From Candidatus Bathyarchaeota archaeon (lineage in GTDB: Archaea; Thermoproteota; Bathyarchaeia; Bathyarchaeales; Bathyarchaeaceae): a stretch of 64,000 nt of DNA. Below, one piece after another: positions 1-64,000 of the stretch. The stretch's first letter is position 1. Every line of letters starts with the position of its first letter. The notes beneath the pieces were generated by a model. The model made no database searches. It saw only the letters and a program-made list of their open reading frames with translations, and had not been told where the DNA came from. The stretch covers positions 55,554 through 119,553 of the forward strand of contig CAVOMX010000009.1 of the NCBI GenBank assembly GCA_963697165.1, read 5' to 3'. The position numbers were made by a program, and so were the translations under genes.

Positions 1-30
1 AATGCACATGCACAGAAAAACCTTCTTTTT

Positions 31-78
31 TTCCAGAAACTATATTTTCCTACGAAGATTCTTTTAGTTACTTCGTGA
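31..78 (+). repeat. island repeat site (Y module plus ACGAAG/CTTCGT hairpin)
   Basis: ttccagaaactatattttcctacgaag...cttcgtga. Confidence 0.7.
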
Positions 79-324
79 ATTTTCTTTCTCATAATAAAAA
101 GGTTTTAGGGTTCAATCTTTTGCAATCAATTAAGTTCATTGAAGCTGCAGTTTTTCTTTGCCCCTAATCCGTTAATACATATGCCTTAATTCGACTACAC
201 ACCTCTTTTGTCCATATATATAATTTAATAAGACGTAGTTTGAGTCCAATGGTCGAGCGAAAAAGTGACGAGAACAACATTAACTATAGGAAATAACTGT
301 TTGCTTTATTTCAGTTATATATAG

Positions 325-392
325 TAATTTATACTTGTCAAAGAAACCTCATTCTTGTTTACTGTTAACAGAAACTTTGTTTTCCAACAAAG
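325..392 (+). repeat. island repeat site (Z-Y modules)
   Basis: tatacttgtcaaagaaacctcattc...ttaacagaaactttgttttccaacaaaga; matches 9919-10000 and the reverse complement of 45150-45237. Confidence 0.85.
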
Positions 393-1013
393 AGTTTCCA
401 TGATCACATAAATAGACATAATGATTCTGTCAAAAAGAAGCGGATTCTGTGCGATTTGTCGAAGAGCTGGAGGAAAACATAAAAATGGGGTTGTATCCAG
501 AAGAAGGGTTTGCTGAGGCTTTAGCACAGTTGTTGATGAGTAAGGTCACATTCAATCTTTTTCAAGGGGGAAAGAATGTGTGCTCCTGTGCTTGCCTTTT
601 CAGCCCCATTCTATTCTTTTTGGTAGTTCCAAAAAAGGGGGAAGATTTTTTTGTGTATTGTCTTGTTTGAATAAATTTACATCATTCCAAAGGATTAATC
701 AAGTTTTTTTTTTTGTTCCAATCTGCTGTGAGTTGAATCGTGCTCATTTTCTATTTCAGAGACTTCTTTTCTAATCGCAAGTTTTGTTTCTTTCTCTGGA
801 AAGCCTTCTTCTGGTCCGCAATAGACAAGCTTAAAATCTGGTAACCCGATGATGCCAAACCCCACTCTTACGTTTTCGACGTCTCATTGACAACTCCCCC
901 AAATAACCAAATCATACTCATTATTCTCCTTTCCACTTTAACCAATCAAACCTCCTTCAAATCTACAAATTTCTAACCGATTACTCCCACAAAAAAAGGG
1001 GAGGGAAATTGGT

Positions 1014-3632
1014 TTATTTTCGTTTCTTTAGTGCCCAGAAGCTGACTACGCCAATTATGCTGGCAATTGCGACAGCTGCAATGATGGCTACTTCAGTGGT
1101 GATCAAAGGTGTTTCAGTGTGGCTCTGGTGAAGGTGACGGTTCAGGCAGGTTCGAAGGTGCTGGCGTTGGTGAAGGTTCTGGTGAAGGTGATGGGCTGGT
1201 GTAGGTGTTCTGGTGAGGTGATGGCTCAGGTGATGGTTCAGGTTCTATTGTTCCACCTGCTGTTGCAGCTGGTGTTACGGCAAAGGATGTTGCTGCGCTT
1301 GAAGGCCAATAGGATTCAGATCCCGCAAACTTGGCGATAACTTTGTAAATTCCCTCGGTCGATGGGACATACATGTGCGCATAGTTGCCATCTGAATCAG
1401 ATGTGACAGTAGTTATCCATTCTTCAGTGCCATCTGGTTTAACCACAAACAGATTCACTGGAACACCATCTGGGTTGGCGGATTGTTCAGCAGTGTTGCA
1501 TTCTGCATATTAAGATAGTCCATCCACTCGCTCATGTCCTCATCAGAAACTGCTGGTAGTACCTGGCCTGAGCAGGAGATTGATCCAATAACATTGCCTT
1601 TTATCAGCACTGTATGCGCCACTTAGCGACGACATCATTCTGGTATTGTTACTGAAGTTGAGGTTTGGCCTTTGCCTAAGCAATAGAGGTTTCCATCGTA
1701 ATCTCCGGTACCTATGACATAACCATTAGCAGCAGAAGAGGGGCGAAGTCCACCGTTTAAAGTAAATATAGTGTCTCCTGTAGTAGCGTCAATACATACG
1801 AGCATTCCAAACCTTGAAATAGGGTTGATTTTATACCCAGACGAATAGCCTGCGTAAACATAGATTTTACCATCTACCATGACCATGCCACTGAACGATA
1901 GGGCACTGCATTATTGGGGTACTCAGTTGAAGGAATAGGCTTACTCCGCCATACCTCATGTCCATCTGCCAAACTGTAAGCGCGCATTGTACCGTCCGGG
2001 AACATAAGCATACAAGTTATCGTTGTCATTGGTCTCAGCAAGTAAACGGTCCATGTTGTAGCCCACGTAGAGTCGCAGAAGCTGTCACTTTCCCACAATT
2101 CAAAGCGCCAGTAAGCATGGAGTAGCATTTGAACGTTGATTCAGTTGGATCAAAGACAATAAAGTTGTCCACGCCATATAAACTGAATTGCTGGTTAGCT
2201 AGAGTCGGATAGTTCAGGGTAAGGTTCCATAGTGAGGTACCGTTTTCTGCGCTGTAACCCCAGATACTGGTTGGGTGCGGCTTTACCACAACCGTAGACG
2301 CATCTGTTGATATTCCGAAGAGAGATTGGGGACTGGCTACGCGATGTAGCTAGTTGATTCTGGCAGTGGGCGTTGTCCATTCAATTCCTGTCGGCCAATT
2401 ATGACCACCAGTGCGTGTCCGTAAATGTTACAGTGACAACTTTCGACATGTTCCATGCTAAACAAGTTGTACGATCGTTGCTGTTCCATAGGCAAGATCG
2501 GTACCGTCAATAAGATTGAAGCACTTGCAGTAGCGTTAGCGATTGACCGCACTAGTGTTCCAGTAAAGGGATCATAGTAATTCCACGTACTGCCAGAGGT
2601 TCCAAATAGGTACGGTGTATGGTATTGTCCATAGGAGCTCTCGAGAACTACGTTCGAAGGATCAAAACATGCTTTGAGCATATGGGTTTCCAGGTAAGTG
2701 GATACCGCACAGTAATCGAGCCATCCACTGTGTACAATACTTCTCCAGTTGCTAAATCAATGCATTCAAACTGTGCCAGTATTCGCGAATATTTATCGAA
2801 TACTTTGCCTTCCATGATTACAGCACTTGGATACTAGAACCTTGAGGATCCATAGCTAAGGCTGCCATAATCTCCGCCTATAAGGCCTCCTGATCTAAGC
2901 GGTTGCTTCCAAACTATGTGGCCAGTGTTAGGTCCTGAACCATAGGGCTGCCAAATACGACAAGTAGGCACCGTTAACCGTAGCCGCCAGTTGACTGGCA
3001 CTGCCAAGCCAGTCGCCTGAGATTTGGTTCCATTCTCTGTTGTTGCTGTTTATTGGGTAGCTCCAGAAAACGTTTGGGTTCGGCAGTGCTGACCACGGAT
3101 AACCATTAAGCAAACCAGCCAGTACTCTTCAGTCTGAACTGTAAAGTAGGCATGTATTACTAGTGCATCCTATATATTGTACGGTTCCTGAACCGTCAGT
3201 TAAGTTCTGTGCAGGCATCGTGAACGATACACTCCAGTTACCCGCCATGATTAGGCTCATAAAAGAAGTATATAGCGCCAAGTGACTGCGTTTGTCCTGG
3301 ATCATAATTGACCTGTTCCGTCTACCGGCATGAACGTGTCTTTTGTTCCGTCAGGTCTTACGAACGTCACCGTTACTCCCCTATAGCCGTCATAAGTATG
3401 GCTGATAAGCATAGTTTGTAGGTATAGGATAGATGAATAGGTTTACAGTTGCTGTTTGGCCGACTCCGACAAGTCTTGGTGCAACGTCGATGTAACCTGT
3501 AGTTTTCTCTGGCTGAGGAACACCAATTTGAGCCTGCACTGGAATATTTGCTAGCAACGAAAAAGCAGATGTTATTAAAATTGCCAAAATGATTGATGCT
3601 GTTAATTTTGTTTTGTTTATTGAAATTTGCAT
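1014..3632 (-). CDS. PQQ-like beta-propeller surface/secreted protein with C-terminal membrane anchor (copy 1; broken by multiple frameshifts)
   Basis: Consecutive minus-strand ORF fragments join into one protein. It has a signal peptide (MQISINKTKLTASIILAILITSAFSLLA), Trp-docking propeller repeats (GTSLWN, GHEVWRS, CIDATTG, DGNLYCLGKG), a P/S/E-rich linker (EPSPEPSP) and a TM anchor with basic tail (IIGVVSFWALKKRK*). It is paralogous to 47207-49695. Confidence 0.85.
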
Positions 3633-3720
3633 TGTTTTTTCTCCTTTTTGAGTTTTTTCCATCTTTACATTTTATTGTTTTTGGGAAAAAGAATTAAACT
3701 AAAAAATACTTGATCTTCCC

Positions 3721-3888
3721 CCTAGAATGCTATTTTGTAACAAAGAAGTATTTAACATTAAGTGTCAGCCCATGACTGACAACTTCTGAATCATTAATAC
3801 CTTCGAAATAAGATGGGAAAAAACAAATTGTCTCTGTGCTTAGGTTTCGACTAATGTTTAGCAAAGGTAAACCTCTTCGTGAAAAGCT
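3721..3888 (-). promoter_or_regulatory. conserved upstream region of beta-propeller gene copy 1, containing palindrome TGTCAG-N7-CTGACA
   Basis: Near-identical to 46968-47136 in inverted orientation. The palindrome at 3763-3781 lies just upstream of a TATA-like TTAAATA on the minus strand. Confidence 0.7.
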
Positions 3889-3939
3889 TCCAGAAACTTT
3901 ATTTTCCAACGAGCAGTCCAAGGCATAACTTGAATAGAA
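3871..3939 (+). repeat. island repeat site (X-Y modules)
   Basis: acctcttcgtgaaaagcttccagaaactttattttccaacgagcagtccaagg. Confidence 0.9.
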
Positions 3940-3947
3940 TTGGGTTT

Positions 3948-4221
3948 TTATGCACTTGCCCTGAAATACATTCGATTATTAACAACTTTTCTTGAAATTT
4001 TTCCTTTACTTACTAAATCCTGAAGAACCGAAACAAAATTTGCGACCATGAACGTAGCCATTTTGGAAGTCCCTGGCACATCAAAATCTACATTAAAACT
4101 TGTCGACCCCATTATTTCATCGTCAGTAAAGGCTTTTTCCTTGACGCTTCTTCAAGAAAGAGATAATCTCATCTTCCAGCTTAATAGAGACCCTTACAAA
4201 TTTCTCTTTGTCTATGGGCAT
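3948..4221 (-). CDS. small winged-helix-like protein (~90 aa, one frameshift; not in ORF track)
   Basis: Manual translation with one indel gives MPIDKEKFVRVSIKLEDEIISFLKK/EKAFTDDEIMG...VLQDLVSKGKISRKVVNNRMYFRASA*. The L..L...G.I motif followed by a beta wing fits a wHTH fold. Confidence 0.55.
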
Positions 4222-4419
4222 AGATATCACTCCATCATAAATCTATGAAACAAGAGCTTGAAATTGTTTATGTAACTCAAATCATAAGCATAACTAATAG
4301 TTTAAGCCAAACGTTTGTCGTAATTCGCTCGCATCCAGAAACTTGTATCTATTATTCACAACTTGTTTATACATAATTGTCTGAATTACCTAATATCTTG
4401 AGGTTCAGGCGTTTATTCA

Positions 4420-6925
4420 ATGAGTAGTGACATATCAATTGAAGCTTTTATTCAACATCTTGAAGAATTAAAAAAATTAACCGAATTTGAGAGATTTCGC
4501 AAATTTCTAAGGCTATTTTTAATTGGATTCTTCATAGGTAGAGAAAACAAAAAAAGAATAAAAGTATTAGCCTTAGAACTAAATAATATACTCCAACAAA
4601 AAAGTTGTGATTTGGAAAAACATGTATCAAATTCTTTAGGTATGAGCACATATCTAATTTCATCAGAAAAAAAAGGATTGTTAGATTCAATAGGCGTTTT
4701 AATAAATGGGCTTAAACAATTTTCAAACTCTAAAGTTCCGAATGTCGAATATATTAAAGAAATTGAGGAAAAGCTGACAACACTAAAAGAGTCAGTACTT
4801 GACTACAATAGCTCCTTCATTAGGCAAAGAAAAAGGGATTACCGTTATCTCTGGAGTAATGGGGAGTTTACTCTTGATGAGGAACAAATTACATCAATTG
4901 TAACTGACGATAAACATAATTTGGTGGTAGCTGCTGCAGGTTCAGGCAAAACAGAGTGGTACCAAATCACAAGAATTGCATACATAGTAAAAAGACAACC
5001 TGACTTTAGTCCACAAGAAAGAATTTTGGCAATTGCTTATCAAAACAAAGCTAGTGGTGAAATTGGAAGAAGACTAAAAGATAGATATGAAATTACGAAC
5101 GTTAATGTAAGTACCTTTCACAAGTTAGGTAAAGGTATTTTAGAAGAAGCAAGAAGCAAATATCGCCACTCTGATATAATTGATAATAATAAAAAACGAA
5201 GAACCATAGATAACCTTTTTAGACAAAAAATTGAAACTAACCAAAAATACTACAATTTGTTTCTAAGTTATGTTAAAACTCTCCATGATAAAGAAAAAAA
5301 GGAAACTGGAGAGGCAAACGGTATTTCTCTAGAATACGCTATAAAACAAGCCTATGTATCCATAGATAGAACCCAGGTAAATAGCAGAGCTGAAAAAGAG
5401 ATTATAGACTTCTTTCTGATTCACAAGCTCAATGGAAAAAAAATCATAGTAGAATATGAACCTGATGTGGGTGGATTTAGACCTGATTTTTACTTGCCAC
5501 AATATGATTTATACATTGAACATTGGGCTTTAAATAAAAATGGAGAAGTACCAGAATGGTTCAATCAATCCTCTGATGAATATAAGAAATCAATGGATAT
5601 GAAAAGGACATGGTTTAAAGCTCACAATAAATTATTTGTGGAAACCTTTACACACGAGTATAAGAAGAATAAGTCTGACAATTTTATTGAATTATTGAAG
5701 AAAAGAGTCATAGATGCACTAGAAACTAGAAGCAATCAAGATTTTGAATTTAGTCTTAAAAGTTATGATGAAATTGTTGAAATTGCCTGGAACTCTTATC
5801 TGTACTCCAGTAGATGATTTAATTAACTTCATAACATCTGCAAAAACCTATGGTTTGTCTCCAATAAACGTAAAGGGAAGACTAGAGAAGAGAAAATGGA
5901 GTGCTAAACAGATAGCTTTTGGGAATCTTGTTTTGCCAATATTTACAGAATATGAAGAGTTATTGCACTTGGAAGATAAAATCGATTTTGAGGATATGAT
6001 AAATAAAGCAACAGCTGAATTAGAGAACAATCAGAACTTGCGTGCTAATGTGTATGACCATATTCTAATTGATGAATATCAAGATATTAGTGCGCAAAGA
6101 TACAACCTAATCAAAGTCATGATGGAAAGAAATCCTAATTGTAAACTATTTTGTGTTGGAGATGACTGGCAAAGTATCATGGGTTTTTCAGGCTCTAACA
6201 TAAATTATTTTGTAAGGTTTGCAGAATATTTTGAAGACCCAGCAATAACCATAATCTCAACTAACTATCGAAGTAACCGTACAATTGTTGATGCAGGTGC
6301 AGATTTGATAAAGGACAATACAAGTTGTCAGGTACAAAAACCAACTAAAGCAAATAACAGTCAAACTAAATCAATTAAAGTGCTTAGGTCTCCTCACAAG
6401 AAAGATTATGAATATAAATATCACCAGCAAATTGCTGAGGACTGTATAAATCGCATAGTTGAATATCTTGAAAATGGTTATGCACCAACAGATATACTTG
6501 TGCTCACAAGATGCATGCGAACTAGGACCCGATTTGGATACAGATACCTACCAACAATTCAGATAATCAAAGAATTGGCAGAAGTAAACAATTTAGATGT
6601 AATTCACCAAAATTGGGAGAGTCCAAGAGGCATTAGATTACTTACTGCACATAGCAGCAAGGGTTTAGAAGCAAAAGTAGTTTTTATTATTAATGGTACC
6701 AAGGATATTTTTGGTTTCCCATGTGAAATAGAAGATTCTAATATTTATGAGCTAGCAAGAACAAACTATCCGCCTCAAGATAATCTAGAGGAAGAACGAA
6801 GGCTATTCTATGTAGCAATGACTCGTGCAAAGGATGAACTTTATATTTACACTTGGGAACCAGCAATGAGTAATTTTCTAACTGAAATTGAAGAGCATAC
6901 TAAAGAAATCCGACTAAATTACTGA
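4420..6925 (+). CDS. UvrD/helicase IV (HelD-like) SF1 DNA helicase with inserted PD-(D/E)xK-like domain; frameshift near 5800
   Basis: Motifs: Walker A AAAGSGKT, VSTFHKLG, ILIDEYQD, VGDDWQSI, NYRS, TAHSSKGLE, EERRLFYVAMTRAK. The insert reads RPDFYLPQYDLYIEHW. Confidence 0.9.
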
Positions 6926-7220
6926 ATAATTATACCCGTGCAAAACCTTTTACGCCTCCAAATTAGATGGTTTTTTGTTAAATAGATAAACCCAAGTTTA
7001 TATTCATCCTTTTTCAGTATCGCTTCTGAAGATAAAATTTCATCTATTTTCTGCTTTACTTTGTCTTCTTGATTTATTCCGAATAAAGGACCCAAAACAT
7101 TTCCCTTCTGTTCTTAAGACCAATTTAGCTATAACATTTCTCCTAATTGATTGTTAGAGCGTGAATTTTCCGAAAAAAGTTAAAGCAACTTAACCGAAAA
7201 AAGGAACATGAGAGATAATC

Positions 7221-7820
7221 TTGACTTCTAATGATTTGGTCAGATACAAAATATTGGAAATACTTTTCAACAAAGCCTCGTTGAGAGGAACAGACTGGAA
7301 TGTTAAACGTAAGGAAATGATAGAATCATTACCATTTGAGGAGAAGCAAATTGACTTCAACTTTTTTTATCTTTTCGACAAAGGTCTAGCTAAAATGTTC
7401 AAACACACATCTAAAAACTGGGAAACCGCAACAATCACAAGCAAAGGCATAGACGTTATCGAGCATAAACAGAATTTTGTTGAAGAATTACCCTTTATTC
7501 AGGTTGCGATTCAAGAAATCAATGCACCTATATACGGTAATGCGATTCAAGCTGTCAATTCCACAATTACCTTTAATCAACAAGTGACGGATGCCTTCAA
7601 ACAAACCTATCAAACACTTGAAACTAAGAAAGATTTGACACCCGAACAGAAAACAGAGATAAAGAAAAACTTGATTATTCTAGAAGAGGAACTAAAAAGC
7701 AAAGACAAAGACGCGGGTAAAATCCAAAAGTTGTGGAAAAGAATCAAGAAAAATGCTAGTTGGATAGCTCCAATACTTGTTAATATTGTCCTAAAAGGAT
7801 TGGAGATTTCAATAGAATAA
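7221..7820 (+). CDS. hypothetical protein (N-terminal winged-helix-like, C-terminal helical)
   Basis: 199-aa AT-rich ORF. RYKILEIL...YLFDKGL...ITSKGID is a wHTH-like pattern. Confidence 0.65.
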   Translation: MTSNDLVRYKILEILFNKASLRGTDWNVKRKEMIESLPFEEKQIDFNFFYLFDKGLAKMFKHTSKNWETATITSKGIDVIEHKQNFVEELPFIQVAIQEINAPIYGNAIQAVNSTITFNQQVTDAFKQTYQTLETKKDLTPEQKTEIKKNLIILEEELKSKDKDAGKIQKLWKRIKKNASWIAPILVNIVLKGLEISIE

Positions 7821-7837
7821 TCATGCAAACAGTAAAA

Positions 7838-7903
7838 TCTTCGTGAAATGCTTCCAGAAACTTTATTTTCCTACGAGCAGTTCAAGGGACAATTTAAATA
7901 GAA
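7838..7903 (+). repeat. island repeat site (X-Y modules)
   Basis: tcttcgtgaaatgcttccagaaactttattttcctacgagcagttcaagg; near-identical to 3871-3939. Confidence 0.9.
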
Positions 7904-8167
7904 ATAGCAAGAAACAAAAAGAACCATAAGCAGAAAAAATGATGAAGTTGGAAACCAAACGTTGATAATTACAGAAACAAATCACATTCAAAGACTTCCT
8001 AACAGAACAGATTTGATGAACATAGAACCTACGTTTTTGATGATGTTTATTCTATAAAATTATTAATATTCACCACAAATGTTATCTAAAGGTATATTTG
8101 ATAACGTAATCGGGGGAGAGATTACTTTCTGTAATTTTCCTTTCAAAAAAGATAGAATGGAGGTGAA

Positions 8168-8623
8168 GTGAATTTGAAGTCTCGTTCTGTGAATATTGCT
8201 TGGAAAATACTGATGATTCCTAACCTTGTTTTTGTAGTCTTTGGTCTTGCATTTGTGTTAATTCCAGATGCCATTTTGGGTAGTGGCTTTGAATTGTATA
8301 CTGGTCAAACTTGGAGCAATCTTGTTTCCACAAGTCCTGAAATCACTGATTTCATTTTGTTAACTGCAGGCAGAATGTTTGGTGTTCATATTCTTGTTCT
8401 CACAACTCTAGCCATCGCTATAACCCTTAAAGGTTTTAGAAATGGAGAAAGCTGGTCATGGTATGCCTTTATTGCAATCAGTTTTGGTATGATTTTTGAC
8501 ACAGTTGCGGTATTTATCATGGGGGAAATACCTGTTGTAGTGATAGACATAATCATGCTATTGCTCATGTACATAGCACTAGGAATTTCTGCAAAGGATA
8601 TGCTCAGTAAAAAATCCACCTGA
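8168..8623 (+). CDS. hypothetical membrane protein (about 4 TM helices)
   Basis: 151-aa hydrophobic ORF with a GGAGGTGA Shine-Dalgarno immediately upstream and a T-rich tract downstream. Confidence 0.8.
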   Translation: MNLKSRSVNIAWKILMIPNLVFVVFGLAFVLIPDAILGSGFELYTGQTWSNLVSTSPEITDFILLTAGRMFGVHILVLTTLAIAITLKGFRNGESWSWYAFIAISFGMIFDTVAVFIMGEIPVVVIDIIMLLLMYIALGISAKDMLSKKST

Positions 8624-8754
8624 GCATGCTACCTTCTCTAAAACCCAAACTCCTCTTTTTTTCTTAATGAAACCCAATAACATTAGGTTATTATGTGTAC
8701 AAAGTTGGATGATGCAAAATCATATTCAAAGACTTCCCAACAGAACGTAATTAA

Positions 8755-9319
8755 TAATCACAAAGCTTTAATGTATATTCCAGCGTATTATAATTGCTGA
8801 GCCATCAAGGGGACAAATCAAAACATACCTCTAGCTCAAGCGTTTTTGAACATAAAATTTCATTATTTTGTAAGATAGATATGGATTGTTTTTTAGTAAA
8901 GTTTATTTTCTTATATTTCATTTATGATGAAGAGTAGTATCCCAATCTGAACTGGTTCTATCTCCCCCTGATGACTCAGTTTCATTATGATTGGGATACT
9001 GCTTTCCTTCTCAACATTACATCTTTGTTGATAATAGAACATTCTTTTATAACATTTCTAAACCTTAACCACAAATATTATTACGGTAAATACCTGATAA
9101 AACAATTGGGGGAGTCCACAAATCCAATTCTGGGTTAGTCATTGTAACGGTTAATTATCTGTTAGAAACACTACATTCTGAAGTCTGTCACTAACTTTGG
9201 TGGCACACAACCACTTTTCAACTCAAACGAAACAAAACTCAGTTCTCTGCTTCAGAGACCAGAAGCAAACGGAGACACTCTCTAATCAGAGTTAATAAAG
9301 GAAGAAGGGAGGTGAAAGA
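8755..9319 (+). repeat. conserved ~560-bp non-coding leader, copy A
   Basis: Aligns by eye along its whole length with the reverse complement of 45956-46498, e.g. the shared blocks aatcacaaagctttaatgtatattccagcgtattataattgctgagccatca and caactcaaacgaaacaaaactcagttctctgcttcag. Confidence 0.95.
8924..8990 (+). ncRNA. box C/D-like RNA inside leader copy A
   Basis: Box C ATGATGA 8924-8930, D' CTGA 8947-8950, C' CTGATGA 8968-8974, D-like ATGA 8987-8990. The same layout is conserved in copy B. Confidence 0.5.
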
Positions 9320-9808
9320 ATGAATATGAAAATTTTAGGTGTTTTCGTTAGTTTGTTTACTTTAGCTTTGTTAACGATTCCAGTAATGGCTGCACCAGCA
9401 ACAAAAATTGAAGGGGTTACATTGACTAGAGTCACTACACCACCCGTTCAGGATCCTGGCTTTCCACGGTTGGTAAGTCATGATACCATATCACATGGAA
9501 GAGGCACAACTACAGGTACAGCTACTCTAACCATAGGACAAGACATTCATGATGGAGATTGGGATAGTGAATGGATTTCCGTGGTTAATTTGAAAAAAGA
9601 TCCAGTTGAGATGGTAATTAGCGCTACGGTCAAATTGACTTTCACAGGAGGCACGTTTGAGGGTACGAGCCATAGAAAGATAATAGGGTACCCACCTGGA
9701 CCTAGTTCAATTATCGAAACCCATATGGTACTTCAGGGTACTGGAGATTTTAGGGGACAAACACTAAAACATTCAGGTGGTACTTACTATCTAATAATGC
9801 CCAAATAA
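9320..9808 (+). CDS. secreted beta-rich hypothetical protein
   Basis: Signal peptide MNMKILGVFVSLFTLALLTIPVMA, Gly/Thr-rich beta strands (GGTFEG, GTGDFRG), GGAGGTGA SD. Confidence 0.8.
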   Translation: MNMKILGVFVSLFTLALLTIPVMAAPATKIEGVTLTRVTTPPVQDPGFPRLVSHDTISHGRGTTTGTATLTIGQDIHDGDWDSEWISVVNLKKDPVEMVISATVKLTFTGGTFEGTSHRKIIGYPPGPSSIIETHMVLQGTGDFRGQTLKHSGGTYYLIMPK

Positions 9809-9918
9809 CCAAAATAAAGAACCGTAACACCACATTTCCTCTTTTTTCTATCCAGAAACAGTAACATCAGATTTTATTGGTTTGTGGGTAAATCGAATTT
9901 TCTAAACAGTGCATTTTT

Positions 9919-10032
9919 GCAGTTAACTAAGTCAATGTATACTTATCAAAGAAATCTCCTTCTGGTATACTATTAACAGAAACTTTATTTTCCCACGAAG
10001 AGCCTCAGGCAACCTCTTCGTGAAAAGCTTCT
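9919..10032 (+). repeat. island repeat site (Z-Y-hairpin-X modules)
   Basis: gcagttaactaagtcaatgtatac...gtatactattaacagaaactttattttcccacgaagag-cctcaggcaac-ctcttcgtgaaaagcttc, with a perfect 9-bp stem at 9994-10002/10014-10022. Confidence 0.9.
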
Positions 10033-10093
10033 TTCTTCTGAAGGCAGATTTTATATAGAAAAAACAAGAAATCCTATTCAAGGAAAGAGTCTC

Positions 10094-11374
10094 GTGAACA
10101 AAGAATTTCTCGAAGACTATCAAAAAAAAGAATTAGAAGAATACAGATCGTATTGCAATAAAATTGATCTTGAAAGTTTCTCATTTAAAAAATTTCCATA
10201 TCCACCAGATGAACGTTTCGTTAAAATTAAAAAACCAGTAACAATTGCAAGTAATGAATCATTAAAAGGGGATGCAATTTGGGCACAATTACCTTTTACT
10301 GGTTCTTTAATTTTTCCAATATTTGATATTCCAAAAAGAAGATTTGAAGAAATCTTTTTCCAAACGAAAGAAATCCCAAAATTAATTGATTATGTTAAGG
10401 AAACAGGAAAGTTACAATTTGTTTTAATCGGGGATCTCAAAAGATTTGAAAAATATGATTATTTGGAACCAATATTTACAGAATTGAAACCTCCAATGCT
10501 TTTTGGAATTAGTACCCACGATTTAGGTAATAAAAAAGATATAATTGAGGCTGGAATGAAGTTTGAAACCCTTGCTAATGTAAATTATTCACGTTTCGTC
10601 TGGGAAGAATCACAACAAAAGGGCAGCTTTGCTTATAAACCAATAATGGATAGCTGTTCATCAACATATGTAAAGTTAAAAATGCTTCATTTTGACGCAA
10701 TTATGGAATCTCTTGAGAACTACATGATTGTCGATCCATACAAAGCATTCTTTATGTTTGATTTATGTAGTAAGTATATTGTTAGTCCATTAACCACACT
10801 TAGACATGAAGGAATTAATTCAACAACTGAAGAAATTCAAAAACTAAAAAATCTAATTCCAGATCATAAACTTGAGGAAACCATATTTCCAGTTGAAATT
10901 GGAAAGTTCCTCTTGAATAAACTAACTCGCGCCCCCAAAGGGCAATATGCTTGTAATGAATTAATTAGCCATTATGAAGATTACGATTTAAGAAAAATTG
11001 TTCTCGCTTTAAACACCGCTATTGTTGAAAATCAATTTTATGACATAGAGCAAAATATTGAAACACTGTCGGAAATTCTTGAAAACGTATGGTCTGACCC
11101 CCTAATTAAGACAAGGATTGAACTCCAAAAATATGCTGTTCTAATAATATTTGCAGCAATTGGGATTAAAATTGCACAATTAGAGGGGGGCGTGGGAGGA
11201 TTTCTTACAGGAATTGGGATTACTGTTACTGTTTTAAACAAATATATTGATAAAGAAGGTGACAAGATTTTTGAAAAAATAGCCAAGTTGCGTTGTCGAG
11301 GACATCAGGTTAACATTTTTGATTTTCAAAAAACATACAAAAATATAATCCCTCAAAATAACACAAAGAGTTGA
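10094..11374 (+). CDS. hypothetical protein with a C-terminal hydrophobic hairpin
   Basis: Intact 426-aa AT-rich ORF lying between two repeat sites; no family recognised. Confidence 0.75.
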   Translation: MNKEFLEDYQKKELEEYRSYCNKIDLESFSFKKFPYPPDERFVKIKKPVTIASNESLKGDAIWAQLPFTGSLIFPIFDIPKRRFEEIFFQTKEIPKLIDYVKETGKLQFVLIGDLKRFEKYDYLEPIFTELKPPMLFGISTHDLGNKKDIIEAGMKFETLANVNYSRFVWEESQQKGSFAYKPIMDSCSSTYVKLKMLHFDAIMESLENYMIVDPYKAFFMFDLCSKYIVSPLTTLRHEGINSTTEEIQKLKNLIPDHKLEETIFPVEIGKFLLNKLTRAPKGQYACNELISHYEDYDLRKIVLALNTAIVENQFYDIEQNIETLSEILENVWSDPLIKTRIELQKYAVLIIFAAIGIKIAQLEGGVGGFLTGIGITVTVLNKYIDKEGDKIFEKIAKLRCRGHQVNIFDFQKTYKNIIPQNNTKS

Positions 11375-11539
11375 TAATGCATTTTATGTTACCTTTTAAC
11401 ACGGGGTGATAGAGATTCTTAGTCAAATAGCAGTAAGTTAGTTAAATAAAACGTTACCTTTTTTATGCTATTTCAATATGAAAAACCAATGTTTACTTAT
11501 TGTTTTGATAGTATGTTTTCCCTCACATAAAGTGGGTTT

Positions 11540-11593
11540 CTATTAACACATCTCAGCGAAAAGCTTCCAGAAAATTTATTTTCCAACAACGAG
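11540..11593 (+). repeat. island repeat site (degenerate X-Y) at the island/core boundary
   Basis: ctattaacacatctcagcgaaaagcttccagaaaatttattttccaac. Confidence 0.8.
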
Positions 11594-11755
11594 CCTATAT
11601 GCAGTTTGTAGCTGAAAAGAAAAGTCTCATAATAAAGAAGGCTTTTTAGGGTAATCTTTTCTCCCTACTTGCATGGTTTGGCATTCTATTAACAGAAGTG
11701 CTATTTACTTACTAAAAAAAGTTAGTTATGTCAGAATAGCAGTAGTTTGGCAGGG

Positions 11756-12929
11756 ATGAAATACGAATAAGGTAGCAATTATTGGGGTGGGTCACAGCAG
11801 ATTTGGAGACCGCTCAGACGTTAACCTTTCCGAGTTATCGTTTGAGGCAATTCAGCCATCCCTTGAAAGTTCAGGATTATTTGCCAAAGATGTTCCCTAC
11901 ATGGCTCTTGGGTCGATGGGTGTCTGGTCAGAGGAGCCTTTACCCGCCGTTGTAATAGCAGAATACTGTGGATTAACAGGAGCAGGATTGGTTAGATGCG
12001 AGGCAGCCTGTGCTTCAGGAAGCGCCGCCGCATTCAATGCCTATTCTGCAGTCAGGAGCGGTCAGATGGACACAGCATTAGTTGTTGGTGTGGAGAAGAT
12101 GAGGCAGATAGACATGCCAACCGTGTTGGAGATTATTGGCAGAGCAGGATATTACATGTGGGAGTTCGAAAATTTTGGCATGACATTTCCAGCATATTAT
12201 GCTGTTCATGCAGTTCAGCATATGGAAAAGTATGGCACCACAGAGGATGACCTTGCTAATGTTGCCGTGAAAAGCCATAAGTATGGTGCCATGAATCCGA
12301 TGGCTCATCTACGACATGAGATAACTGTGGAGAAGGCGCTAGGTTCAAGCGTGATTGCGTGGCCATTGAAGCTCTATGATTGTTGTCCAATAACGGATGG
12401 CTCGGCAGCAGTTGTTTTAGCGTCTGAAGCGAAGGTAAAGGAGCTGGGAATCGAAGATCCTGTGTGGATAGAAGCTATGGGTGTTGCTTCGGATACTGCT
12501 AACATTTCCAAGAGAGAAAGTTATGTGGGTTTGGATGCTTCTGTAAGGGCGTCAAGAATGGCGTATAGGATGGCGGGAATATCGTCAAAAGATGTGGATG
12601 TTGCAAATGTTCATGATTGTTTTACCATCGCAGAAATCATGGCTTATGAAGACTTGGGCTTTTGTGAGAAGGGCGAAGGAGCAACTATGGTCAGGGAAGG
12701 CGAGACAGAGGTGGGTGGCAGAATTCCAGTTAATGTTGATGGGGGATTGAAGTCTAAGGGGCATCCAATTGGAACCACAGGTGTTTCCATGCTTGTGGAA
12801 CTGACAAAACAGTTACGTGAAGAGGTTAGACCGAATAGTAGACAGGCTGCCATGAAGAATTACATTGCCTTGGCTCATAACACTGGGGGAACAGGTCACT
12901 ATGGCTACGTGACGATACTTCGGAGATGA
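11756..12929 (+). CDS. archaeal thiolase (acetyl-CoA C-acyltransferase, SCP-x type)
   Basis: Motifs EAACASG, DCCPITDGSAA, VHDCFT, GGLKSKGHPIG, HNTGG. The ATG at 11756 needs one indel to join KVAIIGVGH. Confidence 0.93.
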
Positions 12930-13366
12930 AAAAATTGGATAAGCCGTTATTATTGAAAAGTGCCAGAACATTAAGGATAACATATAGTCTGCCGATAAGC
13001 AGAACCTCAAAGTTCTGGGAGGGACTTAAAGAGGGAAAAGTTTACGCTACAACATGTAAAAAGTGTGGAAAACTGCATTTTCCTCCTGTGGCGGATTGTG
13101 GAGCATGCGGTTCATCTGAGGTAGAGTGGATTGAGTTGAATGGGGAGGGCGAGGTTGTGACTTTTACTCAGGTTTTTGTTAAGCCAGCTAGCTTCTCAGA
13201 GGAACCCGCATACATTGTTGCGATTGCTCGGCTCAAGGAGGGCGTTAAGGCGTTGGCTTGGCTGACTGGCGTTGAAAGAGAAGATGTGAAGGTGGGAATG
13301 AAGGTCAAGCTTGCAGCAAAGGTTTTCTCTGACAAAAGAGTTGCCTACGAGTTTGTTCCAGTCTAG
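12926..13366 (+). CDS. DUF35 family Zn-ribbon/OB-fold thiolase partner
   Basis: CKKCG...FPP...CGACG zinc ribbon followed by an OB fold; overlaps the thiolase stop codon. Confidence 0.93.
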   Translation: MKKLDKPLLLKSARTLRITYSLPISRTSKFWEGLKEGKVYATTCKKCGKLHFPPVADCGACGSSEVEWIELNGEGEVVTFTQVFVKPASFSEEPAYIVAIARLKEGVKALAWLTGVEREDVKVGMKVKLAAKVFSDKRVAYEFVPV

Positions 13367-13374
13367 AAGAAAGG

Positions 13375-14580
13375 GTGATGGAAACGACAGATAATGAGAT
13401 TCAACGGGTAGCAGTTATTGGAACTGGATTGATGGGACATGGAATAGCGCAGGTTTTTGCAGTTAAGGGCTATGATGTCTATCTTTTGAGCCGAAGCAGG
13501 GACAGTTTGGATATGGCAGTTCAGGAGATTAAGTGGAGTCTTTGTAAGTTCGTCGAAAAAGGCGCTATTAGCAGCGGTGAAGCGGAGGCGGCTTCGTCAA
13601 GAATCAGGACAACCACTTTGTATGATGAAGCAGTAGCTGATGTTGATTTGGTTTTGGAGTCTGTCTCGGAAAACATGAAGTTGAAGAGGCATGTCTTCTC
13701 GAAGATTGATGGAATAGCTCCTTCCCATGCGATAATAGCGACTAACACGTCCACATTGAGCGTAACAGAGATGGGAAAGGCAACAAAAAGACCAGAGATG
13801 ACTGTTGGAATGCACTGGTTTATTCCGCCACAGTTGACGCAGCTTATTGAGGTAATTAGGGGCGAAGAAACCAGCAGCGATACTCTAAACGCCATAATGA
13901 ATGTTAGCAGAAAGCTTGGAAAGACGCCGATACTATGCAAGAAGGATAACCGCGGATTTATTGTCAGCAGGATTCTTGTTGCAATGTTTAACGAGGCATT
14001 CTGGACGTATAGTCGCAAAGAAGCTTCTATGCAAGAGATAGACTCATCTGTAAGATATGGTGGCGGTTTTCCGATGGGCTGGTTTGAGCTTGTTGATTTT
14101 GTTGGGGTAGACGTAGAATATGATGTTAGCAAGATACTGCATGAAGCCCACGGCGAAAGGTATCGTCCATATCTAGAACTCACTGAGCCTTTGGTCAAAG
14201 CAAAGAAGCTTGGTCGAAAGACGGGATTGGGATTTTATGACTGGAGCAGAGGCAGACCAGCTATACCCTCAGAGTTTAAGGGAAGGTATGATGTGGAGCG
14301 TTCTTGGGCTGTTGCCTCAAATGAGGCGGCATGGATGGTTCTTGAGGATGTTGCCGAGCCTGAGAGCATAGACTTGGGGATGAAGCTAGGGACTGGATGG
14401 CCTTCTGGTCCCTGCGAGTATGCCGACAAAAAAGGATTAGATATGATTCTGGAGAAACTGGAGGCAGCCTACAGCAGACACCCAATCGAATTGTATAAGC
14501 CGTGTCCTCTGCTCAAAGATTATGTGAAGAAGGGTTGGACAGGAAAAAAAGCAAGAAAAGGATTCTACAAATACACCTAG
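13375..14580 (+). CDS. 3-hydroxyacyl-CoA dehydrogenase (duplicated C-terminal domain)
   Basis: Motifs GTGLMGHGIA, ATNTSTL, GMHWF, GFIVSR, GRKTGLGFYD, KGFYKY. Confidence 0.93.
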   Translation: MMETTDNEIQRVAVIGTGLMGHGIAQVFAVKGYDVYLLSRSRDSLDMAVQEIKWSLCKFVEKGAISSGEAEAASSRIRTTTLYDEAVADVDLVLESVSENMKLKRHVFSKIDGIAPSHAIIATNTSTLSVTEMGKATKRPEMTVGMHWFIPPQLTQLIEVIRGEETSSDTLNAIMNVSRKLGKTPILCKKDNRGFIVSRILVAMFNEAFWTYSRKEASMQEIDSSVRYGGGFPMGWFELVDFVGVDVEYDVSKILHEAHGERYRPYLELTEPLVKAKKLGRKTGLGFYDWSRGRPAIPSEFKGRYDVERSWAVASNEAAWMVLEDVAEPESIDLGMKLGTGWPSGPCEYADKKGLDMILEKLEAAYSRHPIELYKPCPLLKDYVKKGWTGKKARKGFYKYT

Positions 14581-14675
14581 AAAGCTTGGGATTTAAAAAA
14601 TACCAACACAAGGTTTAGGCAGTTAGCTGCAAGAAAACTTAAACACTACGGGATATACAAATGAGACGAACATAG

Positions 14676-15677
14676 TTGAATGCTCCAAAAGCAACAAAAA
14701 ATGCGTTAGAAAACGTTCTTGAAGCCAGCAGTAACGAAAAAATACTCATAATCTGCGATGAAGAAAAAACAAAAATTGGAGAAGCCTTCGCAACAGGCGC
14801 ATTAGCCCTAGACTTGTGGACAAGACTTGTAATTCTCCAAAAACAAAAAGAACTAAGAACAGAGATACCAGAACAGCTCAAAAAGATTTTAGCCCAAAAA
14901 GTGGACATTTACATTAATTTGTTAAGTGGAAACCGCGAAGAGACGCCATTCAGAATAAAACTAATAAAAACAGAAACATGCGACCACAAATCGCGTCTGG
15001 GACACTGCCCAGGAGTAACATTAGACATGCTAACTGAAGGAGCCTTAGCCCTAAATCCAGAAGAACATCAAAGAATGCAAAATCAAGCAGAGAAGCTCAT
15101 GTTTGCTCTAGAAGATACAGTAACGTTGGAGATTTGTAATCCGTCGGGAACCAATTTGACTTTGCGCACAAATAATCGAAAATTCTTTACAGACACGAAA
15201 CTGGACTGGGAAAAAATGAAGTGGATGAATCTTCCCACAGGCGAAGTTATCGTTGCGCCAGTTGAGGATTCGTTAAATGGAAAACTTGTTTGCGACATGG
15301 CAGTTGGCGGAATCGGCAAATTAAGAAAACCTGTAGAAGTGACAGTCAAGAACGGAAGAGCAGAAAAAGTGTTTTCGCAGGACAAAGAGCAGCTACGCAG
15401 AATCAAAGAAACTTTTCAGACAGACAACTGGGCAGACATTGTTGGAGAGTTTGCTTTTGGAATCAACCCTAAGGCAAGGTTTGTAGACGAGTTTCTTGAA
15501 GCAGAAAAAATTTTGGGGACAATTCATGTTGCTTTTGGGTCAAACATGGACATGCCCGGAGGCAAAAACCCGTCAAAGAATCACATTGACATGCTAATCT
15601 CTGAGCCCACAGTAAAGGCTACCAAACAGAATGGAGAAACAGTCACGATACTAAAGAAGGGCACCTTCCAAATCTGA
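14676..15677 (+). CDS. M29-family (thermophilic metallo-) aminopeptidase
   Basis: Motifs NLPTGEV, GEFAFGINP, EAEKILGTIHVAFG, HIDM. Confidence 0.88.
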   Translation: MNAPKATKNALENVLEASSNEKILIICDEEKTKIGEAFATGALALDLWTRLVILQKQKELRTEIPEQLKKILAQKVDIYINLLSGNREETPFRIKLIKTETCDHKSRLGHCPGVTLDMLTEGALALNPEEHQRMQNQAEKLMFALEDTVTLEICNPSGTNLTLRTNNRKFFTDTKLDWEKMKWMNLPTGEVIVAPVEDSLNGKLVCDMAVGGIGKLRKPVEVTVKNGRAEKVFSQDKEQLRRIKETFQTDNWADIVGEFAFGINPKARFVDEFLEAEKILGTIHVAFGSNMDMPGGKNPSKNHIDMLISEPTVKATKQNGETVTILKKGTFQI

Positions 15678-15700
15678 ATTACAGAGAAGTAACATAGATT

Positions 15701-15990
15701 CTATGAGGTGAAAACTGTTTCCTTGTTTTCGTTGAAGGATTCTTGAAGCAGTTTTCCCAACGTTTTACACGAGTCTTGCTCAATCATCTTGTTACGTGCT
15801 AAATCCTGAAGCATCATATAGAAGTTGTCTTTGTTCATTACTCCCGTTTGCATCAACTCGTTTAGTGTTTCCACCTCTTTATGCGTATAGTATCCTGCTT
15901 TCTTGCAAGGTAAAGCACAATAACTACAAGAACGATCACCAGAGAGGCTAGAGGCAGAATCAGGAAAAGAAATTCTGTAGGATCATACCA
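15701..15990 (-). CDS. small membrane-anchored protein (frameshifted; not in ORF track)
   Basis: Manual translation gives YDPTEFLFLILPLASLVIVLVVIVLYLARKQD/KEVETLNELMQTGVMNKDNF...; start codon uncertain. Confidence 0.4.
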
Positions 15991-16165
15991 ACACGAAGGC
16001 AACAACAAATAAACCAGTTATGAATTCCAACTAACATGGGTAGGTTAATGCCTTTAACTCCAGAAAAAAACATATGGAAACGAAAAAGAGATACAGTAAA
16101 ACACCATAAACAAGTATAATCGAACAAAACATAGAAGCAACATGCAAAGGACAGTGTGATAAACA

Positions 16166-17391
16166 ATGAAGTATTTAATTATTGTTGGAGACGGAATGGC
16201 AGATTATCACGTGTTCCGAATTAGATGACAAGACTCCTCTCCAGGCAGCAAACAAGCCAAATATGGACATGGTCGCCACAAAGGACGAAATGGACTCCTC
16301 AAAACAGTGCCAAACGGTTTGACTCCCGGCTCAGGCACCGCAATTCTTTCAGTTCTCGGCTACGACCCCACAAGATATTATACGGGAAGAGGACCGTTCG
16401 AAGCCGCTGCAAGAAAAATCAAACTAGGCAAAAACGACGTAGTATACAGATGCAATACCATCACTGAAAAGGATGGAAAAATAGTCGATTATTCTGCAGG
16501 TCACATAACAAGCAGTGAATCTGCGCAGTTAATTGAAGACGTTGAAAATGAAACTGGAAAAACCAGACAATGTTGAGTTCTTTGCTGGTTTAGGTTATAG
16601 ACATTTCTTGATATTGAGAGATTATTTGAACGAGGAAATTGTCGAGTTTACGCCACCACACGATGCCGATAGGAAAAGAAATTTTTGAGATTTTACCAAG
16701 AGCCAAAACAGCAGAGGCACAAAGCACCGCGGACTTGTTGAGTAGAGATGATTCTTGAATCTAAAGAGGTTCTGGAAAGATCATCCAGTTAACGTTGCTA
16801 GAAGAAGATTCGGGCAAAAGATCTGGAAACTTGATTTGGCCTTGGGGCGGGGGCAAAACACCGGTTATGCCGTCATTCAGGGAAAAGTATGGTGTGTCGT
16901 CTGCGGTTATTTCTGCTGTTGACTTGGTTAAAGGAATTGGTGTTTACGCAAAAATGAAGATTGTCGAAGTTCCGGGTGCTACTGGTTTGTATGATACAAA
17001 CTATGAGGGCAAAGCAGATTATGCGTTAGAGGCTCTTGAAAATTATGATATGGTGTTTGTTCACGTTGAGGCACCAGATGAGGCAGGGCACTCTAAAGAT
17101 TACGAGCTTAAGGTGAGGACAATAGAGGACTTGGACAAGACGGTTGACTTGGAAGGTTACTGGATGGACTAAAAGAAGAGTGTGTTGTTGCGGTTTTGCC
17201 TGATCATCCGACGCCAATCAGGATTGGCACTCATACGAGAGACCCTGTGCCATTCGCAGTTTACTCTCCAAGTGTTAAAGGTGATTCAGGTGAAACGGTT
17301 TGATGAGGACTCTGCCAAGAAGGGAGAGGTTGGGTTGATAGAGGGTGAAGCATTTATGTCGCTTGTTCTGGGAAAAGAATCTGTCAAGTAA
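16166..17391 (+). CDS. apgM: ApgM-family cofactor-independent phosphoglycerate mutase-like protein (several frameshifts)
   Basis: Motifs [66 protein letters not shown]. Confidence 0.88.
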
Positions 17392-17440
17392 CCACTTAAC
17401 TATGAAATATAGAGCAGTTAACAGAACTTGTCTGTCCTGT

Positions 17441-17665
17441 TTATTCGATGTACTTTGTCAGCACCTTAGAGATGGACTTCACAGTTGCCTGTAGCCCCTT
17501 AACGACGATTATCATCTCGTTTTTTGTTTTTGCTGACACCTGTTTCTGTTTCAGCAAATCCACTATTTTGGCTGTTTCCACAAAAATTTGATATTGATGA
17601 TGATCTATTTGCTCAGCCCAGTGTTTGAAGGCGTCCCTGAATTCCATGTCTTCTGAATCACTCAT
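17441..17665 (-). CDS. hypothetical helical protein
   Basis: Intact 74-aa ORF with ATG start and a plausible SD. Confidence 0.6.
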   Translation of the reverse strand: MSDSEDMEFRDAFKHWAEQIDHHQYQIFVETAKIVDLLKQKQVSAKTKNEMIIVVKGLQATVKSISKVLTKYIE

Positions 17666-17867
17666 TGTTTTAGCACCGTTCTGAACGTAGAGAATACACA
17701 GATTAATTAGACAATCGTAACAAAAAGGTGTTTTCTGCCATTTCGTGAACTAAAGAACAAAAAAATAACTTAACACTTTCTTGAACGTGATTAGTTATTT
17801 ATAAAACGTAACCGTAATAGAGAAGATTCAACATACAACATTAAACATACCCTAAGAGTGAACAAAA

Positions 17868-18892
17868 ATGAGGATAATCTTGGTGGGATGGGGAGTAGTC
17901 GGACAAAGCTTCGCCCAAATCATTGCACACAGAAAAAAGGAGCTGGCCAAAAAATACGGCTTTCGCCCCCGAATCGTAGCAATAGTCGACAAAAAGGGAG
18001 CAGCCATAAACCCAAAAGGACTAGACCTAGAACAAATGCTGTCCCTCAAAAAAGAGAAAGGAACAGTATCAGCAAGCATCCAACATGGACACCCCAACAT
18101 GACAGCACTAGAAGCCATAGAATCCGTTGAGGCAGAGGCCATAGTCGAAGTGACACCCACTAACATCGAAACCGCAGAACCAGGATTATCCTACATCAAA
18201 ACAGCATTCAAAACAGGAAAACATGTAGTCACAACAAACAAGGGACCACTAGCCTTGGCATTGCCAGCCCTAACAGAGTTGGCAGACTACAACAAAGTTT
18301 ACTTGAGATTCAGTGGAACCGTGGGCGCAGGAACCCCGTTTCTTGAATTCGCCAAAAATTGCCTCCAAGGCGATAGAATAGTTTCCATTAGCGGCATACT
18401 GAATGGAACCACAAACTACATTCTCTCAGAGATGGACGAAAAACACATCACATTCGATGAAGCTCTAAAAGCAGCCCAAAAACTTGGATACGCCGAGGCA
18501 GACCCAACAATGGACGTTGACGGCTATGACGCAGCCGCCAAACTGGTCATCATGGCAAACTGGATAATGGACAAGAAAGTCACTATCAAAGACGTAAAAG
18601 TCAAGGGCATCCGCGACGTATCAGCCCAAAACATAGAGGACGCCGCAAAAAAGGGCGTACAATAAAACTCATAGGCTCCATCGGAGAAACTCTAAAAGTG
18701 GAACCAACACAAATATCCAAACATGATCCCCTAGCAGTAGACGGAGCACTCAACGCCGTAACCTTCGTCTCAGAATCCGCGGGCGAACAAACCATTATTG
18801 GACGGGGAGCAGGCGGAATGGAAACCGCCAGCGCAGTATTAAGGGATCTACTAGACATAAAACAGAACCTAGCAAACAAGATGATAAAATAA
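17868..18892 (+). CDS. hom: homoserine dehydrogenase (frameshift near 18655)
   Basis: Motifs GWGVVG, VVTTNKGP, GILNGTTNYIL, GYAEADPTMDVDG, GRGAGGMETASAV. Confidence 0.95.
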
Positions 18893-18907
18893 AACGAGGA
18901 AAACGAC

Positions 18908-20318
18908 TTGAAGAATATTGTGATGAAATTCGGAGGCACATCCGTATCAAACGGCAAAAACATCCGCCACGTAGCCAAACTAATAGCAGACAACCGAAGC
19001 AACGACTGCAGAGTTGTTGCCGTAGTTTCAGCCTTAGAAGGCGTCACAAACCAGCTTATCCAAGCGGCAGAAGAAGCAAAAAAGGGAAACCGTGAATACA
19101 TCCACAAATTCAAGCAGGAAATACTTGAAAGACACTTAACTACCGCAAAAGAAGCCATCAAAAATAAACAGTTAGAAGATGCTGCTGAGCATGTTGTTAA
19201 AGCAAGGATCTGTGAGCTTGAGCAGGTTTTAACAGGAATCGTTTTTGTCGGCGAACTTACACCAAAATCAAGAGACACAGTCATCTCTTTCGGAGAAAAA
19301 TTGTCTGCACCCATCGTCAGCGGAGCACTCAAAGACATTGGACTCGAGTCTGAGCATCTTACAGGAGGAGAAGCAGGAATAGTAACCGACAACAATTTTG
19401 GGGAAGCAGGGCTCCTCCTGAACTTTACCAAATATCAACTCAAAAAGAACCTGGAACCAATGCTGAAGAAAGAGAACCGTTCCAGTATTGACGGGTTTTA
19501 TAGCGGCAACGCAAGACGGAGAAACCACAACGTTAGGCAGGGGAGGCTCAGACTACACCGCCACAATTGTGGGAGCTGCATTAGAAGCTGACGAGGTTTG
19601 GATATGGACCGACGTGGACGGACTTATGACTTCTGACCCTAAAATTGTTCCAGAAGCGAAAATAATTCCTGAAATGTCATTCCAAGAAGCCACAGAACTA
19701 ACAATATTCGGAGCCAAAGCAATGCACCCCAGAGCTTTGGAACCAGCCCGAAAAGATGGAATACCTGTCAGAATCAGAAACGTGTTTAACCCAGACAATC
19801 CCGGAACCCTCATATTACAAGACGAGCAAATCAAAACAAAAGACGGAGTAAAAGCAGTAACCATAGTCAAGAACGTTGCCGTAATAACAGTCAGCGGAGC
19901 AGGCATGGTCGGCGCGCCCGGAACAGCCGCAAAAGTATTTGAAGTTCTTGGAAAAGAAAACATCAACATCCTAATGATATCTCAGAGCGTCTCAGAAGCA
20001 AACATTTCATTAGTTATTCAACGAAACCTGCTGGAACGAGCAGTTAACACCCTAGAGATAGCCCTGCTAGGCAGAGACTTTATCCGCGAAGTAATGTCCG
20101 AAGACGACGTTTGCGTAGTCGCGGTTTTGGGTGCAGGCATGAAAGGAATACCTGGAGTAGCTTCAAGAATATTTTCAGCTGTTTCACAGAAAGGAATAAA
20201 CGTTCGCATGATAGCACAGGGCTCATCTGAACTTAACGTTTCGTTTGTAGTTAAAGAAAAAGATGGAACAGAAACCGTTCGGGCAATCCACAAAGAGTTC
20301 AAGTTGAGCACAAAATAA
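18908..20318 (+). CDS. lysC: aspartate kinase with ACT domains (frameshift near 19470)
   Basis: Motifs VMKFGGTSV, TTLGRGGSDYTA, WTDVDG, and two ACT domains (SQSVSEANIS, QGSSELNVS). Confidence 0.95.
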
Positions 20319-20404
20319 TCCCAAAAAATTCCCTACGTTTCTACTTGTCGTTACGCATGAGGACTAAAGGATAAGATTTTAAACGGTCAAGATAGACTAT
20401 ATAT

Positions 20405-20464
20405 TATGTGATGAGGGACACCATTCTGAGCTCTCGTGATGATGAGATGGAGCGACTCTGAAGC
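20405..20464 (+). ncRNA. box C/D methylation guide sRNA
   Basis: Box C GTGATGA 20408-20414, 11-nt guide, D' CTGA 20426-20429, C' ATGATGA 20439-20445, 12-nt guide, D CTGA 20458-20461. A TATA-like TTTTAAA lies at 20377-20383. Confidence 0.88.
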
Positions 20465-20671
20465 AGCTTTACAGTTCTTGCCCAAAAATGGGTCAAGGAC
20501 TACTGGACGCTTGATGTGACGTAACCGTTACAGGACCAGAAAAGCGGATGAAAGCAAAAGCAAAACTCCAGCCGAAGCATGTGAAATAATGTTTAATAGT
20601 GGCTAGTTGGTTGGTAAACATAAAACTTTAAGAATAACACTTTGAACTAACATGGAAGGAAAACGATCACC

Positions 20672-20767
20672 ATGACCAGACATCACGGCATGACAAAAAA
20701 GACTGCTAAAAAGAAACAGAAGAGAACAAAGAAGAAGAGACAGAGACGGAGAAGTAAATCCAAGTAA
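20672..20767 (+). CDS. 31-aa Lys/Arg-rich microprotein
   Basis: Manual translation MTRHHGMTKKTAKKKQKRTKKKRQRRRSKSK*, with a TATA-like element upstream and a T tract downstream. Confidence 0.55.
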   Translation: MTRHHGMTKKTAKKKQKRTKKKRQRRRSKSK

Positions 20768-20887
20768 TTCAGCCAACTGATAAATATATCAGCTTTTTTA
20801 ATTAACGTTTAATCACTGAAAAACAAAACGCGTTTTTAGAACAACAATCACTGTTCTAAAGCGCCAAAACAATTTCTGTAAAAAGAT

Positions 20888-21487
20888 TTACTCGAGGGTG
20901 GCGTGAAGTTTCATCATTTCATCTTCAGTTTTTCCAAGACGATGCATAAGCTCAACAACCATGCTGTCAAGGAATACCATGCAGTTGTTCTCGAAGATGG
21001 ACCCTAAAGGAGACAAAGTTTCGCTTTCACCCAGAATCTGCCTAACCAGATAATCCTCCTCTTTGGGCCAACCAAGCTTTGTTCTACCGCCAATAGGCAT
21101 AACAAGATCAGCAAGACCTCCCAGCGGAGATTCAGCATATGAGGTGACGGCGACAACCTGTGCACCGATCTCTTTGGCTGTTGAGCTGGCAGTCAACGTT
21201 ATTTTGGTTGTTCCTGAACCAGAAATTGCTATAATCAGGTCGTCTTTTCCAGCGGCGGGCGTGATTGTTTCGCCTAGAAAGTAGACGGTTATTCCCATGT
21301 TCATAAGCCTTAGGGCAAAGGCGCGTCCAACAAAGCCACTTCGTCCTTGACCGACAACAAAGATTTTCTTGTTTCGTGAATCCAAGATTGTTTGGATGAA
21401 TTTTTCTGCCTTTTCCAGATCAAGCTCAGTCATTGCCTTTCTGGCGCCAGACAAAATCTCTTCAGATGCAGCCATCAACCATTTCAA
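20888..21487 (-). CDS. hxlB: 6-phospho-3-hexuloisomerase (SIS domain)
   Basis: Motifs GQGRSG, FALRLMNMG, GETITPA, ISGSGTT, PLGSIFE, HATLE. Confidence 0.92.
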   Translation of the reverse strand: MKWLMAASEEILSGARKAMTELDLEKAEKFIQTILDSRNKKIFVVGQGRSGFVGRAFALRLMNMGITVYFLGETITPAAGKDDLIIAISGSGTTKITLTASSTAKEIGAQVVAVTSYAESPLGGLADLVMPIGGRTKLGWPKEEDYLVRQILGESETLSPLGSIFENNCMVFLDSMVVELMHRLGKTEDEMMKLHATLE

Positions 21488-21588
21488 GGGTGTTCACAAT
21501 GGAGGGGAAACTAGCTCGTATGTTAAAAGTCTTTTCTAACAGTTCATGAAATCGACAAAAACAAACAGTGCCCGATTACAAAAGAGGC

Positions 21589-22401
21589 TCAGAGGGAAAG
21601 CAACGCCGTCAACGAGGGGATAGGAATATACAGCCAGACATAAACTGCAAGAAGTAGCATCAGAACAGAAACGAGGACAAGCATGTAGTCTGCTTTCTTT
21701 AGTTTGAGTTCATAGAGGTTTGTGCGTTTTTTGTTGGCACCCCAAGCTCGGGACTCCATTGACTCGGCTAACTCCAAACTTCTTCGGATGGCATTAACGA
21801 TCAGAGGAATGAGAATGGGAATGTAGTTTTTGACTCGTTTAAACAGGTTTCCGCGCTCCAGTTCCAATCCTCTTGCCTTCTGCGCATCCATGATTGTCTG
21901 TGCCTCGTCAGCCAACACAGGCACAAAACGAACTGCAGTTGTGAATGCGAAACAAAACTCGTAGGGGATGTGGCTCTGCTGTAGCGCCAAGCCTAGATGG
22001 TCAGGTGATGTTGTGAGAAAGAACACTGAGAATGATGATATTAGAACAACGAAACGTAGAGTCATTGCTGCTGAGCGCTCTAAAAGCACCAAGATGAGAT
22101 TATCAGCGGGTGTTCCTTCCTGAATTGCTGTTGGAAAAAAGTATCCGAAGATAAAGTTGGTTGCAAAGATGAAGATTGCTAAAAATGCGGCGCCTCTTAA
22201 GGAACGTAACCATTGTCGGTTAACTTTTGCAATAAAAACGAAGGGTAAAGGTATGAAGAACAGTATAGTAAGTGCTATCAGCTTGGTGAATAGGATCGCC
22301 ATCACGAACAGGACTGACACAAAGAAAAACTTGATTCTTGGGTCTAAATCATGGACTACAGAAGAGACTTTCCTGAATTTGAAGCCTTCAAAGACGCTCA
22401 T
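21589..22401 (-). CDS. ecfT: ECF transporter transmembrane T component
   Basis: Motifs LDPRIK, RFVPVL, AQKARG, MESRAW. Confidence 0.92.
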   Translation of the reverse strand: MSVFEGFKFRKVSSVVHDLDPRIKFFFVSVLFVMAILFTKLIALTILFFIPLPFVFIAKVNRQWLRSLRGAAFLAIFIFATNFIFGYFFPTAIQEGTPADNLILVLLERSAAMTLRFVVLISSFSVFFLTTSPDHLGLALQQSHIPYEFCFAFTTAVRFVPVLADEAQTIMDAQKARGLELERGNLFKRVKNYIPILIPLIVNAIRRSLELAESMESRAWGANKKRTNLYELKLKKADYMLVLVSVLMLLLAVYVWLYIPIPSLTALLSL

Positions 22402-23219
22402 GATTTTTTCCTCAGCCGATTTAACAGAATCTTAGTGGCTTCATGAACATCAATAACGTCCGTTGGCAACCCAAAATCAGCCAGTTCCAGAAAAATCTGA
22501 GTTATCTGAGGAGGCACAATCGAAGCCTGCGCCAACAACTTGGGGTTAGTCAAAATCTTTTCCGCTTTGCCATCAACCAAAATTTTTCCTTGGCTCATCA
22601 ATATAACACGGGGATTACATTCAGCCACAAACTCAACATCATGAGTGACAACAACAACAGTCTTCTTTTGTGCATTTAATTGCAGGATAAACTGCTGCAG
22701 TTTCTCTTTTTGCTGATGATCCTGACCAATAGTTGGTTCGTCTAAAACGATTATCTTAGGGTCCCAAGCAAGTATCGAAGCTAAAGCAACACGTTTTCGT
22801 TCTCCGCCGCTTAGCATAAAGGGCGATGTCTTTCGATACTGAAGAATATCCAACAAATTCAGAGCCCAGTCAATCTGTTTCTCTATAACAGCAGGTTCGA
22901 AACCAAAGTTTTTGAGGGCAAATGCAATCTCGTCCTCCACGGTCTCGCTGAACAATTGATGATCGGGATTCTGAAACACGAAACCAACGTTTCGAGCCAG
23001 CTGGGCAACACTTACATCGCGGGTGCTTACGCCGTCAACTAGGACCTCGCCTTTGGTTGGCTTCAAGAGCCCGTTGAAGTGTTTCACTAGAGTAGTTTTT
23101 CCTGCTCCGTTTTGTCCCATGATAGCCAAGAATTCGCCGTCATTGATGGTGAGGTTGATTCCCCTCAGGGCTTCAAGACCAGTAGAGTATGTGTAGTAGA
23201 GATCTTTGACTTCAAGCAC
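22398..23219 (-). CDS. ecfA2: ECF transporter ATPase
   Basis: Motifs GQNGAGKTT, FQNPDHQLF, LSGGERKRVA, LDEPT. Confidence 0.92.
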   Translation of the reverse strand: MLEVKDLYYTYSTGLEALRGINLTINDGEFLAIMGQNGAGKTTLVKHFNGLLKPTKGEVLVDGVSTRDVSVAQLARNVGFVFQNPDHQLFSETVEDEIAFALKNFGFEPAVIEKQIDWALNLLDILQYRKTSPFMLSGGERKRVALASILAWDPKIIVLDEPTIGQDHQQKEKLQQFILQLNAQKKTVVVVTHDVEFVAECNPRVILMSQGKILVDGKAEKILTNPKLLAQASIVPPQITQIFLELADFGLPTDVIDVHEATKILLNRLRKKS

Positions 23220-24060
23220 ACTTCAGGACCTCCCGTAGAAGATTCACTATTTCCTCTGGAGTAACTGGAACAGATTTCAGGTCTACACCATTTTTCTTGA
23301 GATTCTGATACAGTTTTGTTGCTTTCGGGATGCCAACGCCAATCAGATGAGCAGTTTCAGAAGTGAATATTTCTCTTGGATTACCAGTTAAGGCGACTTT
23401 GCCGTTATTCATGACAATAACGTGATTGGCGTATTTTGCAGCAAGGTCAAGCCGATGCTCAACCAGAATAATTGTGATGCCAAATTTTTGGTTTAATTCG
23501 TTGATGACCTCAAAAATTTTTTCAGCTCCCAGCGGATCAAGAAAAGATGTTGGTTCATCTAGTATCATGACGTCAGGCTGCATAGCAAGCACAGAGGCTA
23601 TTGCTACCCGCTGCTGTTGTCCACCTGAAAGCTCATGGGGTGGTCTTTCAGCAAGTTCGCTTATTCCCGCCATTTGAAGTGCCCAATCGACACGTTTTCT
23701 CATTTCGTCACGGGGCACGGCAAGGTTTTCTAGACCAAACGCTACGTCCTTTTCGACAGATAGGGCGAACAGCTGGTTTTCGGGGTTCTGGAAAACAAGT
23801 CCTACGTGACGGGCGAGTTGGTGAATCTGATGTTCAGCTACATTGAGACCAGCGACTTCGATTTTTCCTTCTAGGGTTCCGTTGTAGAAATGAGGTATAA
23901 GACCGTTGAAGCATCTACAAAGGGTTGTTTTTCCGCAGCCGCTTGGACCAGTTAAGATAACAAAGTCGCCTTTATTTATTGTCATGGATACCTCTTCGAT
24001 GGAAGGTTTTGTTGCACCCGGATAAGTGTATGTTAGGTCTTTTGTCTCGATTACAGCCAA
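23212..24060 (-). CDS. ecfA1: ECF transporter ATPase
   Basis: Motifs GPSGCGKTT, FQNPENQ, LSGGQQQR, LDEPT. Confidence 0.92.
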   Translation of the reverse strand: MAVIETKDLTYTYPGATKPSIEEVSMTINKGDFVILTGPSGCGKTTLCRCFNGLIPHFYNGTLEGKIEVAGLNVAEHQIHQLARHVGLVFQNPENQLFALSVEKDVAFGLENLAVPRDEMRKRVDWALQMAGISELAERPPHELSGGQQQRVAIASVLAMQPDVMILDEPTSFLDPLGAEKIFEVINELNQKFGITIILVEHRLDLAAKYANHVIVMNNGKVALTGNPREIFTSETAHLIGVGIPKATKLYQNLKKNGVDLKSVPVTPEEIVNLLREVLKCA

Positions 24061-24121
24061 GTTTGGTCCGCCAGCTTATTGCAATTTTTAGTTCATTTAA
24101 GAGTAGCTACCCAAAAAAGGG

Positions 24122-25105
24122 TTATTTTAACCTCTTTTTTATTAGTTTCGCACAAAAATTGAGACAAGCATTTACATCTCCGTCACCGTTTGCACCAGCA
24201 GAAACAGAGTGCCCCCCGCCCATGCCTCCCAAAAATTCGCCCACAGGAGTTGCCAAATCGCGACCCATGTGAAGGTCAGTCTCTTTGTAGAATTCGCTAG
24301 AAGCTCTAAAACTAACCTGAATTTTATCCCCCTTTTTGCCAGCGACAACCGCAACATGAGCACCCAACGCGATGAGTCCCCGAGCCGCTGAGGCTTGATA
24401 TGCGCTAACGTGAGAAAGAGCAATCAGCCAAAAGTTAATTTTTAGAAGCTTTATTCGGGTACTAGCTTTCAGTCGTGCCATGCGCTCTGAGTGTGCCATG
24501 GGCAACGAGAGAACTGGAAGCGTTTCTTGCGCGTTTACTCCGGCGTCTACAAGTTCAGCCACAACTTTTAGGGTTTCAGAAGTGGCTATGACAAAATGTC
24601 GGGAGTCGAAGGCTAATCCAAGAAAGAGCGCTTTTGCCTCGTCTGCGGATGGCAATATTTTTGCCTCTTTGAAGAGACGATAAACAACCTCACAGGTGGA
24701 TGAGGCAGTTTCGTCTGACACAAAAACGGTTGCCATGTGTTCGGTTTCGGGGTGGCTTGCATGATGGTCAATTACGACTAGGGGGCGATCAGGAGTGATT
24801 AGTTCGCTCCATTCATCCAGCTGTTGAATAGTGTTTGTGTCCAGTAAAACAATCAGGTCAGCCGTTTCGATTCGAGGCTCAGATGTAAGTTCTATGGGAA
24901 GAACAGTCATCACAGATTTAGAAAGCCTGCTGGGTCCAGAAGCCGCCGCAATCTCAGTTTCCATGTTTGGTCTTAGGCACTTTAGTAGTCCTTTGAAGGC
25001 GAAGGCGGAGCCTATGGCATCTGGATCAGCGTTGTGGTGACATAAAAGAACGGCTAGCTTGGCATCAAGCTTGTCTATTAGGGCTACTATTTCTTGGATT
25101 TGCAC
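24122..25105 (-). CDS. DHH/DHHA1 family phosphoesterase
   Basis: Motifs HHNADPDA, LLDT, IDHH, GGGH. Confidence 0.9.
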   Translation of the reverse strand: MQIQEIVALIDKLDAKLAVLLCHHNADPDAIGSAFAFKGLLKCLRPNMETEIAAASGPSRLSKSVMTVLPIELTSEPRIETADLIVLLDTNTIQQLDEWSELITPDRPLVVIDHHASHPETEHMATVFVSDETASSTCEVVYRLFKEAKILPSADEAKALFLGLAFDSRHFVIATSETLKVVAELVDAGVNAQETLPVLSLPMAHSERMARLKASTRIKLLKINFWLIALSHVSAYQASAARGLIALGAHVAVVAGKKGDKIQVSFRASSEFYKETDLHMGRDLATPVGEFLGGMGGGHSVSAGANGDGDVNACLNFCAKLIKKRLK

Positions 25106-25389
25106 TTGAGTTCCCTCAAGTATTCTTCAATGTGGGCAAAGGCTCGTTTTGTTGCTTCTTTTGTTAATGATTCGACATCGAAGTCTTTCATTAGGGGGGA
25201 TAAAACAACGTTTACGTCAACGTTTACAGTTATGGGTTTTGTTCCTTCGGCGTCCACTGCAACGTCGAGGGTGACTATTCTGCTAGTTGATACTTTGTAT
25301 AGGACGTATTCTCTGGCAGCCTGTTCTGCGCCCTCACATAACTCTGCGACTTGTTCAAGATTTAGTTCGGGAATTCCATTCTCTGCCAA
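25087..25389 (-). CDS. DUF3194-like archaeal protein
   Basis: 100-aa protein in the conserved position after prefoldin beta; AAREYV...LDVAV pattern. Confidence 0.7.
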   Translation of the reverse strand: MAENGIPELNLEQVAELCEGAEQAAREYVLYKVSTSRIVTLDVAVDAEGTKPITVNVDVNVVLSPLMKDFDVESLTKEATKRAFAHIEEYLRELKCKSKK

Positions 25390-25401
25390 GAGGTCTTCAT
25401 C

Positions 25402-25770
25402 CTAAGCAGAACCTGATACTGGACGCAAGTCCTGCTGTAGCTTCTCCTGCAGGTCCTTCACTTGGGTTCGAAGGCGCTCCTCCTGTTTTGCTAGGACGTC
25501 AACTCTCATCTTCACAAGCTCTTTACGTTCAGTTAATTCTGTTGTAACCTTGTCCTTTTCTGCTTTAACAAGAAGTGCACCGATGGACTTGTAGACTACC
25601 GCAGTTTCATTTAGCTTCTCTAGCTCGCTTACTGCCTGCTCAACCTCTGTGAGTTGCAGTTCAAGCTGCTGTTTCTGGCTCATTACTCCCTGTAGAGTTT
25701 GTTGCAACTGTTGAAGCCTAAGCAACCGTTGCTGAATTTGGGGTGGAAGTCTCGAAATATCTTCGCTCAT
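25402..25770 (-). CDS. pfdB: prefoldin beta subunit
   Basis: LPPQIQQ, VYKSIGALLVK and long coiled coils. Confidence 0.95.
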   Translation of the reverse strand: MSEDISRLPPQIQQRLLRLQQLQQTLQGVMSQKQQLELQLTEVEQAVSELEKLNETAVVYKSIGALLVKAEKDKVTTELTERKELVKMRVDVLAKQEERLRTQVKDLQEKLQQDLRPVSGSA

Positions 25771-25920
25771 CTTATACTCCTCAAACCTTTGTCTCTGAAT
25801 TCCTTCAGCTTAAATAACTTGGCGTATATTAAGCGTTTTCACTAAAGAAACCACATGACCAATAACGGTTATGCCATCAATCATAACCCACAGAGTTACT
25901 ACAACAAAAAAAGTGTTTTA

Positions 25921-26169
25921 TTACAGGTCCGTTAATTTTTGGAGGTTCATTGCCACGCCAATCAACCGCAAATACGAGTTCATGGACGCCCTCAATGCCG
26001 AAGTGTCTTTTGCCTTGAAATCTAAAATCAAACTTTGACCCTCGGTAGTCATGTGAACTTTTGAGCGGCTAGTAGATGATGTCTCGGTTTCGGGCTTCAG
26101 CGCCTGCAAAACTACATGCAACTGTTTTTCTGAAGAAAAGTTTAGGCGGACAACAGCCTGAGCCTTCAT
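25921..26169 (-). CDS. pcc1: KEOPS complex subunit Pcc1
   Basis: ALKPE...AKDTSALRASMNSYLR; conserved operon position. Confidence 0.92.
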   Translation of the reverse strand: MKAQAVVRLNFSSEKQLHVVLQALKPETETSSTSRSKVHMTTEGQSLILDFKAKDTSALRASMNSYLRLIGVAMNLQKLTDL

Positions 26170-26717
26170 GATGGAACTTCCCAAATCAGCCTTGACACCG
26201 TGAGTCTAGGTCCTACTTCAAGCATTCTACTAAGAAGCATAAACGTGACTTGAAGTCGCCGTGAAGAGTCAAACGACAAATGCATTGAAGCATGATGATT
26301 CTCACATGCATCATCTAAAGACAGAACAGGCAAACCAAAATACTGCGACAGCCGCCCAGCTGTTCGTTCTATCTCACGAGAAGATTTAGGCTCCAATGTA
26401 ATCACAGACGAGCGGACACGGCTTGTGCATTCTTTTAGCTCTCTTCGCAAACGTATCCCAGACATCAACATCAACGGAGAAACAGGCTTTAATCCAGTTG
26501 AGGATAACAAAAAAAGACTGACTTTTCCTGGTCCACCGTGCCATCGATCAACAATAATTATGCGGTCGGCGTCAAGCTCAATCGCCTTCTCGGCTACGCC
26601 ATCCTGACTCATCTTTCCACGATTAACGCGAACAACATCAGGAATAGAGCAGGCTAAATCGCGACAAAACGTTCGTATCCTTCCAGTTGGTCTCCGAGAG
26701 GTAGTCAACAAAATCAA
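26166..26717 (-). CDS. Brix-domain ribosome biogenesis protein (Imp4-like)
   Basis: Motifs LLTTSRRPT, RVNRGK, EVGPRL. Confidence 0.9.
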   Translation of the reverse strand: MILLTTSRRPTGRIRTFCRDLACSIPDVVRVNRGKMSQDGVAEKAIELDADRIIIVDRWHGGPGKVSLFLLSSTGLKPVSPLMLMSGIRLRRELKECTSRVRSSVITLEPKSSREIERTAGRLSQYFGLPVLSLDDACENHHASMHLSFDSSRRLQVTFMLLSRMLEVGPRLTVSRLIWEVPS

Positions 26718-26776
26718 CTTTAATACACCTCACCAAAAAAAGGTGACCAAGAAGGCTTTCGCCTTATTGGCTTTTC

Positions 26777-27055
26777 TTAGTCTTCTGAAGAAGAGGACAG
26801 GCTCTTCACTTGACGCTTCGCCACAACCCCAAGCTTCGTAACTGGGGTATAGGCGCCGCCAGCAAAGGTTACACTGCATTTCTTGCAGTTCCAGACGCCA
26901 ACACTCACTCTTGAGACCGCCTCAGCGCCACATTGTGGGCACTTGTGGGTCCGCCTGAGTTCTGTGAGTACCTTCACGTAACGTTTTCTGAGTGAAGCGC
27001 CGTAGCGAGTACCAAGCCCTCTAGTCATAGCAACTTTTTTTGTATTTCTTCCCAT
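26777..27055 (-). CDS. rpl37ae: 50S ribosomal protein L37Ae (eL43)
   Basis: Motifs GTRYGASLRK, CPQC...GVWNCKKC, GGAYTP. Confidence 0.96.
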   Translation of the reverse strand: MGRNTKKVAMTRGLGTRYGASLRKRYVKVLTELRRTHKCPQCGAEAVSRVSVGVWNCKKCSVTFAGGAYTPVTKLGVVAKRQVKSLSSSSED

Positions 27056-27855
27056 CAGTTTTTAACCACGATTTTTCTTAATTCTGCAGTCTTTTCTATG
27101 GCAATCTTGGTGGCTTCCGATATCTCATCTCGGGTAAAGTAGCCAGAACCGCCACCCTTCTGTATGGCACAGATGTTTCCGTCTTTGTTCAGGGTCATCG
27201 TCAATCGTGCATCCATAACCTGCTCCTCATCAAGTCCAGTGTCCAATATGAGCTTATCGCCTATCTTAGCGAAAGTAACTGCTATTGGATAGTCAACCAT
27301 CGGAAGTGGATTATAGCCAGGTTTCTTCACGATTGCGCAGTCTTCCACAGTATACTTGAACATCTTCGTGTTGATTAGAGCCGCCAAGGCTGCCATAGCC
27401 GAAGCATCAATGAGGTTTCCGTCATGGTTGAGAACATAAACATCCACGAAAACCACGAACACCATTTTACCAGACTCGACACAAAGCTTCTCCAAGTCAA
27501 TAGCCTTCGATTCACGTATACCCCTATCCACAACTCGAGCCAACTCCACAGCCATCTCGCCGGGTGGACCAGGCTCAAAATCTGGAGACGCAAGGGGCAC
27601 AAGTTCAGCATTAACAGTTAGAACACCCTTGTCAGGCACATCTGCAAATGGAGTCCCAGTTCCGACTTTAACGCCTACTAGAACTTCAGTTTTGCCTAAA
27701 CGCACCCGAGCAGAACCTTCGGCACGTTCGATTACTCCCGATTCTATTTGAATTTCTCGGTAGTCTGTTAATCCTCGTCCGTCGGTTCTTTTTCCGCTCG
27801 CGAGAAGTTCAGTGATTCGTTTTTTATTAATATTCACAACAATTGATTTGGTCAT
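27055..27855 (-). CDS. rrp42: exosome complex component Rrp42
   Basis: Motifs [41 protein letters not shown]. Confidence 0.96.
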
Positions 27856-28592
27856 TCTTCTTTAGCCTCCTTAGCTGAAACATACTTTGATTTTAACGCT
27901 TCCTTCTGAAGTGCATACAGTTTCTTGCAGCCTTCAAGAGCCATATCCACGGCAGTATCAAACTCGTCAACAGACAGATTTCCATCCATCTGCAGCAAGG
28001 TTATGGCTTTCAGATTAGGCATATATGCTACGGGCACATCAGCTTCGCCGACCTTATCTTCGGTATCCATAAGATCAAGAGCAATTTTTCCGTCAGCTTT
28101 ACCAGCTGCGCAAGCCACAACTAAGTCGCGCATGGGAATTCCGGCGTCCGCCAATGCAAGAGCAGCCGCAGTGATGCCTGCACATCTTGTTCCTCCGTCT
28201 GCTTGTAAGATTTCGATATATACTTGAATTGATGTTCGGGGATAGTATTCGAGAAAAATTGCGGGCTCTAAAGCTTCTCGAATAACCTTGGAAAGTTCAA
28301 CGTCTCTTCTTGAAGGTGCAGGAGACTTTCTTTCGTCAACCGAAAAGGGAGCCATGTGATAACGACATTGAATGACAGCGCGATCCTGTTGTGCAATGTG
28401 TCGTGGATGAGCCTCTTTAGGTCCATAGACTCCTACGAGAATCTTGTTTCTTCCCTGTTCCAGATATGCAGAACCATCAGCGTTAGGGATAACTCCGACC
28501 TCCATCTTCACGGGTCGTAACTCATCCAATTTGCGGCCATCTAAACGGATACCTTTCTTATCAATCAATTTTTCAGATTTTTTAGGTGTCAT
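27852..28592 (-). CDS. rrp41: exosome complex exonuclease Rrp41
   Basis: Motifs [37 protein letters not shown]. Confidence 0.96.
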
Positions 28593-28620
28593 CGTTTCTC
28601 TCTCTCCTTTAGTTTTCTTT

Positions 28621-29322
28621 TTATTTGCTTTCAACTGCTTTTCTTTCCTTTCTAATCATCTCAGTTACTTTGTCAGTTAACCCACTCGTGTGAGATTCTT
28701 TTTCAATTTTGCGAAGAGCCATAACAGCAATCCGCTCATCATCATAAGACCGGCCAGTAAGAAGAACCAAACCATTCTGACCAATAGTCAACTGACAACC
28801 GGTTTCCCTCTTTATCATACCCACCATGGAGCCTTGTCTACCGATAATCCGCGGAATCTTTGTGGGAGTAACCTCAACCAACTGACCCCGCATAATCTTT
28901 CCTAGACCTGGTTCACGGACGCTCAACTGTGGGTCGCGGGTTCGATCATATTCAACTACATTGGCGATAATCAGATCGCCCACATCAAAGATGGAAGGCA
29001 AATCTGTTGTTTCCGGTTTAAAGGAGCGCTCAACAACTTCGGATGCTCTAAGCCTAGCAAGATGCGGAGCTTTGATGTCTATAACCCAACCACCAGGCGT
29101 TGTTTCAACGACTTTTCCGATAACTGTGTCTCCGGGAACTGGAATGTAAAATGCTTTAAGGGCAACGACTTGAACTCTTTTACCGTCATAATCAACAAGT
29201 CCAAGGCGGCAAGCATAGATTTTTGTATTCTCTTTATATGTACTGTCTCCGGATACATAATCACCTTCGGCGAGAAGGTCACCAGGCGTAACAAGCTGTT
29301 TTTTTTCATAGAAAAGTGGCAT
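28621..29322 (-). CDS. rrp4: exosome complex RNA-binding protein Rrp4
   Basis: VTPGDLL, an S1 domain, KH motif [18 protein letters not shown]. Confidence 0.95.
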
Positions 29323-29345
29323 ATTTAAAACCTCAAGAATTTATT

Positions 29346-30036
29346 TCATTTTACCAATTTTGCTTCAATGTTTCCTCGGGTCATTTTCCCCAATTTGTCC
29401 AAGAGAGGCCCGTAAAGGCCAGCAGACATTTCCACGGTAGCAGACCAAGACCCGTCAGTCTGCCACTGGTCCCTCTTTAGCGTTCCATAGCCTTTAACGG
29501 TTCCGTAAACTTTGCTTGCGTGTTCTGGAGGTGACATGAATGTCAACTGTGATTTTCTCCATTTTCAGGGGAATAATTGGACGTAGGAGCTTTATTATGT
29601 CTTTTGATTGTTCTTCTGTGGTTTTGTGAGGATCAATAGAAAAGTGAATCTCTTTCATTGCCTGTTCAATTCGTATGGGAGGGTGAGGAAGGTTCGTTTT
29701 CGGATCAATACATTCACGTGATATGAAGGAAATGATTTGTTTCCGTTTGTCTTCAACAAGCTGTTTCCTTTGATCAGTAGTTAACTGAAGATCACCTTTC
29801 TTAAGAATAATCTCAGCTATTTTGAGTGAATCAGTTGTTTTGAAGACTTGCTGCAACTTCTCTTCTGACGCTTTTGAGCCTTTTCCAGCGTCAGTGAAGA
29901 TTGTTTCTGTGACTAAAATTTGAGAAATAGGGATGGTTTTTCCGAGCTTGTATTCGAGAGCAGGCTCAGGCTTAGTTAAGATTTCGAAGTGTTCGCCATC
30001 TTGAGTGATGCGCGCGATTGTGTAGCGTTCGCTCAT
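29346..30036 (-). CDS. ribosome maturation protein SBDS/Sdo1 (one frameshift near 29540)
   Basis: Motifs GEHFEIL, LQLTTDQRK, IDPKTNLPHPPIRIE, WQTDGSW. Confidence 0.93.
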
Positions 30037-30788
30037 TAAGTTCCACTGCCCTCAAGCCCTCTTTGGATAGCCTCAACTTTCTCGTCGTCCAGTGCTTGGA
30101 ACTTTTTTGTATCTGCGGGAATAATGCTTATTTTGATTCGTTTTGGCTCGCCTCTGGCTTCAAGGGATTTAGTTAAACATTTAGCAGCAAGTTTTATGGC
30201 GTCATCTAAGCTGAGGTCCGCACGATAATCCTCCTTAAGGATACCTTCAACTATTTCACGACCAATACCCACAGACACCGCCTTGTAGCCCCTGTAAGAG
30301 CCGCTTGGATCGGTTGTAAATACTCTGCATCCTGTTTTGTCGACTCCACCAAAGATGATTGAAACACCAAAGGGCCTTACTCCTGCGTGCTGAGTGTAAA
30401 GCTGCTTCACGTCTCCGACACGTTTTGTCATAATTTCAACATCTATGGGTTCATCATATGTTAGCCGATTACTTTGGGCATATATTCTAGCTTGGTCAAT
30501 TAGTATACGAGCGTCAGATCCCAAACCAACAACTGCTGCTCCAAGATGATCATCTACGCCATAAATTTTCCAAGTGAAGTCAGTATCTTGAAGGGGAGTT
30601 TCAATTTTTTCTTCTGCGCCTAAGACAACTCCTTTTGAGCAGACAATCCCAATTATTGTTGCGCCGCGGTTTACCGTTTCTAGGGCATATTCAACCTGAA
30701 ATAGACGGCCATCTGGAGAAAACACGGTAATGGCACGATCATAAGCTCCGGGTGCAGCAAATACAGACAAACCATTCACCTCATACAT
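30036..30788 (-). CDS. psmA: proteasome alpha subunit
   Basis: Motifs YDRAITVFSPDGRLFQVEYA, TQHAGVRPFGVS, TDPSG. Confidence 0.97.
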   Translation of the reverse strand: MYEVNGLSVFAAPGAYDRAITVFSPDGRLFQVEYALETVNRGATIIGIVCSKGVVLGAEEKIETPLQDTDFTWKIYGVDDHLGAAVVGLGSDARILIDQARIYAQSNRLTYDEPIDVEIMTKRVGDVKQLYTQHAGVRPFGVSIIFGGVDKTGCRVFTTDPSGSYRGYKAVSVGIGREIVEGILKEDYRADLSLDDAIKLAAKCLTKSLEARGEPKRIKISIIPADTKKFQALDDEKVEAIQRGLEGSGT

Positions 30789-30994
30789 TAACTACGTTTT
30801 GTCTCTGATGTAATAGGACGGAACTAAAAACCTTTTCGTATTTACCGCAGATTTTATGTTAAAGTCCACTTTAGGCTTCTGTAAATAATGTTGCAGGAGC
30901 GCCAGAAAACAAAAGGTGCATTCATATTAGGAGACTAATAACAGCTGATTGTTGAAAACAGCCTTTTTTCAGGAAAACATATCTACAACAAATC

Positions 30995-31696
30995 TCAGTT
31001 GGTCATTTTCTGGGCAACCACCATGACATGTGCCTTGTCAAACGGTTCAAGACCAACAACTTGACTGACACAAAATCCTCTAGACTCCAAAATCGCAATC
31101 TCCTTCTGGAAAACCACAGACGGCTCTTTTGTCACATCTATACTTTGAGCCTTAATTGTCAAGATAACCCAGCCGTCATCAGCAAGAAACATGTCAGCAT
31201 TATCTGCCAAAATCCGAGCCTGCTCAGGCTGCGCAACATCACAGTAAACGCTATTCACCCGCTCCACCATCCGCGAATAGGATTCCGGCAAGCGTGCATC
31301 CGCCAAAATAGGCGACATGTTATAACGAAAAGCAGCAACGCTGTTGACCAGTTCACGTAGGGAACGCGAAGCAAACTCGACACAGTACACATGTCCTTCT
31401 TCACCAACAATGTCAGAAACGTGGCTTGCAGTTGTTCCTGAAGCAGCGCCCAGATACAATACCTTCTGGTTGGGGTATATGGGAACAGAGTCTAAGCCCT
31501 TTAGTATGCCAGCCGCAAGCTTGCTTCGGTAAGGGTCCCAGAGCCTGTATTCGCTGCCTTTAAAATTGACGAGCCGTTCCCCATAAACGGCTTTTTCCGG
31601 AACCAAGTTCTTGGTGCCTAACTTCCGTGAGCCATCCTCTAGAGTAACCCAGTAAATCTCTGGAAAAAATGGATGTGACTTAACGTTTATTGCCAC
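30995..31696 (-). CDS. flpA: fibrillarin-like rRNA/tRNA 2'-O-methyltransferase
   Basis: Motifs YRLWDPYRSKLAA, VLYLGAASGTTASHVSD, DVAQPEQA. Confidence 0.97.
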   Translation of the reverse strand: MAINVKSHPFFPEIYWVTLEDGSRKLGTKNLVPEKAVYGERLVNFKGSEYRLWDPYRSKLAAGILKGLDSVPIYPNQKVLYLGAASGTTASHVSDIVGEEGHVYCVEFASRSLRELVNSVAAFRYNMSPILADARLPESYSRMVERVNSVYCDVAQPEQARILADNADMFLADDGWVILTIKAQSIDVTKEPSVVFQKEIAILESRGFCVSQVVGLEPFDKAHVMVVAQKMTN

Positions 31697-32942
31697 GTTT
31701 CTTTCTCCACTGCTGCTTTCTTTCTGGCGGCTTTCTATATGGAGTCCTCTTTGTTGGCGGGAGAGGCGGCGGAGGATTCGGGTATCTCTTCTGTATCTCT
31801 TCGACTCTCTTATCGAGGTCGGCTTTCAATTCATCTCCAGCATATTTGCCGCTGAAGGCATCAACCCGCGCTGCTATACTCAATTTTCCAGCCAAGGCAC
31901 GTGCAATTTTTCCCCGTTGCCAACGCTTTGCATCATGAATAAGCGGATGCTGAAAGATTATCCCATGCTTAGGCGGACGCGCCTTCGTCTTCAATGACCT
32001 GAAAAGAGCCTTCTCTGCTCCCAAAATCTGCATTGTACTTGCCGGTAACTTAGCCAAGTTCATCAGCCCACCAGTCATAGCAATCAAACGAGCACCCAAA
32101 AGTGAACCGCCTATCGCTTTTATGTTTGGAGCCACTTCATCCATAACCGATTCCACGTAATTCTCTAACGATTGCCGCACACTATACAATTCAAGGACGT
32201 TTCTGCACATTGCTTGAATCTGAGCTAAGTCATCATCGCCTAAATCGGCACCCATAGAAGCCATAGCAACCTCTGCCATCGTTTGGGACTTAGCTTTAGG
32301 CAATCCCTCTTCTTCTAGGTTCTCGACAGTGAAGTTTTCTCTAGTTCCTAAATTAACAACGAGACGTGCATAAGTTTCGTGCTTTTCAAGTATCCGATCT
32401 AATTCGGGATAGTGAAGCCCGAACCACTCCCGTATCCTACCCATGAAAAGATTCAAGGATTTATCCAAGTCGTCAACGGTTAGAACCGCCTGAGCCGCCA
32501 GCAAGTCTCGCCTTTCAACAGTCTTCTTCACATTCATCTTGGCAAGTTCGATAGAAACTTTGTGAACCTGCACACGAAGCTGCTCCGGCTTCTCCACAAA
32601 CCCTAACTCCAAGGCAAACTTTTCCAAGTTTTCGCGAAATAGTCTACCCGCCTCTGAAGACTGCTCAACAGTCACTTCGACATTCAGGTTTTCACTGGCG
32701 CCTATAGCCATCTTTTGATTCTCAAAAACAAAGTGTGTGTAGCCTTTAGCCCGCAGCTTATCAACCAGACTCGAAATCTCCTCGAGCAACTTTCCCTCTT
32801 CTATCTTTCTTAGCCTTTCCGCCGTTTCAAGCGAATCTTTGGGAAAGAACACTTTCTCAACAAGAACATTGTCTTCGCCAAAACCAAAGACACCCATTAT
32901 CGATTCTACTATTGTAACTTTCACAAGTTTCCCATCCATCAT
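31680..32942 (-). CDS. nop5: box C/D RNP protein Nop5 (Nop56/58)
   Basis: Motifs RIREWFGLHYPEL, PASTMQILGAEKALF, PKHGIIFQ, RGKIAR. Confidence 0.96.
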   Translation of the reverse strand: MMDGKLVKVTIVESIMGVFGFGEDNVLVEKVFFPKDSLETAERLRKIEEGKLLEEISSLVDKLRAKGYTHFVFENQKMAIGASENLNVEVTVEQSSEAGRLFRENLEKFALELGFVEKPEQLRVQVHKVSIELAKMNVKKTVERRDLLAAQAVLTVDDLDKSLNLFMGRIREWFGLHYPELDRILEKHETYARLVVNLGTRENFTVENLEEEGLPKAKSQTMAEVAMASMGADLGDDDLAQIQAMCRNVLELYSVRQSLENYVESVMDEVAPNIKAIGGSLLGARLIAMTGGLMNLAKLPASTMQILGAEKALFRSLKTKARPPKHGIIFQHPLIHDAKRWQRGKIARALAGKLSIAARVDAFSGKYAGDELKADLDKRVEEIQKRYPNPPPPLPPTKRTPYRKPPERKQQWRKKRGNKR

Positions 32943-33009
32943 TGCATAATATTAGAGTACGCTTCCTAACCTTTATCTTGGCAGTGGATAACTTTTACTG
33001 CAAAGAGGA

Positions 33010-33930
33010 GTGCAAATGAAGAACAGAATCGCCACAGAGATAGCTGGACTAAAACTGGGTAACCCCACAATGCTCGCCGCGGGAATCCTAGGATACACAG
33101 GATTATCTATGAAGCGCGTAATAGACGCGGGAGCCGGAGCCGTTGTAACAAAATCGATGGGACTAGAACCGCGAACAGGCTACCCCAACCCAACCGTCGT
33201 TCAGACTGATTGTGGCTTGCTCAACGCCATGGGCTTACCAAATCCCGGAATCAGCCACTTTAAAGAAGAAATGAAAGAACTACAAAAAAACGAAGTGCCA
33301 ACCATTTTCAGCATTTACGGATTTTCGGCTGAGGACTTTACCAAAGTCGCCACATCAGCAGTTGAAATTGGAGCAGATGCCATAGAATTGAACGTGTCCT
33401 GTCCGAACGTTAAAAAAGCTGGAGCCCAAATCGGGTCTGATTCTTCGTTGCTGATTGAAATTGTGAAGAAAGTAAAGAAGCAGGTTAACAAACCAGTATT
33501 TGTGAAGTTAACGCCCAACGTTACAGACATAACCGAAATTGCTAAAGCCGCAGAAAAATCTGGGGCAGACGCCATAACAGCCATAAACACGGTTAAGGGT
33601 ATGGCAATCGATATCGAAACAGGGAGACCCATCCTAGCTAATAAGTTCGGTGGACTGTCGGGACCAGCCATAAAGCCAATTGCCGTCAGATGTGTATATG
33701 ATGTTTACAGTTCAGTTGATGTTCCAGTCCTCGGCTGCGGTGGAATAACATGCTGGCAAGACGCGGTTGAGTTCATGTTAGCAGGGGCATCTGCAGTTCA
33801 GATAGGAACAGCCATCGCATTCAAAGACCTAGACGTGTTCAGTTCTGTCACTAAAGGCATCGAAGCATATCTTGAACACAAAGGCTTCAAGAACATAAAA
33901 GAAATTGTTGGACTAGCCCACAAAATCTAA
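33010..33930 (+). CDS. pyrD: dihydroorotate dehydrogenase family 1B catalytic subunit
   Basis: Motifs LNAMGLPNPG, ELNVSCPNV, VKLTPN, AINT, GGLSG. Confidence 0.96.
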   Translation: MQMKNRIATEIAGLKLGNPTMLAAGILGYTGLSMKRVIDAGAGAVVTKSMGLEPRTGYPNPTVVQTDCGLLNAMGLPNPGISHFKEEMKELQKNEVPTIFSIYGFSAEDFTKVATSAVEIGADAIELNVSCPNVKKAGAQIGSDSSLLIEIVKKVKKQVNKPVFVKLTPNVTDITEIAKAAEKSGADAITAINTVKGMAIDIETGRPILANKFGGLSGPAIKPIAVRCVYDVYSSVDVPVLGCGGITCWQDAVEFMLAGASAVQIGTAIAFKDLDVFSSVTKGIEAYLEHKGFKNIKEIVGLAHKI

Positions 33931-34064
33931 AAAAATGTAGTTCATGTTCACTGATCAGTCCGAAAGCATAATGCACCACAGATTTTGATGGATGTGCCGT
34001 CACATATTTAATATGCTTCAACTCTCTAGGAGAACATACACCAAAAAGGAAGGAAAGAACAAAA

Positions 34065-34922
34065 TTGCAGTTCCATTCACGAAAAAGTTCCACAGTTCCG
34101 GGATCTTTCGATTCGATTAATCGAATGAGAACCGTAGAAGTGATTGAGACTAAAGAAGAAAACTGTAGTGTTAAAACATTCACTTTTAGTGATGAAATAT
34201 GTGGAAAGGCTGAGCCGGGCCAGTTTGTGATGGTTTGGATACCTGGAGTTGACGAGATTCCAATAAGCCTTTCAGGAATAAACTCTGATGGGCTCACGTC
34301 GATAACCGTTAATGAGGTTGGAGAAGCCAGCAGTGCTCTTAACCAAAAAGAAAAAGGAGACATTATCGGAGTAAGGGGACCATTTGGTAAGGGTTTCGTT
34401 CCAACAAAAGGAAACGTGATGATAGTTGGCGGTGGAACCGGATTGGGACCAATGATGCCTCTGACTGAAAAACTTGTGAAAATCGCCGATAAAATAACGG
34501 TGATGAGCGGAGTTAAGAGCAAATTTAACCTCCTGTTTTTGGACCGAATAACCAAACTTCTTTCAGACATAGACTCAGAAACCGTGTTCACAACAGAGGA
34601 TGGAAGCTACGGAATTGAATGCTTAGTTACTGAACAGGTAGAACAGAAGCTAATTAAAGAAAAGTATGACATGATTTATACCTGTGGTCCAGAACAAATG
34701 ATGTACAGAACGTTCATTCTGGCAGAACAATACAAGGTTCCTGTTCAGGCAAGTCTTGAACGGATAATGCGTTGCGGCATCGGCTTGTGCGGCAGCTGTG
34801 CAATAGGAACAATTAGAGTCTGCAAAGACGGGCCAGTTCTAACTTCTACACAACTAAGAAGCATCAGAGAGGAGTTCGGAAAATTCCAGCTAGACTTTAC
34901 TGGAAAAAAACGTAAACTATAA
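34065..34922 (+). CDS. pyrK: dihydroorotate dehydrogenase electron transfer subunit (start may be the ATG at 34125)
   Basis: Motifs PGQFVMVW, RGPFGKGF, GGGTG, CGPEQM, CGIGLCGSC...CKDGPV. Confidence 0.95.
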   Translation: MQFHSRKSSTVPGSFDSINRMRTVEVIETKEENCSVKTFTFSDEICGKAEPGQFVMVWIPGVDEIPISLSGINSDGLTSITVNEVGEASSALNQKEKGDIIGVRGPFGKGFVPTKGNVMIVGGGTGLGPMMPLTEKLVKIADKITVMSGVKSKFNLLFLDRITKLLSDIDSETVFTTEDGSYGIECLVTEQVEQKLIKEKYDMIYTCGPEQMMYRTFILAEQYKVPVQASLERIMRCGIGLCGSCAIGTIRVCKDGPVLTSTQLRSIREEFGKFQLDFTGKKRKL

Positions 34923-34951
34923 TCAAATCATTTACCCAAGGAAACCTGCGG

Positions 34952-35560
34952 ATGGTTTACCCAAAAAAAGCATACTTCAAAAACTACGTTTTCGTGGTTG
35001 ATGAGCACGTTTACGAGCCAGCCGAAGACACATTTTTGATAGCCGAAAAAATGTCTGTCACAGAGAATGATGTTGTTTTGGATATGGGAACTGGCTGCGG
35101 AATTCTAGCGGTGTTGGCGGCAAAAAAAGCTAAAAATGTTGTGGCTGTTGACGTGAATCCTCACGCTATCGAATGGGCCAGCAGAAACGCGGAAACTAAC
35201 GGAGTTAAAGAGAGGATAGAGTTTCGGCATGGAGACCTCTTTGAGCCCATAAAAAAGGATGAATGTTTCAGCCTGATACTCTTCAATTCTCCGTATCTGC
35301 CTTCTGAACCAGATGAAGAACAAAACTGGATTGGTAAGGCGTGGGCGGGAGGTCCAAACGGAAGACAGATTATTGACCGCTTCATAACTGATGCGCCCCA
35401 CTGGTTAACCGATAAAGGCAGGATACTGCTTGTTCAGTCTTCGCTTTCTGACGTAAACAGAACCCTCGAAATGTTCAATGAAATAAACTTGCGGGCGATG
35501 GTTATTGCTCAGGTTAAGGTTCCATTCGAGAGCATTGTTTTGGTTGAAGCAAAACTCTAG
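34952..35560 (+). CDS. HemK2/Mtq2-family protein methyltransferase
   Basis: Motifs VYEPAEDTFL, LDMGTGCG, FNSPYLP, AWAGG. Confidence 0.92.
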   Translation: MVYPKKAYFKNYVFVVDEHVYEPAEDTFLIAEKMSVTENDVVLDMGTGCGILAVLAAKKAKNVVAVDVNPHAIEWASRNAETNGVKERIEFRHGDLFEPIKKDECFSLILFNSPYLPSEPDEEQNWIGKAWAGGPNGRQIIDRFITDAPHWLTDKGRILLVQSSLSDVNRTLEMFNEINLRAMVIAQVKVPFESIVLVEAKL

Positions 35561-35582
35561 ATGTTTTGACTGAAAATTAAAT

Positions 35583-35762
35583 CTAAAAGTCATTTCTTTT
35601 AACTAGAGACGAAAGGGCAACAAATCCTGAAAACCAAACAATAAACGTTGAGTACCACACTGGAAAAGCCGTTTCGTAATTACAGATTATACAGTGATAG
35701 ACTGAAACAAGAAACAGCGATAGCCAGCAACCGGCAGTCCAAAAGAGCGTCATGTGCTTCAT
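35583..35762 (-). CDS. small 2-TM membrane protein
   Basis: MKHMTLFWTAGCWLSLF...; two hydrophobic segments. Confidence 0.45.
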   Translation of the reverse strand: MKHMTLFWTAGCWLSLFLVSVYHCIICNYETAFPVWYSTFIVWFSGFVALSSLVKRNDF

Positions 35763-35946
35763 GGTCTGTACACAGTTTTGTTTATGTAAAAGACTTCGGA
35801 ACTGCAAATAATGTTCAAGAATACTGATTAGACATTAAGCTTCTGACAATCAAAATAAAGGAAACGGGCTCGGGAATAAATGCACATTTTAGGTAATCAC
35901 AAAATATATTTGGTTTTGTTGACGCTTTATTATTGTGGGAAAGTTT

Positions 35947-36126
35947 ATGGCTGAATGCTGTGATTGTGGCGGAAAAATGAAGGAATATTCTGCTAATGTA
36001 AGGGTTTGCCAGAAGTGCAAAAAAATCCCTAGTCTCGACACGCTACTTGATTTGCTCAGGGAAATGGGTGCAAAAGAGGAAACCCTTGAGAACCTAAAAC
36101 AGGACGTAAATTATATTCCTGTCTAG
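35947..36126 (+). CDS. small zinc-ribbon protein
   Basis: MAECCDCGG...VCQKC (two CxxC pairs) followed by a helical tail. Confidence 0.65.
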   Translation: MAECCDCGGKMKEYSANVRVCQKCKKIPSLDTLLDLLREMGAKEETLENLKQDVNYIPV

Positions 36127-36201
36127 CTCCGACAAAAACATGGATGACCCGCAGAAGTTTCTGAAAGGTTAGCTCTATTCAAAACTGGGGAACCTTGCAA
36201 A

Positions 36202-36660
36202 CTATTTTTCGGGCGCTTGCTTTCTTTCAAAGAGCCATGTTCGGAAATGGAACATTATCATGTCTTTGGTGCAGGGGTTAGATTCAAGAAATTCTTTGAA
36301 GGACAATCCTCTTTCTAAAAGAAACTCTCGAAAAAGCGAGTTATCATCAACTTCAGAAAAACTGTCTTTAATTCTGTAGTGCACTCTGAAACTCTGTTGA
36401 CCAGTAGGTTTTGTCTCCACCAATTCCACCTTGAATGTTTTGTTTATTGTTTCTAGCTCATAGATGAAGTCTTCAAAGTAGTCTCTTACCCCACAACTTA
36501 TACAGAATGATCCCTCAAAGTCGATGATGAAGTCGTCTTTCTCTACTGAAATAAGCTTCGCTGTCGTTTCTGGGCTTCGATACCTGTTGTAAATGTCTAT
36601 AGTTCTTAAAACCAGATTCTTCAAATGATCGGATTCGATTTCCGTCATCAGGGTCGCCAT
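36202..36660 (-). CDS. conserved archaeal hypothetical protein with a NifU-C-like CxxC motif
   Basis: YNRYRSPE...FEGSFCISCGVRDYFEDF. Confidence 0.75.
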   Translation of the reverse strand: MATLMTEIESDHLKNLVLRTIDIYNRYRSPETTAKLISVEKDDFIIDFEGSFCISCGVRDYFEDFIYELETINKTFKVELVETKPTGQQSFRVHYRIKDSFSEVDDNSLFREFLLERGLSFKEFLESNPCTKDMIMFHFRTWLFERKQAPEK

Positions 36661-36755
36661 TAATAACCAGAACTTTTCGGATATTTCAAGTTTTCCAGTT
36701 GGTCTATGTTCATTATACTGTTGCAAAACAAAAATTGAAGTTTTATTTTATTGCT

Positions 36756-36992
36756 TCATTTTACTCTTTTTTCGGTTTCAATTCGTTTAGCTAATCAAAT
36801 GCATTCAAATGGGCACAGCCGCATGTGAACATATGCTCTCGCATATCCTAGCTTTTTGTCTATTTCTTTTGGGGTTGCGGGTTCTTCACAAAATTAAAGG
36901 GTTAGGTAAATCTGTTTCAGTGTATCATTGAGTTTAACTGCGGTCTCCAAAGCCGTTCTAGACAGGTTCTCAGCATCTATATTAAACGTCAT
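36756..36992 (-). pseudogene. decayed winged-helix transcription factor
   Basis: Single-frame manual translation LKQIYLTL*FCEEPATPKEIDKKLGYARAYVHMRLCPFECI*LAKRIE shows an HTH pattern with two in-frame stops. Confidence 0.55.
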
Positions 36993-37279
36993 TTTGAATC
37001 GATAATATTATTTTTGTAGTCACTATCTTTGCTGCTTTTGTTCTGTCCTTTTTTATTTTTCCTGGTCACTTCGTCTTCGGATAAACTATTGGAGTTAAGA
37101 TTACAAGAAGTTCCATGTGAGTCATGTTGACTGTAAAATATTCATGTTGTTACATACTCTAGGAATGCGGCTGAAAAATGACGGGGGTAACCAAATATAT
37201 TGTGACTTATCTTTTGGTATATGCAATTTTTTTAAGTTAGAACAAACAGGTTTGTTTGTTAGCTCCTGAGGGATTACTT

Positions 37280-37561
37280 ATGCATTACTATGTCTACATT
37301 CTTCGCTGTAAGGACGGTAGCTACTATACTGGACACGCAAAAGACGTGGAAAAACGATTCGAAATGCATAAGAATGGACGAGGAGCTAGATACACCCGAA
37401 TGCATGAACCTGAGAAACTGGTTTATGTCGAAGATTTTGAGAGTCGTAGCGAGGCTATGAGAAGAGAACGGAAAATCAAAACATTAAGCCATACCAAAAA
37501 GCAGCAACTAATAATGGAAAATAACGGATCAGGCTACCTGTTAACAAAAAAGGCATCGTGA
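37280..37561 (+). CDS. GIY-YIG nuclease (UPF0213/YhbQ-like)
   Basis: Motifs YYVYILRCKDGSYYTG, GARYTR, SEAMRRERKIK. Confidence 0.93.
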   Translation: MHYYVYILRCKDGSYYTGHAKDVEKRFEMHKNGRGARYTRMHEPEKLVYVEDFESRSEAMRRERKIKTLSHTKKQQLIMENNGSGYLLTKKAS

Positions 37562-37615
37562 AAGAAACTTTGGCATATTAGTGATTCGTGGGAAAAGATA
37601 AAAGATTGAGATGCT

Positions 37616-38380
37616 GTGAGGGCTAAGAGAACCATGGTCCTATATGTTGTATATAGAGCTCCCATAGAATCCAAGGGCAGAAGCAGTATTCCCAACCGTT
37701 TAAAGACGCTTGGCTGTCAGCAGGTGCATAGAGCATTTTGGAAAATCAACGAAAAGAATGTACATCAAGTGCTAAAGGTGCTTGAAAATAATCAGCCAAT
37801 ACTTTTGAAGCGGTTAAGGGAAATTAAGAATCCAAAACTTGCTAAAAAGAAGGAATTCGTTGGGCTTGGAAGCTTGATAGTAGTGACTTTTGCGCTTCCA
37901 AAAGGAGCAAACAGAGAGAAAGTGAGAAATTTTATTAGAAAGGCACCATGCATACGCTTACGTCGTTCTGTTTACGCTTTCTCACAGAAACATTCCATTT
38001 ACGAAAAAGAACCAAAACTTGTTGATGCTTTAAAGCTCGTTAACTTCATCAGAGAAAATCAAGGAAATGTGAAAATTATTTCGCGAGTAGTAATCGTAAA
38101 TACGACATCTGTTGAAAGACTTCTTCAAGAAACTAGAGAACGCGTTGAAAAAAACGCCGTTGATATTGTTAGTTCCTGCAAAGAAATCTACATAAAAGCC
38201 CGCACCGGAAACGATTATGGGGTACTACGTGAAAGTTTTTCTAGAATCAAAAGACGATTCTTAATTCTAAAAAAGGTAGCCGAAGTTTATGAGGAGTGGC
38301 TGAAAATAGACTTTTCGAAAAGCCTGATGAGAGCATATCATGCTCTAAGAAAAGTTAACTTCGTCATTAAACCTGAATGA
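37616..38380 (+). CDS. hypothetical protein with two ChrB-N/PaaX-middle (Cas2-like) repeats
   Basis: Two related segments, LYVVY...RLKTLGCQQVHRAFW and LIVVTFALP...CIRLRRSVYAF, followed by a helical C-terminus. Confidence 0.6.
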   Translation: MRAKRTMVLYVVYRAPIESKGRSSIPNRLKTLGCQQVHRAFWKINEKNVHQVLKVLENNQPILLKRLREIKNPKLAKKKEFVGLGSLIVVTFALPKGANREKVRNFIRKAPCIRLRRSVYAFSQKHSIYEKEPKLVDALKLVNFIRENQGNVKIISRVVIVNTTSVERLLQETRERVEKNAVDIVSSCKEIYIKARTGNDYGVLRESFSRIKRRFLILKKVAEVYEEWLKIDFSKSLMRAYHALRKVNFVIKPE

Positions 38381-38528
38381 AACAATAAAAAAAACACTTG
38401 GCGCCTGAACATTTTGGATAAGGGTTTAAATGCAGTTATGAAAATATATTACGTAGAATCGTTAAAGACTTCGGGAATTCTACACCTTTTAGCTTCCCGC
38501 GGAATCGGTCGCAGGCGTCAGGATAAAA

Positions 38529-39056
38529 ATGGAGAAATCAAAACTTTCAAACAAAATTAGAGTGGTCTCAAATCCTAAAAAAGCTGAGAATTGCCCAGAA
38601 AAACGGCTGCAGTTTTACACCGATTATGCGTCGGCGGTTTCTGAGACTTTGAGAAAACCTCTGTTCCAGAAGTTTCTGCGCTGGATAATTAAACGCGAAA
38701 AAATTGAGAAAATGGCTGTTACGGATATTCAGGTTAGAGTTTTCCCGTTTCAAAAAGAAAATGGAAATTCCCTTGCTGGAAGATGCAACATCGATGATGG
38801 CGTAATCCTCATTTTTCCAAAAAAACGGAGCTTCCTTCAGAAGAAACTGAAAAATCATAAGAAAGAGAAGCTTCGTTTTTATCTCAAAAGCAGAGCCATG
38901 GCAGCCTTGATACATGAGCTTCTTCACATGAAATATGAGGGCAATGAAAACAAGGTGCGGCAGCTTACAAAGAAGTATTTTGGTATCTTTATCCGACATC
39001 AAAACCCTGATGCTCAGAACGTGCATCATGCCCAGAAGATGTTATTCGCGTTTTAG
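38529..39056 (+). CDS. putative zincin metallopeptidase (SprT/WLM-like HExxH)
   Basis: LAGRC...VILIFP...ALIHELLH. Confidence 0.65.
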   Translation: MEKSKLSNKIRVVSNPKKAENCPEKRLQFYTDYASAVSETLRKPLFQKFLRWIIKREKIEKMAVTDIQVRVFPFQKENGNSLAGRCNIDDGVILIFPKKRSFLQKKLKNHKKEKLRFYLKSRAMAALIHELLHMKYEGNENKVRQLTKKYFGIFIRHQNPDAQNVHHAQKMLFAF

Positions 39057-39368
39057 GTCGTATTCGAGTCCGCTTTGGCTTGGCACATATTTTTAAGCGG
39101 CTGATAATGGTCAATTGTCTTTTTTCTCCTAAATTCACAAGTAATTCGGTCAATAAACCCAAAATGGCTCCATATAGACAAATAAATGATTAAATAAGCC
39201 TTAATTTGCTTTAACATTTTGAATAACTGTTTTTTGAAGATACTAACCTGATTTCAACGTCTATACACTAAACTAAACCTTTTTTTTCCACATTTTCAGA
39301 TACGAAAATCTTATTTGATTTTTCGCAGAGTCGCTCTCAAGGGACATTCAACAGGGAGGTGAAAGATA

Positions 39369-39434
39369 ATGGTGTTTGAAGAAAACGAGTGGGAAGATTG
39401 GGAAGAAGACAGCGAAGAGGAAGAAGACTGGTAA
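39369..39434 (+). CDS. 21-aa acidic Trp-rich microprotein
   Basis: MVFEENEWEDWEEDSEEEEDW*, with a perfect GGAGGTGA SD at 39355-39362. Confidence 0.6.
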   Translation: MVFEENEWEDWEEDSEEEEDW

Positions 39435-39623
39435 GTACTTCAGCGAACTGCTCAATCCTGAGGGGCAAGTGAGCTATAATCCCAAATAAGGAAAAAGAAC
39501 CATAAAACTGACATGCCCATGCATAAACTGAATTTTTTATTAATCATTTTTTATATATAAAACGCCATCCTGCAAAACAGATGGTCAGCAAAAGAAGAGG
39601 AAAAGACAACTATGAGAAACAGG

Positions 39624-40061
39624 TTATTGTCTTTTGTATATTCCCTTGATTACCGCTTTTTCGATAGTGTGTTTTTCAACTTTGTCTAGGAAGTTGCGTT
39701 TGTTGACTCCTTCTAAATGTTCAACGTCAAGCGCGTAGATGGTGAAGAAGTATCTGTGAGTTCCTGAAGGCGGGCAAGGTCCACCATACGGTTTTTTTCC
39801 GAAATCGTTTTCAGCCTCTTTTGCTCCCGCAGGCAAACTGTTCTTTTCAATTTTTCTCAACGCCTTGGCTATGTCGTACACTAGCCAGTGAATCCACAGT
39901 CCTCCAGGAGCATCAGGGTCAGTTGCACTCAATGCAAAGCTTTTTGTCTCATCAGGAATGTCTTCCCATGAAAGCTGCGGAGAGACATTTTTTCCGTCAC
40001 ACGTAAATTCTGATGGGATACTGCAGTTATCTACAAAATCTTTACTCAACAATTTCATCAA
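39624..40061 (-). CDS. YbhB/YbcL family (PEBP/Raf kinase inhibitor-like) protein
   Basis: Motifs TCDGKNVSP, DPDAP, HWLVYDI, YGGPCPPSGTHRY. Confidence 0.93.
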   Translation of the reverse strand: MMKLLSKDFVDNCSIPSEFTCDGKNVSPQLSWEDIPDETKSFALSATDPDAPGGLWIHWLVYDIAKALRKIEKNSLPAGAKEAENDFGKKPYGGPCPPSGTHRYFFTIYALDVEHLEGVNKRNFLDKVEKHTIEKAVIKGIYKRQ

Positions 40062-40174
40062 ATAATTCCCAAAAGTAACTGGGCAGAGCCTAAAATAAAA
40101 AACTTGTTAGCACACATATTTCAACCGTGCAAGTGTGACAAATTATATCTAGGCAAATCGTGCTTTAGTATTAA

Positions 40175-40453
40175 ATGAAGATAGGGGGGAATGTTTTGGG
40201 GGAGAAACTTCTAGAAGTTGGAAGAGTGGCACATTTCTTTGTGCATATCAATGTGGCGGTTATAGATGTAACTGACACCCTTTCGGTCGGGGACAAAATA
40301 GCAATCAAGGGACCTACTACAGACATTGAACAGACCGTGGATTCCATGGAGATAGAACACGCGAAGGTTAAGCAGGCAACAGCGGGTCAAAGCATCGGAA
40401 TGAAAGTAAAAGCTCGCGTAAGAGAGAACGACACAGTCTACAAGACATATTAG
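40175..40453 (+). CDS. translation-factor-like beta-barrel protein (peptidase U32 C-terminal-like)
   Basis: VGRVAHFF..INVAVI, LSVGDKI.IKG.TT, QTVDSMEIEH, VRENDTVY. Confidence 0.85.
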   Translation: MKIGGNVLGEKLLEVGRVAHFFVHINVAVIDVTDTLSVGDKIAIKGPTTDIEQTVDSMEIEHAKVKQATAGQSIGMKVKARVRENDTVYKTY

Positions 40454-40565
40454 ACATATTATTGGCTTAACAAAAAGTTTTGTGCTACTACATCTTTTGG
40501 CTTCATAAGAAATATCTTCACTATTGTACAAGTTGACTAAAGAAGGTGATTCTGTGATAGAGAAG

Positions 40566-41114
40566 ATGACAGACTCGAACCTCCAGAACGTTATCAAATT
40601 ATTGGAGATAACAGGAAATCTAAAGCGAACACAAAGAACAGGATGGGTCGACGTTGGAGTATACCAGCCCGAGTCCGTTGCAGACCACATATTCAGAACA
40701 GCGTTTCTCTGCATGCTATACGCAGACATGGAAGACTTGGACTCATTAAAGCTGTTGAGAATGGCATTGATTCACGACCTCCCCGAAGCCATAATAGGAG
40801 ATTTGATGCCTTCACAAAAGACCGCGGAAACCAAACAGGACGAAGAAACAGCCATACATAACATACTAAGTCTTCTGCCAGAGAAGCAGAGAGAAAACTA
40901 CTTAGCAGTTTGGAACGAATACCAAGAAGGAAAAACGAAAGAGGCAAAAGCTGTGCGTCAGCTTGACAAGATTGAGATGGCTCTGCAAGCCAAAGAATAC
41001 AAAAAATTTGGTTCAGCAAACAAAAGTTTGGAACGGTTCATCAAGTCTGCGAAAGATGTCACTGCTTCTCCCGAGTTGAAACGGCTTCTTTCTTGTGTTA
41101 TGGAGGAAATGTAA
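40566..41114 (+). CDS. HD-domain 5'-deoxynucleotidase (YfbR/HDDC2-like)
   Basis: Motifs LKRTQRTGW, ESVADH, IHDLPEA, QLDKIEM. Confidence 0.9.
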   Translation: MTDSNLQNVIKLLEITGNLKRTQRTGWVDVGVYQPESVADHIFRTAFLCMLYADMEDLDSLKLLRMALIHDLPEAIIGDLMPSQKTAETKQDEETAIHNILSLLPEKQRENYLAVWNEYQEGKTKEAKAVRQLDKIEMALQAKEYKKFGSANKSLERFIKSAKDVTASPELKRLLSCVMEEM

Positions 41115-41115
41115 A

Positions 41116-41373
41116 ATGAGCTTCAGGGAAAGGTGGACAAAAGAATTCACAAAAATTCTAACAGAAGATGAAAGAAAAGCTTTCAGTTTATGGCTGGAGT
41201 TTTCTCAGGGAAAAATCTCGGAATCCGAGTTTCAATCCAAGATGGACATCAAGATCATGCCCAAGCTGCTCGGCAAGATGAGCGCAGCAAGAATGAATGC
41301 GTTAGAGGATGAGGTTGAGCGGCTACGAAAAAGAGTTACAAGTTTAGAAGATAGGGGACACAAAAAGTCTTGA
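41116..41373 (+). CDS. hypothetical protein with a C-terminal coiled coil
   Basis: MSFRERWTKEF...; directly downstream of the HD gene. Confidence 0.7.
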   Translation: MSFRERWTKEFTKILTEDERKAFSLWLEFSQGKISESEFQSKMDIKIMPKLLGKMSAARMNALEDEVERLRKRVTSLEDRGHKKS

Positions 41374-41384
41374 AACTATTCGAC

Positions 41385-41930
41385 CTAGAATTGTTTGCGA
41401 ATATGATTGTGAGGCTTACTGTCTCTGCTGGGTAGCCTGCCGGAATGCTGCTGCCTTCTGGACTGCCGTTTTTCTCTTCGTAGAAAGTCGCCTATGTCCA
41501 GAATATTTTTTACAGCAACGTTAGTCGAATCAGGCACTCCACGAAGATTGTGCATTATTTTGCCGAATCCCAAACATTCATTGTACTCATTCAGAACCAG
41601 CGCATAGTCGCCTTTTTTCAAGTTGTTTTCTTTGAGTATGCCCTGTTGGAATATGTCTCTTCCACAGATGAAAAGCCACGCCGTCTTCTTGTCAACAACA
41701 AGCTTGTTTGCTTTGCTCTCAGCAATCATTGCTAACAAAAGAAAACTTGGAAAGAAACTTGCACCCTTTACTGCTCCAAGATAGGCACCAGCATAGAAGA
41801 ACCCCTTTGGAGCTTGCTGTTTCAGTTTTTTAGATAACAGGTAATACCTGTTTCTGTTCCTTACAATGCGGCTCTCATCTAAGGAGATGCTTGCATTAAA
41901 TTGTGCCACAAAATCGTTAATTTCCTTCAT
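41385..41930 (-). CDS. NIP7/UPF0113-like PUA-domain ribosome biogenesis protein
   Basis: Motifs YAGAYLG, AWLFICGRDI, CLGFG, DIGDFLRRE; coupled to the NOL1/NOP2 gene. Confidence 0.82.
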   Translation of the reverse strand: MKEINDFVAQFNASISLDESRIVRNRNRYYLLSKKLKQQAPKGFFYAGAYLGAVKGASFFPSFLLLAMIAESKANKLVVDKKTAWLFICGRDIFQQGILKENNLKKGDYALVLNEYNECLGFGKIMHNLRGVPDSTNVAVKNILDIGDFLRREKRQSRRQQHSGRLPSRDSKPHNHIRKQF

Positions 41931-42820
41931 TATTGTTCCGCCTGCTTTTTGAGTTTGCAGACAAAGAAGCCTTGAGTTTGGTCTGGCCAGATTCTCTTGC
42001 ATTTTTCTATGGAGGGGTCAAGTTCTTTGCCGAAAACCTTTGTTAACCCTTTTTCTCCATGGCACTTGATTTTTTCAACTTTAACATTCAAAGCTCCTAG
42101 CGCCCAGTCTATGTTCAATTCGTTCTCTTCTGGCTCCAACGAACAGGTTGCATAAACGATTTCTCCGCCATCTTTCGTGACTTTGACAGCTTCGGTTAAG
42201 ATTTGCCTCTGCCGCCGAGAATTCTTGTATACATCTTCGATTGTTCTTTTGTTGAACCAGTCCCTGTCGGTTATTGAATTGCCTGAACATGGAACATCAA
42301 GAAGAACACAATCAAATTGTATGTTCAACTTTGAAGCTTCTTTTGCGTCCATATTGTAAACTGCTGTGTTTTTTACGCGGCTGCGTTCCAGCTGGTTTGC
42401 GAGTGCAAACATTTTTCGTTCTTTAAGCTCAAGGGCAACGATTACGCCCCCGTTTTTCATGATGTTAGCTAAATGAACAGTTTTTCCGCCTGGAGATGCA
42501 CAGGTATCAAGAACCGTTTTGTCTTCCAGTTCCGTGAATAATGTGGCTGGGATTTGGGCGGCTGTCTCCTGAATCGAGTATAAGCCCAAAAGGTATTCTG
42601 CTGTTGCGCCAACAGAAAACTTGCTTTTGGATATCCAGTATCCGTCTTCGAGAAAAGGAATCTTTTCCAGCATTATTCCTAAAGATTCTAGCCTAGAAGC
42701 AACAGTGTCCCTGCTGGCGTTCATGGTGTTTATTCTGATTGCTTGCTTAAGCTCGACTTCATTGTAGTTCCACCCGAGATTCTTGTAGCGATTAACGAAA
42801 AATTGTTTGCTAGACATCAA
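41930..42820 (-). CDS. RsmB/NOL1/NOP2 family RNA m5C methyltransferase
   Basis: Motifs LDTCASPGGKT, LLDVPCSG, YATCSLEPEENE, GFFVC. Confidence 0.94.
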   Translation of the reverse strand: MMSSKQFFVNRYKNLGWNYNEVELKQAIRINTMNASRDTVASRLESLGIMLEKIPFLEDGYWISKSKFSVGATAEYLLGLYSIQETAAQIPATLFTELEDKTVLDTCASPGGKTVHLANIMKNGGVIVALELKERKMFALANQLERSRVKNTAVYNMDAKEASKLNIQFDCVLLDVPCSGNSITDRDWFNKRTIEDVYKNSRRQRQILTEAVKVTKDGGEIVYATCSLEPEENELNIDWALGALNVKVEKIKCHGEKGLTKVFGKELDPSIEKCKRIWPDQTQGFFVCKLKKQAEQ

Positions 42821-42887
42821 AGGAATAGAATCTAGTTGTGCTAATAAACACTTGGTGCAGTATTTTTTTCCGTTAGAAATTTTGTTT

Positions 42888-43670
42888 TTATCCAGCCTTG
42901 CTTCGTCTTATCTGTATTCCCTTCTCCAGCGCTATAACGTCAACCAAATGATGTATGCCTGAAGTCTGGATTTTTTTCTCCATCACTTCCTCTATTTGGA
43001 AGACACCCGCTGGATTGTTCATACTCACAAAGATGTGAACAGGTTTCCGTTCTCCCTTCTCGATTTCCACCTTGGTAATAGACAGCGCGGACAACGAATG
43101 AATGTCCACCTTTCCAGTTCTGTAAGGAATTCTGGTCCGTCCATGAGCCATGTCCGTTCCATCAGCTACCTTTGCTGCTCCAGCTTCCACACTTAAACAC
43201 TCAACGTCATCTTCATGAGAAAAAATAGTGTGCAGAATCTCAGACTTTAACCTCACCACCAGACCCACATCGTCTGGGTAAACCTTCCGGAGAAGCCTAT
43301 CCAAAATAGGATTCGCGAGTATACAACTATGCAATGGATGGTCAACACGGTGAATGCTGTTACCCAAGTCGTGAAGATAGGAGCCACATAAGACAACAAC
43401 TTTAGCGTCCTCATGAGAGCAAACGTTGTTTTGGACCGTTGTAGGCGTGACTTCCTGTGTTAAGAGACTGAAAATTTCTAGGGCGCTTCCAGCAGCGATT
43501 TTGGCGTGGACTGGACCGTGGTCATTGTATTTCAACCGTTCAACAGCCATCACATTGGACATGCGAAGAGTATTCTGGATTTCCAAGTCGTTTTCCATTA
43601 ACTGGAACATCTGCTCAAGCTTTGGTTCTTTCAGATGCGATTGTATCAGATTTGCGGAAACTGTCACCAT
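42888..43670 (-). CDS. HD superfamily phosphohydrolase
   Basis: Motifs YNDHGPVH, LHDLGNSIHR, VADGTD, IHSLSALSI. Confidence 0.88.
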   Translation of the reverse strand: MVTVSANLIQSHLKEPKLEQMFQLMENDLEIQNTLRMSNVMAVERLKYNDHGPVHAKIAAGSALEIFSLLTQEVTPTTVQNNVCSHEDAKVVVLCGSYLHDLGNSIHRVDHPLHSCILANPILDRLLRKVYPDDVGLVVRLKSEILHTIFSHEDDVECLSVEAGAAKVADGTDMAHGRTRIPYRTGKVDIHSLSALSITKVEIEKGERKPVHIFVSMNNPAGVFQIEEVMEKKIQTSGIHHLVDVIALEKGIQIRRSKAG

Positions 43671-43761
43671 TCCACGTTCACCAAAGTTAAACTATATGTG
43701 ATTAGTGCATAATAATCTTAGCAGCACAAGCCTCCAAAAGGCAAAACTGTGTTTTTCTGTT

Positions 43762-44400
43762 TTATGTTGTCGACGAAAAGATTGCCCTTTTCTCAATGTA
43801 TGTTGCGGGGTCAACTTCCCTTATGGCTATGCCGTCCACGTCTATTATGTAGATTGTGTGGATGCGAGCGTTCCTGATTTCTTCGAGACTAACTGGCGGA
43901 TTCTTGTAGTAATGGTCACATAATGTTTTGAGATACTTCATGTCCTCTTTTGTTCGGTCTCTAGGAGGCTTCACCAGCATATCAGGAATCTGTAGCAGAT
44001 AGTATGGCGGGACACCTAAAGCAAACTTTTCTGAATGGTTACCATAACGGATTATTTTGCTTGCTATCCTTGATTTGCGGTAGTTAGCGGGGTCAAGGGC
44101 GTGACTTGGAGGAATAAAACCAGTCTCTATCTCGACAATGTGGGAGCCTAAGCCCTTCACTCCGTACAGATCACATATCAATCCATCTAAAGGCCGCTCA
44201 ATATCCACTTCGTAACCCTTAAGAACCAAATGTTTAGCGCACACCATCTCCATAACCGAATGGTTGATCTTGACAACATTCTCTTCATGCAAGTGAATCA
44301 GCTTATCTGTTAGAACATCCAGTTTTTTCTGGACTTCTTTGTCTGTATTCTTTTTTAGATTTGCAGACAGAATCTCTAGGTCTCTGTCGAACTTGTTCAT
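43762..44400 (-). CDS. conserved archaeal protein with a PD-(D/E)xK-like fold
   Basis: NHSVMEMV...E...DLYG...VEIETGF. Confidence 0.7.
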   Translation of the reverse strand: MNKFDRDLEILSANLKKNTDKEVQKKLDVLTDKLIHLHEENVVKINHSVMEMVCAKHLVLKGYEVDIERPLDGLICDLYGVKGLGSHIVEIETGFIPPSHALDPANYRKSRIASKIIRYGNHSEKFALGVPPYYLLQIPDMLVKPPRDRTKEDMKYLKTLCDHYYKNPPVSLEEIRNARIHTIYIIDVDGIAIREVDPATYIEKRAIFSSTT

Positions 44401-44712
44401 GTTCTCATCCTTTCAAAAACTTTGCAACAATCAGGTTTCTGCTAATAGGTGGTATAAATTCTCTGTCAAAAGCTTTTGCACAAATACCCCCTAAAACTCT
44501 AAACTTGCCTCCGTTTGCCTCAGTCTAGAGGCATGCCATTTCAGGTGTGAAGTTGAATTTAATTTACTGCTTCACAAAAAATGAGTGAGACAAAACAGTG
44601 GGGCTGAATCAGAAAATCACAAAGGAAAGAAAGGGTTGAAGCTCCTGCTGTTATGCCGTTTATGTCATGGTGGGAATGAAAGAAAACATCCCACGGGATT
44701 GTCCTGCAGTTT

Positions 44713-44991
44713 TTAGTCTTTGATAGCTTCGAGTAAGCTCATGACGTTCCAGAGCTTCACTCTGGTGTAAGGTGGCATATTAGGGTCCTGCAAGATTTCG
44801 TCAAGAGTTGATATAGCGTTTGCCGCCCTGACTGCTGGAGTGTTGTCTGCAAGTTGAAGGGATGTGATGGATTGTTTCGCAGCTCTTCTTATGTTCCGTG
44901 GAGTTGTGGTGTCTTCGGAAACCATACCAAGCATATTCATGGCTTCTTCAATTCTTTCCTCGTATTCCTGTAGTTGCTTTTTTCGAACCAT
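44713..44991 (-). CDS. UPF0147 family protein
   Basis: Motifs DTTTPRNIRRAA, DPNMPPYTRVKLW. Confidence 0.92.
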   Translation of the reverse strand: MVRKKQLQEYEERIEEAMNMLGMVSEDTTTPRNIRRAAKQSITSLQLADNTPAVRAANAISTLDEILQDPNMPPYTRVKLWNVMSLLEAIKD

Positions 44992-45149
44992 ATAGAAGCC
45001 TCCTATTACACAGCTAATTACACAATATAGTGTTTTAAACACTTTCTTGCATTATACGAAATTAGCTGTTCTTTAGACTCTTTCCTTTAAATATCATACG
45101 TAAACTTAAAGTTTCTGCTATTTCAAATTCGGTTATTTCACTTCCAAAT

Positions 45150-45237
45150 CTTTGTTGGAAAATAAAGTTTCTGTTAATAGTATACCCGAATGAGGTTTCT
45201 TTGACAAGTATACATTGACTTAGTTAACTGCAGAAAT
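45150..45237 (-). repeat. island repeat site (Z-Y modules), inverted, at the core/island boundary
   Basis: Reverse complement reads gcagttaactaagtcaatgtatacttgtcaaagaaacctcattcgggtatactattaacagaaactttattttccaac. Confidence 0.9.
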
Positions 45238-45358
45238 ACTACATTTAGAGAGAGTATAAAACCCATCTCATTCATTTTTCTCTATGCGTTGGGAGAACCT
45301 AAGATCACTCAAAAAAAAGAAGATTATGGAGTTTTGTTTTTATTCTTGTCATTTTGAA

Positions 45359-45955
45359 TCATGGAGTTGGCCAACCAATTACAGTGCCTATCCTAAACGG
45401 ACCAGTAGGCGGACCTGTTCCAGCCTCTCCAGAAAGCTTTACTTTATATCCATCGATTTCGCCATGACCAACAAAAATGCCTTTAGTGTAGAACTCTGCA
45501 GGGTTGAAAGCATTGTATAGGACTTCAACTGCTAATGTTTCAATATAGCCTCTTCCTTCAATCTCCCACAATTCACGGACTTTGATTGTTACATCACCAC
45601 TATGGTAGAACATATTCATGTCATACGAACAAGAATATGTTATTTCGTCATCATCGAACGTTTCTTCAAAAGGACCCCCTTCATCTACAACAATAAGGAA
45701 ACCTGTTGAATCGATGCCCCATCCCATGTCTCGCATATGTAAAGAATTAGGGTCTCCGCCTAATTCTGGCGGTAGTTCTTTGGTTGGGCTAAACCATACT
45801 CTTCCCACGTCAACTTCGCCTACAGAAGCTCCGACTATTAATCTGATATTCAAACTTTCCTGTCCTTTTCCAGCACTTACTGTTCCAACCATTGGAGTTA
45901 ATACCATTGCTAAAGCTAATATCATTACTACTGTTGATAGAATTTTCTTTTTCAT
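45359..45955 (-). CDS. secreted beta-rich hypothetical protein
   Basis: Signal peptide MKKKILSTVVMILALAMVLTPMVGTVSA, GGAGGTGA SD; lies downstream of leader copy B. Confidence 0.8.
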   Translation of the reverse strand: MKKKILSTVVMILALAMVLTPMVGTVSAGKGQESLNIRLIVGASVGEVDVGRVWFSPTKELPPELGGDPNSLHMRDMGWGIDSTGFLIVVDEGGPFEETFDDDEITYSCSYDMNMFYHSGDVTIKVRELWEIEGRGYIETLAVEVLYNAFNPAEFYTKGIFVGHGEIDGYKVKLSGEAGTGPPTGPFRIGTVIGWPTP

Positions 45956-46498
45956 TTTTTCACCTCCCCTATGTTCTTTTATTAAATCTGATTAGGGAGT
46001 GTCTCCGTTTGCTTCTAGTCCCTGAAGCAGAGAACTGAGTTTTGTTTCGTTTGAGTTGAAAGTTTGTGTGCAACAAGTTGGTGACAGACTTCAGAATATT
46101 GTGTGTACGGAATTAATACTAACAATGACTAACCCAGAATTTGTTTATGTTTTATCAGGTATTTATCGTAATACATATTTGTGGTTAAGGTTTACAAATG
46201 TTATAGAAGAAAGTTCTATCGATAATAATGAACCAATATTTAGAAAGGAAGCAGTATCCCAATCATAACAAAACTAAGCCATCAGGGGGAGATAGAGCTA
46301 GTTTCAGATTGGGATACTACTCTTCATCACAGAGGAAAATATTAAAATTTAAACTTTGCTAACAAACAATCCATATCAGTCTTACTTAATGAAAAGTTTA
46401 CATTCAAAAACGCTTGAGCTAAGGGCATGTTTTGAATGTTCCCCTGATGGCTCAGCAATTATAATACGCTGGAATATACATTAAAGCTTTGTGATTAT
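45956..46498 (-). repeat. conserved ~540-bp non-coding leader, copy B
   Basis: Inverted homologue of 8755-9319. Confidence 0.95.
46263..46330 (-). ncRNA. box C/D-like RNA inside leader copy B
   Basis: Minus strand: GTGATGA-agagtagtatcccaat-CTGA ... CTGATGG-cttagttttgtt-ATGA. Confidence 0.45.
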
Positions 46499-46698
46499 AT
46501 TTTCAATTTGATTGAAAATGAAATTATTGAATACAGTGACATTTAATTTACATATTTTATAGTAGTCTTTGAGTGTAATTTTATGTGAATTATTACTGAA
46601 TTGAGATTATACTTGACTAGTATCCAACTTGGTACATAGATTAATCTAATGTTAATGTTTTCTGAAAAAAATGAAGAGATTATGAAAAAGATTTGGTT

Positions 46699-46902
46699 TT
46701 ATCTTTCTACAGTAAAAGCGATTTTAACATTAACATTGTACTCTACAATTTTGGCATTTGTTACTTTGGCGGTGCATCGTTTAACGTGGACTCCCTTGAT
46801 GTTCTTAATTGTCTTCGCTGCTTCTGTCACTGCATTCTGAGCTGCTTCACTCCAACTATTAGGTGAAGACCCTATCAGTTCAATTATTTTAACTACCGTC
46901 AT
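46699..46902 (-). CDS. dodecin family flavin-binding protein
   Basis: VVKIIELIGSSPNSWSEAAQNAVTEAAKTIKNI...EYNVNVKIAF. Confidence 0.93.
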   Translation of the reverse strand: MTVVKIIELIGSSPNSWSEAAQNAVTEAAKTIKNIKGVHVKRCTAKVTNAKIVEYNVNVKIAFTVER

Positions 46903-46967
46903 AAAAGTCACCTCTATATTCTACAAGTTTCTTGCTCATTCTATTTAGCATCTGCCTAGACAAAGAT

Positions 46968-47136
46968 AGCTTTTCACGAAGAGGTTTACCTTTGCTAAAC
47001 ATTAGTCGTAACCTAGGCACAGAGACAATTTGTTTTTCCCATCTTATTTAGAAGGTATTAATGATTCATAAGTTGTCAGTCAGTGGCTGACACTCTTAAT
47101 GTTAAATACTTCTTTGTTACAAGAGAGCATTCTAGG
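46968..47136 (+). promoter_or_regulatory. conserved upstream region of beta-propeller gene copy 2 (X module and TGTCAG-N7-CTGACA palindrome)
   Basis: Homologue of 3721-3888. The palindrome at 47074-47092 is followed by GTTAAATA. Confidence 0.7.
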
Positions 47137-47206
47137 GGGACAGAGTTAGCATTTTTTAGCTTTAATCTTTCCCCCAAAAACAATAAAAAATCAAAGGATG
47201 AAAAAT

Positions 47207-49695
47207 ATGCAAATTTCAATAAACAAAACAAAATTAACATCAACAATCATTTTGGCAATTTTAATAACATCTGCCTTTTCGTTAATAGCAAATATTCCAG
47301 TGCAGGCTCAAATTGGTATTCCACAGCCAACAGAAAGTGCAGGTTACATCAGCATCGCACCAACACTAATCGGAGTTGGCCAAACAGCAACTGTAAACCT
47401 GTGGATTTTTCCTTTACCTGAAAACTATTTTTATGAGCCATTATTTGGTGGCTACACCGGAATAACGGTGACGTTCACAAAACCTGACGGAACAAAAGAC
47501 ACGTTCATGCCAGTAGACGGCACAGGTCAATTTGGTCCAGGACAAACAAGTCACTTGGCACTTTATTCTTCTATTATGCGCCTGATATGGCGGGTGATTG
47601 GAGTGTATCATGTCACGATGCCTGCACAGACCATAACCGACGCAACTGGAACCGTACTTTATCAAGCATGCACTAGTGAACCTGCCTACTTTACTGTTCA
47701 ACTGAAGAAAATTGGCTGGTTTGCTTAATGGTTATCCGTGGGCACCACTGCCGGACCCAAACGCTTTCTGGGACTACCCAATAAACGGCAACAACAGAGA
47801 ATGGAGCCAAATCTCAGGCGACTGGCTTCAGCCATGGTATAGTGCTTTCACAGCGGTTTTCGGTACCACTTTTAATACATGGCAGCCTTATGGTCCAGGA
47901 CCTAACACTCCGCACATAGTTTGGAGCAACCGGTGGCCCCGGGAGGCCTTGTAGGCGGAGATTATGGTAGCGTAAGTTACGCTCAGCTCGTACTTGGCGT
48001 TGATGTAGGCACTGTAGTCATGGAGGGCAAAGTATTCATTAATGTTCCCAATTCCGGCGACAGTTTAAATGCATAGATGTGGTCACTGGAGAAGTGTTGT
48101 ATACCGGCGCCTGGAACAATTACCAATGGTATCCACTTACCTGGAAACGTATATGTCCAAGCGTTTGTGACCCGACAGTAGTTACTCGCCAGTTCTTAGG
48201 GATCAACATCCAATGCGTACCTGTTTGGGACCTCCGGGACCACATGGAATTACTATCATCCCTCACAGGGGCTCTAGTTAGGTCAATCTCTAACGCGACC
48301 CACATGGTGTTGGGTTCTTTAACGGTGCTCGACTTGTTGACGGTACCAATTTTGCCTATGGAACACAATGGATGGGCAGTTGTATCGTTGGGATCTGACG
48401 AGAGTTGTCAATAACAATTGGCCGACAGGAATCACATGGAAAGTCCAATCCTACACTATTAGGAGGTAATGAGCCCAGCTATCTTTGGTGGTACTCCATT
48501 CTCTTCGCAGTATCCTCGGATGTGTCTACTCTTGTGTAAGGACCATTAACCAGTTCTGGGGTTTCAGTGCAAATGACGGTACCTTGCTATGGAACCTTAC
48601 TGTGACGTATCCGATCACTGCTAACGAGGTATTCTCTTTATAGGGCGTAGAGGACTTTATTGTCTTTAATCCAGTTGATGCAACATGGCACTGCTACTCC
48701 ATGCTTACTGGCGATTATTTATGGGAAAGCCCCAGCTTTGCCGACTCTCCGTGGGCTACAACATGGAGCGTTTATAGCATTGGACCAATGACTACGAAAA
48801 CTTGTATCTTACAGTTCCCTGACGGCACAATGACCGCTTATAGTTAGAAACGGGACAAGAACTATGGCGTTGTGAGCCTATATCTCTCGACTGAGTACAC
48901 CCACTAATGTAGTGCCCTACAGTTCTGGCATGGCGATGATGGGTGGTAAAATCTATCGGATATGCAGGCTATTCCAAGGATATCAAATCAACCCGTTCCA
49001 AGACTCGCAATGATGGTATGTGTTGACGCTTCTACCGGAGAATTCATCTGGACTTTAAATGGTGGAGTACGCCCCAGTGGCTACTTCAAGTGGTTACGTC
49101 ATAGGTTTAGGTGCGTACGATGAAAAACTGTATTGCATAGGCAAAGGTCCAACCGAAACAACTGTAATGGCATCACCAAAGGTCTCTGCACATGGATCAA
49201 GTGTATTGATTGAAGGTTCAGTTCGTGATATGTCTCCTGCCACCCAAGAATACGCGTCTCAAGTACGGTTCCCGAATGGAGTTCCTGCTGTTGCCGATGA
49301 GGACATGAACGAGTTCATGGACTACTTGTATATGCAAAACGCAACGTTGTTGAACAATCCGCCAACTCCTGATGGTGTTCCAGTGAAACTATTTGTGGTC
49401 AAACCAGATGGCACTGAAGAATGGATGACTACTGTTACTTCGGATTCGTATGGCAACTATAAGTACGATTATGTTCCGTCAGCAGAGGGAGTTTACAGTG
49501 TAATAGCCAAGTTTGAGGGGTCTGAAACATATTGGCCTTCAAGCACAGAAACTTCCTTTATTGCAACACCAGCTGCAGCACCAGGTGGCGTAATCGAACC
49601 CGAACAACCACTAATCAGCACAGACATGGCAATAATAATTGCAGTTATCGCAGTTGCAATCATAGCAGCAGTCGCATACGTGTTTCTCAGAAGAA
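47207..49695 (+). CDS. PQQ-like beta-propeller surface protein (copy 2; multiple frameshifts; stop codon cut off at the junction)
   Basis: Same signal peptide as copy 1, then NNREWSQISGDWL, LYCIGKGP, VPAVADEDMNEFMDYLYMQ, GSETYWPS and the TM anchor IIAAVAYVFLRRK. Confidence 0.88.
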
Positions 49696-49737
49696 AGCAA
49701 TCAGTGTTGTGTCCTCTGCTTGGCTCAGCGTATTGCT
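49696..49737 (+). other. Oxford Nanopore ligation adapter remnant at a chimeric junction
   Basis: AGCAAT (read-end adapter start) is followed by TCCTCTGCTTGGCTCAG---CGTATTGCT, compared with the adapter TCCTGTACTTCGTTCAGTTACGTATTGCT. Base composition and taxon change abruptly at this point. Confidence 0.85.
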
Positions 49738-50559
49738 TGGCGGTGCCGTTCACCCCGGTGGGGGGTCAGCGCCTGCTCGTGCACCCCTCGCGCACCGGCG
49801 ACGCACGCGAGGCGGTGCTCGGCGCGCTCGCCAGGGGCCTGCAGGAGGCGTCGCGGGGCTGCTTCGGGATGCACGTGCTGTTCGACACCGCCGAAGAGGT
49901 CGACTGGCTCGATGCCCACGGCCTGTTCCCCCGCCTGCAGTACCAGTTCCACTGGAACAACGACGGCTACGACACGTTCGAGGACTGGCTGAAGTCGTTC
50001 TCGAGCGACAAGCGCAACAAGATCCGTCGGGGAGCGCAAGGAGCTCCGGGGGCTGACCCTCGAGGCGATCGTCGATCCCAATCCGGCCATCCTCGACGCG
50101 CTCCACGACTTCCACACCCTGACCGCCTCGCAGTTCGGCCCCTGGGGCCACGTCTACCTGTCGAAGGCCAGCCTTCCGCCAGCTGGGCGAGACGTGGGGC
50201 CACCGCCTGCACGCCGTGGTGGCCCGGGACGGATCGCGGATCGTGGGGGGCGCGTTCAACGTGCTCAAGGGGGATCGCCTGTACGGCCGCTACTGGGGCT
50301 GCAGCGACGACATCCGGTTCCTGCACTTCGAGGTCTGCTACTACAAGGCCATCGAGGACTGCATCGAGCGCAGGATCGCGGTGTTCGAGCCCGGCCACGG
50401 CGGCGGCCAGAAGTACCGCCGGGGCTTCGTGCCCACCATCACCCACTCGAACCACCGCCTCGCCGACGACCGGCTCAACGATGCGCTGCGGCGGTATACC
50501 GAGGAGGAGGCCGCCGAGGTGAGGATCAGGCCGGCGTGCTCACCCAGCGGATGTCGTGA
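49738..50559 (+). CDS. FemAB-like GNAT (DUF482) protein, 5'-truncated and frameshifted (bacterial)
   Basis: Motifs AVPFTPV, HVLF, QFHWNNDGYDTFEDWL, LYGRYWG, LHFEVCYY, FEPG. Confidence 0.9.
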
Positions 50560-50879
50560 TGGCCCCGCCGGAAGCGCGCACGGTGCCGCCGCGGGAGTGG
50601 ATGCTCGGCGTAGTGCTGCTGCTCATCGCGTGCTACTCCACGTTCGCGGTCCTCGACTCGGTCCTCGGCTACCCGGCCGGGGTCGGCATGGTGCGCACGA
50701 TCGGCTACCGGCTGCTGCTCGTGGCGGCGGGCTGCTGCGTGCGGCCAATCGGGCTGGGGGCGGCGGTGGTGGCCGCGGCGCTGCTGTGGTTGGGGCTCGA
50801 CGTGCTCGCCTGGCTCGACGTGTTCGACGTGTACACGGCGCTGCAGGGCGGCACCGGCTTCGTGTACTTCGAGTTCTGA
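50559..50879 (+). CDS. hypothetical membrane protein
   Basis: About 106-aa hydrophobic ORF with GC3-biased codons, overlapping the upstream stop. Confidence 0.7.
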   Translation: MAPPEARTVPPREWMLGVVLLLIACYSTFAVLDSVLGYPAGVGMVRTIGYRLLLVAAGCCVRPIGLGAAVVAAALLWLGLDVLAWLDVFDVYTALQGGTGFVYFEF

Positions 50880-50884
50880 CCGCC

Positions 50885-51679
50885 ATGCACGTCGAGCCGT
50901 TCACTGCCGACGATCTGGAGGCGCTGCACCCGCTGCTGAACGTGTCCGCCGGGACAATCGTCTCGCTGGATGACGAGCGCGCTCGTATGGCGGCGCTACA
51001 GCCGGACCACTGGCTGCTCGCGCGCGACGACGGGCGCCCGCGGGGGTTCGTCCGGGAGCTGCCCCGGCCCGAGGGGGGATACCGCGGCGAGGCGCACGCC
51101 GTCGACGGCCCCGAGCGGCTGGACGTGCTGCGGCGGCTGGTCGCGGCGTTCCTGGCCCGGCGCCCGCCCGGGCCGCTGCGGTTCGTCGTCGCGCTGGAGG
51201 AATCCGTTCGCGCGGGTCTCGAGGATCTGGCGTTCCGGGCCGAGCGGTTCCTCTACTCGCATACGATCTCCGCCTCGCGGCGTTTCCGGACACGATCGGC
51301 GTCCGCAGTGCGGCGGACAGCGACACCGACGCCGTCCAGCGCGTGCTGCGCCCCGACGGCGAGCCCATCGCCGGGCTGCAGGACGCCGTCGCGCAGCACG
51401 TCGTGCTGGTGACCGTCGGCGCCGTCCGCGGCGCCGTCCGCCTCGTGCAGCGCGGCGAACACGCCGAGGTGATCGACCTGGCCGTGGATCCCGAGTCCCG
51501 CCGATCAGGGGATCGGCCAGCGGCTGATCCGCGCGGCCTGCCGGCCAGGCGAAGCGCGAGGGCGTGACCTACGTGACGGCGCTGGTGTCGGTGTCAACCG
51601 CAAAGCCCGGGGGCGCTACGAGCGGTTCGGCTTCCTCCACCGGCCCGAGCGCGATCAGCTGTGGCTCGACCTCCGCTGA
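50885..51679 (+). CDS. GNAT family acetyltransferase (frameshifted)
   Basis: MHVEPFTADDLEAL...; EVIDLAVDPESR.SG; YERFGF. Confidence 0.7.
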
Positions 51680-51683
51680 TACC

Positions 51684-52540
51684 TCACCCCCGGGGGCCGG
51701 GCACCGACAGCACGCGATGGGTTACCGCGCACCACGCCGACGGCGCTTGCCCGGAGACACGCCGGTGTCCACCTGCGCCAGGCGCAGCGCGCGCCGGCGG
51801 CGCACGCGGGGGAGCACCGTGTGGCCCGAGACGTGCGTGCGCTCGTACTCGTCGGGGGCCTCCGTCGGCCGCTGGCGCCCCCACAGGGCCTGGGCGTTGG
51901 CCTTCGTGCGCCGGCGGAACATCTCGTCCGAGTCGAAATCCGCGAGCCCCTCGGCGGTCGTCAGCGCGTGCGTCACCACCACCGTCTCCGAGCGGAACAC
52001 CATCGGCAGCGCGCAAAGGAACCGCAAATCGTCGAGGTCCGCCACAGTCGCGGGCTCGGCCGGAGACGAGGTGCATAGTTCAGCATCGGCGCCTCGCCCT
52101 GGGCGAGCCACATCAGCGCGCGAAACCAGCAGAACGACTCGCGCGGCAGCCAACTTCACGACGCGTCTCGCTGTCGCTCCCACGCCTCGCCGTACGGCAC
52201 GACGGCGGGATGCAGCGCGCAGTCCGCCGCCGACAGCAGTTTTTGCGGCGCGAACGCCTCAATCGTCGCGAGCATCATCTCCTCGTGGTTTCCACGAGGA
52301 TCGCGGCGTGGGTGCCGGCGGCGACCCCCTCCCGCAGGTGGCGCACGACGCCGGCCGAATCGGGGCCGCGATCGACGATGTCCCCGACGAACACCACCAG
52401 CGGCTCGAGGCCCTCTCGGGCCGCGTCGCGCGCGATCCGGTCCTCGAGGCGCTTGAAGGTGCCGAGGCAGCCGTGTACGTCGCCGACGATGGCGTGGAGC
52501 CTGGCGCCGGCGGACTCGTCCGGTCGTTTCTCACTCCAGG
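51684..52540 (-). CDS. metallophosphoesterase (PrpA/ApaH-like Ser/Thr protein phosphatase), frameshifted
   Basis: Motifs GDVHGC, GDIVDRGPDS, a GNHE-like segment, VSGHT, VDTG. Confidence 0.85.
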
Positions 52541-54118
52541 AAGGCCTCGGCCAGCGACTGGGCCGCCCGCCACCCCCGTCGGCCTCCACCGGCAACTCGT
52601 ACACGTTGAGCACGGCGCCGCTGCGCAAGCGCACACCACCGACGCGTCCGGGTCGGGTTCCGCGAACACGTACCTCGGCGCCTTCAGGGTCCAGGTCGCG
52701 CCGGCGCGGGGGCGCTTCCCGAGGAAGGCCGCGTAGATCAGCCAGCCGATGCGCAGGCTGCATCACCAGCTCGCGCAGCGCTTGCCCGCGGCACGCCCTT
52801 CCTGATCGCCGCGACCGGCGCATCCGCCGGGCCGCGCGTGATGTCGTCGCCGTGGACGGGGATCCATCGGGCTTCCTCGCCGGGGCGCTGCACCAGCGGG
52901 TCGCGCGGCCGCGCGTGGCGGAGGAGGCACGCGGGGGGGGCGTCCCTGGAGTCGCCCGGCAACGGACCCACCTCGACCTCCCCGCGGACGCTCCAGACCG
53001 AACCGGGGGGAGTTGTCGAACACCCACGGGGCGAGGCGCGTGTAGCCGAGGAGGCCACCGGTCGTGGGGCAGGGGGCCGCCCCGTCAATCGTGGCCTTCG
53101 TCCCGCATCAGGCCCACCAGTGACCCCCACCGCCGCGAGCGACAACGCCGCCGTCCCGAGGAAGCCGACGAGCGAGATGAAGAGCACCATGCGACCGAGC
53201 AGCCTGGTGCCGGAAGGCCCCGTGTGCCCGGTGGCCCCCGAGGGAATCGCGGCGGGCCACGGGGAGCTGGTGATGGGCCCCGCAGAGATGGGGATCTGTG
53301 GATCGGTGCGGAACTCGGGCTTCGTCCGCGAGCAGCTCCAACACCTCGCGCCAGTCCTGCGGGCGGTCGTCGGGATCCACCGCCAGGCAGCACTGAATCG
53401 TGGTGGCGAGGCGCTCGGGACCGAGTCGGGGAGGGGCGCGTCCCTGCCAGTGGCGTAGTGAACACCAGGCGCTCGATAGTTCCTCGGGAACGCCCGCTCG
53501 TGCGTCACGAGCCGGTACAGGATGCAGCCGAGGGAGTGGATGTCCACGCGCCGATCCACCGTGGCGGCGTTCCGGATCTACTGAGCGCATGTCGTCGATG
53601 TCATCAGGGCAAGCCCTGGGTGTGCCCAGCGCTGCGCTGGGAAGCTGACCGGCCGATGACTACCTGGGAAATGCCGGCCCCTGTGCGCCAAGCAGCACGT
53701 TGGCGGGCTTGAGAATCGCGGTCGATCACGCCAGCATCGTGCGCAGCGCCCACACGGCGGCGAATACCGCAGGACCAGGCGCTCCGCCGCATCGAGATAG
53801 ACCGAACGCCTCAGCCAGCGGGAGAGATCGGGGCCGTCAGCATATCCATCACCAGCGCCGGCATGCCCCGGACCTCGAACGCGTCGCTGACTGCGACCAC
53901 GTTCGGGTGCCGGATCTTCGCCTGGACGCGCCCCTCGTCGATCAGGCGCTGCGCAAGCGCCGGGCCGGTGAACTTCAGGACCTTCAGCGCGTGCTCGGTC
54001 TGGAGCGCGGTGTGGCGGACGGGTAGACATCCGCGATCCCGCCCGGCTCCGATCACCGGGCGGATCACGGTGTACCGCTACGATCGCTTCTCCCGCGGTC
54101 AGCACGACTGGATGCCAT
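52531..54118 (-). CDS. Hanks-type Ser/Thr protein kinase with TM segment, frameshifted
   Basis: Motifs HALKVL, EGRVQAKIRHPNVV, an RD..KPANVLL-like loop, DIHSLGCILY, and TM segment MVLFISLVGFLGTAALSLAAV. Confidence 0.85.
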
Positions 54119-54280
54119 GTTCCCCACCGCGTTCTATGAAGGACCGCGCACCGATTGCGCCCGAATCGTTGTTCGGAATGCCACACGGCGCGGCCCGGGC
54201 GGAGTCCCCCGAGGGTTCCGGGAAGCACGGCACGCGTGTTGCAATTAACTTCTGGCCGTCCACCCCCGCACGGAGTTCCG

Positions 54281-55043
54281 GTGCGTACCGCAGCCGACGT
54301 GATAACGCCGATCCGCTGTTCGCCGAGCGGGCGACGGCTTCGCCGCCTGCGCCGAGCGGATGCGTCGTCTCCACGTCCGCCACCTGCTGGTCGCGGTGCC
54401 GGGCGGCGTGGGCGACCGTCCCAGGAAGCCGCCATCCGAGGCCACGCCGCCGGCGGAGACCTCGCGGCCGCGGTCGTCCCGATCCCGACGGCTCCGCCGG
54501 ATCTGCCTCTGGAGAGCCTGCTGTTGCAGCTCCTGAGCGCCAGCGGGGACCTCGTGGCGGTCGTCGGGGAGGACGGATCTCCGATCGGCGTGTTCACCGA
54601 GTACGACGCGATGCGCCTCGCTGCGGGGTACTTCGACAACGTCCCCGCTCGCCGATCGCCACGAGCGGGATGGGTCGCCGAGCCCGAGTCGACGCTGCAG
54701 CGGGCGCGGTTCGCGCTGAAGCACCACGGGATCGCCACCTCCCCGTCGTGTACGAGGGTCGGTTCGTCGGGATCGCGGACCACCGGGATCTCGAGGAGGT
54801 CGACGCGGCGTCCGATCGGTTCCTCGCCGAGATCGCCAGCCCCCCGACCGCGACCGTGGTCGGCGACACGTCGGTGCGGGAGGCCGCGGAGCGCCCTGGC
54901 GATTCAGAAGGTGGGGTGCCTGCCCGTCATCGGCCCGGACAACGATCTGCGGGCGATGCTGCACCGCCACCGACGTGTTGCGCGCGCTGATCGGCGAGGT
55001 CCGCCGGCGAGCGCCGGCATCGCTCACCGGGCGCGGCGCTTGA
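54281..55043 (+). CDS. CBS-domain protein, frameshifted
   Basis: VVGEDGSPIGVFTEYD, RHLPVVYEGRFVGI, KVGCLPVI. Confidence 0.75.
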
Positions 55044-55844
55044 GCACAGCCAGGCGCTCGGTGCCGAGCGCGCTGACGAACAGACGCTCCTTGCGGTTCG
55101 CGCAGGCTGCTGGCTCCAGTCCACGAGCCCGCCATCCGAGAGGTTCACCCACGCCTCGTAATCTGAACGTCCAGAACGAACCGCCGGCAGCGGTAGTACC
55201 GCCCGGCGCGGCACGACCGTCCCGGCGCCCCGCAGCACCGGCATCGCCAGCAGCGGCTCGATCCAGCTCCGGTGGGCCGGATCGACGTGCAGGGTCAGGC
55301 GGTGAGCGTCGAGCGGCAGCCCGGCGCCTCGCAGTCCGTCGACGACGGCGAGGTGTGTCCCAGGTGCTCGCGCAGCACGTCGCCCTCGAGGCGGCGCCCG
55401 CCCGGATCGCGCCCGCCGTCACCCACGCGAACATCCGGAAGTGCTGCCAGCTCGCGGCCCCTCGAACCGCTGCCAGCCGCGGCGTGCGGTGGCTGGTGCA
55501 CAGCCGCACCACGTCCGCTCCCGTGCGCCGGCGGTCGGCGGCGATCGGCGCGAGCGCCGGTTCGTCGGATCGGAGACCACCTCCAGGGAGCGGATCGCGC
55601 TGCACACCTTGTCCTGGCTCGCCAGCGCCACGGCGCTCGCCGTGCCCGGCGGCGCTACCGGGCTAGTCCCACCGCATCGAAGCTGTCGGGTATCTGCTCG
55701 AAGATCCGGGCGTCCACCACGCCAGCGCGCGCTGATCGACCACCGCGGGGCGCACGAATGGATCGCGGCGGTGCTGGGCGAGCAGATCGGTGGGCCGTCG
55801 GGCGGCGGCCTGAGGCCGGACACCTCCAGCGACGGGTGGCCCGG

Positions 55845-56578
55845 TCACTGCCGGACAGCGAGGACAGCCGATCCGCGAGATCGGGCACCCCGGCCGTGCG
55901 CTGCGCGCGCTCGACCGCGGCGGTCCGGTCGGACACCGGCACCTCGAAGGAGCAACCGCGGTCCACGCACACCAGGGCACGATCCTCCGAGAGCGCCCGG
56001 AACGACGGGGGGCGCGGCGCCGCAGTGCGGGCAGGCGTGCGCGCCGGGGTTCGGCTGGTGCCTCGGCGTGGGAGGCGTCCACGGCGGCACGGCACCGGCA
56101 GCCGACAGGGTCCGGTGTCCGGCACGGAAACCGGCTTCGGCAGTTCCTCTCCATCGGGCACGTCGCGGATCCGGATGTCGAGACCGTCGGGACGCGGGAG
56201 CCAGCCACACCGCGCACCGGCTGCGGCGGTACACCCCGTTCCCGGCGCCCCCGGGTACGACGCCGACGAGGGGCTCCACGACCTCGGGCGCACCCATCGC
56301 GCTCTCAGGTCGCCGACTCACCGCGGGTGTCGCCCGCACGACGTAGCGGTGCGGCTCGCGCCGCGGCCGGTGGAGGAACTGGACCTCGAACCGCCCCGGC
56401 GCCACCCACACGTCGCAGGGGGCGCGCGTCAGGAGGTGGACCACCTGGCCGCACCCACGTCCAGGGGCGGCCGGGCGATCCCGGCCAGCACGTCGAGGAT
56501 TGTCGCGCCGTGCTCGTCTACCCCCCGCACCTCCGGGGCCAGCGGAGATCCGTACCGGATCCACGGCCCGAGGCCATG
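55845..56578 (-). CDS. hypothetical protein (frameshifted)
   Basis: GC3-biased fragments such as TRAPCDVWVAPGRFEVQFLH and EDRALVCVDRGCSFEVPV. Confidence 0.4.
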
Positions 56579-56649
56579 TTCTCTAAAATTGCAGATTTGC
56601 CATCAAGTCGGATCGAGACCTTCCGGTGCTCGCAACGTATGGAGGTCCG

Positions 56650-58307
56650 TTGTCAAGGACGTTGTTGATGTCGAACCTGACTCGAGCGGCACGCCGTGCG
56701 TCGGGTCAGCCCCGCGGTGGGATCGCTCGCCGGGATCTCATCCGAATGGGCCTGTGTGCGGGGATCGCGCCGGGTGGCCGCGGGCTGTCGGCTCGAGGTC
56801 TTCGGAGGCCGCACGATCGTTCTTCGCGCCGGGATCGCGGCCTGCACTGCGCGTGGCGGCTCGTGCAGGGCGACGTGGGAACTCACCGTCGTCTACGAGG
56901 CCCAGGACCGGGTGGGCGGGCGGATGTTCACGGGCCGCAACCTGCTCGCGGGGGTCGCCAGATGAGTTTGGGGGCGAGTTTTCATCGACTTGGGCCACCT
57001 CACCCTGCACGAGCTGGCCGACGAGTTCTCGATCCCCCTCGACGATCGCTTCGCCGCCGAGCGGCCAGGGCATGGTGCGGGACACCTGGTCGGTCGACGG
57101 CGCCGCGGTGTCCGAGGACAACATCGTCGCACAGTTTGCCGACGTGGCTCCCCTTCATCGCGGCCGACTTCGACGCCGCCAGTCGAGCGACGCCGACTAC
57201 GCGCTCCTCGACCAGAGCACCCTCGCCGACTACCTGGAGCGCGTGCCCCCACGAGCGCGTACCCCCGAGCTCCACGCGGTGCTGACGAGCGCCTACCGGG
57301 GGGGTACGGGCTCGAGACCAGCGCCCAGTCGGCGCTGAACCTCGTGTACCTCATCGACGCCTTCGCCCAATCCGTTCCGAAACTGGAGCACGACGGCAGC
57401 CACGCCCACGGCGGCAACGGCACCGCCACCGCCCTGTACGGCGCCGTCGGCGCACCGGGCCGCGTCGTGTTCGACACCGGACTGGTGGCGATCCGGGGAT
57501 CACCTCGTCGGTGGGTACGAGGTGGAGATGAAGGGGCCGGGGGAGCGGTTCATCGACTACGCCGATCACGTGGTCCTCGCCATCCCGTTCACGAAGCTCC
57601 GTCAGGTCACCGTCGACGTCTTCGACTGCGATCCCGACAAGCAAGCGATCATCGACACGCTCGGCTATGGGACGAACGCCAAGGTGATCGGCGGCTTCGC
57701 CCGCCGCCCGTGGTGGGACGACCACAACGCCACGGGCTCGTCCACGACGGATTTGCCCCTCCGGCAGACCTGGGACGCCTCCGTCGGCGAGGGGGCCTCC
57801 GGGGCGTGCTCACCAACTTCCTCGGCGGCGAGCAGGGCGTCGCCTCGGCGCGCGGGCAGCACGCTCGAGTGGTTCCCGCTCGCTGCTCCCCGATTTGGAG
57901 CGATCTCGCCCGGGACCGACGCCGCGTTCGACGGGACCGCCGTCCGGAGTGCACTGGGCCGTCGTTCGAGTGGAGCCTCGGCAGCTACGCCTGCTACACC
58001 CCCGGAACAGTGGTCGTTCTACGGCCAGGAGGGCCGACGGGTCGGCAACCTCCACTTCTGCGGCGAGCACACCTCCCTCGACTTCCAGGGCTGGATGGAG
58101 GGCGCCGCCGGAGAGCGGCGCGCTGGTGGCCGCGGAGGTGATCGACCACCACGGCACCGACTGTCGCGTCGCCACGAGGGGATGTTCGCCGCCAAGCTCC
58201 TCGCCCCCCAGGCCTGCTACCACGGCGACAAGCTGGACCCGGATATGCGCCCTCCTCGCCGCAGGGCGCTGTCCGCGCGGCTGCGCGAGCTCTCGCCCCG
58301 GGGATGA
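56650..58307 (+). CDS. flavin monoamine oxidase / amino oxidase family FAD oxidoreductase, possible Tat signal; frameshifted
   Basis: Motifs RRDLI, AGIA.LHCAWRL, VYEAQDRVGGRMFT, VLAIPF, LHFCGEHTSLDFQGWMEGA. Confidence 0.88.
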
Positions 58308-58383
58308 TCGGGCCGACGGCGGCCGCCCCCGGCGCTCGGAGTGCTCGGTGGTCGCGGGACCTCGCCCCGGGTACTCCGCAGAC

Positions 58384-58837
58384 ATGGACCTCCCCGATCC
58401 CACCGCCGACGGCGCCGAGACCCTCGCGCCCCGCAGCCTGAAGAGACGCGCGTCACGCCGCGGGGCGCATCGTTCGAGCTGACGGGGCCCCCGCGGTTCG
58501 CGGGTCTGCAGCCCGGCAGCGCACGACCGTCTCCGTCCACGCGCGCGGGATCACCCTCGAAGACAGCGACGGCTCCACCGAGGTGGCCTTCGAGGAGCTC
58601 GACCGCTGCGAGCTCGCGTCCCTGCCCGGCGAGGGCTGGTTCCTCGTGCTGCGCTGCGGCGGGCGGGCCATGGCCAGCGCTCCTGTGCGGGACCGACCCG
58701 ATACGGCCTGGCTCGCCCGCTACCTCGACGCCCAGATTGGCCGCCACCGCGCCACCACCGACGATCCCCACGCCGCGCGGGCGGAGCTCGATCGCCTGGA
58801 GGGGCTGCTCGGGAGCACGAAGCCCCGCGAGCCCTGA
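58384..58837 (+). CDS. hypothetical protein (frameshifted)
   Basis: GC3-biased fragments MDLPDPTADG... and VAFEELDRCEL...WLARYLDAQI. Confidence 0.45.
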
Positions 58838-58939
58838 CGTTGGATCGTCCCGCGGATTTGGGTTGACCGGCTTGCTCATCGGGCTCCCGAGGGCCGTCCT
58901 CGACCCTCGCCCTGATCCGGATACATCCGGGCCCACCCA

Positions 58940-59566
58940 CTACGGGCGATTCAGCAGCCCCCGCAGGTGCTGATCGATGACCGCGGCGGCCACCGCGTCG
59001 AGATCGAGCTCGGCATCGTCGCGCACAACGTAGCGCAGACCATCTCCCGCAGGGCGCCGACCACGGCCACCGCGCAGACATCGGCGTCGAGCTGCCGGAC
59101 GGTCCCCAACGACGCGCCGAGCCGCAGGGAGTTGGCGACGAACCCGTACAGCTGGTCGTCGAACGCGGCGAGCCGCTCGTCGACGGCGGCGTCCAGCCCC
59201 ACCGCCTCGCGGAAGATGATGCGGGTGAGGGGCCGGTTGTTGACGGTGCTCAGCAGTCGCACGACGGTCCGGTGCAGCTGCTCTCGCATCGGCGCCGCCT
59301 GGGGCGAATGTCCATCCCGACGACGTTCGAACGCAGCGTGCGCAGGAGGTCGTCCAGCAGCTCGGGGAAGATGGCCTCCTTGCTGTCGAAGTACAGGTAG
59401 AACGTGCCGCGCGCGACGCCGGCGGCCTTGACGAGTCGCGTGACACTGGTCCGGTGGTAGCCGCGCTCCGGCGAACACCGTCAACGCGCGTCGTCGATTC
59501 GGGCCCCGGCGCGCCTCGCGGTTCAGCTGGCCCCGGCGCGACGCGCCATCGTGTAGGGTCGCTCAT
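58940..59566 (-). CDS. TetR/AcrR family transcriptional regulator, frameshifted
   Basis: GYH.TSV...KAAGVARGTFYLYFDSKEAIF HTH, read across indels. Confidence 0.85.
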   Translation of the reverse strand: MSDPTRWRVAPGPAEPRGAPGPESTTRVDGVRRSAATTGPVSRDSSRPPASRAARSTCTSTARRPSSPSCWTTSCARCVRTSSGWTFAPGGADARAAAPDRRATAEHRQQPAPHPHHLPRGGGAGRRRRRAARRVRRPAVRVRRQLPAARRVVGDRPAARRRCLRGGRGRRPAGDGLRYVVRDDAELDLDAVAAAVIDQHLRGLLNRP

Positions 59567-60355
59567 CGGGGGCTCGCGCAGGCGTCGATGCGGCCGGCGA
59601 TCACCGCGCGCACCTGGTCGGCGAGCGCTGGCGATCTGCTCGTCGGTCGCCCCGCCGTCGGGGTCGACGGGTCGTACGTACACGATCACCTCGCGCCCGG
59701 GCGGATCAACCACGTTCCCTGCGCGGTTGATCTCGGTACATCCCGGTCACCGAGACGGGCACGATCGGGAGTCGACGAGATCCCGCGCGATCCGGAAGAC
59801 CCGGTCCGGAACGGGCCCACGCGCCGGTCGGTCGTCCGGTGCCCCTCCGGGAAGGCCAGGATCGAGTGGCCGCGCGCGATCTCCCGCTGGAAGCGCTCCT
59901 GCAGCTCGTCGGCGCGTCTGGCCGTCGCGCCCCGGCGCACGGGGATGGTGCCCCGCGGGCCTTCATGAACCAGCCGTAGACCGGGATCTTGAAGTGCGCT
60001 CGCAGCTCCAGGCCCTGCTTGAAGTGCGGCGTGGCCGTGTAGAGCGTGACGTGGTCGAAGCAGGTTGACGTGGTTCGCGCGAAGAGGTACGGCCGGTTCG
60101 GATCGACGCCGGGTGCGACGACCGCCCTCCACGCGCGCGCCGGTGATCGCGCACCTGCCCGCGGTAGACAGCCGCGCAGGAACTCGGTGCGATGGCGACG
60201 CAGCACGGTCCGATGAGACATCGCGACCAGCCCGCGAGCATCGGCGGCCGCCAGCGAGCCGGCTGCCCCAGAGTGGCAGCGCGAAGCGCTGGCCGCGCTC
60301 ATCCCGATCGCGCGCCGGACTCGACGGGGACGCTAGCGCTCTGATCGTCGCTCAT
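59563..60355 (-). CDS. lysophospholipid acyltransferase (PlsC-like), frameshifted
   Basis: Motifs ANHVNL.DH, ILAFPEGHRT, GPFRTG, LPIVPVSV. Confidence 0.85.
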
Positions 60356-61259
60356 GCCGCGACGTCCAGCGCGCCGGGCAGCGATCTCGACCGAGCGCGG
60401 AGCGACAGGGTCCGGACCTCGCCGTCGATCATCACCGTCGACCGGCCCGAGCTCGAGCGACGCCACGGCGCGGGCGCGGCCGATGTCGCACCTCGGGCAG
60501 CGTCGAGGTGCGTGCCCGCGAAGATCTTCGGGAACGCACGACAGGAAGCGTGCGCCGGCCCATCGGCCCGATCCGGATCACGCTCGAGCGTCGCCGTCGG
60601 CGCGGATCGGCGTGCGGCGCGATGCACATCCGCCGCCGGTGAAGCGGCTGTTGGAGAACGACAGCAGAGTCAGCGCTCCTCGTCGCGCGTGCCGCCGTCG
60701 ATCTCGAGCGGGAAGGCGCGGGCGCGGCGAGCGACCGCAGCAACCAGCACCGCCGCGAAGTAGCCCGCCGCACCGAACGGCTTGAACCGCCGGTTGGTCA
60801 CCGTCGCGACGTCGGCCGGGAATCCGAGGCACAGCAGGTTGATCGAGCGCAGCTCCCCGCCGCGGTGGAACGAGGCGCACGACGTCGACCGCGAGCCGCC
60901 GCCCCTCCCGCAGCGCCTGCAGCGCGTGGGCCTCGTCGCCCTTCCCGAAGTCGCGCAGGAACGAGTTTCCGGTCCCCAGCGGCAGGAAACCCAGGACGAC
61001 GCGCGCGTCGTCCTTCGCGGTCCCGCCGAGCGGCAGGCCGTTCACGATCTCGAGCGGCGGTGCCGTCGCCGCCCACGGAGAGGAACGCGCGCGCGCCGGC
61101 CGCCGCCGCCTCCCGCGTCAGCTCGATCGCGTGCCCGGGCCCCTCGGTGCGCAGGATCTCCTCGATCGCGACGCCCTCGGCGCGCAGGCGCGCGAGCGCC
61201 TCGTCGGCGCGCCGCCCGCAGCGGCCGCCGCCCGCGGCGGGATTGACGATGGCGATCAT
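60352..61259 (-). CDS. diacylglycerol/sphingosine kinase family lipid kinase, frameshifted
   Basis: Motifs [37 protein letters not shown]. Confidence 0.88.
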
Positions 61260-63017
61260 GCGAGGTCGACCAGGCGCGGCGGGCTCGACGGCGCGCAGGG
61301 CTGTCGGCCAGCACGGTGCGCTTCACCTTCAGCGACGCCGTCCGCGGGAACTCGTCGGGCCACTCCAGGCACGCGTGCGACGCGCTTGTACTCGGGGAGG
61401 GTGCGGTTGCGGCGCCGGAGCTCGTCGAGCCAGCGGCCGCCCGTCCTCGCCGCGGGCGGACGACGATCACGAGCCGCTCGTCCCGCCGCTCGGGCCACAC
61501 GACGTGCTCGGCGAAGACGCAGTACTCGGCGACCGGCAGGCCGTGGAAGACGACCTCGACGTCCTCGGGATACACGTTCTTGCCGCCGGCGGTCACGATC
61601 ATGTTCTTGCGGCGTCCGAAGAGCCTGCAGGTGCCCGGTCGGCTCGAGGCGTCCGAGGTCGCCGGTGTGCAGCCAGCCGTCGACGATCGTCTCCGCGGTG
61701 AGCTCCGGGTCGTCGCGGTAGCCGCGCCATGACCGTGGGGCCGCGCACGACCACCTCGCCGACGCCCTCCGCGTCCGGGTCGAGAACGCGCACCTCGGTG
61801 CCGGGCACCGGCTGGCCGACGGTGTCGGCGCGGTTGGCCTCGACGTCGGTTGAGCGTCACCGCCGTGCCGGCCTCCGTGAGCCCGTAGCCGTTGAGCACC
61901 GGGATGCCGAGCGAGCCGAAGAACTCGATCGTGTCGGGCCGCGTGAACGCGCCGCCGGTGAAGAGCGCCCGCAGCCGCCCCCCGAACGCGCGGTGCACCG
62001 GCCGCAGCAGCACGCGGCTCAGCGCGACGTTCGGGCGGGAGCGGGTCAGCGCCCGGTTGAGCGCCCACAGGGCCCGGAAGAGCGCGCGGCGGACGGGAGG
62101 CTGCCCGTCGAAGCGGGCCTGCAGGCCGGCGCGCAGGTTGTCGAGCACCATCGGCACGACCGCCATGCAGGCGATCCGGTAGCGCGGGAACGCCTCGCGC
62201 ACGAACTCGGGACGCAGCGTGCGCAGGTGCACGACGGTCGCGCCGCAGACGTACGGCCCCACGAAGCCGACCATGAAGTCGATCGCGTGGTTCGTCGGCA
62301 GCACCGAGAAGTACGGTCGCCGCCCGGCATCGGGACACTGCGCTGCAGCAGCACTCGCGACTGCGCGAGGTAGTTGCCGTGGGTCAGCACGCAGCCCTTC
62401 GGGCGTGCCGCCGGTGCCCGAGGAGTACACGATGGTCGCGAGATCGTCGGCGGGCGCGGCACGGCGTCGCCGGTGCCTTCGGGCAGGTCCTCCCACCGCT
62501 CGGCGCCGCCGAGATTCGGCGCCGTCGGGGGCCTCGAGCACCCACACGGCCCCGGCCTCGAGCGGTCCGGCCCCGAGCGGTCCGGCCTCGAGCGCGAGGC
62601 GCCGCCACGTCGGGTAGTCGGCGACGAGCACGGCGGGCCGGCAGTGCGCGATCAGGGCCCGCTGCTGGCCGGGCTCCAGGCGCGCATCCAGCGGCACCAG
62701 GACGGCCCCCCGCCGCAGCGCGGCGATCGCGGTGAGCAGCCACCGCGGCTGGTTGGTCGTCAGGATCGCGACGCGGTCATCCTCGCCGACGCCCACGTCC
62801 TGGAGGCGGCTCGCCACCCGGCGGGCGGTCGGGTCGACTGTCGAGGTAGGTCCACCGGCTCGTCTCGCGCTTTCGGTCGGCCTCGACGAGCGCAGTCAGC
62901 CCCGTGTGCTGGATCAACGCATCGTCGAGCGCCGGGCCCAGCGATGGCGCCGCGCCGACCACGGCGTCTCGTGCCCGCGAACCTCGAGGGGTCGACGACG
63001 TTCGGTAGTGTGCTCAC
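61256..63017 (-). CDS. long-chain acyl-CoA/ACP synthetase (AMP-binding), frameshifted
   Basis: Motifs [44 protein letters not shown]. Confidence 0.9.
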
Positions 63018-63266
63018 AGACGCCGCCGGATCACGGCCGCGAGGCCCGACAGCGTGCGCACGTCCTGCAGCTCGTAGTCGGGGATCTCGATCCGGAATGC
63101 GTCCTCGAGATCGGTGAGGAGGTCGAGCGCCTGGAGGCTGTCGATTCCGAGTCCTTCGAAGAGATCGGCCTCGGCGGCAGCGGCCGGCCACGCTCGCCGA
63201 AGCGAGGACGGACAGCCGGGCGAACGGTTCGATTCGGAACGCAGCGCCGTCCACGGCATCCTCCAT
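63014..63266 (-). CDS. acyl carrier protein
   Basis: Phosphopantetheine motif DLFEGLGIDSLQALDLLTDLEDAFRIEIPD. Confidence 0.88.
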
Positions 63267-64000
63267 CGGTCCCTCCGGCAGCGGCAGGTACGGCCGGACG
63301 CTCGCGTCGTTCACGAAGCGCTTCAGCGCCTCGAACACCTCGGGCCGGATCGCCAGCGCGCAGAACACCGCCTCTCGGCGTCGAGCGCCTCGCGGGGCAG
63401 CGGCTTGGCGAGTCGCTTGGCGGCCGCGACCGTCGGCCGGTCGAACTCAGCGCCTCGGCCGCGAGCCGGCGGGCCGCATCCAGCGCCCCCGTCCGGCACG
63501 CAGGCCCGGCCACCACGCCGAGCTCGAACGCTCGGGTCGCCTGGAGGCTGCGGCCGGTGAGGAACAGATCGCGGACGACCGCGTTGCCCACGTCGCGCTG
63601 CAGGCGTGGATTCCCACCGAAGCCGGGGAAGCCCCAGCCGCAGCTCGGGAAAGCAGAACCGTGCGGTGCGGTCGGCGACGATTCGATCGGCGGTGAGCGC
63701 CGAGCTCGAAGCCGCCGCCGAACACACCCCGTGCACGGCGGCGATGGTGACGATATTGGCCTGATCGAACGTGTCGAACACGGACGGATCGCTCGATGAA
63801 CCGACGCAGCCAGAGCGGACCAGGAGCGGGCCCGCCGACAGCATCGCGCGATCGAGCACCCCCCGGGTCGCGGGGCCGAAGCGCTGCCCGAGGCGGGCGG
63901 TGCCCCGGGTCAGCCGGTTGCGGTGCGCGGTGATCCCCTCGGACAGCTCCCGCAGATTGGCGCCTGCGCAGAAGCCGGGGCGACTCGACCACAAGATCAT
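63260..64000 (-). CDS. enoyl-CoA hydratase/isomerase family protein (runs off the window; frameshifted)
   Basis: Motifs GFCAGANL, IAAVHGVC, GGGFELAL, FCFPELRLGL, LFLTGR. Confidence 0.85.

Follow-up and report, generated by a model that had tools for sequence, protein, structure and literature searches.

Results

The window analysed here, a 64,000-nucleotide stretch of the 2-Mb genome of a sediment archaeon of the Bathyarchaeia (G000, 81% complete), holds two islands and, between them, a 33-kb core (11,800-44,700). Island 1 is an insert of ~13 kb between enoyl-CoA hydratase-like and thiolase genes; among its cargo are a UvrD helicase, a beta-propeller gene with a frameshift and unassigned ORFs, and the unfilled site is seen in the relative G019 and in sequencing runs X1 and X3. 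The islands carry three kinds of short repeat, Y, X and Z, arranged as follows.

1..11735, unstranded: island 1, the part inside the window
15..33, +: terminator-like T-tract (W) flanking the first Y on its left
34..126, +: Y copy (34-61) with a T4-family tail, common to 11568 up to about +90
305..368, +: Z variant, a module of 64 bp standing 5' of Y; L052 has a form nearly identical to it
369..396, +: Y copy
3816..3862, +: putative decayed arm together with what remains of an RNase P RNA 3' end (att core), lying 5' of X; the alignment with L038, X-Y included, scores 104
3872..3890, +: X
3891..3948, +: Y copy with a shortened tail resembling that of 7855; cargo homology to contig C11 begins at +58
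4336..4344, +: truncated Y start, the eighth Y start; L043 has a full Y at the equivalent place
7836..7854, +: X
7855..7942, +: Y copy with tail; a module present without Y on contig C25 begins at +88
9913..9976, +: Z module; sharp left edge at 9913, with 6 loose ends in population contigs
9977..10032, +: Y-linker-X unit, 55 bp; the bottom strand forms a long bulged hairpin; counterparts in L024, L028 and L046
11549..11567, +: degenerate X, 15/19 positions
11568..11660, +: Y copy with T4 tail, the last arm of island 1
11727..11735, +: 9-bp direct repeat bounding island 1, right copy, 160 bp past Y 11568; the left copy lies outside the window at C9:54318-54326 of G000
45017..45173, -: Y copy (45146-45173) with tail; homology to relatives resumes at +146..+164, with an exact ATT-N4-AAT at +148
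45174..45237, -: Z module
46966..46984, -: X without Y
46995..47040, -: putative decayed arm and rnpB-core remnant, homologous to 3816-3862

The repeats are confined to islands

Every Y copy in the window (34, 369, 3891, 7855, 9977 and 11568 on the forward strand, about 45157-45173 on the reverse) lies within one mismatch of the 17-mer pattern. The whole of G000 contains nine copies, seven of them inside the window and none in the 33-kb core; a genome-wide search added just C9:54579 and C16:26383. With a weight matrix for Y, the genome gave 8 sites and its reversed sequence none. X occurs at 3873, 7837 and 10014 on the forward strand and at 46968-46983 on the reverse, with a degenerate copy at about 11549-11567, and Z stands directly 5' of Y at 369, 9977 and 45173. 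The Y, X and Z repeats are genuine, restricted to islands and far beyond chance expectation. X and Y are also imperfect inverted copies of each other.

Much of what an earlier note on this DNA had described was reproduced, namely the Y positions on both strands, the uniform polarity of Y among the copies of one island or locus, the lack of any Y, X or Z match in the core, the end of upstream homology between the beta-propeller genes (3888 versus 46968) and the Z-Y-X order with a hairpin at 9919-10032. The hairpin (Y-linker-X, 9970-10035) folds with z = -3.3 on the top strand and -4.2 on the bottom, and none of 10 other stretches folded, a longer one containing the hairpin being excluded, had z below -1.2. 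The alternation of X and Z to the left of Y holds at the other copies and fails at 34, where the flank is a T-tract of a type that occurs 215 times in G000. Rfam gave no match at any Y, X or Z site within positions 1-50,000 of the window, and a structured-RNA reading was rejected on that ground. A tie of Z or Y to the genome-wide R2 repeat was likewise set aside, the likeness being short, AT-rich and weaker for the majority Z variant. Viral contigs contained no Y match and no relative of P0001, the recombinase-like family described below.

Further comparison used a set of 39 Y sites from this genome, its genus relatives and metagenome loci. Left out of it were 7 of 27 metagenome matches (L034-L037, L039, L042, L050) and three genus matches (L011, L014, L017), all judged by eye to be chance, together with the duplicates L041, L047 and L051 and the truncated copy at 4336.

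An ATT-N4-AAT core lies some 90 bp beyond Y in relatives

In relatives, Y opens an end segment of ~90 bp, and comparisons of filled with unfilled sites place the joint 85-92 bp past CAG, at ATT-N4-AAT. Within +82..+96 of Y this core is present at 8/39 sites (actual positions +87..+92, in 6 contexts), the search window having been picked after the alignments were seen and two of the six contexts being counted twice. Nine other 15-nt windows yielded at most 2 sites each, and a shuffle control gave a mean of 0.8 and a maximum of 5 in 2000. The core is absent at that distance from the remaining 31/39 sites, and an exact copy at +87..+92 is found at 0/7 of the Y copies in the window. Four loci of G000 that lack Y carry the core where homology to Y-bearing relatives resumes (tRNA-Gln on C18; C23; C11; tRNA-Pro on C16). 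One of these comparisons is a full case, with attL and attR cores on either side of the element and an empty attB (G019 against G000 C18), and three concern the right end, C23 and C11 being known from the right end of the filled island alone. Left-arm and right-arm patterns searched in G000 had Y-less matches at chance level only.

The core may coincide with a start codon or lie as much as ~100 bp ahead of a gene, and is therefore not simply a TATA box. Y tails are common to unrelated host loci, so that the tails form part of the element.

Other joints are of other kinds. The outer joint of island 1 is the 9-bp repeat and that of the L043 insert a 16-bp repeat, neither of them ATT-N4-AAT; altogether, joints between island and host range from 58 to 160 bp from Y. 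The earlier proposals that Y marks the island boundary and that CAGAAAC is the fixed crossover between island and host were thus not borne out, since island 1 ends at 11727-11735, 160 bp past Y 11568, and the joints lie 85-92 bp past CAG or at the unrelated repeats. In no filled/unfilled pair does the break fall at CAG and leave both sides explained.

A complete island, a joined junction and two candidate recombinases

Contig C66 of G019 contains a complete 10-kb island between two cores, with an integrase gene at the left and Y at the right. Its order is TFB gene, core, P0001 homolog (77%), P0002 fragment, cargo, Y-tail, core and tRNA-Gln promoter; in G000, TFB and tRNA-Gln adjoin and the site is unfilled. 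Locus L049 reads P0002 gene, Y-tail, 10-bp repeat, 14 bp, core, 14 bp, inverted 10-bp repeat, P0001. The inverted repeat is perfect and symmetric about the core, giving an attP-like end-to-end junction with dyad symmetry on one contig, compatible with a circle or a tandem alike. In both L049 and G019 the core lies 83 bp ahead of the P0001 start.

P0001 and P0002 families both match PF00589 weakly (12/12 and 11/13 aligned members), and a PDB sequence search returned no match for either catalytic domain. P0001 is linked to a Y arm in two records (L049 and G019), and no such arm accompanies seven more distant homologs. P0002 is linked to Y in three (L030, L049 and the G019 fragment), and in the first two of these it ends 22-24 bp ahead of Y. 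Since no Y follows the remaining P0002 homologs examined, P0002 was rejected as a dedicated Y enzyme. The P0002 family retains the R, K, R, W, Y set; the P0001 family retains HxxR and Y and has G-W-E at what we take to be the position of the first catalytic Arg. Lacking that residue, P0001 may not be the cutting subunit.

The 81% complete G000 genome yielded no intact cognate enzyme: P0002 was not found, and P0001 is present as a 55-aa fragment only. The window islands carry no tyrosine recombinase gene at an element end, and G003 and G012 possess Y and no P0001 match. The fragment lies on C16, and we did not accept that it begins an element whose right end is C16:26383: the intervening 14 kb consists mostly of housekeeping genes, and a search for a left arm found none.

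Left flanks are shuffled and X neighbours an RNase P RNA remnant

Left flanks of Y are of at least seven kinds and hold variable remnants of the X end (TTC in 23/39); the X ends themselves differ over about 5 bases. A copy of the rnpB 3' end stands directly 5' of X-Y at 6/39 sites, and rnpB is an integrase target in this genus. In most cases a displaced RNase P RNA 3' end precedes X. Among contigs from sequencing runs, on which all population and sample comparisons were made, another sample joins Z|Y to the tail of copy 34; together with the permuted flanks, this bears out the earlier suggestion that site-specific recombination and mobile DNA are involved. In other samples there are joints at many further points as well. 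Module edges in population contigs are sharp at 9913, 9974-9977 and 10031-10034, and at the left edge of Y the summed depth of run X3 rises from 237 to 2302 across 9974-9987. An edge of this kind is also what a cut site would produce. The full Y-linker-X hairpin is present at 4/39 sites; no target duplication surrounds these four units, and a MITE reading was rejected on that account. Promoter modules of the islands are widely shuffled, and Y often adjoins T-tracts just past stop codons.

Searches for other recombinases in G000 gave no match to serine recombinases (PF00239 and PF07508), Y1 HUH transposases (PF01797) or the IS110 DEDD recombinase (PF02371; PF01548 was found in 0/5 relatives), and so the link to serine or HUH enzymes raised earlier found no counterpart. 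The IS110 and Y1/REP readings were rejected for want of an enzyme, as was a serine-recombinase X|CA|Y reading, for which lone X is moreover not followed by CA.

Discussion

Y is most likely what is left of the right-hand attachment arm of a mobile element not described before; a literature search of largely open-access main texts returned no description of it. Y with some 60 further bases is probably the right arm of a Bathyarchaeia element inserted at ATT-N4-AAT, the window copies being stranded and decayed arms. What is observed is where the copies lie, their polarity and their confinement to islands, the fixed-distance core in relatives, one complete island between two cores and one dyad junction. 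A tyrosine recombinase would insert the element at a loose ATT-N4-AAT target ~90 bases 3' of CAGAAAC, and repeated insertion and deletion would leave decayed arms in the two accreted islands of the window. A P0001-family enzyme, perhaps with P0002, may perform the cutting. Y would be a putative distal protein-binding site whose left edge is made sharp by conservation and not by a cut; given that sharp edge in population contigs, a second crossover at CAG may also occur. X may once have followed an RNase P RNA attachment core and now lies just inside the arm; exchange within the 28-bp Y, together with deletions stopping at Y, would yield the X-Y, Z-Y and Z-Y-X arrangements.

An alternative, in line with the earlier note, is an integron-like cassette array in which Y is an attI-like site beside the P0002 recombinase. 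Cassettes would begin at Y and end in X or Z, form circles closed at X|Y or Z|Y and enter at |CAG. Such an array would account for the sharp module edges, the position and intact residue set of P0002, the many left-flank kinds with Z|Y joined to another copy's tail, and the bulged bottom-strand hairpin. We nevertheless regard it as unlikely: the hairpin is rarely complete and X ends vary, left flanks retain variable X-end remnants, joints in other samples occur at many further points, no filled/unfilled pair breaks cleanly at CAG, and P0002 is absent from G000. Integron attC sites are defined by RYYYAAC...GTTRRRY cores, and a simple pattern search found such a pair at 0/7 window sites and 1/39 overall. 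No IntI reached the cut-off (best TIGR02249 score 62 against 265, with 8/10 of the G000 tyrosine recombinase matches scanned) and none was found on contig C9 of this 81% complete genome; the earlier comparison with integrons proper found no support here. A further and equally unlikely possibility is an archaeal element with two recombinases, in which one enzyme inserts the element at almost any intergenic ATT-N4-AAT and the other, the zinc-ribbon tyrosine recombinase P0002, treats the Y edge within the right arm as an attI-like port for loading and shuffling cassettes that end in X or Z. This would be an integron-like capture platform unrelated to IntI/attC.

The inverted relationship of X and Y, the fourfold occurrence of a minimal Y-linker-X and the frequent abutment of Y on T-tracts right after stop codons could instead point to a non-autonomous miniature element (MITE- or REP-like, ~55-90 bp) that a DDE or HUH transposase mobilises in trans. 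This is quite improbable, because Y-linker-X lacks target duplications, Y never occurs in both orientations around a transposase, PF01797, PF02371 and PF01548 are absent as described above, and the dyad junction between two recombinase genes would be left unexplained. The earlier alternative of a portable promoter of BRE-TATA type, or a regulator site that ordinary recombination spreads along with intergenic modules, agrees with the co-orientation of the next ORF at 27/36 sites and with the widespread shuffling of island promoter modules. It proved weak, and we hold it to be very improbable: the next co-oriented start is 53-702 bp away, a convergent gene follows at 9/36 sites, Y is missing from the core, and downstream tRNA genes have their own upstream region in common with Y-less genomes.

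For an archaeal class with hardly any cultured members, the attachment-arm reading offers a low-specificity integrative element with a concrete attP, attB and candidate enzyme pair, and lets the sequence of Y serve to mark where islands end and synteny breaks in Bathyarchaeia. A recombinase needing only ATT-N4-AAT in the host would explain how cargo such as beta-propellers, helicases and TBP copies comes to lie at many intergenic sites, and could serve as a tool. The window holds remnants only, which limits its own interest.

Among known systems, the passages of PMC5812530 and PMC5704250 on Tn916, Tn5520 and MTnPi1-3 describe tyrosine recombinases with many AT-rich targets, several copies per genome and central target bases that may differ between sites, MTnPi elements using two integrases. 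The Y element shares the type of enzyme, the AT-rich targets, the multiple copies and the variable central bases. It differs from Tn916 and IMEs, as described there, in being archaeal, in its 10-bp ATT-N4-AAT core flanked on both sides, at a distance of 14 bp, by a repeat, in a conserved motif located ~90 bp inward of its right end, in having no identified conjugation, relaxase or Xis gene, and in one atypical catalytic motif. CIMEs are portrayed in PMC5704250 as integrase-less remnants whose att arms accrete in one polarity within composite islands; Y arms resemble them in this, but are scattered over many host loci and have mostly lost the core.

The account in PMC10214605 lists SEs, GInts, RIT and Tn554 for bacteria only and has them encode their three or four core genes as a single block. 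Compared by that description, the Y element likewise has imperfect inverted repeats where its ends join and two proteins of recombinase fold, of which one may be non-catalytic, but its two genes lie at opposite ends. Integron cassette arrays and CALINs, which according to PMC9668308 include archaeal ones, have in common with Y sites short repeats of one polarity between unrelated cargo and, in one form, a bottom-strand hairpin; they differ in that Y sites lack an attC core pair and IntI, show the hairpin in few cases and have joints away from the repeat. Integration at tRNA/tmRNA 3' ends, as outlined for islands in PMC8371274, and Bathyarchaeia elements targeting rnpB have a counterpart in the DNA 5' of X, which is a displaced rnpB 3' end with its arm; this accounts for the neighbourhood of X alone, and Y with its core represents a different target. 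Overall, we are likely dealing with a variant of the low-specificity integrase elements, decayed in this window.

Distribution of the repeat family

The positions reported in the earlier note for the core repeat Y (28 bp, starting CAGAAAC) and its alternative left flanks X and Z were all recovered to within a few bases. Genome-wide, nine copies of Y occur in the source genome G000 (1.99 Mb, 81% complete), seven in the window, which spans C9:55554-119553, one 975 bp upstream of it and one on contig C16, and the Y weight matrix had no matches in the reversed genome. The motifs had gone unnoticed in the 33-kb core between the islands (window 11,800-44,700), and on search Y, X and Z proved absent there. 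Four of 60 family genomes matched a 26-mer with three mismatches allowed, all from the same genus, and the viral contigs searched for Y gave none; the family is taxonomically narrow. A Bathyarchaeota record shares the motif, together with long blocks 68-83% identical to G000, and the host is accordingly treated as a member of Bathyarchaeia. A metagenome scan returned 27 loci, of which 18 were retained, two set aside as duplicates and seven discarded by eye; these 18, the genus loci and L052 form a set of 39 sites. L052 (20 kb, 40% GC, Bathyarchaeia-like) has Z|Y as well as X|Y sites and a pair of transposase-like ORFs. The record that contains it bears the title of a Chloroflexia MAG and is likely mis-binned or chimeric. 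The TBP gene has five copies in G000 (C6, C23, C11, C18 and C3), with several homologs in Y-bearing island loci.

Some joints beyond Y coincide with ATT-N4-AAT

Y becomes conserved abruptly, about 3 bases ahead of CAG, and the conservation is lost gradually past about +28 (distances from CAG); the same steps are seen in contigs from three further runs. The joints lie further out. Island 1 is an insert of about 13 kb separating hydratase-like and thiolase genes that are neighbours without it in G019, G014 and two other runs. Y had been taken to mark its boundary; instead, the island is enclosed by two copies of a 9-bp repeat. The left copy, C9:54318-54326, precedes the first Y by about 260 bp; the right one, window 11727-11735, lies 160 bp beyond the final Y. 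In L043 two Y copies sit in a 690-bp insert flanked by a 16-bp repeat, the joint being 84 bp past the second Y. Elsewhere, homology with genomes that lack Y restarts at +85 to +91; other loci cluster at +58 to +68, and some restart at +100 or beyond.

The sequence at the +85 to +91 joints is ATT-N4-AAT. This core lies within +82 to +96, an interval chosen after seeing the data, at eight of the 39 sites (six contexts); nine other intervals of equal size held it at two sites or fewer each, and 2000 shuffles of the tails (the DNA 3' of Y) at a mean of 0.8 sites, maximum five. All four Y-less G000 loci compared have the core where homology restarts; at the Y-less tRNA-Pro locus its central four bases differ. 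In G019, a 10-kb island with the core at both ends splits TFB from tRNA-Gln, neighbours in G000, with a P0001-type integrase gene at its left and Y plus tail at its right.

None of the seven window copies has the core at the standard distance, so these were assigned through homology of Y and the tails rather than intact joints. The copy at 45173 has ATT-N4-AAT at +148, close to where homology to relatives restarts (+146 to +164), but those relatives do not have the core at that point. The islands at 11568 (+) and 45173 (-) are inverted partial copies of one another whose Y copies point towards the 33-kb core from either side; an old inversion could account for this. A module of about 550 bp (window 8754-9303 and 45974-46498; C25, C12 and C22) recurs ahead of secreted proteins that are unrelated, the ORFs of 162 aa and 198 aa showing no clear homology to each other.

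The left flank and rnpB

X-like sequence (at least 15 of 19 positions) precedes Y at 13 of the 39 sites and Z at four, the remaining left flanks being T-tracts, gene ends or decayed forms; the final three bases before Y are TTC at 23. At six, the last 20 or so bases of rnpB, the RNase P RNA gene, are duplicated just 5' of X. The rnpB features are:

G000 C9:47224-47522, intact rnpB
C9:48221, 51441 and 55283; C12:32213; C16:26339, displaced rnpB 3'-end copies, some off the contig of rnpB itself
window 3816-3862, decayed rnpB arm and core, with a mirror at about 46995-47040

In this genus the rnpB 3' end serves as an integration site: integrase ORFs lie behind rnpB in G006 and G024, G014 has a broken one there, and tandem copies of the displaced 3' end occur. 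Given the copies just 5' of X and the decayed arms and cores in the window, X looks like DNA that once trailed the rnpB attachment core, although it matches the trailer of G000's own rnpB over only about 14 bases.

Candidate recombinases

In L049 a P0002 gene is followed by Y, tail, a 10-bp motif, 14 bp, the core, 14 bp, a perfect inverse of the motif and a P0001 gene; this is either an attP layout or a tandem joint. P0001 starts 83 bp past the core in both L049 and G019. The two families have 284 (P0001) and 99 (P0002) matches in public data; their PF00589 match is weak, both queries falling under the curated cut-off. The residues R, K, R, W and Y are all retained in P0002, which also carries a zinc-ribbon insert. 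P0001 combines HxxR and Tyr with a SAM-like domain, but has G-W-E at the expected position of the first catalytic Arg. Among 29 Y-bearing loci tested, P0001 was present in two and P0002 in three; G000 has P0001 only as a 55-aa fragment, and a search there for P0002 found none. A strong match to P0001 was obtained in eight of 401 genomes sampled from the class; the seven of these that lie outside the genus are without such an arm. Tyrosine recombinases in L001, L002 and L117 carry a zinc ribbon of IS1 type at the N terminus and occur in several copies per genome.

Assembly quality and other elements

Many island genes are frameshifted. The UvrD helicase gene (window 4420-6925) and both beta-propeller genes (1100-3660 and 47198-49690) are split in this way, probably by sequencing errors. 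Beyond about 49.7 kb the genes are bacterial and GC content is 0.70-0.75, against about 0.45 before; the archaeal beta-propeller gene continues into this DNA (window ~49690-64000), which carries FemAB-like and AMP-binding genes. The frameshifted genes and the GC jump make it probable that a false (chimeric) join truncates island 2; a short stretch at this join may represent sequencing-adapter remnants. The region C9:2000-22000 is provirus-like, with ORFs that on visual inspection resemble terminase, portal and tail genes, and a low-GC island lies after it.

A second repeat family, R2 (about 45-55 bp), consists of two conserved halves separated by a spacer that varies:

window 30919-30978, (-), R2, with 36 copies across G000

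R2 occurs in 18 of 24 other genus genomes, at up to about 50 copies each, and often adjoins tRNA genes, rnpB islands and integrase genes. It resembles a site for a tyrosine recombinase, or a dif-like site, in dispersed form, and is possibly a better lead than Y.

A model for island formation

The repeat system is real and, in the window, decayed; the joint position and its dyad are seen directly in relatives, and we infer which enzymes are involved, what Y does and how the decay proceeded. On balance we lean towards insertion of a low-specificity element at ATT-N4-AAT by a tyrosine recombinase, with subsequent decay of its arms. The element would arrive as a circle carrying arm-core-arm, and strand exchange would take place inside the core with a similar host 10-mer as partner. 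The right joint would stay usable as a target, so that later arrivals would accumulate with the same polarity. Loss of integrase genes and left arms would follow, with cargo inside the arm replaced and flanks and tails permuted through exchange within the 28-bp Y.

The fixed CAGAAAC breakpoint proposed previously finds no support as the crossover between island and host in the compared loci, where no pair has a break at CAG for which both sides can be traced. The sharp left edge of Y nevertheless leaves room for a second crossover there, in keeping with the four Y-linker-X hairpins and with the placement of the P0002 gene 22-24 bp before Y; against it, the ends of X are spread over about 5 bases, and in other samples joints fall at many further points within these intergenic modules. 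In run X3, summed depth steps up at 9913 and at 9974-9987, then drops near 10005 and near 10031-10037, summed contig depth not being equivalent to copy number.

Relation to known systems

The integron-like reading of the earlier note is less likely, the Y system having failed integron tests, with no attC core pair by a simple pattern at the seven window sites and no IntI among the eight G000 tyrosine-recombinase hits scanned; 'bathy' is absent from the main text of the archaeal integron paper (PMC9668308). The portions of the archaeal tyrosine recombinase review covered here include short and intergenic att sites, and a loose target like ATT-N4-AAT was not found among them (PMC8371274). The two-enzyme layout is shared with SEs, GInts and Tn554, as far as the sections covered describe them (PMC10214605). 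Insertion at ATT-N4-AAT would work like the Tn916-type and low-specificity IME integrases, the remnants of whose elements accrete as CIMEs, according to the parts of these sources that were available (PMC5812530, PMC5704250).

What the first reader, a model, noticed from the sequence alone, without database searches (positions are those of the whole stretch)
8755..9319. Duplicated ~560-nt leader containing a box C/D-like RNA flanked by its own antisense segments, upstream of secreted proteins
Seen: this non-coding block recurs inverted at 45956-46498 and is far better conserved than the secreted proteins it precedes (9320-9808 and 45359-45955). It begins with a BRE/TATA-like AAAGCTTTAAT and ends in a GGAGGTGA SD. 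Both copies carry C (RTGATGA), an identical 16-nt AGAGTAGTATCCCAAT, D' (CTGA), C' (CTGATGA or CTGATGG) and D (ATGA). Directly after box D, 8990-9003 (ATTGGGATACTGCT) is complementary to the D' guide and is followed by a pyrimidine tract. At the predicted 5' end, 8796-8813 (GCTGAGCCATCAAGGGGA) is complementary to the C' box plus D guide (16 of 18 pairs in copy A, 16 contiguous pairs including G-U in copy B). The two helices are pseudoknotted, and each competes with the C/D fold. Established: archaeal C/D motifs form L7Ae-bound K-turns and guide 2'-O-methylation at N+5. Inference: this could be an undescribed L7Ae/C-D RNP-dependent RNA switch or attenuator, or a self-targeting guide (N+5 points at G8994), controlling a family of secreted proteins.
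Basis: partly seen in the sequence, partly recalled or inferred. Interest (0 to 1): 0.82.

Follow-up and report, generated by a model that had tools for sequence, protein, structure and literature searches.

The report
Bathyarchaeum anti-ribosome-site hairpin small RNA
The duplicated block is not a box C/D RNA: its core is an uncatalogued ~85-base hairpin kept in all 25 searched genomes of one archaeal genus, and its near-invariant loop is complementary to an extended ribosome-binding site on particular genes, so it is likely a small RNA that would block their translation.

Summary
The duplication is real (82% identity), and so are both complementarities. The C/D reading fails: box C is present in 2 of 42 homologues and box D in 3, and the guides match no rRNA or tRNA. 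The block joins two separable modules. Its core (8925-9010) is an ~85-nt hairpin found in 25 of 25 genomes of the genus (53 copies) and in 0 of 35 other family genomes, with no Rfam hit. Its outer stem covaries, G·U outnumbers A·C 86 to 3 (fixing the strand), and it has its own TATA-like box and pyrimidine tail. The loop can form up to 18 contiguous pairs across an extended Shine-Dalgarno site. That site precedes a NifB/NifX-like gene in 12 of 17 in-genus orthologues and 0 of 12 outside, and secreted-protein genes in genomes where the RNA has multiplied. Best reading: a trans-acting, translation-blocking small RNA (0.62). Expression and pairing are untested, genome-wide site counts do not exceed shuffled probes, and the two window genes are only weak predicted targets.

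The parts
8925..9010 (+). Copy A of the hairpin small RNA (covariance-model extent; true ends not mapped)
   Evidence: Model R1 hit G000:C9:64478-64563, E 1.5e-19 (the model was built with this copy); MFE z -6.38
8933..8947 (+).
   Evidence: 9 of 15 outer-stem pairs show two-sided changes in 42 copies
8959..8973 (+). Near-invariant anti-Shine-Dalgarno apical loop
   Evidence: Invariant columns in A3; opening energy 2.2 kcal/mol in the C22 copy
8989..9003 (+). 3' arm of outer stem
9004..9012 (+). Pyrimidine tail, putative terminator
   Evidence: The 8 nt after the stem are 89% pyrimidine over 42 copies
8895..8909 (+). P2: BRE/TATA-like promoter of the hairpin RNA (predicted)
   Evidence: TTTAW 30-33 nt before the stem in 28 of 42 copies
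8762..8772 (+). P1: BRE/TATA-like promoter upstream of the antisense segment (predicted)
   Evidence: P1 region 92-93% identical in A, B and C25; related in two G019 loci
8796..8813 (+). Segment antisense to the loop and inner stem, at the predicted P1 transcript start
   Evidence: Duplex -25.6 kcal/mol with its own loop; C-G in B versus U-A in C25 at one pair
9060..9078 (+). P3: predicted promoter starting the separate leader module of the secreted-protein gene
   Evidence: Shared with C12:132803-133091, which lacks the hairpin
9307..9315 (+). Shine-Dalgarno of gene A; only a partial match to the loop
   Evidence: Rank 16 of 124, -8.8 kcal/mol
9320..9808 (+). 162-aa protein with signal peptide (judged by eye); predicted beta-rich, no Pfam family
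   Evidence: no PDB fold match at E<=0.001
8109..8122 (+). Loop-complementary site in the leader of the membrane-protein gene at 8168-8623
   Evidence: Rank 4 of 124, -14.5 kcal/mol
46243..46329 (-). Copy B of the hairpin small RNA (loop 46280-46294)
   Evidence: R1 hit G000:C9:101796-101882, E 2.2e-22; z -6.21
46346..46360 (-). P2 of copy B (predicted)
46440..46456 (-). Antisense 5' segment of copy B
   Evidence: 16 contiguous pairs, -32.8 kcal/mol
46480..46490 (-). P1 of copy B (predicted)
46175..46193 (-). P3 of copy B (predicted)
45960..45973 (-). Eroded extended Shine-Dalgarno of gene B
   Evidence: Rank 12 of 124, -9.5 kcal/mol
45359..45955 (-). 198-aa protein with signal peptide (judged by eye), no Pfam family

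Best explanation
The core of the block is a genus-wide ~85-nt hairpin that is likely transcribed as a stand-alone small RNA, and its near-invariant C/U-rich loop is predicted to pair in trans across an extended Shine-Dalgarno sequence and so block ribosome loading on specific mRNAs. Shown here: the conservation, the covarying stem, the strand, the complementarity, and the joint presence of RNA and site on a NifB/NifX-like gene. Inferred: transcription from P2, termination at the pyrimidine tail, loop-first pairing followed by unzipping of the weak inner stem, and repression. The likely ancestral target is the NifB/NifX-like gene of a DUF134/DUF5320 cluster. In some lineages the RNA multiplied (3-8 copies) and a family of secreted-protein genes carries the same site. 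The window's copies are such extra copies, each placed between an upstream promoter whose transcript would begin with an antisense segment and an independent leader for a secreted protein.
For: Distribution: 25 of 25 genus genomes, 0 of 35 other family genomes. Structure: 10 of 28 pairs with two-sided changes against 2.7 in shuffles, 0 of 500 shuffles as high, and slid controls 32-48% paired against 95.6%. Strand: G·U 86, A·C 3. Promoter-like TTTAW at a fixed distance in 28 of 42 copies. Target: AGGGGGAGGTG upstream of 12 of 17 in-genus and 0 of 12 out-of-genus PF02579 orthologues; the six bases before the SD follow the loop complement in 10-15 of 16, against 5-10 of 16 for the commonest base further upstream. 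In the complete genome G005 this gene ranks 1 of 146 SD-bearing ORFs (-19.5; mean -3.3, sd 3.3). All 17 in-genus non-hairpin exact CAGGGGGAGGTGA sites lie just before a start codon: 9 NifX-like, 8 of the secreted family. In G000 the top three of 124 are secreted paralogues. The 16S 3' tail does not explain the extension. Two paralogues carry a fully Watson-Crick anti-SD loop.
Against: No expression evidence: one 151-nt RNA-library contig covers the C22 copy, but its flanks and promoter are covered too. Genome-wide counts of complementary sites do not exceed shuffled probes (13 vs 2-16; 16 vs 5-29). G036, of another genus, has two target-type sites but no RNA found (88% complete). The NifX-like gene was not found in 7 of 24 other genus genomes, and 11 of 25 genus genomes have no exact CAGGGGGAGGTGA target. 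The site is eroded or lost in 5 of 17 orthologues, including G000's own (rank 24). The window's two genes rank only 12 and 16. RNA and site may have arisen once, so their joint presence is not independent evidence. No loop-target compensatory change was found for the trans targets. Energies are home-made and ignore loop sterics.
Confidence: 0.62

Rival explanations
1. It is a real RNA, but the loop is held invariant by a protein partner, for instance the small downstream protein with weak eL22 likeness, and the SD matches are secondary.
For: The inner stem and loop are more invariant (7 of 13 pairs never vary) than the ~13-nt NifX pairing requires. The neighbour's lower atlas hit has Ribosomal_L22e on 33% of members at score 0.87, a lead only. 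Many genomes lack an exact target.
Against: The neighbour exists in at least 7 other-genus genomes with no such hairpin within 700 nt upstream, and some in-genus syntenic loci show no such ORF between the hairpin and the HEXXH gene. It does not explain the conserved extension of the NifX SD.
Confidence: 0.15
2. In the window's copies the hairpin works in cis as an attenuator or switch in a long P1 leader: the 5' segment pairs with the loop and changes termination or SD access for the secreted gene.
For: The 5' segment pairs with its own loop in four copies (-25.6 to -32.8 kcal/mol), with C-G/U-A swaps between B and C25 and a matching change in G019 L002.
Against: Two of those four copies (C25, L002) have no credible same-strand gene directly behind them, and the leader with its genes occurs without the hairpin. 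A separate promoter-like P3 precedes the gene. The segment was seen beside only 4 of 53 copies (BLAST-level search). With opening costs the pairing falls to about -11.5 (computed with the C22 hairpin).
Confidence: 0.1
3. It is a small mobile or single-stranded DNA element (MITE- or REP-like) spreading with gene cassettes.
For: 3-8 scattered copies in 7 genomes; mosaic repeated flanking modules in G000.
Against: A single copy in 17 of 25 genomes and a conserved neighbourhood in 22 of 25. The strong G·U over A·C asymmetry means one strand only. Dispersed copies keep a TATA-like box. No target-site duplication is evident by eye in the flanks. No match in viral contigs.
Confidence: 0.08
4. It is a box C/D guide or an L7Ae-dependent switch.
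For: C- and D-like motifs are present in copies A and B.
Against: C in 2 of 42, D in 3 of 42; no rRNA or tRNA target; the guide is buried in a covarying stem; no Rfam snoRNA hit.
Confidence: 0.02

Closest known systems
Methanosarcina mazei sRNA154 (loop 2), sRNA162 and sRNA41 (PMC5867862, passages read; PMC3510493, abstract and outline read)
   Same: Archaeal intergenic sRNAs that mask ribosome-binding sites in trans. sRNA154 is genus-conserved and uses an anti-RBS loop; sRNA41 and sRNA162 hit internal RBSs of polycistronic mRNAs, as the NifX-like site here would be.
   Different: No sequence or Rfam relationship was detected. This is a single short rod in Bathyarchaeia, multiplied in some lineages, with a cis antisense leader in four copies; nothing is experimentally shown.
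Listeria LhrC1-5 (PMC4132741, abstract and outline read)
   Same: Multicopy sRNA whose CU-rich sites bind the mRNA of an envelope protein and impede translation.
   Different: Bacterial, with three CU-rich sites and two-component control; here one apical loop, an archaeal promoter and no homology found.
Archaeal box C/D sRNAs (defining features recalled, not from a call)
   Same: C- and D-like words occur in the two window copies.
   Different: Boxes not conserved, no target, and a continuous stem instead of free guides.

Membership tests
Box C/D sRNA | Conserved box C near the 5' end and box D near the 3' end | tested here: not met
   C 2 of 42, D 3 of 42, both 2 of 42
Box C/D sRNA | Conserved internal D'/C' boxes | tested here: not met
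   D' CTGA 18 of 42, C' TGATGA 2 of 42
Box C/D sRNA | Guide with about 10 or more Watson-Crick pairs to rRNA or tRNA | tested here: not met
   Longest 6-8 nt on 16S/23S (shuffled about 7) and 5-6 nt on the 29 tRNAs found; the tRNA set may be incomplete
Box C/D sRNA | L7Ae binding | not testable with these tools
   Needs EMSA or probing
Any Rfam 15 family | Score at or above the gathering threshold | tested here: not met
   0 hits in the window; the best weak hit overlapping copy A has E 2.1 on the opposite strand, 17.9 vs 60 bits
Trans-acting anti-RBS sRNA (functional class) | Independent gene with promoter and terminator | tested here: inconclusive
   Motifs conserved (28 of 42 TATA-like, 89% pyrimidine tail), but no transcript ends mapped
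Trans-acting anti-RBS sRNA (functional class) | Conserved structure with an accessible seed | tested here: met
   (computational)
Trans-acting anti-RBS sRNA (functional class) | Conserved complementary site over the RBS of unlinked genes | tested here: met
   12 of 17 vs 0 of 12 orthologues; rank 1 of 146 in G005
Trans-acting anti-RBS sRNA (functional class) | Demonstrated pairing and repression | not testable with these tools
   Needs binding, toeprint and reporter assays
MITE / REP-like DNA element | Strand-symmetric terminal inverted repeats with target-site duplication | tested here: not met
   G·U 86 vs A·C 3; no duplication seen by eye in the flanks

The most novel reading that the evidence does not exclude
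A genus-defining archaeal small RNA with a dedicated 'address' (an SD extended by CAUCAGGG) that began as a regulator of one NifB/NifX-like cistron. It then multiplied, in more than one lineage, together with a spreading family of secreted proteins and TrmB-like cassettes that adopted the address. Some copies, as in this window, gained an upstream promoter whose transcript starts with an anti-loop segment and would yield a self-silenced or sponge form: a two-promoter on/off switch for the RNA itself.
Probability: 0.3. Interest if true: 0.82.

Novelty: new variant of a known kind. Interest (0 to 1): 0.66.

Why it matters
Bathyarchaeia are among the most abundant sediment microbes (PMC10477458, passages read), and my literature searches found no regulatory RNA described for them. 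This RNA comes with a predicted conserved target and a sharp genus boundary. A named record (L142, Ca. Bathyarchaeum tardum M17C, kept in enrichment culture per PMC10477458) carries the core, so transcription and pairing can be tested. It would extend RBS-masking regulation beyond Methanosarcina and give an archaeal case of sibling sRNAs expanding with their targets.

Tried and rejected
Rfam at gathering and E-value level: nothing. tRNA scan of the window: none. C/D guide targets in 16S, 23S and tRNA: none above chance. Extended SD as a by-product of the 16S tail: rejected, the tail reads GGATCACCTCCT then ATGTC. Minus-strand decoy showing an SD mimic: rejected by the G·U asymmetry and promoter side. 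Homologues outside the genus: 0 of 35 family genomes; in 36 family and order genomes one E 0.168 hit lies in a coding region and lacks the loop; no such hairpin upstream of the neighbour gene in 7 other-genus loci. Viral contigs: 0. Metatranscriptome runs X1 and X2 (shares 0.09 and 0.07): inconclusive; X2 shows no cover over the hairpin. RNAcofold cannot model loop pairing with the stem kept and was uninformative. Genome-wide complement counting gave no excess over shuffles. Secreted proteins: no Pfam family, atlas hits under 0.9 (DUF3224 0.81, a lead only), model pLDDT 68 with no PDB match. One search (16S-tail pattern across relatives) gave mostly chance matches. One paper search returned nothing.

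Full report
OBSERVATION. They align at 470 of 571 columns, unevenly (56-100% per 50 nt), and their downstream proteins show no significant similarity. The C/D-like words and both complementarities are present. Rfam gives no hit.

THE BLOCK IS A COMPOSITE. In the window's own genome (G000) the 5' half, up to the pyrimidine tract, recurs at C25 with no credible gene directly behind it. The 3' half recurs at C12 in front of two secreted-protein genes with no hairpin. The junction lies near 9011. The 3' module begins with its own promoter-like motif (P3, 9060-9078; predicted).

THE CORE IS A GENUS-WIDE HAIRPIN. A DNA search of 61 genomes matched all 24 other genomes of the genus, mostly over the ~75 nt at 8930-9006. 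The single outside match covers only the SD. A covariance model from 42 copies finds 53 copies at E<1e-6 in 25 of 25 genus genomes: one in 17 genomes, two in one, and 3-8 in seven, with six in G000. It finds none in 35 other family genomes, and only an E 0.168 coding-region hit in a set of 36 family and order genomes. An exact 24-mer scan of 185,579 species genomes gave 28 stretches: 24 titled as Bathyarchaeia (several as Ca. Bathyarchaeum), 3 as one Thermoproteota single-cell genome and 1 as a 5.3-kb contig in an Asgard bin. In 22 of 25 genomes one copy lies upstream of a HEXXH-containing ORF, often followed by a JAB-domain gene and preceded by topoisomerase VI genes or an HTH regulator (the topoisomerase label is recalled from the sequence). 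G000's copy in that setting is C22:83046-83132, so the window's copies are extras.

IT BEHAVES LIKE AN RNA ON THE + STRAND. The structure is a 15-bp outer stem, a weaker bulged inner stem and an apical C-rich loop. 95.6% of cells pair. Ten of 28 pairs show two-sided changes against 2.7 in shuffles (0 of 500 as high), nine of them in the outer stem, and slid controls pair at 32-48%; these controls do not fully remove relatedness. Non-Watson-Crick cells in the outer stem are 86 G·U, 3 A·C and 28 other. TTTAW lies 30-33 nt before the stem in 28 of 42 copies, and the 8 nt after it are 89% pyrimidine. The C/D boxes are not kept: C 2, D' 18, C' 2 and D 3 of 42. The guides match rRNA no better than shuffles.

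THE LOOP MATCHES AN EXTENDED SHINE-DALGARNO. UUUAUCUCCCCCUGAUGG can form 18 contiguous pairs (two G·U) with CCAUCAGGGGGAGGUGAA, which covers the whole SD. Two G000 secreted-protein genes carry this exactly. Across 61 genomes the exact CAGGGGGAGGTGA occurs 19 times in the genus and once outside. Two of the 19 are hairpin paralogues whose loop has become a perfect anti-SD. The other 17, in 14 genomes, all precede start codons: nine of a PF02579 NifB/NifX-like gene in a DUF134/DUF5320 cluster and eight of the secreted family (one with a truncated signal peptide, one a 49-aa stub, one cut by a contig end; signal peptides judged by eye).

THE NIFX-LIKE GENE AS CONSERVED TARGET. 12 of 17 in-genus orthologues and 0 of 12 outside carry AGGGGGAGGTG. 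I left out one in-genus contig that starts inside the gene, three outside hits for which no locus was returned, and second paralogues. Among the 16 with an SD, the six bases before it follow the loop complement in 10-15 sequences, against 5-10 for the commonest base further upstream. With opening energies included, this gene ranks first of 146 SD-bearing ORFs in the complete genome G005. In G000 the first three of 124 are secreted paralogues and the fourth is the window gene at 8168. The 16S tail cannot account for the extension. Six of the seven genomes with three or more copies have secreted-gene targets, and none was found in the other 18. Those six fall on at least three branches of a weak 114-residue tree (G003 has no row), but kin are not independent.

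RESULTS AGAINST. Expression is not shown. Total complementary sites per genome do not exceed shuffled probes. G036, outside the genus, has the site without a detected RNA. Eleven genus genomes have no exact site, and five NifX-like orthologues have eroded or lost it, four of them in multi-copy genomes including G000. The window's own genes are weak targets (ranks 12 and 16). RNA and site may share one origin, and no compensatory change between the loop and a trans target was found.

THE WINDOW'S EXTRA LAYER. Four copies (A, B, C25, G019 L002) have an upstream promoter-like P1 followed at once by a segment antisense to the loop, 166-172 nt before it. One pair is C-G in B, U-A in C25 and mismatched in A. 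The G019 copy changes loop and segment together at the next pair. A related P1 segment heads a leader with no internal hairpin in G019 L049. This suggests (inference) that the segment began as a target site at the 5' end of a leader, and that P1-initiated transcripts could fold back on the loop and be inactive or act as sponges, while P2 makes the active RNA.

COMPARISON AND NOVELTY. It works like M. mazei sRNA154/41/162 and Listeria LhrC but is a member of neither, and it fails the C/D tests. Searches for Bathyarchaeia or Bathyarchaeota with small-RNA terms and for Bathyarchaeum showed no description in their listings (listings and abstract starts only, and subscription papers are not covered). 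PMC10477458 has no occurrence of 'non-coding' in its main text (passages read, supplements not read). Two earlier AI notes describe larger anti-SD rods in other Bathyarchaeia. Sequence look-ups found no look-alike, so I could not tell whether they are related.

VERDICT. A real, uncatalogued structured RNA (about 0.85); acting as an SD-blocking sRNA (0.62); not C/D. Interest 0.66.

Noticed in passing
L056, L059, L063, L068, L118, L127, L128; G000:C19:17500-17805 and C24:145913-146200: A recurring cassette: a TrmB-like gene (PF01978) divergent from a secreted-protein gene with the extended SD, often with a palindrome like GGGTGTACGTACACCC between them and a short TrmB-like gene behind. It looks like a spreading regulatory module, also present outside the genus (G036).
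   Followed up: partly
L061:2895-2981 (G022:C23) and L117 (G008:C37): Orthologous paralogue whose loop has become a perfect Watson-Crick anti-SD (TTTCACCTCCCCCTG); it could target more mRNAs.
   Followed up: partly
L113:2619-2640 (G009:C8): A broken NifX-like paralogue whose SD reads GGAGATGA, a better match to the loop than to 16S.
   Followed up: no
G005:C1:720830 and 1549719: Two tiny ORFs (18-aa lysine-rich; 32-aa with two CxxC) behind TTTAGGGGGAGGTG, candidate small-protein targets.
   Followed up: no
L138 (JAECRX010000012.1, 5,335 bp): A full hairpin copy with TATA-like box on a short contig in a Ca. Sifarchaeum (Asgard) bin; misbinning or transfer not resolved.
   Followed up: no
L044:1728-2078 (G000:C22:83227-83577): The 116-aa neighbour downstream of the syntenic copy has no Pfam hit; one lower atlas cluster carries Ribosomal_L22e on 33% of members (score 0.87, lead only).
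   Followed up: partly
window 8670-8760, 9830-10000, 46500-46700: Further short repeated intergenic modules flank these cassettes and recur on C5, C12, C16, C17, C25 and at window ~300-390.
   Followed up: partly
window 4420-5817 and 5744-6925: A UvrD-like helicase in two overlapping ORFs, possibly frameshifted.
   Followed up: no
window ~49000-64000: Dense overlapping ORFs in all frames and GC-rich stretches, unlike the ~40% GC genome; foreign DNA or a chimeric contig end. Composition not profiled.
   Followed up: no
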